In this document: in pieces, positions 1 through 64,000 of the stretch
Layout: every line of letters begins with the position of its first letter
How positions within the stretch are numbered: the first letter of the stretch is position 1
Assembly (NCBI GenBank): GCA_964036045.1
Contig: OZ038378.1
Span: forward strand, 98,952,001 to 99,016,000
Direction: 5' to 3'
Length of the DNA stretch: 64,000 nucleotides
Source: Eutreptiella sp. 'Long Island Sound 2002'
Taxonomy: Eukaryota; Protista; Euglenida
The notes under the pieces: model-generated
Told to the model about the DNA's origin: nothing
The model's input: the letters and a program-made list of their open reading frames with translations, nothing else
Database searches by the model: none
Program-made: the position numbers and the translations under genes

Positions 1-204
1 TAACCGCACACGCAGCAGGGACACACACGCCACACACACACAAACACCAGCAACGAGGCCAACACACAAGGGACCACAAACACCGCAACGCACGTCCCGC
101 ACACCACAAACACACACAGAGCACAACCACCCACCCCACACCAGCAAAAAAACGCACCACCACCAGCAGCAGACCTGCGTCAGGAATGGCAGGGATCTGC
201 ACCC

Positions 205-1010
205 AGGGCCTTCAGCCAGGATTGGCGAGAGACCGCCAACCGCCACCAGCAGAGGACCCCAGCCAGGAATAGTGGGGAATTGGGGGCAGGGCCTTTAGCC
301 AGGATTGGCGAGGGACCTCCCACCAACACCAACAGCAGGCCCCAGCCAGGAGCGGCGGGGAACTGCACCCAGGACCCTCAGCCAGGATTGGCCAGGGACC
401 AGCCAACGCCATCAGCAGCACACTCCAGCCAGAAATGCCAAAGAAACACACCCAGGACCCTCAGCCAGGATTTGCGAATAAGCGCCCACGACCACAGGCA
501 TCAAATTCAAGCCAGGAACGGCGGGGGCGTACATCCAGGGCCCTCAGCAAGGGTTGGTGAGGGACCGCCCAACACCAACAACGGCGGACACCAGCCAGGA
601 ATGGCGGGGAACTGCACCCGGGACCGTCAGCCAGGATTGGCCAGGGACAAGCCACCGCCATCAGCAGCACACTCGAGCGAGGAATGGCGAAGAAACACAC
701 GCAGGACCCTCAACCAGGAATGGCGAGAAAGCGCCCACCACCACAGGCAACAAACTCCAGCCAGGAACGGCGGGGGCGTACATCCAGGGCCTTCAGCGAG
801 GGTTGGCAAGGGACAACCCACCACCACCAGCGGCGGACCCCGGGCAGGAGTTGCGGGCAGCTGCAGCAAGGGCCCTCAGCCAGGATTGGCGAGGGACTAC
901 CCAGCGACGCCAGCAGCAGACCCTAGCCAGCTGCAGCCAGGGTCCTCAGCCAGAACTGGCGAGAGACCCACAAACACCAACGGCACCCCCCAGCCGGGAG
1001 GGGCGGGGAA
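205..1010 (+). repeat. Minisatellite with core CAGCCAGGA(A/T/G)TGGCG; ~83-bp dimer, ~249-bp higher-order unit
   Basis: Core at about 208, 258, 295, 342, 378, 424, 460, 510, 544, 591, 628, 674, 711, 757, 793, 843, 876, 945 and 990. Spacing alternates ~36/~47 bp; best-matching variants recur at ~249 bp (295/544/793; 378/628/876). Confidence 0.9.
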
Positions 1011-4000
1011 ATACACCCAAGGACCCCTCCATCGACAAACAACACACACACACGCAAGCACACCAACATACACACTAAGCACACCTATCCATCCACACAA
1101 CACCCACACTAACACCAACATCCATACGTCACATACAGACGAGACGCGAAAAAACACGCGCACAACGCGCCACGCACACACCTGCCGACGGTAGAAGCAC
1201 ACCGCCCACGCCAACCACCACGAGACCCGCAGCCAGGATTGGCGAGGAACCACCCAACACCGTGACCAACCACCCTAGCCGGGAACGGCAGAAAACTAAA
1301 AACATAAAACCCCAACCAAGGCCCAGTCGAAGAGCAGCACCCGCCAGGCCCTCTGCTAGGAGCAATGAGGGCATACGCCCAGAAGCGGTCACCGACCGCC
1401 CACGCAGGCCCACCACCAGCTCCCTTGACAAGGGCGGCACGGGATCAGCAAACCAAAACTGACCAGCAACGTGTGACCGAGTCGCGAGGACGCAACCAGG
1501 TACAACAAAAGGGCAAGCACCCACATGAACCCCAGCCGGCGGCGGGAGCATACACCACCAACCAACCCCGTCGCCAGACCACTCACAGGCACTGCGACCG
1601 GGCCCCAAGCCGGGAGGGAAAAGGTACCGCCCGAAACAAGCCCCCAATAAACCAGCAACCCCCACACCACACCACAAGGGGCAGACCACAACAGGCACCC
1701 AAAAAAGACGTGACACACCGTTCTACGCGGTGCCACATCCAAAGACCCAAGACGAACCAAAACAAGCAACCCCGACCGGACCAGGCCAACAAGCAACCAC
1801 AAGGGGCAACACCCCCAAAAATCCGCCAACCACGCCAACGAGACACGGCACTCCACCACCTCCACACACGAAGTACACAACAACCCCTCACCAGCCACAC
1901 AGCCAGGCAACAGAGACACAAACCGCACACCGGCCGAAAAACAATCAACACACAGCGACCCATCACCATGCACCAACAAACACCGCGCCAACACACACCT
2001 ACAGGCGCCAAGGCCCGCCAACCGGCCACGCCAACACAAGTCCAACAAGCGTCAAATACCCAGCGGGACCCTCACGAGTGACTCCCAACACCCAGACCGC
2101 CAACCCGCCACCCTCCCATTGGCCAGGACAGCAACGCCACCGGGAGTCAAACCACGACACAACACCACCCCACACGCCACCACGACCACCAATCCATGAG
2201 CACCAACCAACAACACTCCCCAACGAAGCCAACACCACACCCCGGCCAGGGAAAGCAGGGAACGGCAGCCAACACCCCCCCGCAGGATTGTCAGGGAACC
2301 ACGCAACATCGCCACCAACCCCGAAGGCCCCGAGCCAGGAATTACGAGGACAGTCACAACCATTCAACCCAGTCCAGGAGGGGGGGGGATCCACGCCCAG
2401 GGACACAGTCGCAAACGCCAAACAGGAGCCGTAAGCCTGCCGCACGGAACCATCGGAGGAGGAATGAAACCACCGGTACCAACCACCAACCAGGAACCAG
2501 TGAAAATCACAGCCACCAACACAGCCACGCGACGGAACTGAACCCACAGGAATTACCACCGCGCCCAGAAGAAAAACCCCAAATTGAGCCCCCCAACATG
2601 CCGGCGGGCCCCAGGTCACCGGTGCCACCACAAACCCCTCATCGGCACGTCCAGCCACACCACCACCACCAACCCCGAGCGAGGAGAATCATTGCCACCC
2701 ACCACCCGGCACCCGCAAGCAGCAGACACAGGACACCCCGACCAGACCATAACTGAAACCAAGCCAACGACAACCCCCCTCACACAGACACGCTCACCAC
2801 CAGAGGCCGAACCCCTGCAAAGCAAAGCGCAGCCTCCACACCAGTAAAAACCACCACATCCACCGCCACCCCACACAAATCACTCTCTGCACCGGCAGGC
2901 CCACAACAGCGAAAACCACCAGACACCAGCAAGGAAACCGCAAATAATTATCAACACCCCGGAATCGAACCAATTCACCTGCCCGCCACGGCAGAAGCAG
3001 GCCACACAGCTTCACCCCCACAAGCGCCACACGACCCACCGCCTCCCGCACTACAACAGGCCGACACCACCACAGGAGGGGCGGGCCTAGAGAACACCCT
3101 GCACCCGGGCGGCGCCGCCCGGAAACAACGCCGAGACACACCACATGGCCTGCACTTCCACGCCCAAACAAACGGAAACAGACAACAGCATCACCAACAC
3201 TCAGCAGGCCCAGCAGACCACACCACATGACGCAAGTCACACACGCCAATATAACAACTAATCGCCAACCGCACCACCAGCAGCACCCCAGAGCAGCTGG
3301 GGAAACTGCTCCACACCCCAATGCCGACCACCAGCAACGCCGACACCCTACTACCCTCAGCACCGAAACATCCCCACACCGACCCGGGCTTCACATAAAA
3401 AAAGGCCAGAACCGGACAAACCACGCCTACAGCACCATCACAGCCATCGCCGCGCCCCAAACAAACGGCAGATGCCACCCGGCCCCTGGGCACCATACAA
3501 CCGAGAACCACCAAAGAACAACCCGTCACCGTGCATCGCCAGGCGCCAGTACGCCAAGCCACAGCTCATTCACAAAAACCACGACTCAACAATGCACCGA
3601 CACAGAAGACAACCAGCTGGTGGCCGGAAAACACAAGCCACCAGCCAGACCAGTGATTCACCACAGCCAGACCAACCACAGCACCAACGCCGCCAGGGAG
3701 CGACCCACCACAGGACGACCCCACCGCTAACCACCACGGAACACCCGCTGCCCCGCGGCGGCCACATCCATACACCCGCCACGCAACCGAGGCCAACTCA
3801 CGCACAGCCCACCCGGTATCCAGACACCATGACCTGAGGCCCGCGCCGAAACCATACGCTGAGCCGAAGCAGCCACCCTCCAGGCTAAACGGCACAGCAC
3901 ACACCAACCACCACACCACGGCAACCCACCAAGACCAGAGAAGGGACCACAGTTTGCAAGGCACGGCACAGCGGGCACGCCCCCACCCACGTGCGCCGCC

Positions 4001-5449
4001 CGCCTCAGCGCACGCCACCCCGCGTAAGAAACACCACACCATCGCGCGGCATACCATTTTCTCAACAGGAGGTGCACTGGAGCTAACTGTCCGTGCCTGC
4101 GACAACTACAACGTCCTCCGAGCCATCCACCACCTCCTGGCGGCCCTAACCCCACACCAACACACCGACCAGCAGACCCCGGACCTACAGGAACTAGATC
4201 ACCACATGCAGCCCTGCCCCATGTCCCCAGACGACACCCAGGACCACCACGAGCAGCAGCAGCAGACGAGGCCCGACTGCGCTACCGCGCTCCGTCCGCA
4301 CGCACTCAGGGACATGTACGCCACACTAACCAGCACCGTGGTCGGGGCCCATGGACGCCGAGCAGTACTACGGACAGGTTCACGAAGATCTTCCAGCGAT
4401 CTACGCGAACCCCCAGGTTTGGAGGCAAGAGAAACGGGGCAACAACGAGTGGAGCCCCGAGGATGACCTCCTCTGGGAGGACACCTACTGCAATCGTGAC
4501 GCCGTCCTGGAAGCGACAGCCTGAACCAACCTTCGCCCGCCCGGCAACACCCAGCACAGCCTTCACGCCCCCCTGACTCTCCAAGGCTGAGAGCATCAAA
4601 ACACCATCACCCTCCACCCCCTAGACCACATCCCACAGCAGTTGACACCAGAGGACCACGCCGCCACCAGCTTCACCATACAGCAAGACCCCGAGGACCC
4701 AGCAGTTTACCACCTCACCTGGAGCAATCGGACGGCCCCCCCCCCCCCCCCCCACACCACCGACCCTGGATGACATCTTCGCGTCTATCAGGGCAGGGCT
4801 GCAGGAAGCGAAGGCCCCACAGCAACCGGAAGACGCAATGCCTGAGCGGCTGCCCCCAACCACCACGGAGGAGCACCCCCCTCAGGAGCCCCTCACACAT
4901 CCCATCACCAGGATGGTACTCCCCCCGCAACACCGCACCACCCTGGACCGCAACGGGCGCCGAGACCTACCACGCACTTGGGCGGTCCAGAAGGGCACAT
5001 TTTGATGCCACAAAATCACACCGGGACTCGAAGCCCTTCGCCTCCAATGGATCACCGAGCCTGCCAACACCAGGACACTCCCAGCAGACCCCCACCACCT
5101 CCTCCTCACCGTGCTACAGGATGGGACCATCACACCTGAGGGGGGGGACTCCAAAACGGCTACCCCTGCGCACCCTGTCCACATGCCCCCACAAGGGTCA
5201 TCAGCATCCATGACGGTACACCCAGGCCCCACCCCCTGGCAAGCCATCGTCATAACCTACCCCGCCGCAAACATCCACACGCACACCTGGCTACACAGGT
5301 GGGAGGACATCCGCGGGGACCTCCTCAAAGAACACCTTGGCCCACCACACCCTCCACCCGCCGAGAGGGATAGCCCAGGCGCCGCACCGCATCCGCACCC
5401 CAGGGTTGTGGGCGTACGCCACGCCCATAAGCCCACAGGCAGCGGAAGA

Positions 5450-7290
5450 CATCCAGGACACCCTATCCCTCCAGTAAACACAGACCCGAACCCAACACCG
5501 CAACAGCCAACGAGGCTACACCCTTTGGTGGGCATACAAAGACCACAACATTCTCAGCCCCCAACCACGGCCAAACAGCACCGCCCTCTTCCAAGCCGCT
5601 ACAGCAGCAGCGACCCAGGTGGGAGCCCGGGAGACCTGGAGCGCACGATACGTGGTTGAGACAAAAGTGACGCCACACGGAAAAGGCCCGAAAAAACCCC
5701 CGGGCGCCTAAACCACTCCAACCCCCACTCAAACTGGACACGGAGGGTGAAACTGCCCACAACGAGTGAACAGCCCACTACATCGTCCCAGACACCAGCA
5801 CCCGCAATAACGAGGCCGCGAAGACCAACGTCACCCGCGACCTTCCCCACTCCACCCAGGTGTACGAACTGACGTCCCCCAACGTCCTCATCACTCACTG
5901 CCGGCATAACGAGCGGTGCAGCATCAAGGCCGAAGGGACCGCAACGACCATGCTGTACACATGGGCAACACAGGGAGACCTCCCGCAGCGCACCCGCCAT
6001 CACAGCCCCTGCTGGCCCACCCCTTTTCACACGGCAGACCGCCCCAACAAGAAGCCCAAACACTCAGACGTGCACACCCTTGCCCAAGAAGCCCAATAGC
6101 GACACAATGCACGACACAGGGCCCGCACCGCCCACGAAAACCACACTATCCCGCGCATAGGCGCCCCCTGCACCAGGGTGTCGGAGGCCACCCACAACCG
6201 CACGATCACGGGGATCATCACGGACTGCCTGAACAGGGTGCCATGCACATCAGCCCTACGCCAACCACTCCCGACCCCAACCATATTAGGGAAACATGTA
6301 CCTGGACACAGTGCCAGGGAACCCGGGCATATACATCCTGTCCAACAGGTCCAGGGAACACACAATCTCCCTGCACAGGGTGGAGTCCCTCGCCCTCCGA
6401 CCGCCCCCACCAAAGCACCACCATCAGTACATCTCGGGGGACAAACAGTCCCAGGCTGCAGAAGGTGGAAAAAAGGCGCACTAGCACGCTCTGGCCCACA
6501 TCATTGTCCACCCCACAGCCCACCTACCGAGAGATTTCGGCACAGAGCCCCACATCGTCCAGGAGGGGCAAGCACAACACATCATCACCACCGCACTGTA
6601 CTCCCTCGCCGCTCACAAACGCCGCTGGGACACCGATACTATCCAGGCGATTCCCCCGCAGCCGCAGGGCCCCGGAGACGCAGTCACGCCTCTCCACAAT
6701 GATCAACTCTTCCGCCTGGTGGCCAGCCCACAGCACAACCCCTTCTGAATTGAAATAGCCGTCGCACCAAGGGACACCCTCGCCACACACACCCAACAGC
6801 CCGCCATCCACATCCTCAATGCAGAAGCCCAATGGTGCGTACTCGACTGCGCACAAGGGTTCCTCATGGCCAGCCAGGCCTACACACCAGAACGATACCC
6901 TGAAGACCCTCCGCAACGCCGACAGCAACTACTCCAAGCCACCACAGCCAGAGGCCGAGAGGGCGCCCCATGGGAGACCCTCTACACAGCAATTTACTGG
7001 GCCCAAGAGTCCCCCAACGGTCCACACACGCCGGAGCCCACAAAGGCATGGGTCAGGCAGGCGAAAGCCATGCAAAACTACCAGCTCCACCAACCCTTCC
7101 CAAACAGCCCAGCCACACTACCATGGCCTACGGACCCCCCCGAAACAGTGCGGTAACTCGCCAACGTAGCACGTAACCGCGCGAAGGCGACCATGCAAAC
7201 ACTGGCGGAACACGCACTGCAGGACGCGACCCAACAGGCTACCCACCAGGCTCTCAAGCACACGCACTTCCATCACCTCCAGTGCCGCCC
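5450..7290 (+). pseudogene. Frameshifted conserved coding block of LINE-A (unassigned domain)
   Basis: Protein-level homology to 54130-55810, e.g. EATHNRTITGIITDCL vs DATHNRTITGIITDCL and REGAPWETLYTAIYWAQESPNG vs REGAPWEALHTALYWAQGSPNG. Confidence 0.6.
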
Positions 7291-7509
7291 GAACAAGCAC
7301 GGTGAAAAAAGGGCACACCCATCCCTAGCGCCTAAAAGGCCAGCGTAGGCAGCAAGGCGACGACCTCCCACCCCCCCTGCACCGACCCCAGCCTCTCCCT
7401 CCAACCCGGCAGGCACCCCGCCAGACCCCCCTGCCCAGACAGACCAGGCATCCTCATCATCCTCCCTCCCAATACAAGCACCGCCACAGCCTGACACGTA
7501 CCGAGAATT

Positions 7510-7650
7510 CCAACCACGCACGAGAGTCCAACAGCCCTACCACAACGACCACAGGGGTGACTTGATCTGGTGGGAGGGCACGGTGCAATACTGCCTCAAG
7601 GGGAAGCACCCAAACTGTGAGCTGCGGATCCAGGTGCAATGGCACCCCCA
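7510..7650 (+). pseudogene. Tudor/Agenet-like domain upstream of APE (copy 1)
   Basis: FQPRTRVQ...GDLIWWEGTVQY...LRIQVQW; homologous to 56105-56250. Confidence 0.5.
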
Positions 7651-7849
7651 GACCGCAGCTCAACCAACCGAGCGCCCCGGACAAGGCAGAAACCTTCGAG
7701 CTCAACAGCGCCCAGCCCATCCGACCCGTCACCCCCGAGGACAAGGCCCACAGGAACACCAAGTACACCAGAGAAATCCCCCCAGAATGAGCCCGGGGCG
7801 TCCGCCAGCGCCCAGCAAGAAGATCCAGAGCCCCAGTCCTCCTCCCTGA

Positions 7850-8640
7850 CGGTCCAAATGGGGGGACAAAGGCCCTCACAGCCCCGGCTCGCGGTGACCG
7901 ATGGCACCATCAACCTCCTGGACCTCAACCACCCAGCCATCACATACTCCAAGGACGCCACCGGGGCCCTCCACGAGGTCCCTATGGCGCAGGGGGCACA
8001 TTGGGTCCCTCACCTCCTTGCTTTGAAGGAGCAAAGCCTTCAACGCGACAACCTTCCGGAACCCACATCCATATATATCCCCGACCAGAGAGCAAAACAA
8101 ATGCTACTGGCAGAAGGGGATCTCCTCGTATGCCCGGGCGGTCCTTCACGTCCACCTCATCCACCACTTCAGCGTGCCAGGGAAACTGAGCGTCTACGGA
8201 CTCGTCAGGGACGGGTGGCAAATAAATGTCATCAACACCAAGGAACCCTCGGCGACGCAACAGAACCCTTCCTGCAGGCCCTGTCCCAGGCAGACCGCCA
8301 GATAGCCATGCTCGCCCCCATCATCATCGGCAACATGAACGCCGCCCCCAGCCCGGCGGACCGCGGGGCGCAGGCCACACTCCAGGACCACACAGTCCGC
8401 GACTCCATCGACAGGCTGGGGCTCGTCAACCTGACTGCTGGCCTGGAAGGCCAACCATCCTATTTTTCCCGCCAACCAAAGGCTGCCCCCTCCCGCATCA
8501 ACATTTGCTACGGCGACCCCACCACCATGATTCGGGCAGACGCCCGGTACGGCCCGCTCCCGCTGGGACCCACAGGCCATAGGCCCTTACACCTCCGCCT
8601 CACCATCCCCACCCTTCCCCCAGACCCCCCGGAGGATGCG
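7850..8640 (+). pseudogene. AP endonuclease (APE/EEP) domain of LINE-A copy 1, inactivated
   Basis: IIIGNMNAA (GDxN with D>N), SRINICY (SRID), TGHRPL (SDH-like); frameshift near 8200. Confidence 0.85.
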
Positions 8641-8965
8641 AATGAGGCTTGCCACATCCCCTAACAATGCCCCCAATGCACGACAACCAGGCCCGGTCCC
8701 GGTATCATAGGGCCATAGACTGCACTTGGCCCCCATGACACGACCAGACTAACCTTCTCACAGCCATCCGCACGCCTGCGGCTTCCAGCAGCAACCCCAG
8801 GATGAGAACGACCAACCACCCACAGCCGTGGAGGATGTGCTCCATGCATTCTGGCACACAAAGCAGCACTTGGTGACCCTCCTCCACACCGGCACCCCGC
8901 AAGCCCGCCACCAAATACACGGTTACAGAACGCAGATAGCGCACATCAGGGCGGACCTGCAGCAG

Positions 8966-9308
8966 CGGTTTGAGGTTTGAGGTTTGATTTTGCGGGTACT
9001 AGACGCCTTTCGGCCCTGGGGGGCCACCTGGTTGGGCCAGGTGATATCCTCCCCGACGGGACCTTGTAGGGGGCCCTTCATGACACACCTCCTGCCTGGT
9101 GGCGGAGTCCCCCGGGTTCACGGGGCTCGGAGCCCTGTCCCTCCCCGGCTTCCCCATTTTGCCACTTCCCGGTCAGTGCGTCGCTTAGCAGCCGTAGCTG
9201 CAGGCGCTTACCCACCGCGTCGCCCCCCTGATGCCTGGTCGCCCGGGGCGCCGGCGCTGCGGGGCCCGTGCTACTGGCTTGTCGCCAGTGTGACCCCCGT
9301 GGGCTGGC
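8966..9308 (-). mobile_element. 343-bp SINE-like or 5'-truncated retroposon with (TCAAACC)n 3' tail
   Basis: Flanked by exact 15-bp direct repeat GCGGACCTGCAGCAG (8951-8965, 9309-9323). Removing it restores IRADLQQ-WRIH, matching IRADLQRWHIH in the uninterrupted copy at ~57560. Confidence 0.9.
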
Positions 9309-9323
9309 GCGGACCTGCAGCAG

Positions 9324-9990
9324 TGGCGTATTCATAGACGGCAGTGCATCACCCAAGAACATGAGCGATACAAACGCCACAGTCTCCACTACAAAGCCAT
9401 ATGCCACTTGCACAACACCATGACCCGCACCAGCCGGCGCACCATCACTACAGTCCGGCAGGAGGATGGCTCCCTGACCAAGGACCCAGCCACAGTGCCT
9501 CCAGGCCACACAGGACAGCTTCCTCCACCAGCACACCCCAACCCATCCTAGGACACACTAGACACAGACACCCAAAACGTCATCGATCGCCTTCACCAGG
9601 TCTTCAACCAGGCGCGGGGGAGGCAACCGGAGAAGCGCCCCTTCACCATCCACGAAGTCCAGAAGGCCATCCACAGTCTCCGGAAACACAGAAGCCTGGG
9701 CTAAGACGGCCCCCCTGCGGAGGCATACTCCCGGCTCCTCCGCCTCCTCGACCAACGCCTGTGGGACATCGTCACGGGACAGACCCCCCTACCACAGAAC
9801 TGGGCCAACGTTGTCCGCCCCCTCTCCAAAAAGGGGGACTGGGCGGACCTGGACTACTGGCACCCCATAGTGTGTGCAGTAACGGACGTCAAGATCGTTT
9901 GCACCATCCTCCTGTGCGGCATCTGCCCCCACTCGGACACCCTCATACCCCCCAGCCTCAGGAAAGCTATCTCGGGCCGGTCCCGAACAA
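9324..9990 (+). pseudogene. LINE-A reverse transcriptase N-terminal part (frameshifted, truncated)
   Basis: Homologous to 57580-58240: KRPFTIHEVQKAIHSL, degenerate PGxDG, NWANVVRPLSKKGDW, WHPIVCAVTDVKIV. Confidence 0.85.
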
Positions 9991-12900
9991 ATGGCCCGAA
10001 CTCGCCCAGCGCGCACGGCCCGAGCCCCGCGACACTGAATCTCCCCCCTGATCTGAAAGCCAGCACATACCCGCCACAGATAGCCTCACGACGCCTGACC
10101 CGCCGCCCCCCACACCCCCGCCACACAGAGCCCCACGCCCCACAACACGCCCGCTGCACCCAGCGGCCCCAACATGCCCATCGCGGAGAGCCCCATAAGC
10201 CTACGCCTGCCCGGCCTGGCGCCCGAATGCAGCCCGGGCGAACCGTTCCCCCCCTTGGGCACTGAGGAGCATGCCCTCGTAAATTGAAGCAGCCCAGACC
10301 AGCCCAACCTGTTTCGTGGGGACCGCAGCCCGACGCCTCCCTGCAAGCTGCTGCCGGCCACATCGACACCTGGACACCCTGGATCACAACCCGCTGCCTG
10401 CAGCCGCCCGCCTTGAACCCCGAGCCCGAGAATATGATCTCCATCCTCCCTGCGGTGGCGTCGGCGGAGGCCGCCACAGCCCGCAAGGCTGCCGCCACCC
10501 GCATGACGGCACGACCCGCATCTTCCAAGACCACCACGTCCTCCCATCCTCCTCCTCATTCTCATCCTTGTAATCGACCTCCTAGCCCCTCATCGCTGCC
10601 CTCATCCACAAGTGCACGGCCAAAGCAAAGTCCAAAGCTGCAGCCAGAAAGCAGGCTGCTGGCGCCCCCCCGACCGACACTCAGGCGGTTGCCGCACCCC
10701 AGCAGCAACCCACGAATCCCTTCCACCCTTAGTTGGTCCCTGCGCACCTCCAGGACAACGTCTTCGTCCACCTCAAGCTGTCTGCCCAACCCCAGCCCGA
10801 CCCCAAGCAGCAGCCGCAGCCGCAGCCCGAGCAACAGCACCAACACCACAACCACCACCAGCACCACCATTACCACCACAGACAGCTTCAACGCCAACAG
10901 CAACAACACAGGCGGCAGCAGCAATAACAGAAGGGCCCCCGCCACCACAACCCCACACCAACCACATCCGGGCCCCCCTGCCCCCGGCACTAGCCGCCAC
11001 CACGGAGGCGGCCACGCAACACGACCCCATCCAAACCCTCGTCCACATCCCCATCCGCAAGCGCCCCACCATCCGGCCCCCACAAACCACCGCCGCCGCC
11101 GGCCCGACAGCCCCGGGGACATGGGACCCCTCGACCGCGGTCTCGGTGAAACTCAACCCCCAACCCGCCCCACCTGCCCACCAACCCCGGCAGCCCTGAG
11201 CGCTGCAAATGATGCCCGAGCTCCTTATCTCACCGAAGCGCCAAGGCATCCGGGGGGCATGCCCGCAGCTCCGGCACCACCACCAACCTCAGCACCACCA
11301 AAACCACCATCCCCGGCACCACCACAACCACCATCCCCGGCACCACCAGCACCACCACCAGCACCACAGCCACCCCCAGCACCACCAACACCGACACAAC
11401 CACCACCATCACCCTCAACACCACCACCACCACCACAGCCCAACACCCTACCCCACCAGCCCACAACCCATGCACAGGCAACACCACCACCTGGGGGGGG
11501 TGCAACAACCACCGGGCGCCCAACCCCACTACCTGCCCTACAACCGGGAGCTGCGCCCCCCCTTACCAGCAACCGTATCTGCAAAGCGTAAACGCCAACG
11601 CCGGAGGGGGCCAGCCCCCCCAAGGCCACGCTCATCCGGGGCAGCCCCGTCAGGTACCACTGGACCCGTACCACCTGCCACCTCCACCACCAAACCCGCC
11701 CCATCCGGCGCAACCCCCTTACGCAGCGGATCCACACGGGGCAGGAAGTCTTACCCCTCCCCCACCGTACGCAGCAGAACCGCACCATGCCCCCCTGGCA
11801 CAACTGACACCGTGCAAATGGCCTGGCTCGCCCCGCTAGGAAGCCCGCTCTTGAACACAGCGCCGCTCCCCCTCCCCGCCCGAAGGACGTTCCCAACCCC
11901 GCCTCTCCCGCTCCCCGCAGCCCCAGCGTGCTTCCGAGACACCGAGGCCCCACCGTAACTCCGCAGGGCCCCCCTCCAGCCACCCCCGCTCCCTGCGACG
12001 CCGCCCAATAAGCCGCCGCCGCCGCCTGTCCAAGTCCCCCTCCCCGCACCAACTGCGCCACCAGCCCCACGTTTCTCCCACCCCACACCACCATCACACG
12101 TCTGCTACCTGCAGCCCCCCCCCGCTGCCGATCCCGGACCCCGAGCTTGGAGCCCTCTCGCTACCCCCCCACCGCCCTTCCCTTGTGGTCCGCCCCCGCC
12201 CTGCAGTATCTCTGTCGCTTGGTGAGGCGGGCAGGGGAGCGAGCTGCCGTGAGGGGCACCACCGGCTCCACATCTTTGGCGAAGTCCTTGCCAGCAACCC
12301 CCACAACCCCGAGGAAACCCCCCTGGAGGCCGCCATGCCACAGAGCGCATGGGAAACGCTTCTCCGGGTCGTGGACCAGCTCCCCCCCCCCCCCTTCACC
12401 CCCAAAGCCCCCTGCCGGTGGATCCAAACCACCCACCCCCAAGCATGGGCCATCGGCACTTTACAAGCCCCACCACCACCCCACCACCACCCCACCACCA
12501 AGGCGGCGGCACGGGGGGCAAAGAGAAGTCTTCCGGCAAAGAGGCAAAGAAGGGTGCAAGGTGAGGGGAGTACACCCACGGGAAAAGGGACACCGAGAGC
12601 ACCACAAGGCAACAACACAAGAAGGACAAGGGAGAAAACTAGGGATGGTGCACGCAACAAGGACAAAGACCGAGGCAAACAGCCACAGAGGGGAAAGGGC
12701 CAGCTGCAAGTCCTTGCAGCCAGCTGGACTGACACTGCCCCACCCCCGCACACTGAGTCAGCTCAGTCCACCCCACCACGTGCCACCCACCACACTTCCA
12801 CAATGGTCTGCACCACACCCGGGAGAGGAGGGGCACCCACAGGACACCACTGCACCAGGGCACGGGCCCCCAAGAGGGGCAATCCCAGGGACACACACCC

Positions 12901-15500
12901 GCCATGCCAGGCCAGCCGGCGCACCAAGACCCGGCACCACACGAGCCGCATCCACCACACCGAGTCACGCGCACCAACCGACAGGCCCCGGACGGAGACA
13001 GAGGAGTACACCCACGTAGAGAGACACCGATAACGGCACGCGGCCAGAGCCAAAACCACCACACCCCAGGCGACGATCCGGGCCGCCCTCCACAGCAGAA
13101 GCCACCACATGGACACAGGGACACTAACACCGGGGGGGGGGGGAAGCAGAAAGGGCCACAACACCTGGGACGGGGAACGACACGGGGGCAGGATGAGGGA
13201 CGAACACCAACGGGAGGGGAACACGCCTAGCACCACCCATCCCCCAGAAGGCACAGAACACAACCACAACGAGGCACAGGCCCCAACGGAGGGCTCCCCC
13301 ACGAATACACGCCCGCCGTTCCTGGTCAACCCGCCCACGGTAACCAGCCAGAACAACTACCACGGGAGCCACACCCATCACGCCGAATAAGCCCCCCCCG
13401 CAGCCAGCCAACCGGATAACCCGAGCTACCAAGCTGCGAGCCTTGATCTCGCGGCCATCACCACATGCCGGACCAGGGAGTACAGAACAGACTAACCCAT
13501 GGAAAGCTAACCAACGGCCTAACTCGATCACACCGCGTCTCACCCCGGTAGTGGGGAAAAAACAGCCCCCAGCACGAAACACCGCAACACAGCGACCCGC
13601 CACACACTAACTGTCCGCCTAACCAACCCCACCACACAACACAAGCCAAGAGGCAGCAACTACCGGACAACCGACAGAGCCTCCCCCCCCCATCCCCCCC
13701 CAGCGAGGGCACCGGTCGCGACACCAGCAAACCCGGACAAACCCCCTCGCCCGACGCACACCACGGCCCGCCCGCACCAACCACCACAGGCCAAAGCTAG
13801 TCAAAACCCGCCAAACACCAAAACGTGGCACAGGGACCGGAGGAACACACCACCCCCAGAGAGGCACATCAGCCACCCCCGACCCCCCTGATCCCGCGCG
13901 CGGCGGAGGAACGGCTGGCTCAACCGCCCAGCCGGAAAAGCCAGAGCCTAACCCCCACTCAGCGAGACTGACTGCCAGCCCAGGCATGTACATAAACCAC
14001 CAGTAGAACAGAGTAACGGCACGGCCCGTGGCCACACACGACATGGCAACACGCCGCTGCACAGTCTGCAGTCCAGTTGGTCACACCGTTCGCCAACCAA
14101 TGCATGCACCGGCGAAGGGAGGGCAGATGGAGGACAAGGCAAACCCCCCACCAAAAGGAAAAAGGAGGGAGGGAGACCTCACGAATGAAAGAACAGAAAA
14201 CTGCCAAAAGAGGCCATAGGAACAGCCCTCCCCGCCCCACTAGGACAAATCCACCAACCTCTGGAGGCGGGAGCAGCAGGGGCAATGGCCACAAATCAGC
14301 GTAGGCAAAAAAATACCTCACCAAGGGAGGTAAATTCCGACCAGGCAGGAACAAGGACAGCGACCAGAAAACCCACGGCTGTGAAACCAGGAGACCACCT
14401 CGCCCAGCCCGGCGACACACTCCAGCCGGCAAAGACGAACCACAGCGGCCACGTGGCCACCTCGAAGCCAGACAAAAGACCACCCCAGGCAGGATAGCAC
14501 CGACTCCCCCGCCGAGGAAAGGGCAAACCACCAACCACAGGGCCGCGGACAGAGCAAGGACCGCCGGCAAGGGCACAGCAGCCCGCATCTGACACCAACA
14601 GTAAGCGCCGAAAAAAAAGGGAGGGGTGGCAGCGACCATGGGGACCACAATTGGAGGGGACAAGAGGCCACCCAACCCGGCACAGTGGAGGACAAGCCCC
14701 GACCAGCCGCAAAAAGGCGCACCAGCCACGAGGGACCCCACCACGGCCACCAACAGCGCGCAGCAAGGAAGAACTGGGAGCCACACCCGCAGGACCCCGT
14801 CCTCCCCGCAACCAACGACAGGTCCCAACAAGGAAGGGCGGGGCAACACCCGAAAGGCGAAGCACCACACTGGACCGACCACCGCCCGAGTCTCAGCCTA
14901 CGCCAACCTACACCCAAGGAGGGCGGAGAACGACAGCCACACAAGCCCCCCAAAGGAACGGCCAGGGACCCCCCACCACAAACGATGGCAGCCCAGCCAC
15001 GAGAGGCGCACCTCGGACAAATCCACACCGGACTACACGCCACGAACGCAAGCCAGGAATGCCAGGGTACAGCAGAGATCCACAGCAAAACGCTGGTCCC
15101 ACAAACCCGGAAAAGGCAGATGAGGTTATCACCAAACCCATACCCACACACGGACCGCAAGCCCCGGCCAAGACAGGCGGGGCTGGTCCGGAACCCTTAC
15201 CCACATACGCCCACCACGTACCCGTAGGCAAACGCGCGCACCACAGCACCCAACCAGGAAAGGCGAAGTACAGGCAAAACCTGTAGCCGCGCGCACAACC
15301 GGCAGGCCCTTGCCAGGAATGATGCAGAAAGGGCAAAAACTGAAACCTGAGAACACACAACACCAGCCCTAGCCAGGAAAGTCGGGACAACGACAAACCC
15401 CAACCCAAACGCGCGCAACTCGCAACAGTACAAAACCCAGTGTCCATAGCCCGGGTACTGAGGCAGCCCGTGCCATGCAGGTCACCTGGCCAAATGTGAC
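9990..15500 (+). mobile_element. C/A-skewed low-complexity block, probably the 5'/ORF1 region of another LINE-A-like element
   Basis: Same strand skew as LINE-A, Pro/Gln/His-rich frames, GCCAGGAA motif variants near 15050 and 15310-15380; no recognisable catalytic domain. Confidence 0.35.
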
Positions 15501-16729
15501 CCGGAGACGGGGGGTAAGGCTGCATCCTAAGGTCTGCGCTTCTTTTGGACTGGAGGCGGTGCATCTGACACCCAAGCATCTCGAAACCCATGGCATGCCT
15601 TGGTAAAGGGATTCGCCAGGAAGTCCGGTGGATTCTTAGGGTTCTGCCAAAAAGAGGGGACGTGCGCACGCACGGGGGCACAGCCTCCCGGCGAGACACG
15701 TTCATCAATCTGCCGGCGATTAGCCCTCTCGGTGTTGCCAGGGGCCGCTTTGTTGGGGGCCAGCAGTCAGGTCTAGCAGGATGTAAGCCGCCTGCCCTCT
15801 TCACGCGCAGAGCCTCTTCCATTACGTCACAGGGGCGACACCAGGGGGAAACATCGGGCGCCTCGCCACATCCGACAGCACCTACCTACCTACCTGGTCC
15901 ACTGCGGGCGTGCTTGCCCCGACCGGGACGCGTGAAGCATGCCACAGACCACGCTCTGCGGCCAGGACAAGCACCATTCTGGTCAGCTCCACTATGACTT
16001 CTTCCGCCAGCACGCCGTGGCCGCAACGGGTGTGCAGCGCCACTTCCGGCTGCCCTACGTGGGCGACTCCGTCGACAGCCTCTTGGATGTTACTGCTGCC
16101 ACGTGTGGTTTTGTCCTGGATTAAGCCTTGCGCTACGCCATAGCGTAGCGGGGCGCACACGGCAGCCTGCTCCGCCGGAGGCAGCGCCCCATTTTCAGCG
16201 GTGGGCTTGGAGTGTTGCCAGTGGCACCAGCCCTCTCCAGTGCAGTGCCCTCGCTGCCACGCCAGAAAGAGGGCCTGCATACTACCCGCCGGTGGGGTCG
16301 GTACCACTGGGGTGCTGTCCGCAGCAATTGCTGGGATCACCTCCTCGTACGAGTTCGCGTACTCTCGGGGAGGGCCCCCGCCGCGGTTCCAGCTTTCGAG
16401 CACTCTGATGACCTCATGCGCCTCGTCGAGTGCCAAAGGCTTTGGGACTTGCCGATTGATAGGTTTCGAAATAACTGTTTTTTGTGATTGATTGCTCTTT
16501 ACTAACCAAAATAATGCAATCAGCAAAAGAGGGCCCATACAAGTTGGAGCAGACGGATCAAAACTACTTCCGAAATTGTAATTCACGATCGGCCATCGCT
16601 TCTTGCTACCAAAGCCTCCGTTTAGTGCAAAAATGGCCCAAATGTACTGCCGAAAAGAACCCAGTAATTTTGAAACCATTCCGAATAATTGGTACAAATC
16701 CGTTTTCAAGAGAACCGGTTGTGCCCCTC

Positions 16730-17770
16730 CGGCTGCCCGCCCTTGGGGAAGGCGTTTGGGGTCCGCAGGACACATGCTGTGGGTGCAGGTGTGCAGGCGT
16801 GTGAGCCCGGCATTGGCCCCTTGTCTTGCATGCCCTGCTGGGTGTTGCATGCTGCGGGGATGGCGGGAGATTGCCCGTGGGGAGTTCCTCTCCCCGCTGT
16901 GAGGGGCGTCTGGGGTGAGGGGCTCTCTCTCTCCCGGCTGCCCAACCCTGGGGCAGACAGCCGTGGTCTGCTGCCTGTGTCTCCCAGCAGCAGTGGGGTG
17001 CTGCTATGGGGGCGAGGCACCGACCCTCCAGCGCAAGCTCTCGCAAGCTGGCGTTGCGCGCTGTGAGGGTGACAGGAGGGCATCCCCCGGGGAGTTGCCC
17101 CGTGTCTTTGTGAGGGGCGTCTGGGGACAGGTGCTCAACCACTCCTGGCTACCCCTCCTTTGGGCAGGCAATTGGGGTCCGCTACGCATGTGCTTGCCCC
17201 TTGGTATGCTTGCCCTGCTCAGCGTTGCGTGCCGCGGGGGTGGCGGGAGGCTGCCAGGGGAAGGGGCTCCTCGCGCTGTTGTGAGGGGCGTCTTGGAGTA
17301 GGTGCTCTCCCTCCGCCGGCTGTCCATCCTGGAGCAGGCAGTCGGGGTCCGCTGCCCGCATGCTGTGGGTGCGGGTGTGCAGGCCTGGGCCCTGGCACTG
17401 ACTGGCCCCTTGACCTTCTTGCCCTGCTAGGCGCTGCGTACCACAGGGTTGGCCTGAGGTTGCCCGGCGGGGGGGGGGGGGGGCTCCTTGCCCGGTAGTG
17501 AGGGGCGTCTGGGGGTTAGGCGATCTCCCTCTTCCAGCTGCCCGTCCTTGGGGCAGGTAGTTGCAGTCCACTGCCCACATCCTCTGGGTGCGGCTGTGCA
17601 GGCATGGGGACCCGGCACTGACCCTTTGGCTTGCGTGCCGTGCTGGGCGTTTCTTGCCGCAGGGGTGGCGGGAGGTTGCCGGGCCGGGGTCTCCTCTCGC
17701 CGTTGTGAGGGGCATCCGGGGTTAGGCGCTTCTCCCGCTCCAGGCTGCTCGTCTCAGGGGCAGGCAGCCA
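16730..17770. repeat. Degenerate G-rich tandem repeat, ~170-217-bp units (~5 copies)
   Basis: Anchor GTGAGGGGC at about 16899, 17110, 17281, 17498 and 17705; shared GTGTGCAGGC...GGCACTG segments. Confidence 0.8.
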
Positions 17771-17774
17771 GGCC

Positions 17775-18300
17775 TGTTGCCGGTGGCGAAACAACACACA
17801 TGACCACACATACCACATGCCGTCACACATGCGGAGGGTGCTAGGCATCTGCTACACACAGTATCCACTAATCACACACTCGCATGCAGTAAAAGACAGA
17901 AAGCAACATGTCTCCGTCATATGTATGACTTGTTTCCGTGAGAACTCAATTCATGGTATTAGCACTCATTATTTGCAGTGTTGCAATGCTGCTGAACCTC
18001 TGTGCCATTAGCTTACGTTTTTCCTGGCTTTTTGACTCACGTCACACATGCCGCTTGGTTACTTTACTTATACCCCAGCACTGCTACATACTATGTATGC
18101 TCCTATGTGCACTACAGAACCCATAGCGAAGAATCTTCACTGTTGCCTGCTTTGCTCTGAGTACACGCACACAAACAGACGCACAAAAAGGCACAACACA
18201 AACAAGCAAACGCACCCACACTGCCACATCCAGAAGGCACAAACACAATTACACTGAACAAACATATTTTGCTTGCAAACACGGTGAGCCAGTGTCCCAT
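17775..18300 (+). mobile_element. Putative 5' LTR/leader of the Copia element (copy A)
   Basis: Composition switches abruptly at TGTTG (17775), upstream of a gag fragment. No second LTR or convincing PBS was found in the window. Confidence 0.35.
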
Positions 18301-18719
18301 CAGATCATCCACTGTTCAGCCAGTTCACAATTTGCTAATTGTCATAGAAGCAGTGTATAGTTTTCTTTTCTTTTGGCATTTAACTGCCCCAGCTGGCAGA
18401 GGATGTTTTGTTTCTTGCTTTTTTTCTTCTTACAAAAAACAAACTTTGAAAGCTGGCACACTCCACCCAGCACCCTGCAGCCTACCAGGCACACACAGAG
18501 TGACATCTCTGCTGTTCTCTTTGGGGAAACTGCTCCATTTTTGCAGTGTTGTGAAAAAACTCTGTACATACTGTGAGTCTGTCCACTTGGCACTAGATGA
18601 AGCCACAGGTACACGGTCTTGGTGGGCGCAAGGTTACAGGTGTGCTCGATGGACCCAGAGGGAGCCGTAGAAAACCAGGGACAGCCACGAAATCCCCCTG
18701 TATATACCACTGTGCATAA

Positions 18720-18918
18720 TGGAACCCAAAAGAACCCACAGAGATGTTGACATACTTAAAGAGGTTTGAACAATACTTGGGAAATTGCGACACTGGTAGC
18801 AGCCTCTGATTGATGGCAGATCAAGAGCACGATGAGCAAGGTAAGCCAATCGGTTTGACGCTGAAAGATTTGTGTGGCGGTCATGTTCTTGCTGATACTA
18901 TGCTTCATGTTCCTGAAC
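18720..18918 (+). pseudogene. gag: Copia gag N-terminal fragment, uninterrupted (empty-site) allele
   Basis: MLTYLKRFEQYLGNCDTGSSL*LMADQEHDEQGKPIGLTLKDLCGG, in frame with the ORF at 30971; truncated at 18918. Confidence 0.55.
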
Positions 18919-19100
18919 CAAACCCATAGCGAAGAATCTTCACTGTTGCCTGCTTTGCTCTGAGTACACGCACACAAACAGACGCACAAAAAGGCACAAC
19001 ACAAACAAGCAAACGCACCCACACTGCCACATCCAGAAGGCACAAACACAATTACACTGAACAAACATATTTTGCTTGCAAACACGGTGAGCCAGTGTCC
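18919..19100 (+). repeat. ~180-bp templated insertion at the duplication junction
   Basis: Near-identical to 18118-18298. Confidence 0.9.
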
Positions 19101-19747
19101 TATCATCATCGGCAACATGAACGCCGCCCCCAGCCCGGCGGACCGCGGGGCGCAGGCCACACTCCAGGACCACGCAGTCCGCAACTCCATCGACAGGCTG
19201 GGGCTCGTCAACCTGACTGCTGGCCTGGAAGGCCAACCATCCTATTTTTCCCGCCAACCAAAGGCTGCCCGCTCCCGCATCAACATTTGCTACGGCAACC
19301 CCACCACCATCATTCGGGCAGACGCCCGGTACGGCCGGCTCCCGCTGGGACCCACAGGCCATAGGCCCTTACACCTCCGCCTCACCATCCCCATCCTTCC
19401 CCCAGACCCCCCGGAGGATGCAAATGAGGCTTGCCACATCCCCTAACAATGCCCCCAATGCACGACAAGCAGGCCCGGTCCCGGTATCATAGGGCCATAG
19501 ACCGCACTTGGCCCCCATGACACGACCAGACTAACCTTCTCACAGCCATCCGCACGCCTGCGGCTTCCAGCAGCAACCCCAGGATGAGAACGACCAACCA
19601 CCCACAGCCGTGGAGGATGTGCTCCATGCATTCTGGCACACAAAGCAGCACTTGGTGACCCTTCTCCACATCGACACCCCGCAAGCCCGCCACCAAATAC
19701 ACGGTTACAGAACGCAGATAGCGCACATCAGGGCGGACCTGCAGCAG

Positions 19748-20090
19748 CGGTTTGAGGTTTGAGGTTTGATTTTGCGGGTACTAGACGCCTTTCGGCCCCG
19801 GGGGGCCAGCTGGTTGGGCCAGGTGATATCCTCCCCGACAGGAGCTAGTAGGAGGCCCGTCATGACACACCTCCTGCCTGGTGGCGGAGTCCCCCGGGTT
19901 CAAAGGGCTCGGAGCCCTGTCCCTCCCCGGCTTCCCCATTTTGTCACTCCCCGGTCAGTGCGTCGCTTAGCAGCCGTAGCTGCAGGCGCTTACCCACCGC
20001 GTCGCCCCCCTGATGCCTGGTCGCCCGGGGCGCCGGCGCTGCGGGGCCCGTGCTACTGGCTTGTCACCAGTGGGAACCCCGTGGGCTGGC
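19748..20090 (-). mobile_element. Duplicate of the 343-bp SINE-like insertion
   Basis: Same TSD GCGGACCTGCAGCAG at 19733-19747 and 20091-20105; same GGTTTGA repeats at the left end. Confidence 0.9.
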
Positions 20091-20105
20091 GCGGACCTGC
20101 AGCAG

Positions 20106-20770
20106 TGGCGTATTCATAGACAACAGTGCATCACCCAAGAACATGAGCGATACAAACACCACAGTCTCCACTACAAAGCCATATGCCACCTGCACAACAC
20201 CATGACCCGCACCAGCCGGCGCACCATCACTACAGTCCGGCAGGAGGATGGCTCCCTGACCAAGGACCCAGCCACAGTGCCTCCAGGCCACACAGGACAG
20301 CTTCCCCCACCAGCACACCCCCACCCATCCTAGGACACACTAGACACAGACACCCAAAACGTCATCGATCGCCTCCACCAGGTCTTCAACCACTCGCAGA
20401 GGAGGCAACCGGAGAAGCGCCCCTTCACCATCCACGAAGTCCAGAAGGCCATCCACAGTCTCCGGAAACACAGAAGCCTGGGCTAAGACAGCCCCCCTGC
20501 GGAGGCATACTCCCGGCTCCTCCGCCTCCTCGACCAACGCCCGTGGGACATCGTCACGGGACAGACCCCCCTACCACCGAACTGGGCCAACGTTGTCCGC
20601 CCCCTCTCCAAAAAGGGGGACTGGGCCAACCTGGACAACTGGCACCCCAAAGTGTGTGCAGTAACGGACGTCAAGATCGTTCGAACCATCCTCCTGTGCG
20701 GCATCTGCCCCCACTCGGACACCCTCATACCCGCCAGCCTCAGGAAAGCTATCTCGGGCCGGTCCCGAAC
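20106..20770 (+). pseudogene. Duplicate LINE-A RT N-terminal fragment
   Basis: Copy of 9324-9990 (KKGDWANLDNWHP). Confidence 0.8.
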
Positions 20771-23700
20771 AAATGGCCCGAACTCGCCCAGCGCGCACGG
20801 CCCGAGCCCCGCGACACTGAATCTCCCCCCTGATCCGAAAGCCAGCACATACCCGCCACAGATAGCCTCACGACGCCTGACCCGCCGCCCCCCACACCCC
20901 CGCCACACAGAGCCCCACGCCCCACAACACGCCCGCCCCACCCCAGCGGCCCCAACACGCCTATCGCAGAGAGCCCCATAAGCCTACGCCTGCCCGGCCA
21001 GGCGCCCGAATGCAGCCCGGGCGAACCGTTCCCCCCCTTGGGCACTGAGGAGCATGCCCTCGTAAATTGAAGCAGCCGGGACCAGCCCAACCTGTTTCGT
21101 GGGGACCGCAGCCCGACGCCTCCCTGCAAGCTGCTGCCGGCCACATCGACACCTGGACCCCTGGATCACAACCGGCTGCCTGCAGCCGCCCGCCTCGAAC
21201 CCCGAGCCCGAGGATATGATCTCCATCCTCCCTGCTGTGGCGTCGGCGGAGGCCGCCACAGCCCGCAAGGCTGCCGCCACCCGCATGACAGCACGACCCG
21301 CATCTTCCAAGACCACTACGTCCTCCCATCCTCCTCCTCATTCTCATCCTTGTAATCGACCTCCTAGCCCCTCATCGCCGCCCTCATCCACAAGTCCACG
21401 GCCAAAGCAAAGTCCAAAGCTGCAGTCAGAAAGCAGGCTGCTGGCGCCCCCCCGACCGACACTCAGGCGGTTGCCGCACCCCAGCAGCAACCCACGAATC
21501 CCTTCGACCCTGAGTTGGTCCCTGCGCACCTCCAGGACAACGTCTTCGTCCACCTCAAGCCGTTTCCCCGACCCCAGCCCGACCCCAAGCAGCAGCCGCA
21601 GCCGCAGCCCGAGGGACAGCACCAACACCACAACCACCACCGGCACCACCATTACCACCACAGGCAGCTTCAACGCCAACAGCAACAACACAGGCGGCAG
21701 CAGCAATAACAGAAGGGCCCCCGCCACCACAACCCCACACCAACCACATCCGGGCCCCCCTGCCCCCGGCACTAGCCGCCACCACGGAGGCGGCCACGCA
21801 ACACGACCTTATCCAAACGCTCGTCCACATCCCCATCCCCAAGCGCCCCACCATCCGGCCCCCACAAACCACTGCCGCCGCTGGCCCGACAGCCCCGGGG
21901 ACCCCTCGACCGCGGTCTCGGTCAAACTCAAACCCCAACCCGCCCCACCTGCCCACCAACCCCGGCAGCCCTGAGCGCTGCAAATGATGCCCGAGCTCCT
22001 TATCTCACCGAAGCGCCAAGGCAACCGGGGGGCATGCCCGCAGCTCCGGCACCACCACCACCCTCAGCACCACCAAAACCACCATCCCCGGCACCACCAC
22101 AACCACCATCCCCGGCACCACCAGCACCACCACCAGCACCACGGCCACCCCCAGCACCACCAACACCGACAAAACCACCACCATCACCCTCAACACCACC
22201 ACCACCACCACCGCCGAACACCCTACCTCACCAGCCCACAACCCATGCACAGGCAACACCACCACCTGGGGGGGGATGCAAGAACCACCGGGCGCCCAAC
22301 CCCACTACCCGCCCTACAACCAGGAGCTGCGCCCCCCCTTACCAGCAACCGTATCTGCACAGCCTAAACGCCAACGCCGGAGGGGGCCAGCCCCCCCAAG
22401 GCCACGCTCATCCGGGGCAGCCCCGTCAGGTACCACTGGACCCGTACCACCTGCCACCCCCACCACCACACCCGCCCCATCCGGCGCAACCCCCTTACAC
22501 AGCGGATCCACACGGGGCAGGAAGTCTTACCCCTCCCCCCCCGTACGCAGCAGAACCGCACGATGCCCCCCTGGCACGACTGACGCCGTGCAAATGGCCT
22601 GGCTCGCCCCGCTAGGAAGCCCGCTCTTGAAAACGGCGCCGCTCCCCCTCCCCGCCCGAAGGAGGTTCCCAACCCCGCCTCTCCAGCTCCCCGCAGCCCG
22701 AGCGCGCTTCCCAGACACCGAGGCGCCACCGTAACTCCCCAGGGCCCCCCTCCAGCCACCCCCCCGCTCCCTGCGACGCCGCCCAATAAGCCGCCGCCGC
22801 CGCCTGTCCAAGTCCCCCTCCCCGCACCAACTGCGCCACCAGCCCCACGTTTCTCCCACCCCACACCACCATCACACGTCTGCTACCTGCAGCCCCCCCC
22901 GCCGCCGATCCCGGACCCCGAGCTTGGAGCCCTCTCGCTACCCCCCCTCCGCCCTTCCCTTGTGGTCCGCTCCCGCCCTGCAGTATCTCTGTCGCTTGGT
23001 GAATCGGGCAGTGGAGCGAGCTGCCGTGAGGGGCACCACCGGCTCCACATCTCTGGCGAAGTCCTTGCCAGCAACCCCCACAACCCCGAAGAAAACCCCC
23101 CTGGAGGCCGCCATGCCACAGAGCGCATGGGAAACGCTTCTCTGGGTCGTGGTTCAGCTCCCTCCCCCCCCTTCACCCCTAAAGCCCCCTGCCGGTGGAT
23201 CCAAACCACCCACCCCCATGCATGGTCCATCGGCACTCCACAAGCCACACCACCACCCCACCACCACTCCACCACCAAGGCGGCGGCAAGGGAGGGGGCA
23301 AAGAGAAGTTTTCCGGCAAAGGGGCAAAGAAGGGCGCAACGTGAGGGGAGTACACCCACGGGAAAAGGGACACCGAGAGCACCACAAGGCAACAACACAA
23401 GAAGGACAAGGGAGAAAACTAGGGATGGTGCACGCAACAAGGACAAAAACCGAGGCAAACAGCCACAGAGGGGAAAGGGCCAGCTGCAAGTCCTTGCAGC
23501 CAGCTGGGCTGACACCGCCCCATCCCGGCACACTGAGTTAGCTCAAACCACCCCACCACGTACCACCCACCACACTTCCACCATGGTCTGCACCACACCC
23601 AGGAGAGGAGGGTCACCCACAGGACACCACTGCACCAGGGCACGGTCCCCCAAGAGGGGCGATCCCAGGGCACACGGCCGCCATGCCAGGCCAGCCGGCG

Positions 23701-26700
23701 CACCAAGACCGGGCACCACACGAGCCGCATCCACCACACCGAGTCATGCGCACCAACCGACAGGCCCCGGACGGAGTCAGAGGAGTACACCCACGAGGAG
23801 AGACACCGATAACGGCACGCGTCCAGAGCCAAAACCACCACACCCCAGGCGACGATCCGGGCCGCCCTCCACAGCAGAAGCCACCACATGGACACAGGGA
23901 CACTAACACCGGGGGGGGGGGAAGCAAAAAGGGCCACAACACCTTGGACGGGGAACGACACGGGGGCAGGATGAGGGACGAACACCAACGGGAGGGGAAC
24001 ACGCCTAGCACCACCCATCCCCCAGAAGGCACAGAACACAACCACAACGAGGCACAGGCCCCAACGGAGGGCTCCCCCACGAATACACGCCCGCCGTTCC
24101 TGGTCAACCCGCCCACCGTAACCAGCCACAACAACTACCACGGGAGCCACACCCATCACGCCGAATATACCCCCCCCGCAGCCAGCCAACCGGATAACCC
24201 GAGCTACCAAGCTGCGAGCCTTGATCTCGCGGCCATCACCACATGCCGGACCAGGGAGTACAGAACGGACTAACCCATGGAAAGCTAACCAACGGCCTAA
24301 CTCGATCACACCGCGTCTCACCCCGGTAGTGGGGAAAACACAGCCCCCAGCACGAAACACCGCAACACAGCGACCCGCCACACACTAACTGTCCGCCTAA
24401 CCAACCCCACCACACAACACAAGCAACTACCGGACAACCGACGGAGCCCCCCCCCCCATACCCACAGAGCGAGGGCACCGGTCGCGACACCAGCAAACCC
24501 GGACAAACCCCCTCCTCCGACGCTCACAACGGCCCGCCCGCACGAACCACCAAGGCCAAAGCTAGTTTAAACCCGCCAAACACCAAAACGTGGCACAGGG
24601 ACCGGAGGAACACACCACCCCCAGAGAGGCACACCAGCCACCCCCGACCCCCCTGATCCCGCGCGCGGCGGATGAACGGCTGGCGCAACCGCCCAGCCGG
24701 AAAAGCCAGAGCCTAACTCCCACTCAGCGAGACTGACTGCCAGCCCAGGCATGTACATAAACCACCAGTCGAACAGAGTAACGGCACGGCCCGAGGCCAC
24801 ACACGACATGGCAACACGCCGCTGCACAGTCTGCAGTCCAGTTGGTCACACCGTTCGCCGACCAGTGCATGCACCGGCGAAGGGAGGGCAGATGGAGGAC
24901 AAGGCAAACCCCCCACCCAAAGGAAAAAGGAGGGAGGGGGACCTCACGAATGAAAGAACAGAAAACTGCCAAAAGAGGCCATAGGAACAGCCCTCCTCGC
25001 CCCACTAGGACAAATCCACCAACCTCGGGAGGCGGGAGCAGCAGGGGCAATGGCCACAAATCAGCGTAGGCGAAAAAATACCCCATCAAGGGATGCGACC
25101 AGAAACCCCACGGCTGTGAAACCAGGAGACCACCTCGCCCAGCCCGGCGACACACTCCAGCCGGCAAAGACGAACCACAGCAGCCACGTGGCCACCTCCA
25201 AGCCAGACAAAAGACCACCCCAGGCAGGATAGCACCGACCCCCCCGCCGAGGAAAGGGCAAACCACCAACCACAGGGCTGCGGACAGAGCAAGGACCGCC
25301 GGCAAGGGCACAGCAGCCCGCATCTGACACCAACAATAAGCGACGAAAAAAAAGGGAGGGGTGGCGGCGACCATGGGGACCACAATTGGAGGGGACAAGA
25401 GGCCACCCAACCCGGCACAGTAGATGACAAGCCCCGACCAGCCGCAACAAGGCGCACCAGCCACGAGGGACCCCACCAGAACAGGCAAAACAACCACCCA
25501 CCACGGCCACCAACGGCCCGCAGCAAGGAAGAACTGGGAGCCACACCCGCAGGACCCCGTCCTCCCCGCAACCAACGACAAGTGCCAACAGGGAAGGGCG
25601 GGGCAACACCCGAAAGGCGCAGCACCACACTGGACCGACCACCGCCCGAGCCTCAGCCTACGCCAACCTACACCCAAGGAGGGCGGAGAACGACAGCCAC
25701 ACAAGCCCCCCCAAGGAACGGCCAGGGAACCCCCACCACAAACGATGGCAGCTCAGCCACGAGAGGCGCACCTCGGACAAATCCACACCGGACTACACGC
25801 CACGAACGCAAGCCAGGAATGCCAGGGTACAGCAGAGATCCACAGCAAAACGCTGGTCCCACAAACCCGGAAAAGGCAGATGAGGTTATCACCAAACCCA
25901 TACCCACACACGGACCGCAAGCCCCGGCCAAGACAGGCGGGGCTGGTCCGGAACCCTTACCCACATACGCCCACCACGTACCCGTGCGCAAACGCGCGCA
26001 CCACAGCACCAAACCAGGAAAGGCGAAGTACAGGCAAAACCTGTAGCCGCGCGCAGGACCGGCAGGCCCTTGCCAGGAATGATGCAGAAAGGGCAAAAAC
26101 TGAAACCTGAGGACACACAACACCAGCCCTAGCCAGGAAAGTCGGGACAACGGCAAACCCCAACCCAAACGCGCGCAACTCGCAACAGTACAAAAACCAG
26201 TGTCCATAGCCCGGGTACTGAGGCAGCCCGTGCCATGCAGGTCACCTGGCCAAATGTGACCCGGAGACGGGGGGTAAGGCTGCATCCTAAGGTCTGCGCT
26301 TCTCTTGGACTGGAGGCGGTGCAGCTGACACCCAAGCATCTCCAAACCCATGCCATGCCTTGGTAACGGGATTCGCCAGGAAGTCCGGTGGATTCTTAGG
26401 GTTCTGCCCAAAAGAGGGGACGTGCGCACGCACGGGGGCACAGCCTCCTGGCGAGACACGTTCATCAATCTGCCGGCGATTAGCCCTCTCGGTGTTGCCA
26501 GGGACCGCTTTGTTGGGGGCCAGCAGTCAGGTCTACCGGGATGTAAGCCGCCTGCCCTCTTCACGCGCAGAGCCTCATCCATTACGTCACAGGGGCGACG
26601 CCAGAGGGAAACATGGGGCGCCTCTCTACAACCGATAGCACCTACCTACCTACCTGGTCCACTGCGGGCGTGCTTGCCGCACCCGGGACGCGTGAAGCAT

Positions 26701-27489
26701 GCCACAGACCACGCTCTGCGGCCAGGACAAGCACCATTCTGGTCAGCTCTACTATGACTTCTTCCGCCAGCACGCCGTGGCCGCAACGGGTGTGCAGCGC
26801 CACTTCCGGCTGCCCTACGTGGGCGACTCCGTCGACGGCCTCTTGGATGTTACTGCTGCCACGTGTGGTTTTGTCCTGGATTAAGCCTTGCGCTACGCCA
26901 TAGCGTAGCGGGGCGCGCACGGCAGCCTGCTCCGCCGCAGGCAGCGCCCCAACTTCAGCGGTGGGCTTGGAGTGTTGCCAGTGGCACCAGCCCTCTCCAG
27001 TGCAGTGCCCTCGCTTCCACGCCAGAAAGAGGGCCTGCATATTACCCGCCGGTGGGGTCGGTACCACTGGGGTGCCGTCCGCAGCTATTCCCGGGATCAC
27101 CTCCTTGTACGAGTTCGCGTACTCTCGGGGAGGGCCCCCGCCGCGGTTCCAGCTTTCGAGCACTCTGATGACCTCATGCGCCTCGTCGAGTGCCAAAGGC
27201 TTTGGGACTTGCCGATTAATAGGTTTCGAAATAACCGTTTTTTCTGATTGATTGCTCTTTACTAACCAAAATAATGCAATCAGCAAAAGAGGGCCCATAC
27301 AAGTTGGAGCAGACGGATCATAACTACGTCGGAAATTGTAATTCACGATCGGCCATCGCTTCTTGGTACCAAAGCCTCCGTTCAGTGCAAAAATAGCCAA
27401 AATGTACTGCCGAAAAGAACCCAGTAATTTTGAAACCATTCTGAAGAATTGGTATAAATCCGTTTTCAAGAGAACCGGTTGTGCCCCTC

Positions 27490-28530
27490 TGGCTGCCCGC
27501 CCTTGGGGAAGGCGTTTGGGGTCCGCAGGACACATGCGGTTGGTGCAGGTGTGCAGGCGTGTGAGCCCGGCATTGGCCCCTTGTCTTGCATGCCCTGCTG
27601 GGTGTTGCGTGCTGCGGAGATGGCGGGAGATTGCCCGTGGGGAGTTCCTCTCCCCGCTGTGAGGGGCGTCTGGGGTGAGGGGCTCTCTCTCTCCCGGCTG
27701 CCCGACCCTGGGGCAGGCAGCCGTGGTCTGCTGCCTGTGTCTCCCGGCAGCAGTGGGGTGCTGCTATGGGGGCCCGGCACCGACCCTCCAGCGCAAGCTC
27801 TCGCAAGCTGGCGTTGCGCGCTGTGAGGGTGACAGGGAGGCATCCCCCGGGGAGTTGCCCCGTGTCTTTGTGAGGGGCGTCTGGGGACAGGTGCTCAACA
27901 ACTCCTGGCTACCCCTCCTTTGGGCAGGCAATTGGGGTCCGCTACGCATGTGCTTGCCCCTTGGTATGCTTGCCCTGCTCGGCGTTGCGTGCCGCGGGGG
28001 TGGCGGGAGGCTGCCAGGGGAAGGGGCTCCTCGCGCTGTTGTGAGGGGCGTCTTGGAGTAGGTGCTCTCCCTCTGCCGGCTGCCCATCCTGGAGCAGGCA
28101 GTCGGGGTCCGCTGCCCGCATGCTGTGGGTGGGGGTGTGCAGGCCTGGGCCCTGGCACTGACTGGCCCCTTGACCTTCTCGCCCTGCTAGGCGCTGCGTA
28201 CCACAGGGTTGGCTTGAGGTTGCCCGCCGGGGGGGGGGGGGGCTCCTTGCCCGGTAGTGAGGGGCGTCTGGGAGTTAGGCAATCTCCCTCTTCCAGCTGC
28301 CCGTCCTTGGGGCAGGTAGTTGCAGTCCACTGCCCACATGCTCTGGGTGCGGGTGTGCAGGCATGGGGACCCGGCACTGACCCTTTGGCTTGCGTGCCGT
28401 GCTCGGCGTTGCTTGCCGCAGGGGTGGCGGGAGCTTGCCGGGCGGGGGTCCCCTCTCGCCGTTGTTAGGGGCGTTCGGGGTTAGGCGCTCTCCCGCTCCC
28501 GGCTGCTCGTCTCAGGGGTAGGCAGCCAGG
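27490..28530. repeat. Duplicate of the G-rich ~200-bp tandem repeat
   Basis: Copy of 16730-17770. Confidence 0.8.
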
Positions 28531-28532
28531 CC

Positions 28533-29060
28533 TGTTGCCGGTGGCGAAACAACACACATGACCACACATACCACATGCCGTCACACATGCGGAGCTTGCT
28601 AGGCATCTGCTACACACGGTATCAACTAATCACACACTCGCATGCAGTAAAACACAGAAAGCAACATGTCTCCGTCATATGTATGACTTGTTTCCGTGAG
28701 AACTCAATTCATGGTATTAGCACTCATTATTTGCAGTGTTGCAATGCTGCTGAACCTCTGTGCAATTAGCTTACGTTTTTCCTGGCTTTTTGACTCACGT
28801 CACACACGCCGCTTGGTTACTTTACTTATACCCCAGCACTGCTACATACTATGTATGCTCCTATGTGCACTACAGAACCCATAGCGAAGAATCTTCACTG
28901 TTGCCTGCTTTGCTCTGAGTACACGCACACAAACAGACGCACAAAAAGGCACAACACAAACAAGCAAACGCACCCACACTGCCACATCCAGAAGGCACAA
29001 ACACAATTACACTGAACAAACATATTTTGCTTGCAAACACGGTGAGCCAGTGTCCCATCA
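28533..29060 (+). mobile_element. Putative 5' LTR/leader of the Copia element (copy B)
   Basis: Begins TGTTG at 28533; copy of 17775-18300; upstream of gag-pol. Confidence 0.35.
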
Positions 29061-29550
29061 GATCATTCACTGTTCAGCCAGTTCACAATTTGCTAATTGT
29101 CATAGAAGCAGTGTATAGTTTTCTTTTCTTTTGGCATTTAACTGCCCCAGCTGGCAGAGGATGTTTTCTTTCTTGCTTTCTTTCTTCTTACAAAAAACAA
29201 ACTTTGAAAGCTGGCACACTCCACCCAGCACCCTGCAGCCTACCAGGCACACACAGAGTGACATCTCTGCTGTTCTCTTTGGGGAAACTGCTCCAGTTTT
29301 GCAGTATTGTGAAAGAATACTCTGTACATACTGTGAGTCTGTTCACTTGGCACTAGATGAAGCCACAGGTACACGGTCTTGGTGGGCGCAAGGTTACAGG
29401 TGTGCTCGATGGACCCAGAGGGAGCCGTAGAAAACCAGGGACAGCCACAAAATCCCCCTGTACATACCACTGTGCATAATGGAACCCAGAGGAACCCACA
29501 GAGATGTTGACTTACTTAAAGAGGTTTGAACAATACTTGGGAAATTGCGA

Positions 29551-30951
29551 AGGCCTACACGGAGTATGCAACCACACCCGACTGCCCCCTCAACGGCAAC
29601 CCCTGCCTGCGAGCACCACCCAGAAGCAGCCACTGGCCGCCTACGAACCGCAGCCCCACCCGGATGCCCAGGCAGCCACCTCCCGACGAAACGCCGTGAC
29701 CAGCCAGAGGCCGCAAGACCAGCAAGACCCAGCGGGACGCCGAAACACCCATCCAGCACAACACCCACCTCCGCCCCCCCCACCCCCAGCGGTGCCACCC
29801 CCACATTCCCCCCCCCCGCCGCCCTCCCTGGACCTGAACACCGACACACCGCGCGGAGGCTCCCGTCAAACTCCACCACCCCCGGTCCCCGCCGACGCAC
29901 ACTACTACGAGCCCCCCCACCCGCGGCAACCAAGGAAACCCCATCGCCAGACGCCGGACGCAGCAACGACAACCTCCCCTCCCCGCAAACACCACCTTCT
30001 CGCCACACGCTGCGCCACCAGCTGCCGCACCGGCCGAACCCTACGCCCTGCCCAACCCCACAGCAGTACAGCAGCACCTCCGGGGTCCCACAGACCAGCG
30101 AGTGCTACGCCTCAACACCTTGGGCACCACCCAACGCATCAGGGCGTCCAGCCTTGTCCAGGTGGCCACCCTCGGGGAGGGCGTCCGAGACTCCCTCCTC
30201 GACGCCTTCCTCCACGTTGCCTGACACGAGCACCCCCCGCTCGCCACCCCCGACGGCGAGAGCCCAGCCCCCCAGGGGACTGCGTCTGGGTGCCCCCCAT
30301 CAACTGGGGGCGACACCTTGTCGGACTCGCTGAGCCAGAACGGGTGACAACCAAGGGCCGCACCCGCTACCGCGAGCCCAACATGGCGCAGCCCCCACCC
30401 AACACCACCCCGACCGACACCATGGCGCGGGAAATGAGGATGTGGGTCGACCGTGTGCCCTCCCTGAGCAACTGCAGGGACTACCTCCCAGGCGACATCC
30501 CCAGCTCCAACGACCAGCAGACGGCACCCTCCACGTACATGACCCTCATGTACAACAGACACTACACCCTCTCCATCTCCCACTACCACGCACCAACCGA
30601 CACGTGGCCCGTCCACGGCAGCGACTCCCTCCTCCCCGCCTACCACACCCCGCCCCCCCGCACAGCCCTGGCCGCGACACATACACCAGGGAGGAGAAGC
30701 CTGATGACCTCCACATCTGGGGAACCTGGGGGCTCAAGTCCCTGGACACGCTGCGCTCCATCCGTAGCGGAAATCAGGGCCTTCGCAGGGCGCTGTATTA
30801 CCTTGCCAAATGGACAAAACGGAGCTGGCAGATCCCCGCAGAGCAGTGGGCGTGGCATGTCACCAAGGCATTCGGCAGGGGGAGGCCCCCCTGACCCGCA
30901 CGGGACCCACCCCCCGGCGCCTCATCACCATACAGCTCTGCCCGTACATGA
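29551..30951 (+). mobile_element. 1.4-kb internal LINE-A ORF1 fragment (Ulp1/C48-like region) inserted into Copia gag
   Basis: Absent at the paralogous site 18790/18791; homologous to ~44500-45930; only a 2-bp GA overlap at the ends. Confidence 0.85.
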
Positions 30952-30970
30952 CACTGGTAGCAGCCTCTGA

Positions 30971-31663
30971 TTGATGGCAGATCAAGAGCACGATGAGCAA
31001 GGTAAGCCAATCGGTTTGACGCTGAAAGATTTGTGTGGCGGTCATGTTCTTGCTGATACTATGCTTCATGTTCCTGAACCGAAGGTTACTCCCTCGATTT
31101 GCCACCTACATCATCACTTTGAGCTGCAGCACCATGGGTTATCTAGCGTGAAGGCTGATTTTCATAATTTTGATAATCATTCTTCTTCGTTTGCTGGGCT
31201 TCGCGGCGGGTTGCCTACCGGTCTTCCTTGGTTGGAGAGTACGAGGTCCATGACGTGTCCAACGCTTGGCTCTGATGATAAAAATGAGATGCTTACAGTT
31301 GCAGATCACAAGGCATGGGTGTGTTGTTCTGGAAGTTGCTATGGGACGAATTCTATGGCTATGCTGAAAAAGAACTCTGAACTGCTGGCGTTCATTCGTG
31401 GTAACCCTGCGCAAGTGCTTGCCGTGTGCGTTCCAATCATCGTGGCGCTCCGAAGTGATGGCATACAGAAGATCGGTGAGTCCTTGGATGCGTATTTTGG
31501 TGTGGACGGCTGTAGAGGCGTGCTGTCGGCGGTCCATGGGGTGATTCACAGCAGACGCGGGCATAAGTCCATGGCGGAACATTCGACCGGGGTGGCGAAA
31601 GTTGTGGGACGGATTGATCTTCACCGTGTGGTGATTGGGTCGTGTTTTGCTGCGGAAATCTGA
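30971..31663 (+). pseudogene. gag: Copia gag-region remnant
   Basis: 230-codon ORF continuing the frame of the empty-site allele; assigned by position upstream of the protease, no diagnostic motif recognised. Confidence 0.5.
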
Positions 31664-32099
31664 CCTTTCTGTCGATCAAAAGGCCATTGTGTACCACAAA
31701 TCGTGATATGTGGTTCCCTTCTATGCAAGTTGCTTTGTGCAATTGAGTTGCTGACGCACCAAGCTCTGGGGCTCTAAGTCTGGTCACAGATACACGGAAA
31801 GGCAAACACACAGATCGGAGAGGTGGATACAAAGGTGGCGCGGAGGTGGCGGGCGTGTTGATGGCAGAACTACCTGTTTTTGTTGCAGGAAGGTCAACAC
31901 ATAGGAACAGGTGTGGCAACGGTGAGTCTCTTATTGCTGATGCTCGGAACGTGCAGTCAGACAAGAGGATCCACTGGTTCCTGATGATGCATCGCTGCAG
32001 CATGGGGGTTCCTCTGCTGGGCTGTGCTACATGGCAAAATCTGGTTTGGATATGGGCATTGGTCGCCTTCACAGTCTGCTTACAGAGTTTCATTTGAAG

Positions 32100-32385
32100 G
32101 GGCCTCTGGACGTTGGGTGTACTTATACTGTGGCTCGTGATGCGTGGCTTGTCCACTGTTATACAGTTACTGGTCAGCAGCTGGTTTAAGAGCCTGGTTC
32201 CATGCCTTTTACGTTTGGTTGTGGTGATACCCAGCTGGCTGTTCGTGTGCTATTGATTAAAATTCTCATTGATCATCACTAGGGTCAGTTGAGGGTGCAC
32301 GTCATTGATGGTCAGAATCCTTTGCGCATTGGTCATAGGACCGTGTCTCTGTTGCAAATTTGCATTAATGTCAAAAAATGAGATG
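32100..32385 (+). pseudogene. pol: Copia aspartic protease
   Basis: LDVGCT (DxG) at 32106-32123, then FTFGCG and HVIDGQNPLRIG. Confidence 0.75.
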
Positions 32386-32619
32386 TTCCTCTTCGTATAG
32401 TCCGCAAGGAGTTTTTTATGGCGTGTGAATGGTCGTCAAGTTGACACATGCTCATGCGCCTTTGGAGGCCGGTGTGGCACCCTGCCATGCCCCAGCATGT
32501 TGGTACCTACTGACAGCACGGCCCAGCCTCGTGGGGTTGGGCGTTCATTGCTGATGGAGACTGAAACATGGCACACCTGCAGAAGGTTTCTTGTTCTTTG
32601 CGTGTTAAGATGAGGCACC

Positions 32620-33570
32620 CTGATTTTGCGACCATGCCTCAGATCCTTGCCAAGCGTTAACCCCGGGGTTCTCAGAAGCTAGTTCTCCAGGTCCTGAAAA
32701 AGTTTAAGTGTGATCAGTGTGAACTTCGCAGAGGGATGCCGTGAAGGCCGCCAACGGCGCTGCCTCGGAAGCCGTTGTTTCACCATACTGTTGGAAAGCA
32801 TGTGTGGTCTCTTAGGCAGCAACCTATTTTCCATTTTTGTTGTCTCTTCTCCCCGTATTCACAAGGAGCTGTTCTACAGTCGAAGGAAGCAGTGAATCTT
32901 TCAAGGGCGTTTTTAGATAAATGTAGTAATTTTTTAGGTGTACGTGGTGTTATCCTGACTGATCTTGGGGGTGAGTTTGAGATTGATGCTGTTCGCAGGA
33001 AGGCTGATTCATACGGCATTCAGTTCCAAACGGCAGCCAGTGCAGCTCATTGAAGCTTGGGTGGGGTGGAGCAACAGCATGCCAAGCTGCGGACTCTCAG
33101 TGAGATGCTGCGTGAAGTCTTTCCTTCGGTAACTCTGAGCAAATGAGTGGATTTGCCGCACGTGGCAAGGAAATCTTTTCCGATTGCGAAGCTTGGGTAT
33201 AGTCCTTATCCGATTGTGTTTGGTGATGGTTCGAGGCGGCCAAATTACGATGATTGTGATTCACTGGCCTCGATTCTTATGATGTTGCGGCTGACCACGT
33301 GGAACATTACCTGGTTTATTTTCTGTCACAAATGTATAAGATAAGGGAACTGCCGCTAATGTGAAGTATAAGATGAAGGGGGATGAAACCTTTCAAGGAG
33401 CTCCAGAACAGGTTCTGGTTTTCAAGCAAGGAGATCGCATCTACTATTATCATGAACCATCGAAGCAAGGTTTCACTTTCTGGAAGGGTCCTTCTACTGT
33501 GCTTGGTGTTCACGAGCGTCTGGTGGTTGTCAAGCATGGTGGTGGTGTCAATCGGCTGCCAACTATTGCG
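32620..33570 (+). pseudogene. pol: Copia integrase (zinc finger, DDE core, C-terminal WKGP module)
   Basis: CDQC at 32708; ILTDLGGEF ~32952-32978; AAH*SLGGVE; GDRIYYY...WKGPSTVLG at 33430-33510. Confidence 0.85.
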
Positions 33571-34079
33571 GTTTGACATAAAGCTGATGATGTGGACAGT
33601 CAATCAGACTCTGAGCTGGTGGGAGACGCTGCTGAGGACCTGTCCCTGGAGGCATCAGGTGTGGCACGTGTACATACCAGAATTGTTCTGCCTGAGGCAT
33701 CCGCGAGGAAGCGCTCTGTGGCACTGTCTGTGGACGTGGGCAATTCATTCGATGTTGGTCCCGAAGATTGTGATAAAGCAGGCAATGTTCTTACACCGCA
33801 TGAGGTTCACGTGAATGATGCGCCTATTTTGCTTGCATTTGTGGCAGATGGCAAGCAGCTGAGTATTCATGGCTATGTTGAGGCGGCTTGTTGCTCTGTG
33901 GTGTGTTTGACAGAACTCTCAGGATTGTTGAAGCAACAAGGAGCAACTGCTCCTCAGATTGTGCATACCCTCCGTGCCGATTCTCAAGATCAGCTGGTCC
34001 CCTATGCCTTTTGTTTCGCAAATATGGCTCTGAAGAGGAAGGAGTCACAATGGGAAGTATCAGCTACGCGTGCCGCAGA

Positions 34080-34800
34080 ACCAGATTTTGTGGAGGCAAA
34101 GATACTGGAGCCTGAGAGTTGGAAGCGCTCTAATGTGTATGAATTGGCTCCTGATCGTGGTGAAACAATTGCTACAACACGTTGGGTGAATACTTCCTGA
34201 AAGTTCCTGATGATGTCACTGTGACGCCGACATCTTGTTTTGTTGCTCACGGGTTCCAGGAGGCGGACAAGGATCAGTTCGACACGGCAAGTCCAACGCT
34301 GGACCGGGGCCTGTGCTGTGTTATGATGGCGATGACCGCAGCGTAGGGATGGGTGCCATAGTGGTTCGATATTTCCACGGCGTTCCTTCAAGGTCGTCGG
34401 ATCATGCGGGGTGTCTTTCTCTGTCCTCCGCCGGAAATTGGTGAGACTGGAATTGTTAAGAAATCAAACAAACCTTTTTTTGGGGCGCTGGATGTGCCGC
34501 TTCAATGGTATAAAGCTCTTAATGAGGGCAATCTGGCGATTGCTGGGCTACGACTGCCGTATGACAAGTGTGCGTGGATGCCGTATGCCGAAGATAATTC
34601 GCTGTGGGCAATGTTGTGTGCACATGCAAACTAGCTGTACTGCTCTGGTGATCTGTCATTTGAAGGTTTTTTTTTAGCAAGCTGCAACCGTTTTGTCCTG
34701 TTCAAAATCAAAAGAGTTGAGACGCTGTGTATTGTTGACTCCAACTATCAACAGACTTTGATGAGAGTGCTCAGTTGACGTCCATCTTGGCGAATCAACA
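34080..34800 (+). pseudogene. pol: Copia reverse transcriptase (RVT_2 type)
   Basis: TTRWV, HGFQE, DISTAFLQG (34368), CPPPE, DVPLQWYKAL, PYDKC; catalytic DD motif degenerate. Confidence 0.85.
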
Positions 34801-35079
34801 GACACACATTGCTAACATCGTACCGATGAAGATCTGTCACTCTACTGGTTCAAGGAATTGCTGTGTTGAATGGGAAGAACATTCAAACTATCGCGGAGTC
34901 GGGGGTTCCTTGCTCTGGGGGTGGATCACAACACGGCATGAGCATGCATACAGAGTATGTAAGTTATCTCAGCAAACTGGAGCACCAAGGGAGAGACACG
35001 TCATCCAAGTGAACAGATTATGGAATACCATGACAAAGCAGGCTGTGGTGTTACCTTATCCACAACTAAAAGGTGAGTT

Positions 35080-35520
35080 ACGGCTCATTGGGTATCATGA
35101 CAGCAGTCCGGGAAATGCAGAGGATGGTTGTACGGTGGCAAGTTGGATGTGGGTACTTACAGCAAAGGATGCTTATGCAAAAGAAAGATTCTCACCGCTG
35201 CAATGGTGAAGCGAGACATTACGATGTTCTCTGAAGAGTACTTTTGGCTGAAAAGCACTCTCATGCGCAGCAGCTACGGACGATCATTTTTTTCCTGCCA
35301 ACCCGTTGAAGTCCCTGATCAGGGCAAGACATGTACCAGTGACATTACGCACAGATTGTGCGTCGTTGTCAGAGCATATTTTTTAGAGGAAGCAAATTTC
35401 AGAGAGGAGATTGCTGGTGAAAATATCACTGATCAGAGAATACTTGGAAGCTGGAGATATACAAAATCTGAAATAAATTGATACTTCGAGACAGCTTGCT
35501 GATGAACTGAATAAAGGAAC
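35080..35520 (+). pseudogene. pol: Copia RNase H
   Basis: LIGYHDSS, PLQW*S..LR.S..ST, QLADELNK (35492-35515). Confidence 0.8.
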
Positions 35521-36369
35521 GTTTCCGCTATTACTCACACGATGTTTAAATTCTGCAATTTAACCATAACCATTGGTTGTGGGTATTGGATATATTATGT
35601 TTCGCATGATGCATTTTGTTTACTCTACCGAATAATATGAATTCCAAGTTTGGCCTTAATTGCGCATATCGCTTTGAGGGCAACTTGTTTTTGGCATTCG
35701 CGTGAATGCTCGGACTTCTAGTAAGTTAATCCCAAGGTTTCGTTCGCGCGCTCCGAGCAGCTGGGGAACAACACCAATGATGAGTTGAAAAATCGGGTAA
35801 TGACCGCAAAACATCCAAATTCATTAACACCCTCTCGACTTACGCCGCCTTTGGTTGATCGCTGCCATCAATTTGTGCCTGCCATAATTCTACCCGTCTT
35901 TTTTGCTGAAATGCTTACGAAACAAGGCTTCAACGACAATCACATTTAAAGTCCATCCAACCCTGCTAGCACAGCCGGAATGAGAACGCTTGGGACGGCC
36001 TGAAGGATATCCTTTTTCGTCGCCAACTCCTTTGTTCAAATGGTCCAATGAGAAACGCAACGCCACTAGAAGCCCGTTGGAAACCGTGACCATCTCGCCG
36101 GAATGGACAATTGGTTACGATTCTTCTCGCTCAATGCCGTCGACTAAATGCCTTGAAAGTGTATTCCTCAACTGCTTTACCCCGCCTTTTGACATCTGGA
36201 GTGATGACATGACAAACTTGTTCGCCGTCACACGCTCTAATGGATGGTTTACAACGTCGGCACAAGTTCCTCTCAACATCATGGAAGACCTTCTAATGCT
36301 ACGCCTGACTTTTTTCCTACGCCCACCGTCACACAACACTTGGGATGAGAAAGCGCCAAAACACGTCCA

Positions 36370-37650
36370 CACGTGTGCGGAATTGTGCAAGCGCTCTACC
36401 ATACTCAATCAGGAGGCAATCAATCCAAAAGCCTTGTGTACTTTAAGTCTTTTGACGATGCCGCCACGCCTAGCACTCTATTTGCCACGCACACGAGACC
36501 CTTCGTTCAAACGCTCAAGCCCTTCAATTGTGGAGTCCACGTCCTTCATGGAGCTTCACCGACCAAGGTGGTTGACCGGGAAGTTATCACATGCCACTGA
36601 ACAAAGAATACTTGGATTCTACTTGAGCTCACCTGTTCTTGCCATCCAAGAGAAGAATGTGCCGATCACACATATGACTTCTGTCATCGGTCTGTTGCAT
36701 GGATGCTCTCACGAGCGGAAGCCGGCCCGGTATGAAATGCATTGGTTTCCTTCAAGGTTGACGTGCGGTGCGACTTGATGAATCAAGAAGCAAAGTCATG
36801 GCTACCTCCAACAACGCAACCGAAGGTTAAAGCCATTGGCCAGCTAGGCGATGTTCGTTCTTTCTAAAAGCACTTCCATCGATACTATTCCGGTGCAAAA
36901 GACTTCGCCACCGCGGACACCCAAAATAACTACTTTCCTCTTCAGGACTCCATTGCCAAAAAAGGCCCGTGCTCTGCCTATTACCGATACCATTACTCGT
37001 TGCTGCCCATCCTTGCGCAAGACTTCTACAAGTCCGTGTCATACCATGCGCTTTTCCTACGTGGTGATGTCCAAGTCATGCCATGCGACGACCTAAGTTG
37101 AGAATCCTCCTACTACGTTGTCTCAACTTGAGAAAAATTTCGCAAACACCCGGGTGAACACCTGCCGTGGGAGCTAGTTGGTACGCTTGTTGGCCAAACA
37201 AAATCCCTTGGAGTGCGGATCTCTTCCAGTCAAGTGCGAGGCAAGTTTGGCATCTTTTGTGGTCTTGACATCTCTAAAGTGATTTCCACGGGATATCTCT
37301 TCTCTTTGCAGACACTGACCCAGGCATTTTTTCAAAATGGAGACCTCTTGCTATTTTTGGTGAGGCAGAACCGCTTAGTTCGCTTTGCATCAGGACCTCA
37401 ATATGGCACGAGAGTTTGGAGGAGGGGTCAAACCGAGAAAGTAACTCCGTACGCGCATGCCGACCCGCACCGTTCAAAGCCAACCTATGAAGTAGCGGCC
37501 CTAGCGTCACTTTTGGGAACCATCGAATTTTCTGATGCCAAGCAACGATCTGGTTCTACCCGCACCTTTGAAGTCCGGTACACTGACAAAATTTCCGCGG
37601 TGTTGGCTATGGACTTCACGGCCCGGGACATTGTTTTCACCGCTGCTGTG
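36370..37650 (+). pseudogene. ORF1-like region with two RRM-like segments
   Basis: GIVQALYHTQ...KSLVYFKSFDDAA (~36375-36465) and LLGTIEFSD...FEVRYTDKISAVLAM (~37510-37610) resemble RRM beta2-RNP1-helix2. Confidence 0.4.
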
Positions 37651-37989
37651 CCCAACCCGCTACTGCGCAACCAACTTATTAACTCCATCTCTGAATTACT
37701 AAAAACTGATTGCTCGGAGCAAGATAAGGCTCTCGTTTCTTTCCTACAGGTTGGCTCCCCCTTAGGCGTATGTACAACTCCATCAACTGTGTCATGAAAT
37801 CCTCTGAAAAAGTCCGCAACTGGGTTGACTCCGAAGACATGCTGATTACGCCCGAACAGTACCTGGAACCTGGAATTCCTACGTTCCCGGGCATGGGTGA
37901 TGGTGCTCAATCCTCTGATGCAAAGGACCCCGCCAGTGCGTTTAAGGAAACCACACCTACTGTGCGTCCTATCTACGACGCGCAGGGGC

Positions 37990-38520
37990 GTTCACCGCCT
38001 CAAGGGCTCTTCTACTACCAAAACGTTTTACCTCAAGATTAGCAAACTCGTGTGCACAGACACTACTCTGGTCCAAGCATCCAATGGAGTCCCGGCAAAC
38101 AGCAAAAGGTGCAGTGGTATGGATGGCGCCACACACCAGATGGCAGCGTGCCAAGCGCTCCAATCCGGGAGCATGTCAACGCGGTGCTACAAGCAGTGGC
38201 AGCGTTACCGCTCCCAGACCACCTGAAAGGAGATTCTTTCGGCCAAGTCCTACAAACCGGATGGAGGGGTCTCACCCCATTTTGACTACGGGGACTACGA
38301 TGACCCCGTCATCATTGCATCAACTCTTTCAAAGACCTCTATGCGATTTGAAAATGGTGGCAGTACCTTTGAACTCTTGCTCAAGCCCAGGCTTTTGCTG
38401 ATTCTTACCGGAGATTCACGAACAAAGTTCTCACATGGCATCGAAATGCGTCAGCAAGACGACACACCTGCACGTGCCAAACCAAGGGAAGACTGCTCCA
38501 GTGTAACACTGCGCAATGTC
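37990..38520 (+). pseudogene. AlkB-family 2OG-Fe(II) dioxygenase domain (one stop, one frameshift)
   Basis: PQGLFYY; KVQWYG; GLTP-H-F-D (H 38278, D 38284); MRF; PRLLLILTGDSRTKFSHGI (H 38434); CSSVTLR (RxSxTxR with first R as TGC). Confidence 0.9.
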
Positions 38521-39003
38521 AAGAAACCTGCCCAGTCGCGTCCGTGACTCAAGCCACTGGAGTGCCCAACCTGCAGCGCTCCGTTTCCACTGCGGGAAGA
38601 CCAGCCATCCTCCAGCGTTTCGGTCTCTCGGAATTCGCTGCTCACACCCTTCGCCAACCTCGGTGCAAACCTCTACCAGCCCGGCTTTCATGAGACGTAC
38701 ATCGTCCATGAAGGCCTCCAAATGTCAAAGGTCACCGCGGGCCTCAGCTTGCAAAGTAACCGAACACCAGCCCAGGGCCAGGCAGTTTGCAAGCCGCACC
38801 CCCCATCCTCCTCATTCGCCGAGATGAACAGCCGCCCCTTGCCGAGAACGGCGCCTGCGGCGATGTGCTACTTTGACCAGGACTCCCCAACACCCTCCTC
38901 TCCCGTCTTGCCACAGTTACTACCACTACCACCCAAAGCTGCGCCAAAGCAGTCAAAAGGCTACCGCCAGTCTAAAGGTCTCTCAATAGTAGCACTGCAA
39001 CAT

Positions 39004-39700
39004 TCACTTCACATCCGAAGCCACAACATCCAAAAGGAACACCCAGGCGCCTTTGTGCCTCACCAGTTAAGCCAGGGAGTACGTGTACAACTCCTTCAAG
39101 AGCTCAACGAGCCTCCGAGGGCCGAAAATACACAGGCTTTTTGGAGGCCCCTCCATCAAGTATTTCTGCAACATCCCGAAGAACCAGAACAGCAACGGTA
39201 CGGGGATGGTTTTTTCGCCGGCCCTGGCCCCGTACGCCAAGCGGTATGCCCTGCATGACTCTGGAGCCTGGTTGTGTGCGGCAACACTCACCCTGCCCGG
39301 CTTGCCGTCAATTCTTTTCGTTTCCGTTCATGATCCACCTGATAAGGGCCCGGATGTTGAAGCGTTACTCTCTCTGATTTCGAGGTCCCATCCCCACTGT
39401 TTCCTTGGGCAAGACTTTAATGCAGTGTCTTGCCCACAGTTGGATCTCAGCCTCACCGACGACCCGCCCAGGCACTGGCTACGCCAGGCTACTGCATCCC
39501 CCCCACCGAGCCTGGTGGACACATTCCGCACTGTGAACCCAACATCACTGGCCTTCATTCGGTACAAGAGTTCCCACCCCCTCCTGGCATCCCCGACCCT
39601 CCTGACCCATGCCCTGCTACGTGACTCCTTCATTGACAGTGGTAACACTACTGCCGACCATGACTCAGTTTGTGCCATTTTGGACTTGCCCTCTCCAGCC
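39004..39700 (+). pseudogene. LINE-B AP endonuclease
   Basis: SLHIRSHNIQ (39004), LLQELN (39091), LGQDFNA (39404), DTFRTVNP, ADHDSV (39653); frameshift ~39250. Confidence 0.9.
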
Positions 39701-40359
39701 TGCCCCCGGGTCCCGTCCGAACGGTGTTCAGGTGCCTCAATGAAAAAAGAAAGATGAATTTGAGGCCAAAATACAGCCTTGGACTGCCGGGGGCTCTCAA
39801 AAGAAGCAAGCCCTCAAACGCCTTCCACTTGACTCCCTTGTTCCCATCTTTGATGTTTTTTTCACGGAAGTCACAGGTCACGTTCATAGCATCACGTCCC
39901 TATCGGCCCCCAATATTCCCAAAGCTTTCAAACATCTAGAGACCTTGCTCAAACAGCTTCCTCCCGCGGGGTCCCCCCACATTCAACGCAAATACGAAGA
40001 ATTTTGCAGTGAGTCGGCAAAAGCCAGGGCCACACATGAAAAATTGCGTCTGACCAGAGTCGGCAGAGCCTTGGTCCAACACCGTCAGTCCAAGCGCAGT
40101 TTTGCCCACTATTTGGAGGCGGACAAAGGCTCCGACATCAGCCTCCGCACGGATGCAGGAAACATCACGGCTGACCCTAAGAAGGTCGCCAAAATTCTGC
40201 GCAACACCCAACAATCTCTCGGCAATCACCCCCACTTCGTTCCTGACGAGGATTTTGTGGAGTCATTACTCTCCCGGATCATTAGCGCCCCTGCAGATGT
40301 CAAGCAGAAAAGAATCCCCAAAAATCAGCCTTGCTTGACTAGAGCACAATCTAAAGAAG

Positions 40360-41300
40360 GCACGCCCTGACAAGGCAGGGGGAGGTGACCGCACAAAATT
40401 TTACATTCTTCAGCTCCTTCTGTTTTCCTGTAAAGGGGCCCTGGTTTCCCTTACCAATAAACCAATACTTCAAGGTCTCCCGCAGCACTGGGCGCACGCT
40501 AGTTTACCCATGCTTTGAAGAAAGGGCAAACCCCACTCATCCTTAAACTACCGCCCCATTTCCCCCCTCAGCTCCTGTTACAGACTAACTGCCAAATGGC
40601 TACTTACCAGACTGAATGGGCTCACAACCGAATACAAACCAGTCCACCCATCCCAGATTGGAGGGCTCAAGTGCCGCCGCACTGTGGACCACATTTTCTC
40701 GGTCCTCAAAGCTCTCCAGGTACACCCCAACTCATACCACCTCTACATTGACTTTGAAAAAGCATTCAACAGCGTGGTCCGCCCCACGCTGTGGTGCCTG
40801 CTTGAACACTACAACCTGCCTGATGAGCTCATCCAGTGCCTCCGGCTGCTTTACCTCGACAGCGTGGACGCACCCCTTGTCGGGGGGGAAGACCCCTTTC
40901 GTTGCGCCCAGCACCGTGGTGTCTGTCAAGGGAGCCCCCTGTCCCCTCTGCTGTTCGTCTTATACTTGAATGCCTTGCTCTTCAACGCCCCCTTCCACCC
41001 CCCATCGATGATCTCACCAACACAGGACACACTTTCATTGATGACCTGTTATATCTCAGCCCAGACCAATCCCTCAGTCAAGGCCTCATAGATTTCTTTG
41101 ACACGGCCGGCCAAAAACTCGGCATGAACATGAATATGACCAAAACGGACGTCCAAGCCCTAAATGGAGCCGCCAAGCATGTTATCTCGTCGCTGTTCGG
41201 ATTTTATTTTGACACTGTGGACCCCATCACCGGTCCCCCCAGGGAAATTTATAAATACCTCGGGTTTTTTCTTTCACTAAGGACCACCCCCAGAAGTTGC
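40360..41300 (+). pseudogene. LINE-B reverse transcriptase
   Basis: NYRPIS (40546), YIDFEKAFNSV (40744), RGVCQGSPLSPLLF (40915), FIDD (41034); several frameshifts. Confidence 0.95.
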
Positions 41301-44300
41301 TCGCCCTCACCAAACGAGAAGTGTCCTCGTTTTTCCAGCGACCTCATCCCATCCCCTCACCCCTGCCTGAGTTGGTTTCCCTGGTGAATTGCCAGCTAGT
41401 CCCCATCCTCTGCTACCGCCTGATCGCCCGACGCCTTTCCTTGCAGCAGCTCCAAGCGTTGAAGCACCAGCTCTGGACTGCATTAGCCCGACAGGGCGGT
41501 GTTTCCACAAAGGTGTCACCCAAAGATCGCCCCCAAAGAAAGTCGAGATTTGGTCTGAATATCCATGACCTCACCTTTGGCATCCACAAGTTTGCGGTAG
41601 CCTCTGGCATCCCATTCCTCAACAGCGAAGGCCCGGACATCCCTTGTGGGGTCATGCAACAAGCTCTCCTCTCTCCTGACGCGAATTGGTTTGTTGACTC
41701 TTTTTGGGATTTCTGCAATGCCCTTGGTCTGGAGTACAACGGCCTACCATGGAACCGTCACCTTCTCCCTTCCTGAGGGCGGTCCCAGGATCCTGAGTTG
41801 CTACTCGCCGTACGAATTGTCTGAGGAATCTGAGGGGTGCGCAGTGTGGGTAGGACCTCAAAGGCTACTTCAGGACCCCCCCCCTCGAGGGTTTGTCTCT
41901 TGATAGATAACGACCAATTTCAATCCGATCTTGCCGAGTCCATTCGCCTGTCGCGGTCTACCCAGCCCCACTCCTCAGGGTCTCTGCATCTGGAATCGCG
42001 ATTCGTGAGCCTGCTGGACGCCCTGCCCTTGTCCACCCAAGTTCATTGCGCCGGGATCAAACACCCCGCTGGCCTTTCAGGGCAACGAAGTCAGCGACCA
42101 CTTCAGCAAGTCGGCAGCGTACGCGCTCCTCTGGCACAGAAACCTAACCCTGCCACCTCATCTGGGGTCTATCACGGTAAACAAACGCCCAATCCTTCGC
42201 TTCCCTTCTGCGGGCAAAATCAAAGCTCGTCTTCCCAAACAGGAACTTGCTGACTTCCACCTCACATTCAGCTCCGACTTCTATAAGCACTGCAGCTTCT
42301 TTTCTGCCTTTACTTTCAAATGAATCGCAGGAAACTTCTGCATGTCTACCTATGAACCACACTGGAGTTTGGCCCCGTACCTCTGCCCTGTCTACCTCTC
42401 TCCCGCTGGATCCAAGCACCTTCACCTCCCAGTCCGCTTCCATGGATCCGCTCCGTCAGCGTATGCTCCAGGCGTGCCCCCCCGCCTTCGATGCAATGAT
42501 CGCCGTCTGGTGGGAAACCCAAAATGTCATAAATGGCCGGCATTTCATTCCCACCCTGGTCTCCAATTCCCTGGCTGACATGCTCTCTACCCCCGCTGGT
42601 TGCAAACTGCCTGCCTGAACACAAGGAGGACCTCCGTCACGCCCTGGGGAAGCAATGACCAGCAGTCACCAACGTCCTCCGCGAAATCCCGCACCACCTC
42701 TGTGAGCACCCACTGCCTCTACCTCGCCCCCCCGCAGTGTTCCTCAACCCCTGGGGGGTCCTCCAGGCCGTCCATAGCACCACCAGGCACCCGCCCCCTA
42801 AATTCAGCCACCAGTACATCCCCCTCCCCCCCTCCAAGCATCTGTGTCCAGGAAACAAAATGCCAGCTAGAAAAAAGGACATCAACCTTCCAATTCCCCC
42901 ATCCAACCCGCGGGCAAAGGCCAGCGCGTCCGAAAAGTACCGCCAACACCGCCCCGCAACCGCCCTAACAATCCTGCGCGCAAAAAACCACCGTCCACCA
43001 AGACCCGTTTAATTTGTTTTTATTTTAGTCCACTACCCAAAATTAATGGGGTACCGCCCCACAGCAGTGACGAACCCCCCCCGACACTTGATCCCCTCTC
43101 CTACCTCTGACCCAAACTTTCAGCTGATTCTAGTCCATGCCCGTTTATGATTCAGTCCCTTCCTCGCTGTATATATCCAGACCAGGCGTTGAATTGTTTT
43201 CCCTGGACGATCTCAATGCCAGTGTTGGGCCTTCGCCGGGCCGTAAATGTTGCTGTGTTCAACGAAAACTTTTCGTAATTACCGTTACCTTATATTGTTC
43301 CTCAATTGGATTGCATTCGCAAAAAAAAGAAGAATTGGATGTTAAAGTATAGAAAACAGTAACAGTATGAGGGACTACTGACAGTGACGTTTGATTCAAT
43401 TACTGTGATTGAATGTTTGGCGAAAGACATGAATAAAAAAGGATCTTCATGACAGAAATGCTGTTTCGAAATGTTTGTCATGGTATACAGATGAACAGGG
43501 CTGATGGTACTGAGCTCACTGGTTGAAACAGAAACTTGCAGAAGAAGCGGTAAATCCTAATTTTGGAAGTCACCGACATGTCAGAGCTGAATTTGATAAA
43601 GTTATTTTCGTGCTGTAACATATATAATTGTATATAATGTTTGTTGTACAGATGGGTGTCTTCTTTGGTGAACTAAGAGAGCTCATTGGAATGCCCAGTA
43701 ACTTGGGCGGTCTTGTATTGATTTGCCCGTTGATCTTGCTGAATTCACTGCATCTGGCACGCCTGCCGCCCGTTCAACAACGCTTGCAGCCGGCAGAAAG
43801 GAACACCCTACTCCCTCATCGACCCCCTCTACACGGCACACCCCGGCCCTACCCAGCTGAGTCCCCCAGAGGGCTGGGCGTCCTGCCTGGACACCCACCT
43901 AGTTCCCCCCAGCAAAGCCACCGCCACACAGATGGACCCAGCGGACCAGCGCACCTACATCAGGGACCTCGAAACCTGCCTTAGAGAGGCACATCACTGG
44001 CACACCAACGCCCTGTCACCCCGAGAGGGGACAGGGGGCGCCACCTGCCCCCCGTGCCTGCAATGCCAGGAGTGCAGAAACAGGCAGAGGGGTCAGCCAA
44101 CGCCCGCGCTAACAGAGCGCCAAGCCACAACCGGTACTGAGGCCGAGCAAAACCGCACCACCAGACTTCAGAAGCCCCGGTGCACATAACCAACAACACG
44201 CTCTCCAACGCCCAGCACCACGACCGTACTGCGGCACCCGAGCCTTACGGCAACACCACACAGTCATGTGTACCACAGACACACCTACCACCACCACCAG

Positions 44301-45019
44301 CCCATGTCACCGTACCCGCAAGTGCCATGGTGCCAAACGCAACCGACAAACCCTCCCCACCACCATCACACGGCCCAGCACCACCTGCCGCCCCCACAGC
44401 ACAGGCCGACGATACTCCGGCCGCCATACGCCCCTAGGCCCACAAGGGCCATTCACGCACACTATCAACACCAAGGCCAGAACATGCCACAGTCCCCGAC
44501 TGACGGGGTGGCCAACCACCACCTTTCAGCCCCCCAGCCACAGCCTCTGCCCGCGAGCATCGCCCACCAACAACCGCCCACCGCCGGCAAAAGGCAGTTC
44601 CAGAAAGAACCCCAGGCGGCCATCACCCGCCTCGACACCGCGACCAACCACAGACTGCCTGATCCCCCGACGCACGCACACACGAACCACAGGAACCGGC
44701 AAAACACCCAGACACCCTACCTACAAAACTGGCAACCCCGCTCCCCCCCAAGCAGTGCCAGCCCCACACGCCCCCCCCCCTGCAATTCCTGAGCATCTAC
44801 TCACCGCACGGGGACACCCACCAGCTGCAACCACCCCCGCCCTCCACCGACGCTCTCGTCCGCGAACCCTCTCTCCCAGGACCACCAAGGGACACCGCAT
44901 CACCCCACCCCGCACACAGCAGCAGCGAACAGCCCCCCCTCCGCCCGCACCACAGCCCTTCAAACACGCCGCACCACCACCTTCCGCACCGGTTCAGGCT
45001 CCGACCACCTTTGCCCTCC

Positions 45020-46060
45020 ACAGGCCCCCCGTGGTACAGCAGCGCCTCCAGGCTGCGGACGGGCACCAGGAGGTGCTACGACTCCGCACTTTCTGGACCA
45101 TCCAGCCCATCTGGCTGGCCGCCCTTGTGCAGGGCGCCACCTCGGCCCAAGGCATCCGAGACTTCATCTTAGACGCCTTCCTCCACGTCGCCCGACAGGA
45201 GGGCGCCACTCTTGCCACCCCCAACAGCGAACGCCCGCTGCCCGAAAGGGGGGAGCACCTGAGTGCCCCCGTGTCCTGGGGGCGGCAACATGTCGGAGAC
45301 CTCCAAACAGCAGCGGGTAGCCACCACGGGCTGCAGCCGGTACTACGAGCCCAACATGGCCCAGACCCCACCCGACATCGCCGCAGCCAACACCATGGCA
45401 TGGCAGGGGAGGACTTGGGTCGACCGCGTGACCTACCTGAGCAACTTCGGGGACCAAGTCCACCCAAACATCCCCACCACCACCAACCGCCAGCGGGCCC
45501 CCTTCACGTACATGACCCTCATATACAACTGCGACTGCACCCTCTCCTCTAACCACTACCACGCCTCATCCGGCACTGGATGGTCGGCAGCACCGACTAC
45601 CTCCTCGCCGCCCACTACACTCCCCCCCCCCACACAACCCCAGCCCCGGCATATACAACAGAGTGGACAATCCCGACGACCCTCATATCTGTGGCACGTG
45701 GGGGCACAAGACCCTGAAGACGCTGCTCTCTATCCAAAGCGGCAACCAGGGCCTTCACAGGGCGATGTACTGCCTTGCAAAATGGGCCCAACCGTCCTGG
45801 CAGATCCTCGCCCTGCGATGGACGTGGAAGGTCACCGTCCACCTACAGCAGGAGGAGGCGCCCTCAAACTGCATGGAAACCACCACCCCGTGCCCCAGCT
45901 CCCTGTTACTCTGCCTGTTCATGGTGGCGGCCTGCCTCATGACCGTGCTGTGGCAGAAGGACACGGCAACTCAGCACTACCCCCACTTCAGGGGGGAGGA
46001 CATGCCCCGCATCCAGCGGAGCTTCTTTGAAACGGTTCCTCGCCTCCAGCAAACAGACCC
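45020..46060 (+). pseudogene. Ulp1/SENP (C48)-like cysteine peptidase domain
   Basis: GIRDFILDAFL (cf. WLNDExIxxYL), His/Asp region (NRHYTL...HGSDSL in the paralog at 30560-30630), LQQEEAPSNC, and FRGEDMPRIQR (cf. FxQxDMPxFR). Confidence 0.5.
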
Positions 46061-47124
46061 TGACGTCCTACAGCTAACATGGAACCCCCCCAGGTAGCTC
46101 ACCAACGCGCGCATCCAAGATAACTCCACAACCACACCACACACGACACATGACGGGGCCCACAGCACCGGTACGTGCGCGCACACAGCACACCACCGAA
46201 AGCGCGCACACACTGCCACACCCTGACCCTCCTTGCCCACTGGACCCAGATGGCGGCACCAGAGCCAGAGCCCGCACCCCCGTCCCCCACATCCATCTCC
46301 TCCGTCTCACCGTCCTCGCCATTCTACCTCTCGGGCTCCTCCACCAGCGCCTCTCGCCCAGATTCCCCGATCATCACCACCACAACCATCTTGTCCACTT
46401 CGACCACCACAATAACTCCCAGCACCCCAGCCCCCAGACCGCGGGCAACACCACCCACACAAGCCCCAAAACCTGTTCCCGCTGCCAGCGCACCCAGCGC
46501 CTCCAAGGCCACCGCAGCCCCGCGACCCGCTACTGGCAAAGCGGGGCTGCAACGCACCCGGGCGATGCCCCACCTGCAACCCAGCTAAAGTTCAGACCCC
46601 CCCGGAAAACCAAAACCCAAAGCCAAGCCGCCACCCAAGCCCACCGCCAAGCACCAATCCGAACCAAACACCACATCACAGGCCCAACCCACCGCCAAAC
46701 GCGGCGCCAACCCTGCTGCCAAGACCCAGCCTCTCAGAGAACTCCTCTACGACCTCCGTACCCTGCAACCAAGGGCCTGGCAGCAGCAACGCCTGGCACA
46801 ACGTCCCCCCGCCATCACCAATGCCGCTGCCACCACCCTCATGGCGGAACGCGCCATGGCACAGGCGCGACGCGCCTCATCCCCACGCCACCCAGAACAC
46901 GCAGCCCGGACACACAAACCACCCCTTCTAGCCGGGGCTGGAGAAACACCAAGGGCAGCCAGTGGCGCCCGCACTCCCATACCAGCCCCCGGTGTCTGCC
47001 CATGTCTAGCAGATGCCCCGCTACCGCCGCAGCCACAGACCCTAACCCGACGCCTAGGCAGAGTCGTTACACACACACAACACAGGAAACCCCCACCCGC
47101 GGAAACACCCACCGCCGCGGCCCG

Positions 47125-47435
47125 CGGACCCCAGCCAGGAGTGGCGGGGAGCCGCCCCCGAGACCCACAGCCAGGAGTGGAAGGGGCCCAACCAACACCG
47201 CCACAAGCGGACCCCCGAGCCAGGAGTGGCGGGGAACCGCGACTGGGACCCGCAGCCACGAGTGGCAAGCGACTACACACCACCGCCGCCAGCGGACCCC
47301 AGCCAGGAGTGGCGCGGAACCGTACCCGGGGCCCTCAGCCAGGAGTGGCGAGGAGCACCCACCGCCGCCTAACAGCGAAACCCAGCCAGGAGTGGCGGGA
47401 AATCGCACTCAGGAACCTCGGCCAGGAGTGGCGAG
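47125..47435 (+). repeat. CAGCCAGGAGTGGCG minisatellite, ~83-84-bp dimer
   Basis: Eight cores at about 47131, 47167, 47215, 47251, 47298, 47335, 47381 and 47418, with alternating ~36/~47-bp spacing as at 205-1010. Confidence 0.9.
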
Positions 47436-48759
47436 GGGCCAACCACGGCACACACCAACCACACCCACACCCACACCAGCAGCAAGCCCCAGCTGGCCCC
47501 AGCCACACACCCACACACACACACACACACACACCAACACACACGGAAGACACACCCACACCCACGCCACCACGAACGCACGACACACACACCAGCACGG
47601 ACACCACGCGCGCACGCACCTTGCCACAAACACACACAACGGCGGCGAATCACAACCAGGGGAGGTGGGGACAGGCACACAAGCAACATGGCCAGAAAAA
47701 GCGAAAAGCGCCCCCTACTGCCACCACCCCTTCCGGGAGAGATGGGAAACCCACCACCACAAACCACACAGCGAAAAGGGGGGCGGGACAAAAAGGGCCC
47801 ACGGGAGACGCAGGCGAGAGACGCAACCTCAGGGGTTTGGGGGCCCCCCCGGTGACTGTATCGGCCCCATCTGAGCCTACGCATTAGGGTGGGATACGCC
47901 TGGGACCGTTGGTCAGCGGCCCGCGGTGGCAACGGCCTTGGGGGGTGACCAATGGGCCTGACCAAGAGCACTCCCCACGGCACATACTGCGGTTTGGGCC
48001 CAGCGAGGGGCTGCGGGTAGGGCACACCGTCCATCGGGGCAGGCAAGAGACACGCCTATCCCGCAAGGACTCCCCTGCGACCCACAGTGTACCCGACCCT
48101 GGTGTGGGGAACGGCTGGAGTACCTGGCTACGGAGCAGGTCCATTTGTACCGAGCGGGTACAAATGAACGGCCCGTACAACAGAGTTACACCCTGACGGG
48201 GAGTGCAAGCATCGGCCCCCCCAAGGGGAAACACCAGGGGAAGGGACCTGAGCCGACGACAAGGACCCCCCCCCCAACCACCACAGCCGGGAAAGGCCCG
48301 GGCACGGCACGAGGGGAACACCGACCCAAGCGACGCGGCAAGAGACAGAGGGTGGAGGGTACTCAAAGGGGGCGGCGGGGGGACACACCACCAACAGACC
48401 CCAGCCAGGGGGGGCGGGGAACCACACCCAGACCCCACAGCCGAGACGGGAGAGGGGCCACGACACACAGCCCCCACACCCACACAGAGCCGCCAAACCA
48501 AGCCCGGAAAGGCGAGGACAGGCACCCAAATGCACCACCACTACACCGCACACACGCCCGCGCATGCACACAACACACACCGCCACAGCCGCCAGCGACA
48601 CAAGCCCCACAAACGCACACCACACACCTAAGCGCCAGCACCGCCCGCACCACAAACGCACAAAACACACGAAAACCCAAAGATCAAGAACCCAGCAACC
48701 CCCCGCAAGGGGAGCTGCAGGGCCGCCAGAAACACCGCTAGGACACAAAGGTAGACCCA

Positions 48760-51700
48760 CCAAGCCCTCAGCCAGGGGTGGCGAGCGCGCACACCCAGCA
48801 ACACCCAACCAACCACACCCAAACCCAGGACCAGTAACTGCGACACCCACACCTGCACCGCCACCAACACCCAAACCGGACGCCACAACACCCTCACCAG
48901 CAGAAACACCCGGAACCAACGGAAACACTGTCGGCAACACCAGCGACCCCAGCACCCAGCACAACACCTGAGACACCCTCACCAACGTCAAACCAACACA
49001 AGAAGCCACCCAACACTGACCAACGCCCGCACCCGCGCCACCCACCGACCCGCACCCAGAACCACCGCCACCAGCCTCCACACCATCGGAAACACCAACA
49101 CCACCAACAATCAAGCCAGCACAACACCCTCACCAACACCATCACCGCCGGCACCATCGCCTACGAAACCTACGCACATCAACACCGGATACAACACCTA
49201 TATCACCCAAGCCAACGGCATCAAACACACCATCGCCAGCATCATCCCACCATCAGCGTCGCCACCGGCAACCTCCGCCACCAGAGGAAACCAAAGCCAC
49301 TACAACCGGTGAACCAACAAACCACCAAGCCCCGGCCAGAGGAGGCGAGGACACACGCCCAGAACCATCAACAACAACGCCCTCGCCACCAAAGCAACCA
49401 CAGGGTGCCATCCACAACGCAGTCACCAGCGGCACCCACATTACTGGCGCCACCAACACCACCCTCACCCACGACACCAACCGGGACATCGCCTGTACCA
49501 CCCTCACCAACAGCATCACCAGCAGCCCACACCACCTACCGCACACCCTCCCAGACAGAGCCACAGAAACCAGCCACCGCCCACACCAGAACACAGGCCA
49601 CTGACCACCCACACACAGACCCACACCAACCACAAGCAGCATCAGCAACATCAGAGACGCCGTAAACCATAGCAACGCCCGCAACGACCTCACCACCGGC
49701 ATCAGCGACAGCACCACCGACGGTGCGACCTCAGCAACAACAACCCAGAGCGTCAACGACAGCCACCACGGCGACACCACCAGGTACAACACCATGGACA
49801 TCAACGACACCAAGGGGGCCAACACGCCGGCCAGCAACGCCCATGGGAACCTCCGCCAGGAGTGGCGAGGTCCCACCCCCACCGTCAGAACACCACCGTC
49901 CACCAGGGCATCATCTACAACGCCCTCGCCTTCGACATCACCCACAGCTCTGCCAGCGGCGCCCTCACCAACACCGTCACCAGCACCACCGACAGCGGCA
50001 ACACAGCGACACCGCCAACCACCCACAGCACCAACCTACCACTACAGACCCAAAGACAGCCGGAGGAAATACCCCAACACCAGAGACAACCAGCACCACC
50101 CCACCAGGAGCACAAGCCGACCAACCACCAGCCACGAGTGGCACGCCCGGAACCGCCGACCGCCCAAACGCAGGCCGCGCCCAGCACCAACACCAACAAC
50201 ACCCACGCCATCAGACGACCACGAGACATGCCAACCACCAAGTATCACCTATGACAACCCCACTGTCGGCAACACCAGCGTCGCCAACCCCCATGGCACT
50301 ATCCACACCACCACCAACCCCACCAACGACGTGCCAAGGTGCCGTAACCTACAACACCCCTACCACCACTACCACGACCCCGGCACCGAGTAGCACCTAG
50401 GGCGCCCCCACCATCGGCGGCACCAAAGAACACGGCATCACAAACAAACGCCACCAGCGCTACCGACCAAGCCCTCAGCCAGGAGTGGGGAGCGCCCACA
50501 CCCAGCAACACACAACCAACCACGCCCAAACCCCAGGACCAGTGACTGCGACACCCACACCTGCACCGCCATCAACATCCAAACCGAACGCCACAACACC
50601 CTCACCAGCGGAAACACCCGGAACCAACGGAGACGCCGTCGGCAACACCAGCAACCCCAGCTCCCAGCACGACAACTGAGACACCCTCACCAACATCGAA
50701 CCAACACAAGAAACCACGCAAAGACCATGTTACACCCAAGGCATTACACCCGCGCCACGCACCGACCCGCACCCAGAACCACCACCGACAGCATCCACAC
50801 CATCAGAAACACCAACTACACCAACAATCAAGCCAACACAACACCCTGACCATCACCATCACCGGCGGCACCGCCGTCTCCACCATCGCCTACGATACCT
50901 ACGCACGCCAACACCGGATACAACGCCTACATCACCCAAGCCAACAGCATCAGACACACCATTCCCAGCATCACCCCACCATCAGCGTCGCCACCGGCAA
51001 TCTCTGCCACCAGAGGAAACCAAAGCCAACACAACCGGTGAACCAACAACCCACCAAGCCCCGGCCAGAGGAGGCGAAGACACACACCCAGAACCATCAA
51101 CAACAACACCCTCGCCATCAAAACCAACCACAGGGCGCCATCCACCACGCAGTCACCAGCGGCACCCACACCACCGGTGCCACCAACACCACCCTCGCCC
51201 ACGACGCCACCCGGGGCATCGCCTGCACCACCCTCACCAACAGCATCACCAGCAGCTCACGCCACCTACTGCACACCCTCCCAGACAGAGCCACAGGAAC
51301 CAGCCAGCGCCCACCCCAGAACACAGGCCACTGACACCGACACACAGACCCACACCAACCACCAGCAGCATCAAGAACATCAGAGACGCCGTAAACCATA
51401 GCAACGCCCGCAAAAACCTCTCCACCGGCATCATCGACGGTACCACCGACAGGGCGACCTCACCAACAGCAACCCGAAGCGTCAACGACAGCCACCACGG
51501 CGACACCACCCGGTACGACACCATCGGCAACAACGACACCGAGGGGGCCAGGGCCAACACACCGGCCAGCAACGCCCATGGGAACCTCCGCCAGGAGTGG
51601 CGAGGTCCCGCCCCCACCGTCAGAACACCACCATCCACCAGGGCATCACCTGCAATGCCCTACAACGCCAACACCCACAGCTCCCCCGGCGGCGCCCTCA

Positions 51701-52190
51701 CCAACACCGTCACCAGCACCACCGACAGCGGCAACACGGCGACACCGCCACCCACCCACAGCATCGACATCCTCGACCACAACCGATGCAACACCTACCA
51801 CTACAGACCCAAGGACAGCCGAATGAAATAACCCAACACTAGAGACAACCGGCACCACGGGGACCACAAGCCGGCCAAACACCAGCCACGAGTGGCACGC
51901 TCGAACACGCCGACCACCCAAACGCAGGCGGCGCCCAGCACAAACACCAACAACACCAACGCCATCAGACCACCACGAGACACGCCAACCACCATCGTGA
52001 CACCTTCACTGTCGGCAACACCAACGCCGCCAACACTGACGGCACTATCCACACCACCACCAACCCCACCCACAGCGTGCCGAGGTGCAGTCACCTACAA
52101 CACCCCTACCACCACCACCACGACCCCGGCACAGAGTAACACGTAGGGCGCCCCCACTGATTGCATCACCAAAGACGCCAGCACGGCTGG
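48760..52190 (+). repeat. Two diverged tandem copies of a ~1.7-kb Thr-rich unit
   Basis: Units start CAAGCCCTCAGCCAGG at ~48761 and ~50468 and end near TAGGGCGCCCCCA at ~50398 and ~52145; collinear throughout. Confidence 0.9.
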
Positions 52191-54129
52191 TGAACAAACC
52201 CAACCAGTGCCACCCATCAGGCCCCAAGCCAGGGGTAGCAACAGCAACAGCACACACTGGCACGCCCACCGCATCCACATCAACCGGAGCATCGTCAACA
52301 TCACCCAGGGGTCCCCACCACCCAAGCAGCACAAAAAACCGCAGCAACACCACCACATCCACCACCTCCACCACCAGCGACACCAGCGGCACCCTCTGCC
52401 AGGAATGGCGAGGAGAAAACCCAACATTGCGGAGCCACCCAGCGTCCCCGGCACCCTCACCATCGGAGCGCACCACCGGCACCAACCCTCAACGCACCAC
52501 CGTCACCGTCACCAACGCCACCGACCCCTGACACAACAACCACACAGCCCGCGTCAGCGGCACCAGCAGAACAGTCACCGACACCACTTGCACCAACCTC
52601 ACTAGCAACAAGACCTGGTTAACCACCTACGACCACGAACCGCAGGCACTAACAACCAGAGCATCGCCGACAACACTCCTGGCCAACACCCGCACCGCCC
52701 TCAAGAACACCACCGAAAGCAGCACCGTCGACCGATAGCCACAACACCCTCACAAACCACCTGGATACGGGTCCCCCTTCCCACCCCCCCCCCCCACGAA
52801 CAACAACGGCATCGCCCACAGCCCCCACCATCTGCACAAGCAGCGACACCATCACCAGCACCAACCGGAACATCGACGACGGCAGCCTCACCAACAACCA
52901 GCACCCCCACTACCACTGCCACCAGCGCCACCACCACCAGTCACGCCACCGTCCGTCGGCGCCACCCACCAACGCCGCACCCTAAACCACACCTACACCC
53001 AAGACCTGCAGCAACACCAGCGGACACCCCATTAGCGACATCACCCTCCACCAGAAGACGATGATCAGCACCAGCAGGAAAGCCAGCCCTTAGCGCCCAA
53101 AACAGCCTAAAGACCTCCCACAGCCGGACCCACACGCACCAGCAGCGCCTACGCCGACCCACCATCAGTGTCACCGACACCTGGAAAGACACAAACCTCG
53201 ATGAACTAACGACCACAACACTGCCGCCACTGCACCCACACCATCAGCATCACTGCCAGAACAGCCATGGCACCACCTGCACTCACCAGCGCCACCACCA
53301 CCCCGCGCGAGGCCAGGAACCCCTGGCATCGCGAACGGCCTCAACAAACATCGACACCACCAACACCACCACCGCCGGACGGGGACTACCCACAAACCAA
53401 GAACAGCTCCACCACCAACAACCAATACACCACCAGCGGCACCCCACCGTCGCCAATACCACCCTCACCACCACGGCACCTATCACACCTCCACCACCGG
53501 CGGTGACGTGGGCCACACCACCCGTCATCTACAGCACCCTTGCCACCATCGCCACGTCCGGCCCACAAGCGTTACGCAGCAACGGCCAGAGACAACACCC
53601 TCACCATCGACACCACCGGCAACGTCACATGCGCTGCATACGTCACCCTCGCCATGCTCACCAACCATCACCCTCACCATCAGTGTCCACAACATCAGAG
53701 GCACCAACACCACCAGCGACGACGACAGCGACAACAGCTGACCCACCAACTAACCACCATCAACTAGCCCAGCACCCACCTCATCTACGCTAACGCCCAT
53801 ACCACCCTCGCCAACGCCAGCGCCAGCGGCACAATCATCCACTCTGGGACCCAAACCACCCTCACCACCAACATCACCACCACCCCCCTAGGGTCAGGGC
53901 TCGCGGGGAACGGAACGGCAGAGCGAGCACGCCACCACCCGCACGCGTCGCCCACCCTATCGTACACCGCTCCGCAACACGCCCCCCTGCTTCCCCTGAC
54001 AGGACGTGCGCTGCAGCCCACTGCTGGGACGACGACTATGACGTCCTTCCGGCCATCCGACACCTACTGGCAGCCACGGCCCCGCGCCCACAAGCCCACC
54101 AGCAACCCACGGAACCGCAGGAGCCCGAC

Positions 54130-55810
54130 CACCCCATGCCACCACGCTCCATATTCCCCGCCCTATCCATCCAGCAAGCCCAGACCTAGACCCCACACCG
54201 CAACACCCAACGAGGCTACACCATTTCGTGGGCATACCAAGACCACGGCATCCTCACCCCCCAACCATGGCCCCCCCCATCCAGACACCAACACAACCGC
54301 CCTCCTCCAAGTCGCTCCAACGGCAGCCACACAGGTAGGGGCCCCGGAAACCTGGGGCCCACAATACCTGGTCAAAACCAAAGTGGAGCCCCACACGAAG
54401 GCCCAAGAAAAGCCCCCAACACCGAAGGCGCTCCACCCCCCACTCAAGCTGGACGCGACTGAACACACCCCCCAGGTCGAATGGGCGACCCACTACATCA
54501 TCCCCCACACCACCGACCGCAAGAACGACGCAGCCAAGATCACTGTCACCCGCCACCTCCCCCACACCACACGGGTGTATGAGCTGATGGTCCCCAACGT
54601 CCTCGTCACCCGTCGCAGACACGAGGAGCCATACACCATACAGGCGGAAGGGGCCGCAGCGGCCACCCTGTACACATGGGCAACACGGGGGGACCTCCCA
54701 CACCCCATCCTCCACCACGCCCCCTCCTGGCCCACCCCCTTCCACACAGCGGACCGCCCCAACAAGAAGCCCAAACACACAGGTATGCACACCCCGCGCC
54801 CAGGAGGGCCAGCACCGACACGATGCGAGGCGCAAGGCCCGCACCCTCCACGAGGACCACATCATCCCCCGCATCAGCGCCCCCCCTGCCAGAGTGTCAG
54901 ATGCCACCCACAACCGCACGATCACAGGCATCATCACGGACTGCCTGAGCCCAGCGGCGTCGCGGGCAGATGCCGTGTGGATCAGCGAAGGGCGCTCCCA
55001 CACACGGGCGGTGGCGCGCCTCCACAACATCCAGGCCCACAAACTCCAGCGCGCCGTCGCACCCTTCGCCGTACACGTCACCCCGTAGGGCATCGACCAC
55101 CCCCGGTGTGAGCACCTTGACCCGCCCTGATCCACCCCATGCACCTCGCCACTGCGCCAACCGCTGCCGGCCCCCACCATCATGGGCAACATGTACCTGG
55201 GCACCGTACCGGGAGACCCGAGCATATACATCCTGCCCAACAGGTCCAGGGAACACGCCATGCCCCTCCACGGAGTAGAATCCCTCGCCCTGGGACCGCA
55301 CCCACCAAAACACCAACAGCAGCACATCCCGGGGTACAAACGGACGCAGGCGCCAGACGGGGGAGAAGAGGCCCACAAACGCGCCCTAGCCCACATCACC
55401 GTCAACCCCGCAGCCCACTGCTGGGTCCTCCACTTGGCACACGGAGTCCTGATGGCAGCCCAGGCCTCTACCCCGGAAAGAGACCCGGAAGACCCCCCAC
55501 GGGGCCGCCAGCAACTCTTCCAGGCCACCACCCTCACAGGCCGCGAAGGCGCCCCGTGGGAAGCCCTCCACACAGCACTCTACTGGGCTCAAGGCTCCCC
55601 AAATGGCCTGGACACACCGGAACCCACAGAGGCCTGGGTCATGCAGGCCAAGGCGATGAGGAACTACCACCTTCACCACCCCTTTGACGACAGCCCGGCC
55701 GCACTGCCATGGCCATCCAATCCCCCAGAGACCGTGCGCAAGCTCGCCGACCTCATGTGCAGCCACGCGAAAGCGAAAACATGCAAACGCCGGCAGAACA
55801 CCCACTAAGA
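54130..55810 (+). pseudogene. Conserved unassigned coding block of LINE-A (copy 2)
   Basis: Homologous to 5450-7290; includes the 208-codon ORF 55182-55808. Confidence 0.6.
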
Positions 55811-56104
55811 TATCCGGGCCAGCAAGCAACGCACCCCTTCTTCAAACCCCACGCCCCCCCAGCCCCGCTACCTCCAGTCCCGCCCAAGCGAGCGAGACGA
55901 AAAAGGGGCGCACCCGCCCCCAACCAAGCCAGAAAAGCAGCGACCTCCCGACCCCCCGCACCCCACCCGACCCACCCAGGCAAACCCGGACCAAGCATCC
56001 TCGTCATCCTCCCTCCCATCATTACCACCGCCCCAGCCGGACCAGGCATCCTCCTCATCCTCCCTCTCGCCACCAGCACCGCCCCCGCCCGAGGCGTACG
56101 CAGG

Positions 56105-56250
56105 ATTTGAAAAGGGCGCGAAGGTCCAGCTGCCCTTCTGCAACGACCACACGGGCGACTGGATCTGGTGTGAGGGCACAATCCAGTACCGCCTCCGCCA
56201 CCTGGGGGACAACGGGGGGCCACAGATCCGGGTGGTCACTGCCAAAAGGA
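56105..56250 (+). pseudogene. Tudor/Agenet-like domain upstream of APE (copy 2)
   Basis: FEKGAKVQLPF...GDWIWCEGTIQY...QIRVV. Confidence 0.5.
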
Positions 56251-56499
56251 GCTACACCAAGGCAGTAGCGCCCCGGACAAGCCAGAAGGCCACACCCTGT
56301 AGTTCACCAGCGCCCACCCCATCCGGCTCCGCACTGACGAGAGCAAGGCCAACAGAGGCACCAAATACACTGGGAAGCTCCCCCCGGAGTGGACCCAAGG
56401 CCTCCCCACGCCGCGCCTAGCCAAGCGCCCACCAACCGGCAAAAGGTCCCCGACCCCCGGTACCCCTCCCTGACGGGGCAAGGGCCGAGGGCACAAGCC

Positions 56500-57250
56500 T
56501 CCACAGCCCCGGCCCACCCCCACCGAGGCCACCGTCAACCTCCCCGACCTCAACCACCCGGCCGTCACATACTCCAAGGATGCCACAACCGCCCTCCAGG
56601 AGCTCCCGATGGCACAGGGGCCGGGGTGGGTTCCCCACCTCCTCGCCTTCCAGGAACAAGGCCAATAATGCGACGACCTCCCAGAAACCACCCCCATATA
56701 TACCCCGGACCGGAAAGCGTACAAATGCTACTGGCACAAGGGGACCCCCCTGTACACCCGAACCGGCATCCACGTCCACCTCGGCCACTACCTTAGCATC
56801 CCAAGGAGGCTAGGTGTCTATGAGGTTGTCGGGGACGGATGGCAACTCAACGTCATCAACGTCAAAGTCCCCTTCGGCGACGTCACAGAACCCTTCCTCC
56901 AAGCCCTAGCCGAGGCATACCGCCAGATGGCCATGCTCGCCCCCACAATCATCATGGGCGACATGAATGCCGCCCCCACCCCGGCAGACTGAGGGGGACA
57001 GGCCACAGCCCAGAACCATGCAGTCCGCGACACCATCGAAATGCTGGGGCTCGTGGAATTGACAGCCAACCTCGAAGGCCAACCATCCCACTTCCCCAAC
57101 CAAACACATGCCGCCCCATCCCGCATCGACGTATGCTATGGCGACCCCACCACCATCATCCGGGCGGAGGCCAGATATGGAACCCTCCCGCTGGGACCCA
57201 CAGGCCATAGCCCCCTGCACATCCGCCTCACCATCCCCAACCTTTCCCCA
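56500..57250 (+). pseudogene. LINE-A AP endonuclease (copy 2)
   Basis: LNVINVKVP, IIMGDMNAA (~56950), SRIDVCY, TGHSPL; TGA at ~56990 where the other copies have CGC (Arg). Confidence 0.9.
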
Positions 57251-57849
57251 AGCCCCCAAGAGGATGCAGACCAAGGCCTACCACCCCCCCTGAAGATGCC
57301 CCCACTGCATGACAAACAGGTCTGGTCCCTATATCACAGGGCCAAAGACCGCGCCCTATTCCCAGCCATGCGCACAGCCGGCGTCGCCTGCGGCTTCCAG
57401 CAACACCCCCACACTGACGACGACCAACCACCCACGGCCCTAGGGGACATGCTCCATGACCTCTGGCATGCGAAGCAACAACTGGCGAACCTCCTCCACA
57501 CCGACACCCCCCAAACCCGCCGCCAGATACACCACTGCAGGACGCGGATAGCCCACATCAGGGCAGACCTGCAGCGGTGGCACATCCACAGGCAACAGCG
57601 CCTCGCCCAGGAACACGGGCGGTATGCGCAACATGAACTCCCCTACAAGGCCATCTGCCACCTCAACGACGCCATGACCGACACCGGCCACCGCACCATC
57701 ACCACAGTCCGGCAGGAGGACGACTTCCTCACCAACGACCCAGCCACAGTGCACCAAGCCACCCAAGACAGCTTCCTCCGGCAACACACGCCCACCCAAG
57801 ACACACTGGACGCGGACACCCAGGCAAAAATTAACCGCCTGACTCGGGT

Positions 57850-59000
57850 CTTCAACCACGCCCGGAGGAGGCAACTGGAAAAGCGCCCCTTCACCATCCA
57901 CGAAGTCTGGAAGGGCATCCACAGTCTCTGGCAACACAAAACCCCAGGCTACGACGGCCTCCCTGCAGAGGCATACTACCACCTCCCCGCACACCTTCTC
58001 TGCATCCTCGTTCACCGCCTCTGGGACATCATCACGGAGCAGACCCCCCTGCCGACAGACTGGGCAAACGCTGTCCGCCCCCTCTACAAAAAAGGGGACT
58101 GGGCAAACCCGGACAACTGGCACCCCATAGTCTGTGCAGTCACGGAGGTCAAAATAGACTGGACCATCCTCCTACGCCGCATCCGCCCCCACCTGGACCC
58201 CCACATACCAGCCAGCCTCTGGGGGGCCATCCCAGGCCGGACCCCACACGAGGCCATCTTCCCCCAGGACGACATCGCCGACATGGACCCGGTAGACCTC
58301 ATCATCGCCTCCCTCGACGTCAAAGGAGCCTTCCCGAACACCCCCTGGCTCTTTCTAGAAGCGGTGTGCACACGCCTAGGCCTCCCCTTCTACAACTTCG
58401 CCTCCGGCTACATCCGCAGCCGCAAATACACGGTCCGCACCGGAGCAGGCCTCACCCCCTTCCTGGAGCCAGGCAGCGGGGTTCCCGAAGGAGGAGCAGA
58501 AGGCCTCTCGTGACGCTCCCCCTGGCCCTCGCAATCGAGCAAGATTACCCGGCCTACGCACCCTACCCCCTCCTCTCCCTCCTGGTGGGCTTTGCGGACG
58601 ACACCAACCTCACGGTCGCACACACCCCACACGGACCCCATTCCCCGGACCCCGGGCCAACTGTCACCCAACAGGCCAATGACTTACTGGACGTGACTGT
58701 CTCCTACCTCTGCCAGAACAACCTCATCGTCCACCCCACAAAGTCAGTGGCCATGATCAAGGAGTCTGCCACACCCCCCACCCTAGGGCCAAAAGGGCCC
58801 CCCATGCAAGTCGTGACAACCACCACCCACCTGGGGGTAATCCAGGCCGCCAACCCTGAGGACGCCACCCTCCCTCCCAAGTTGCAATCACAGCTCGCCC
58901 ATCTCCCCAGATATGCTTCCCCGACCACCAAGGCCCTCTCCCTGTCCCACCACAGCCTGGCGTACTACCTCACCGGGGTCTTGAACGCCTCCATAGGCTT
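57850..59000 (+). pseudogene. LINE-A reverse transcriptase (copy 2)
   Basis: KTPGYDG (57938), PLYKKGDW, SLDVKGAF (~58310), GVPEGG (~58480), FADD (58591); small deletion/frameshift ~58510. Confidence 0.95.
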
Positions 59001-59929
59001 CAAAGCACTCCACCTGACACACCCCACAACCGCCCTCCAGCCGGCCACAGGCGCCGTGACCAAGGCATGGGCAGCACACGGGGGCTGGCCCACCTCCATA
59101 CCCACCCGCGCCATCCGAGCGGCATGGCCCCATTATGGGGACGCCATAGGGGACGAGGTGAAAGCGGCCTACACCAGACACATCGCCCTCATCCTTCACC
59201 GCATGACCCACAACCACTCACCAGTGGTCCGCAAGGTCACCAAAGTCCGCCTCCAAGCCGCACAACGGGCCCGCAACACATGCCCGCGCTGGGTACTCCA
59301 CCAGACGAGCATGTTCACCGACATGAACACGCGCCTGTGGAACCACCTGCAGCTTCTCCTCCCATCCCCACACCACACCATACTCACCAACCACACGTGC
59401 CCAGAGGAAGGGCCTCTAGCGGTCCTCTGCGGGGACCTCCACCATCACCCCAAGGGCACCATCCACACCATAGACCTTGTCGGGGCCTCCATCACCGTAG
59501 TATAGGTCACCCTCCCCCAAATGGGGGTCCTGCACCACCGCGGGGCACACCACAATGCCCTTTCTACAGCTTCCTGAATGGCCTCAGTACCGCCTCTTCC
59601 ACCAGTACCTCACGCAGACGGCACGAGCAGCGGGACACACTCTGCCGGGAAGCAAAGACATGCGCACAGCCTACCAAGATTTCAAAAAGCAACACCCCGG
59701 ACCCATCCCAGTGACACCGCCCTACGCACCCACCGGCTCGAGACACGAACCCGTCCCCCCGGTGACGGGCCCAGTCCCACTACTAACCCTACTACTGGCC
59801 CCGAATGAAGCCAAACCCACGCAGACCACCGTCATCCACCACGGGGCAAAATGGCGCATACCGAAGCACCACATGACCGCCCCAGACCTACCACGGGTCC
59901 CCCATGACTCGCAGAGAGTGCCACGCGCA

Positions 59930-59995
59930 TGTTGGTCCTGTGAGCCCGAGGCACCAACCACACCATGGCCCGTACTACACCTCATAGCACGCCAC
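59930..59995 (+). other. C2H2-like zinc finger between RT and RNase H
   Basis: CWSC-x12-H-x4-H read directly from 59930-59995. Confidence 0.6.
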
Positions 59996-60523
59996 CACAC
60001 CCACCTCACAACCCACCTACCATCACAGGCCTAAGCATGGGTATCCCCATGCCTCCACCGCATCGACACCAGCCCCACGGTAGCGTGGAACCCCGACCAT
60101 GCGCCCAAATGGCTCTCCACCACTACACCCACCTGGCCCCGCCCCGACCCGGCAGGGCTCGCCATCCGTTAGAGCATGTACGAACCAGGCAGAACGGGCA
60201 AGCACGAGCACCCCTACTATCCCCTCCACCACTCCTGCCACACACCGGTGCACCGAACACAAACTCTCACATGCCACGACCTAAACCCAGACACAGCCTA
60301 CATCCTCCACTACATCTACTCCTATCTCACACAAGGACAGCCGGAACAGGGACTCATAGCCATGTCCCCCCAAGCGAAACACGTCATCTCCAAAGGAATA
60401 GGGGTGTATGCCAACCCCGTCCTGCAGCCCACAACCCCAGTAGCCCACCTCACCACGGGCTTCGCCATATACGCCTACCTGCCCATGAACGCATGCGGCC
60501 TCCCACAACCATCACCGGCGGAC

Positions 60524-60960
60524 GGGCTCTTCTTCACCGACGCCTCAGGCGAATCCGCCCTCACGCCGATCACCGGGGGGGCCACCCTGCAGCTAAGCCA
60601 CACCGGGGAAACTACTACATGGACCACCACACGGGCCACACCAACTACGGGGCCTCCTCCCACGGGGAGCTAGGGGCCATGGCCGACGCCATCGCCAAGA
60701 TGGCGGCCCACCTGACCGCCCACCCCCCGCACATCGTCCGGGTCTGGTTCGTGGTAGACGCCACTGTCAACACACACCTGATCCTCCGCATAGCAAGGCA
60801 ACCACTTCACAAAGCCACCTCGACGAGCCTCGGCACCCAGGCACTGCTGCTCTGGAAAGCCCTTCGCAGCCTTCCCCCCTACGTCCAACTCCACATCGTG
60901 AAACAAGAGTCCCACAGACACCAATACGGAAATGGTAAGGTCGACAACCAGGCAGTACAC
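60524..60960 (+). pseudogene. RNase H (type HI) domain of LINE-A
   Basis: FFTDASG (D 60539), SSHGELGAM, WFVVDA, IVKQESH...GNGKVDNQA: D-E-D-D arrangement. Confidence 0.85.
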
Positions 60961-62970
60961 CAGCGCACAACGCACCTACCAACCCTCCAGATCCCTGACC
61001 TCGGCCGAAAACACACACACCTCCAACACATACCCCCCATACCCGAGCCCCATCAGACCCCGGACTGGGTACCAGAGGATGCCCCCTATTCCTCCCACGA
61101 CAGAGCATACCACTACCCCAACCCCATTCAACATCTCGCCCGCGTGCTCGGCGACGCAGACAGCCGGGCGCACATCCAGGAGCTCCAGGACAGACTGCAA
61201 ATCCCCCTCTACCACTCAGCACTGCGCCCAGCAAACGTCCCAGCCCAGCTCAAAAAACGACGCATCCAGCTCCTCAGGGAGCAACTACCATTCCTCACCA
61301 GGGTCGCCAGATGGCTCGCCTGCAAGCACATCCACGTCCCCGAAGAACAAACCACCCCGGAGGACTGGGAACACTTCAAGAAATACCCCCTCCATACAGG
61401 CAGGGACACGCTAGTGGGCTGGTCCCCGGCGGAAACCCTACGACAACACAAAGGATGGCCAACCGACAGCCACGCATACCAGGCCACCGAACACCTCTTC
61501 CGGGATCCCGTGGTCAAAGAAGCCACGATGAGAGGGGCGACGACACAGGCCCTGCACCGACACCTCACCAGACACACGGAAAGCCTCATGGAGGCAGCAG
61601 CGCACCTCGAGCTAGAAGCAGTCCGCAGAGCAGCGGCCCAAATGGTACACCGCAAACACCTCCTGTTAACACATGCGGAGCAACACACTGACCCCACTGC
61701 CAGGGAACACATGCAGTGTCTCATCCATTACCATGCCGTGCATGACCCAGACGTCCGCTAACCCACTCTGCGCCCCGCACGCGCCCCCCATTTCCATCCG
61801 CAGGCCTCCAAGACATCACCACAGCGCGCCAAAGCCGGGCTCTCACCCAAGAAGCCACCCGGTACCGCCCAGCCCGGCCGAGCCCAACCAGGGCCAACCA
61901 TACGTCGACGTAGACGCGCAAGACCCCGGCAACCCATCCAGCCCACCCCCCCCAGACCCGGGGCACCCCCCCCTCACACCGGCCACCATCCACGACCCCA
62001 ACCTCCTCTGAGCAACCCTTCAAGGCAGGGCCCTGACCACCCCCCTGGGCTGGTACCGCCTACAAGAGGACTGGACCAAGCTCACCGTCAAAGTGTATAC
62101 CCCATGGGGTACTGGACTGATCTCTTTTACGGCGAGATATTTGCAAAGCACAACACCAACTCCGTTGATCACTCTTTGAAATTGTCGAAATCCTTCATGA
62201 TCAGTCCATACAGAGAACCCTGAATTACAAACAGAAATTTTAATATACAGCACTTTTCATCAGCGGAAAATCCTTTAGATCTGCACGCGCGCGACGCATC
62301 CTACGCTACAGGATCGCGATCTGGCTGCAGTCAGCCCCCTGCTGGGCATAACCCATCACACCCCCCGCCAAGCCCTTGCCGCAGCCACTAGGCCACCTGC
62401 AAGGGCTGACACACACCCAGGGGTATGCACAGCCATTACTTTACAGAGTAAATTGCTGAAATGGACTGAGATAATGTACAATATCCTACCCCCAAGACCT
62501 GAAGTCCTGAACTAAGGTCCCTCTACTGTTTTTTGGGTACCCTACACTGTCCTGAGTGGGGGGGCTTCACTGCCACTTAAATACCCAGCTGACTATGGGA
62601 AAAAAGTCCTGACAAAGCACTAAATGTTTTCAAACAGAAAATCACCTAAGTCAAATCCTGCTCTAAACTCCTGGTCTGAATACTCAGGGGGGCAGTTTTA
62701 CAAAAATGGAATGCAAAACAGTTTCACTGATTGTGTTCTACTTATTGCCCATGCCATCCGTCTGGTCCAAAGAAAATTCCTGCACCAAAAAAACCATGCT
62801 CAGAAGTTTGAAAAAAAAATTGACAAACAGGCACAAAAGCAGCAACAACAGGGCAAAGAAAAAAGACAGTGAGGAATGCACTGTGCTGCCCAACAGGGTA
62901 CAGAAACCCCTAATGCTAATATACAAAAAGCTTCTGCTGCGGCCTTGTAAAATATGTAAAATTACATTAC

Positions 62971-63174
62971 TTCTGAGCATTGTTGAAACCCCTTCATCGT
63001 CGGCGCTTCCATCACCTCGCACTGCAGTGGCAGAGGGAGGCAGAAGAAAAGGGAGCGCTGAGAGCGAAGGGAGGGGAGGGGCTGGCACAGAATGAGAAAA
63101 AAAAACAGACCTGGCTTTACTGGGCGTCAACGAAATGTTTTGTTCTCTGATTTCGACCTCTGACGTATCTCCAC
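62971..63174 (-). CDS. Two candidate short exons (63174-63121 and 63021-62971) of an unidentified minus-strand host gene
   Basis: Each follows a polypyrimidine tract plus CAG and precedes GTAAAG or GTAATG; both are phase 1-1; spliced frame GDTSEVEIREQNISLTPMRGDGSADDEGVSTMLR is open. Confidence 0.4.
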
Positions 63175-64000
63175 CTGACAAGACCACGAAACAGAAAGAT
63201 GAGGGAAGGTTGGAAATTCAGAGAGTTAGGGCAAACGAACTTGCATGCATACAATGCAACAAACACATGCGCAAGTGTGCACACGTGCATACATTAGTAT
63301 AATAATCCCTGACCGTCCCCAAAAAAGAATGCACGCAGCACTGTACACGGATCTGCAGCACATATAGTGCTGAGACCACTCCCCCCTCCCACTGTGGGGT
63401 GCTACCCGCAGGCAAAAACTGCACCCCAAAAAATTCTCGTGTGAAAAAAAAAACAAAGCAGAATTTTCACCTACACCCTGGCCTAGAGTGTAGGTGCCCA
63501 ATGAGGCACGCATGCCCTGAGTGGGGGGGCTGGAGTCACTGCAGGAGCAGTGGCTCTGCAGCGAAAGTCTGCAGTGGCAGAGTATATGAGTCCCAAACTG
63601 GGACAGTGGGTGGGGAGGGTACAAAAAAAAGTTTACCCATAGAATAGATATGGGAGCAGAGCACCGGCAGATGCACAGGCGTGCTCTAGCTCTCCAACAG
63701 GAGCAAAGAGTTAAAACCAACCAAGAGCCACACTGTGACCCTAAAAAAATTCAGAAGTCTTTTGAAAAATATTCCTCTTGTCAGCAAAACAAGCCAAAAT
63801 TGGGTTGACATCTCACGAGCAAAATGCTCAAAATCAGGCCAGCGTACAACTGGCCCTGAAGCCTCAGATTGAAAAAACTGAAGCAAGGCTGCACATCAGT
63901 GTGAGCCACTGATCCCAAAAACAGTGCTTTTTGAGCGCCGAAGGCGCTTGGTGTCAAACCCATTTTTCCCATCTAGCTCGAATGAGCCAGGATCTACCCA

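Follow-up and report, generated by a model that had tools for sequence, protein, structure and literature searches.

A Decayed LINE of Eutreptiella Carries an AlkB-Type Dioxygenase Domain at the C Terminus of ORF1

Introduction

The replicases of plant flexi- and closteroviruses contain AlkB domains, whose supposed role is to rid the viruses' own RNA of methyl lesions or marks. An AlkB-family enzyme is also known from LTR retrotransposons: Ty3/Gypsy (Ogre/Tat-like) elements of Phalaenopsis orchids carry an AlkB (2-ODD) open reading frame (ORF), in vitro, the protein bound RNA and demethylated m6A, and the element was proposed to use this enzyme against epitranscriptomic control (PMC9289625). 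The ORF1 proteins of non-LTR retrotransposons (LINEs) are modular and RNA binding, and some contain an RRM or an enzyme, as in the esterase-type ORF1p of CR1/L2-like elements (PMC3905857, PMC4120745). In the SART1 element, according to the work of Kojima et al. (2005) as it is cited in PMC3894237, the stop of ORF1 and the start of ORF2 overlap in the form UAAUG.

Here, we describe a LINE in the genome of Eutreptiella sp. that can be compared with each of these systems. Like the flexi- and closteroviruses, it is a selfish RNA-templated replicator with its own AlkB dioxygenase; the viral domain lies inside the replicase polyprotein, whereas that of the LINE sits on a predicted RNA-coating protein, with a conserved stop before the replicase. 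Like the orchid elements, it is a retrotransposon that has fixed an AlkB-family dioxygenase in a protein apart from the polymerase. The orchid carrier, however, belongs to the LTR class, resides in land plants, and has an extra ORF for a domain described as near the m6A demethylases (PMC9289625), while the element here is a non-LTR one in which AlkB forms the C terminus of ORF1, and the domain is nearest, as judged by sequence, to ALKBH8, Ofd2, ALKBH7, and ALKBH6. As in the RRM-bearing and esterase-type ORF1 proteins, ORF1 is modular and includes an enzyme domain, and its core is predicted to be RRM-like; in contrast to the ORF1 types described in the papers that we found, its enzyme is a 2OG-Fe(II) dioxygenase, and no Pfam family matched its core. 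Finally, as in SART1, the ORF1 stop overlaps the ORF2 start with zero spacer, an analogy that would imply coupled translation, although the overlap here reads AUGA and places ORF2 in the −1 frame, whereas the one cited for SART1 is UAAUG.

Results

The window analyzed in this work is a stretch of 64,000 nucleotides, and all coordinates refer to it. The segment from 35734 to 43280 on the + strand (~7.5 kb), delimited by the homology limits of its copies, is a single dead full-length LINE copy of an old family with two ORFs. At least 19 copies were found in the 2.28-Gb genome, with a mean pairwise K2P distance of 0.18; they are scattered over contigs C1, C2, C3, and C18, some being full length from 35734 and others truncated. 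Homology starts exactly at 35734 in five further copies and ends at 43258 to 43268 in three, and no sequence upstream of 35734 is shared among the six full-length 5′ ends. A short A-rich tail is present 3′ of the common copy end, and the element has no LTRs. About 470 bases found in other copies are missing from the window at 41754. No intact member of this family was found, since every copy contains stops or frameshifts, and the ancestral frames were inferred from per-copy statistics together with unaltered stop-free pieces. In a search of sequencing runs, the stretch appeared in no RNA run; Rfam gave no match on the window, and the spliced-leader sequences searched for were absent from it.

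The first in-frame ATG common to the six full-length copies is located at 35911, which leaves a 5′ untranslated part at 35734 to 35910 (+ strand). From this ATG, the ORF1 remnant extends to the TGA at 38545 (35911 to 38547, + strand), ancestrally a single frame of ~909 amino acids (aa). In the window, private deletions of 14, 6, 13, 21, 28, and 11 bases, determined from per-copy offsets, interrupt ORF1, as do private stops. Stop-free pieces of other copies nevertheless tile the region in one ancestral frame, namely cD (294 aa, starting at the ATG), cM (302 aa), cA (577 aa), cI (408 aa), and cJ (121 aa), all of which fit one 921-column alignment. The cA piece is open without interruption from the middle of ORF1 into the first half of AlkB, and since it joins the ORF1 core to that half, AlkB was assigned as the C-terminal domain of ORF1.

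Examination of the copies bore out the original prediction that the AlkB domain is part of a retrotransposon. Every copy that spans the region has AlkB between the same 5′ part and the APE endonuclease and reverse transcriptase (RT) domains, and this identity of position and context is the reason that we regard the domain as integral to the LINE. Were AlkB a host pseudogene merely adjoining, or carried along by, one LINE copy, the junctions on both of its sides would hardly be identical in all copies on four contigs, nor would cA read as a single open frame from the ORF1 core into AlkB. The spacing between AlkB and RT is also kept outside these copies: at five diverged loci, whose RT is only 51 to 61% identical, an AlkB-like match precedes RT on its own strand at a distance of ~2.0 kb. 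A host pseudogene is therefore extremely improbable.

Upstream of AlkB, the ORF1 core (36850 to 37760, + strand) is homologous to the core of P0021 and P0023, two intact core-plus-AlkB proteins from two unrelated metagenomes. In BLASTP, cA and P0023 are 24% identical over 474 aa (E value of 5e-21), and in tblastn, P0021 matches the window at 36817 to 37767 (E value of 2.7e-14). The AlphaFold model of P0023 residues 395 to 860 has pLDDT values of 85 to 96 across two alpha/beta modules. The top Foldseek matches of the core model were all tandem RRM proteins, with a probability of up to 0.99, and its alignment to an RRM of IMP3 by VIA-align gave an only moderate Z score of 8.6, with a root mean square deviation of 3.3 Å over 77 residues. 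By this AlphaFold and Foldseek prediction, an RRM-like module of P0023 would correspond roughly to window positions 37480 to 37700 (+ strand). No Pfam family, RRM_1 included, matched the core, and the ESM Atlas link to an RRM cluster (0.82) was taken as a lead only and not counted as evidence. The core of ORF1 is thus predicted to hold RRM-like modules, the modeled protein being the 24% identical relative P0023 rather than a member of this family. A protein homologue search with the 577-aa cA piece returned only proteins of another assembly, apparently of the same species.

The ORF1 stop overlaps the start of ORF2 at 38544 to 38547 (+ strand), where the ancestral sequence is ATGA and the window has GTGA. 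All 14 copies compared here carry the TGA at 38545 to 38547, and the overlapping ATG is present in 11 of them, with CTG in two and GTG in the window. Beginning at this ATG is the frame of ORF2, that of APE and RT, which is −1 relative to ORF1. It stays open for 144 to 204 codons in six copies and continues into the sequence before the APE motifs; copy cL, when read from the ATG, reaches this pre-APE sequence as well. In the frame past the TGA, a stop common to the majority of the copies lies 61 codons on.

These data bear on the gene model that had been proposed from the window alone, an ancestral AlkB-APE-RT polyprotein in which the TGA at 38545 represents decay of the window copy or a read-through codon. 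In its favor, the window frame is open on either side of the TGA, from 38227 to 39255; the link from AlkB to APE is indeed stop-free at 38548 to 39255, and the APE motifs SLHIRSHNIQ and LLQELN were confirmed in the same window frame at about 39000 to 39100. The continuity of this frame, however, is not ancestral but arises from three indels that are private to the window when it is compared with the majority (+2 at ~38678, −19 at ~38803, and +1 at ~39126), and the open frame of the window is consequently a patchwork of all three ancestral ones. The CPTC motif that had been noted in the linker exists at 38563 to 38574, but it is likewise private to the window, reads C-A-T-R in most copies, and falls outside the ancestral ORF2 frame. 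Once the three indels are allowed for, APE and RT are in the −1 frame. Nor was codon 38545 a sense codon in any of the 14 copies in which it was checked, read-through would run into the common stop 61 codons downstream in the majority of the copies, and the AlkB-bearing frames of related intact families, at only about 980 to 1120 aa, leave no room for APE and RT. An ancestral polyprotein is accordingly very improbable, and the gene model is corrected to two overlapping ORFs joined by ATGA. A conserved stop together with a separate start between AlkB and APE is the arrangement that the original prediction had itself set against a polyprotein.

Because the start codon of ORF2 overlaps the stop of ORF1 and opens the −1 frame, the two ORFs would have yielded separate proteins. 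Translation of ORF2 would most likely proceed by termination-reinitiation or from another internal start at the stop-start overlap, in the way described for the UAAUG of SART1 (PMC3894237). The −1 phase could also serve a gag-pol-like strategy, in which most ribosomes terminate at the TGA while a fraction slips by −1 just upstream of it, giving an ORF1-AlkB::APE-RT fusion and with it a share of AlkB that would be covalently attached to the replicase; consistent with this, the ORF2 frame is open for at least 70 to 91 bases upstream of the ATG in copies. We nonetheless consider frameshifting improbable: the last ~105 bases of ORF1 contain no canonical in-frame slippery heptamer of the X XXY YYZ type in any of the 14 copies, and an ATG, which a frameshift site would not require, is conserved precisely at the overlap.

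The ORF2 remnant that begins at this overlap spans 38544 to 43100 (+ strand), with its 3′ end at ~43000 to 43150, and comprises a Pro/Ser-rich N-terminal stretch, APE, RT, and a C-terminal part; all APE and RT pieces of the window fall in one ancestral frame once the private indels are allowed for. A putative apurinic/apyrimidinic-type endonuclease (APE) domain (38990 to 39754, + strand) was assigned from motifs visible by eye and from Pfam searches of copies, in which PF03372 matched cF with an E value of 3.4e-4 (20.9 bits versus a cut-off of 24.5) and PF14529 matched cQ with an E value of 0.026. The RT domain (40519 to 41384, + strand) matched RVT_1 (PF00078) at 40519 to 41088 (E value of 8.8e-16, 58.7 bits) and at 40827 to 41384 (E value of 0.012). 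A possible RNase H-like part is located at 41600 to 42250 (+ strand); it is based on motifs found by eye in copies (YTDGS-, E-, and D-containing), and Pfam was negative for it even at an E value of 10.

The last ~190 residues of ancestral ORF1 are an AlkB-type 2OG-Fe(II) dioxygenase (37990 to 38544, + strand), as indicated by PF13532, by motifs, and by profile comparison with PDB. The motifs predicted for it were recovered at their positions in one frame: HFD at 38278 to 38286, the distal His at 38434 to 38436, and S-V-T-L-R at 38500 to 38514. An HMM search agreed with this assignment, window positions 38227 to 38544 matching PF13532 (2OG-FeII_Oxy_2) with an E value of 7.5e-5 and 23.5 bits, a score under the cut-off of 31.2 because the piece is half a domain; two copies scored above it, cJ with 52.6 bits (E value of 8.6e-14) and cI with 37.2 bits. 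The iron ligands HxD...H are present in the window, in the majority of the copies, and in P0021 and P0023. The RxxxxxR motif for 2-oxoglutarate, likewise kept in the majority of the copies, reads R-L-S-V-T-L-R in cJ, cE, and cS and occurs as a variant in cI; its first Arg is replaced by Cys in the window and cG, a change that looks like CpG decay. The domain of the window further carries a private TAG at 38040, where the other copies aligned there have TGG, and a private 11-base deletion at ~38249, which puts the two domain halves in different frames.

When a profile of the copies was compared with all PDB chains, the matches were ALKBH8, Ofd2 (SPAP8A3.02c), ALKBH7, and ALKBH6 (E values of 2e-7 to 1e-4), while E. 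coli AlkB, ALKBH2/3, ALKBH5, and FTO remained unmatched up to an E value of 10. P0023 yielded an additional match to a DNA N6-methyladenine (6mA) demethylase (E value of 6e-4). By sequence, then, the closest kin of the domain are neither the m6A erasers (ALKBH5 and FTO) nor the classical repair enzymes (E. coli AlkB and ALKBH2/3). Among the solved structures, ALKBH8 (PDB 3thp) scored best against the AlkB part (E value of 2e-7), and, like the predicted layout of ORF1, it joins an RRM to AlkB. ALKBH8 is, however, a cellular enzyme for the wobble uridine of tRNA that also includes a methyltransferase domain, and the match spans the AlkB core only and not the RRM parts.

What the domain does is approached here from this kinship and from its place on ORF1. 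Because the core is predicted to be RRM-like, the ORF1 protein may coat the element's own RNA, which would hold the dioxygenase on the ribonucleoprotein. The likeliest job of the AlkB domain, to which we give a little less than an even chance, would be to remove or alter, by oxidation, modified bases of the RNA template, the nascent cDNA, or the target DNA; such marks could block the element's RT or flag its RNA to the host. Against this, none of ALKBH8, Ofd2, ALKBH7, and ALKBH6 is a classical demethylase of m1A/m3C or m6A, and proteins may be the substrates of some of them. NMAD-1/ALKBH4-type enzymes act on 6mA in DNA and ALKBH8 acts on tRNA, and protein substrates have been proposed for ALKBH4, ALKBH7, and Ofd2. 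AlkB could act not on the element's RNA but on DNA (cDNA or the target site), a tRNA-like substrate, or a protein, or it could be a binding module only. The four best solved matches, the 6mA demethylase found with P0023, and the failure of E. coli AlkB, ALKBH2/3, ALKBH5, and FTO to match even at an E value of 10 all fit such other substrates. We regard this alternative as somewhat less likely, given that AlkB is fused to a core of predicted RRM-like fold and that LINEs encode ORF1 proteins which bind the element's RNA (PMC3894237); a role in binding only is further opposed by the catalytic residues, which are kept in the majority of the copies and in P0021 and P0023. Taken as a whole, our preferred reading, a dead bicistronic LINE with an ORF1 ending in AlkB and a separate ORF2 starting from ATGA, appears quite probable.

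The combination of core and AlkB was also found elsewhere in the genome, with 1,984 candidates, and all 70 of the 70 scored places had stop-free single frames of 865 to 1122 aa. These candidate frames are collinear over residues 3 to 609 of P0023:400-1025 and coincide with the AlkB matches in the genome. A single locus links AlkB and RT in open frames (C2:6412703/6416398), AlkB being in a 783-aa frame and RT in a separate one of 1569 aa. Intact frames are seen at many places (the 1,984 candidates), with examples of young copies around C26:4091701-4093452 (+ strand) and C5:159465323-159467074 (− strand), and AlkB has been kept while RT diverged to ~45 to 60% identity.

For the metagenome proteins, no APE or RT was found within 1.6 kb downstream on the contigs of P0021 and P0023, and for this reason these relatives may be cellular genes. 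The frames downstream of them (531 and 552 codons) had no Pfam match and resembled neither one another nor ORF2, and a protein homologue search with the core-plus-AlkB alignment returned P0023 itself only. In an AlkB tree built with FastTree from 122 sequences, without labelled references, the family grouped with P0024, P0028, P0043, and P0117 and not with P0021 and P0023, the deep supports being 0.43 to 0.83 and the branches long.

Discussion

The novelty of an AlkB domain in a retroelement, which the original prediction had left to a literature check, holds in part. AlkB is already known in LTR retrotransposons (PMC9289625); our literature search for AlkB or a 2OG-Fe(II) dioxygenase in a LINE or its ORF1 found no paper. 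We tentatively suggest, at somewhat less than even chances, that a whole superfamily of algal LINEs, from old to young, may code for an RNA-binding ORF1 protein whose AlkB-type dioxygenase is active and edits base modifications on the element's own RNA or cDNA. If this is true, non-LTR retrotransposons would gain their first known oxygenase that modifies nucleic acids, parallel to the AlkB of plant RNA viruses and of one orchid LTR element and yet in another class of element and on another protein.

Extra enzymes are rarely fixed by retroelements, and one that is fixed points to a host barrier that had to be overcome. An AlkB on the RNA-coating protein of a LINE would suggest that retrotransposition in this organism is affected by base methylation of the RNA template. 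The methylation could be a host mark or a block to reverse transcription, and in either case the element would bring its own eraser. Since related copies keep uninterrupted frames of ~1000 aa, this idea can be tested with natural sequences.

AlkB is an integral component of a LINE family

When the 2.28-Gb genome was searched with the DNA query 37950-38560, 26 matches of 74 to 86% identity were obtained on contigs C1, C2, C3, and C18. The flanks of 15 places were then merged, oriented, and mapped onto the window to yield a set of copies (cA, cB, and so on). The homology of five other copies begins exactly at 35734, that of three stops at 43258-43268, and copies carry a short A run after the common 3′ end. 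In every copy spanning the AlkB region, AlkB lies between a common 5′ part and a common AP endonuclease-reverse transcriptase (APE-RT) part, and it is therefore an integral component of a non-LTR retrotransposon of ~7.5 to 8 kb. The family is old, with a mean pairwise K2P of 0.18 among copies; damage was found in every copy seen, none being unbroken, and the window copy (35734-43280, plus strand) is a dead relic.

Three-frame reading of 37700-39400 recovered all AlkB and APE motifs of the original prediction, each at the position assigned to it. In the window copy, PF13532 (2OG-FeII_Oxy_2) of Pfam matches 38227-38544 (profile positions 102-185, 23.5 bits, E = 7.5e-5), and the AlkB call therefore exceeds chance; the AlkB parts of copies cJ (52.6 bits) and cI (37.2 bits) pass the PF13532 cut-off. 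The HxD motif, the distal His, and R-L-S-V-T-L-R are retained in the majority of copies. In the window copy, the first Arg of the RxxxxxR motif is replaced by Cys, its CPTC reads C-A-T-R in most copies, and a private TAG stands at 38040, where the other copies aligned at that position have TGG. Its two AlkB halves lie in different frames because of a private 11-base deletion at ~38249.

The reverse transcriptase is located 2 kb downstream of AlkB on the same strand (RVT_1, 40519-41088, E = 8.8e-16), and APE gave weak Pfam matches (PF03372, E = 3.4e-4; PF14529, E = 0.026). About 470 bases absent from the window at 41754/41755 are present in copies cB, cE, cH, and cJ. RNase H-like motifs were recognized by eye in copies with these bases, the first ones (YTDGS...) inside them; Pfam gave no support for these ORF2 motifs.

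At the 5′ junction of four of the six full-length copies (flanks of cA, cB, cN, and cR; window 35700-35734), a preceding A run was observed, e.g., AAAAA or TTAAAAA, which hints at an A-rich target site. No spliced leader was recognized at the 5′ ends of the family.

AlkB is encoded by ORF1, which overlaps ORF2

It had been proposed that AlkB continues in the same frame through one TGA into APE, the relic of an ancestral AlkB-APE-RT polyprotein. We found that the TGA at 38545-38547 is present in all 14 aligned junction sequences. In 11 of them an ATG overlaps the stop (CCATGAC), with CTG replacing it in two copies and GTG in the window. Thus, the stop after AlkB is ancestral. Frames were assigned from the net length difference of each copy versus the window in 40-base bins. 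Upstream of the junction (35974-38253), private deletions have cost the window copy 14, 6, 13, 21, 28, and 11 bases; downstream, it differs by +2 bases at ~38678, -19 at ~38803, +1 at ~39126, and further ones beyond. With these offsets applied, 35734-38547 lies entirely in one ancestral frame, and APE, RT, and the rest share a second one, -1 relative to the first, which is exactly the frame opened by the ATG of the ATGA overlap.

A stop common to most copies closes the AlkB frame 61 codons past the TGA (window 38733); in four of six individual copies (cC, cG, cI, and cL), reading on past the TGA meets a stop at codon 61. In the ATG frame, no stop common to most copies was found before APE, and the frame is open for 180 (cC), 148 (cE), 150 (cG), 144 (cI), 154 (cK), and 204 (cL) codons. 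From its ATG, copy cL reads into the Pro-rich stretch that precedes SLHIRSHNIQ in the window. The apparent frame continuity in the window is therefore an artefact of three private indels in a T-poor sequence with rare stops. Together, the conserved TGA, the overlapping ATG, and the location of APE-RT in the -1 frame of that ATG refute the polyprotein: the element has two overlapping ORFs, with AlkB carried by ORF1. None of the copies has a canonical -1 slippery heptamer ahead of the ORF1 stop. ORF2 would be translated by reinitiation at ATGA, as described for the UAAUG stop-start of SART1 (PMC3894237).

ORF1 starts at 35911 with an ATG common to all six full-length copies and ancestrally comprised 909 codons, as given by its length in the window copy plus 93 deleted bases. 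It is tiled in the ancestral frame by stop-free pieces of 294 (cD, from the ATG), 302 (cM), and 408 (cI) aa, and a single 577-aa stop-free piece in copy cA extends from the middle of ORF1 across the beginning of AlkB up to residues just before HxD. The aligned pieces span 921 columns, with AlkB at the C-terminal end.

ORF1 core and its relatives outside the genome

When an ORF1 profile was searched against 1.84 billion representative proteins, fragments of the window LINE family were matched along with P0021 (1158 aa) and P0023 (1025 aa). These two proteins are intact, come from unrelated metagenomes, and align with the ORF1 core and AlkB over their C-terminal ~600 residues. Both AlkB parts pass Pfam, and copy cA is 24% identical to P0023 over 474 aa (E = 5e-21). 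Since neither APE nor RT was found within 1.6 kb downstream on their contigs (L043 and L044), we do not claim them as LINE proteins. The core+AlkB genes are followed by open frames of 531 (L043 3694-5286) and 552 (L044 3458-5113) codons running off the contig ends, the former overlapping the core+AlkB stop (ATGAGTAA); these frames lacked Pfam matches and resembled neither each other nor ORF2 of the window LINE.

Residues 395-860 of P0023 were modelled with AlphaFold, using an input alignment that included pieces of the window LINE family. The model contains two confident alpha/beta modules (pLDDT 85-96). The top 50 Foldseek matches were nearly all RRM proteins, mostly with tandem RRMs (probability up to 0.99, E from 3e-4). 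VIA-align fitted model residues 213-294 to an IMP3 RRM (Z 8.6, rmsd 3.3 Å, 77 residues) and gave Z of 5 or more for hundreds of RRMs. By homology to this modelled relative, ORF1 is predicted with moderate confidence to be an RNA-binding protein; LINE ORF1 proteins bind RNA (PMC3894237, PMC4120745).

Another metagenome protein, P0032 (556 aa, JGI), joins an OTU-like cysteine protease (weak match, E = 1.5e-4) to an AlkB domain. Some plant RNA viruses have this pairing in their replicases as well.

Further AlkB loci in the genome

The AlkB C-half, the ORF1 core alone, and P0023:400-1025 yielded 1,314, 1,661, and 1,984 candidates in the genome, respectively. All 70 scored among the 1,984 are collinear over residues 3-609, in single stop-free frames of 865 to 1122 aa, and coincide with places matched by the AlkB C-half. 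They belong to an abundant core+AlkB family with uninterrupted frames of ~977 to 1122 aa that is 26% identical to P0023 and ~37% identical to the AlkB of the window family (e.g., G000:C26:4091701-4093452 [+], C5:159465323-159467074 [-], and C16:1156626-1158377 [-]). Their intact frames indicate that this younger family retains the same core+AlkB protein, too short to leave room for APE-RT.

When the AlkB matches were compared with those of an RT search, five more diverged loci were seen to carry AlkB and RT in the same orientation, with AlkB ~2.0 kb upstream (39 to 76% and 51 to 73% identical to the window family, respectively). What looks like a third lineage has AlkB (30% identity) in a 783-aa open frame at G000:C2:6412703-6413032 (+) and, 3.4 kb downstream, RT (46% identity) in a separate 1569-aa open frame at C2:6416398-6416865 (+). 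AlkB matches similar to the former were seen at C9:27060350, C14:26718843, and C15:25004950. The pairing at diverged loci means that AlkB and RT have stayed together while their sequences diverged considerably, an argument for selection acting on the element. The predicted LINE with its own AlkB is real, with thousands of candidate loci in the genome, and the original observation was partly misread in that AlkB was placed in a polyprotein.

Kinship and possible function of the AlkB domain

Among solved structures, the profile of the copies matched ALKBH8 (E = 2e-7), fission-yeast SPAP8A3.02c/Ofd2, ALKBH7, and ALKBH6, and nothing further up to E = 10; the P0023 domain matched all of these and, in addition, a DNA 6mA demethylase. 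Neither matched E. coli AlkB, ALKBH2/3, ALKBH5, or FTO. A domain tree built without labelled references did not settle the branching order. That the LINE domain erases m1A, m3C, or m6A is a hypothesis, this kinship pointing to no single substrate, and it may act instead on DNA, a tRNA-like substrate, or a protein. The ORF1 protein would bind the element's RNA in cis and carry the dioxygenase to the ribonucleoprotein, where a base modification of the RNA, or of cDNA or target DNA, would be oxidised.

A full-text literature search revealed one AlkB-bearing retrotransposon group, Ty3/Gypsy of Phalaenopsis, for which binding of RNA and demethylation of m6A were shown in vitro (PMC9289625), and, among the papers searched, no report of AlkB in a LINE. 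Enzyme-bearing ORF1 proteins of the esterase type are known (PMC3905857), and insect LINE ORF2 has captured viral helicase domains (PMC5563155).

Two further features were noticed. On contig C3 (L021-L023, G000:C3:74683734-74688815), a segment matching window 38410-39280, i.e., the end of AlkB, ATGA, and the start of ORF2, occurs in three head-to-tail repeats with a period of ~966 bases, adjoining an element's 5′ end (35734-36575). Window 1-32000 and 44000-64000 show extreme strand-biased composition (GC 0.58-0.66, GC skew to -0.38, AT skew to +0.67), resulting in long Pro/Thr/His-rich frames free of stops.
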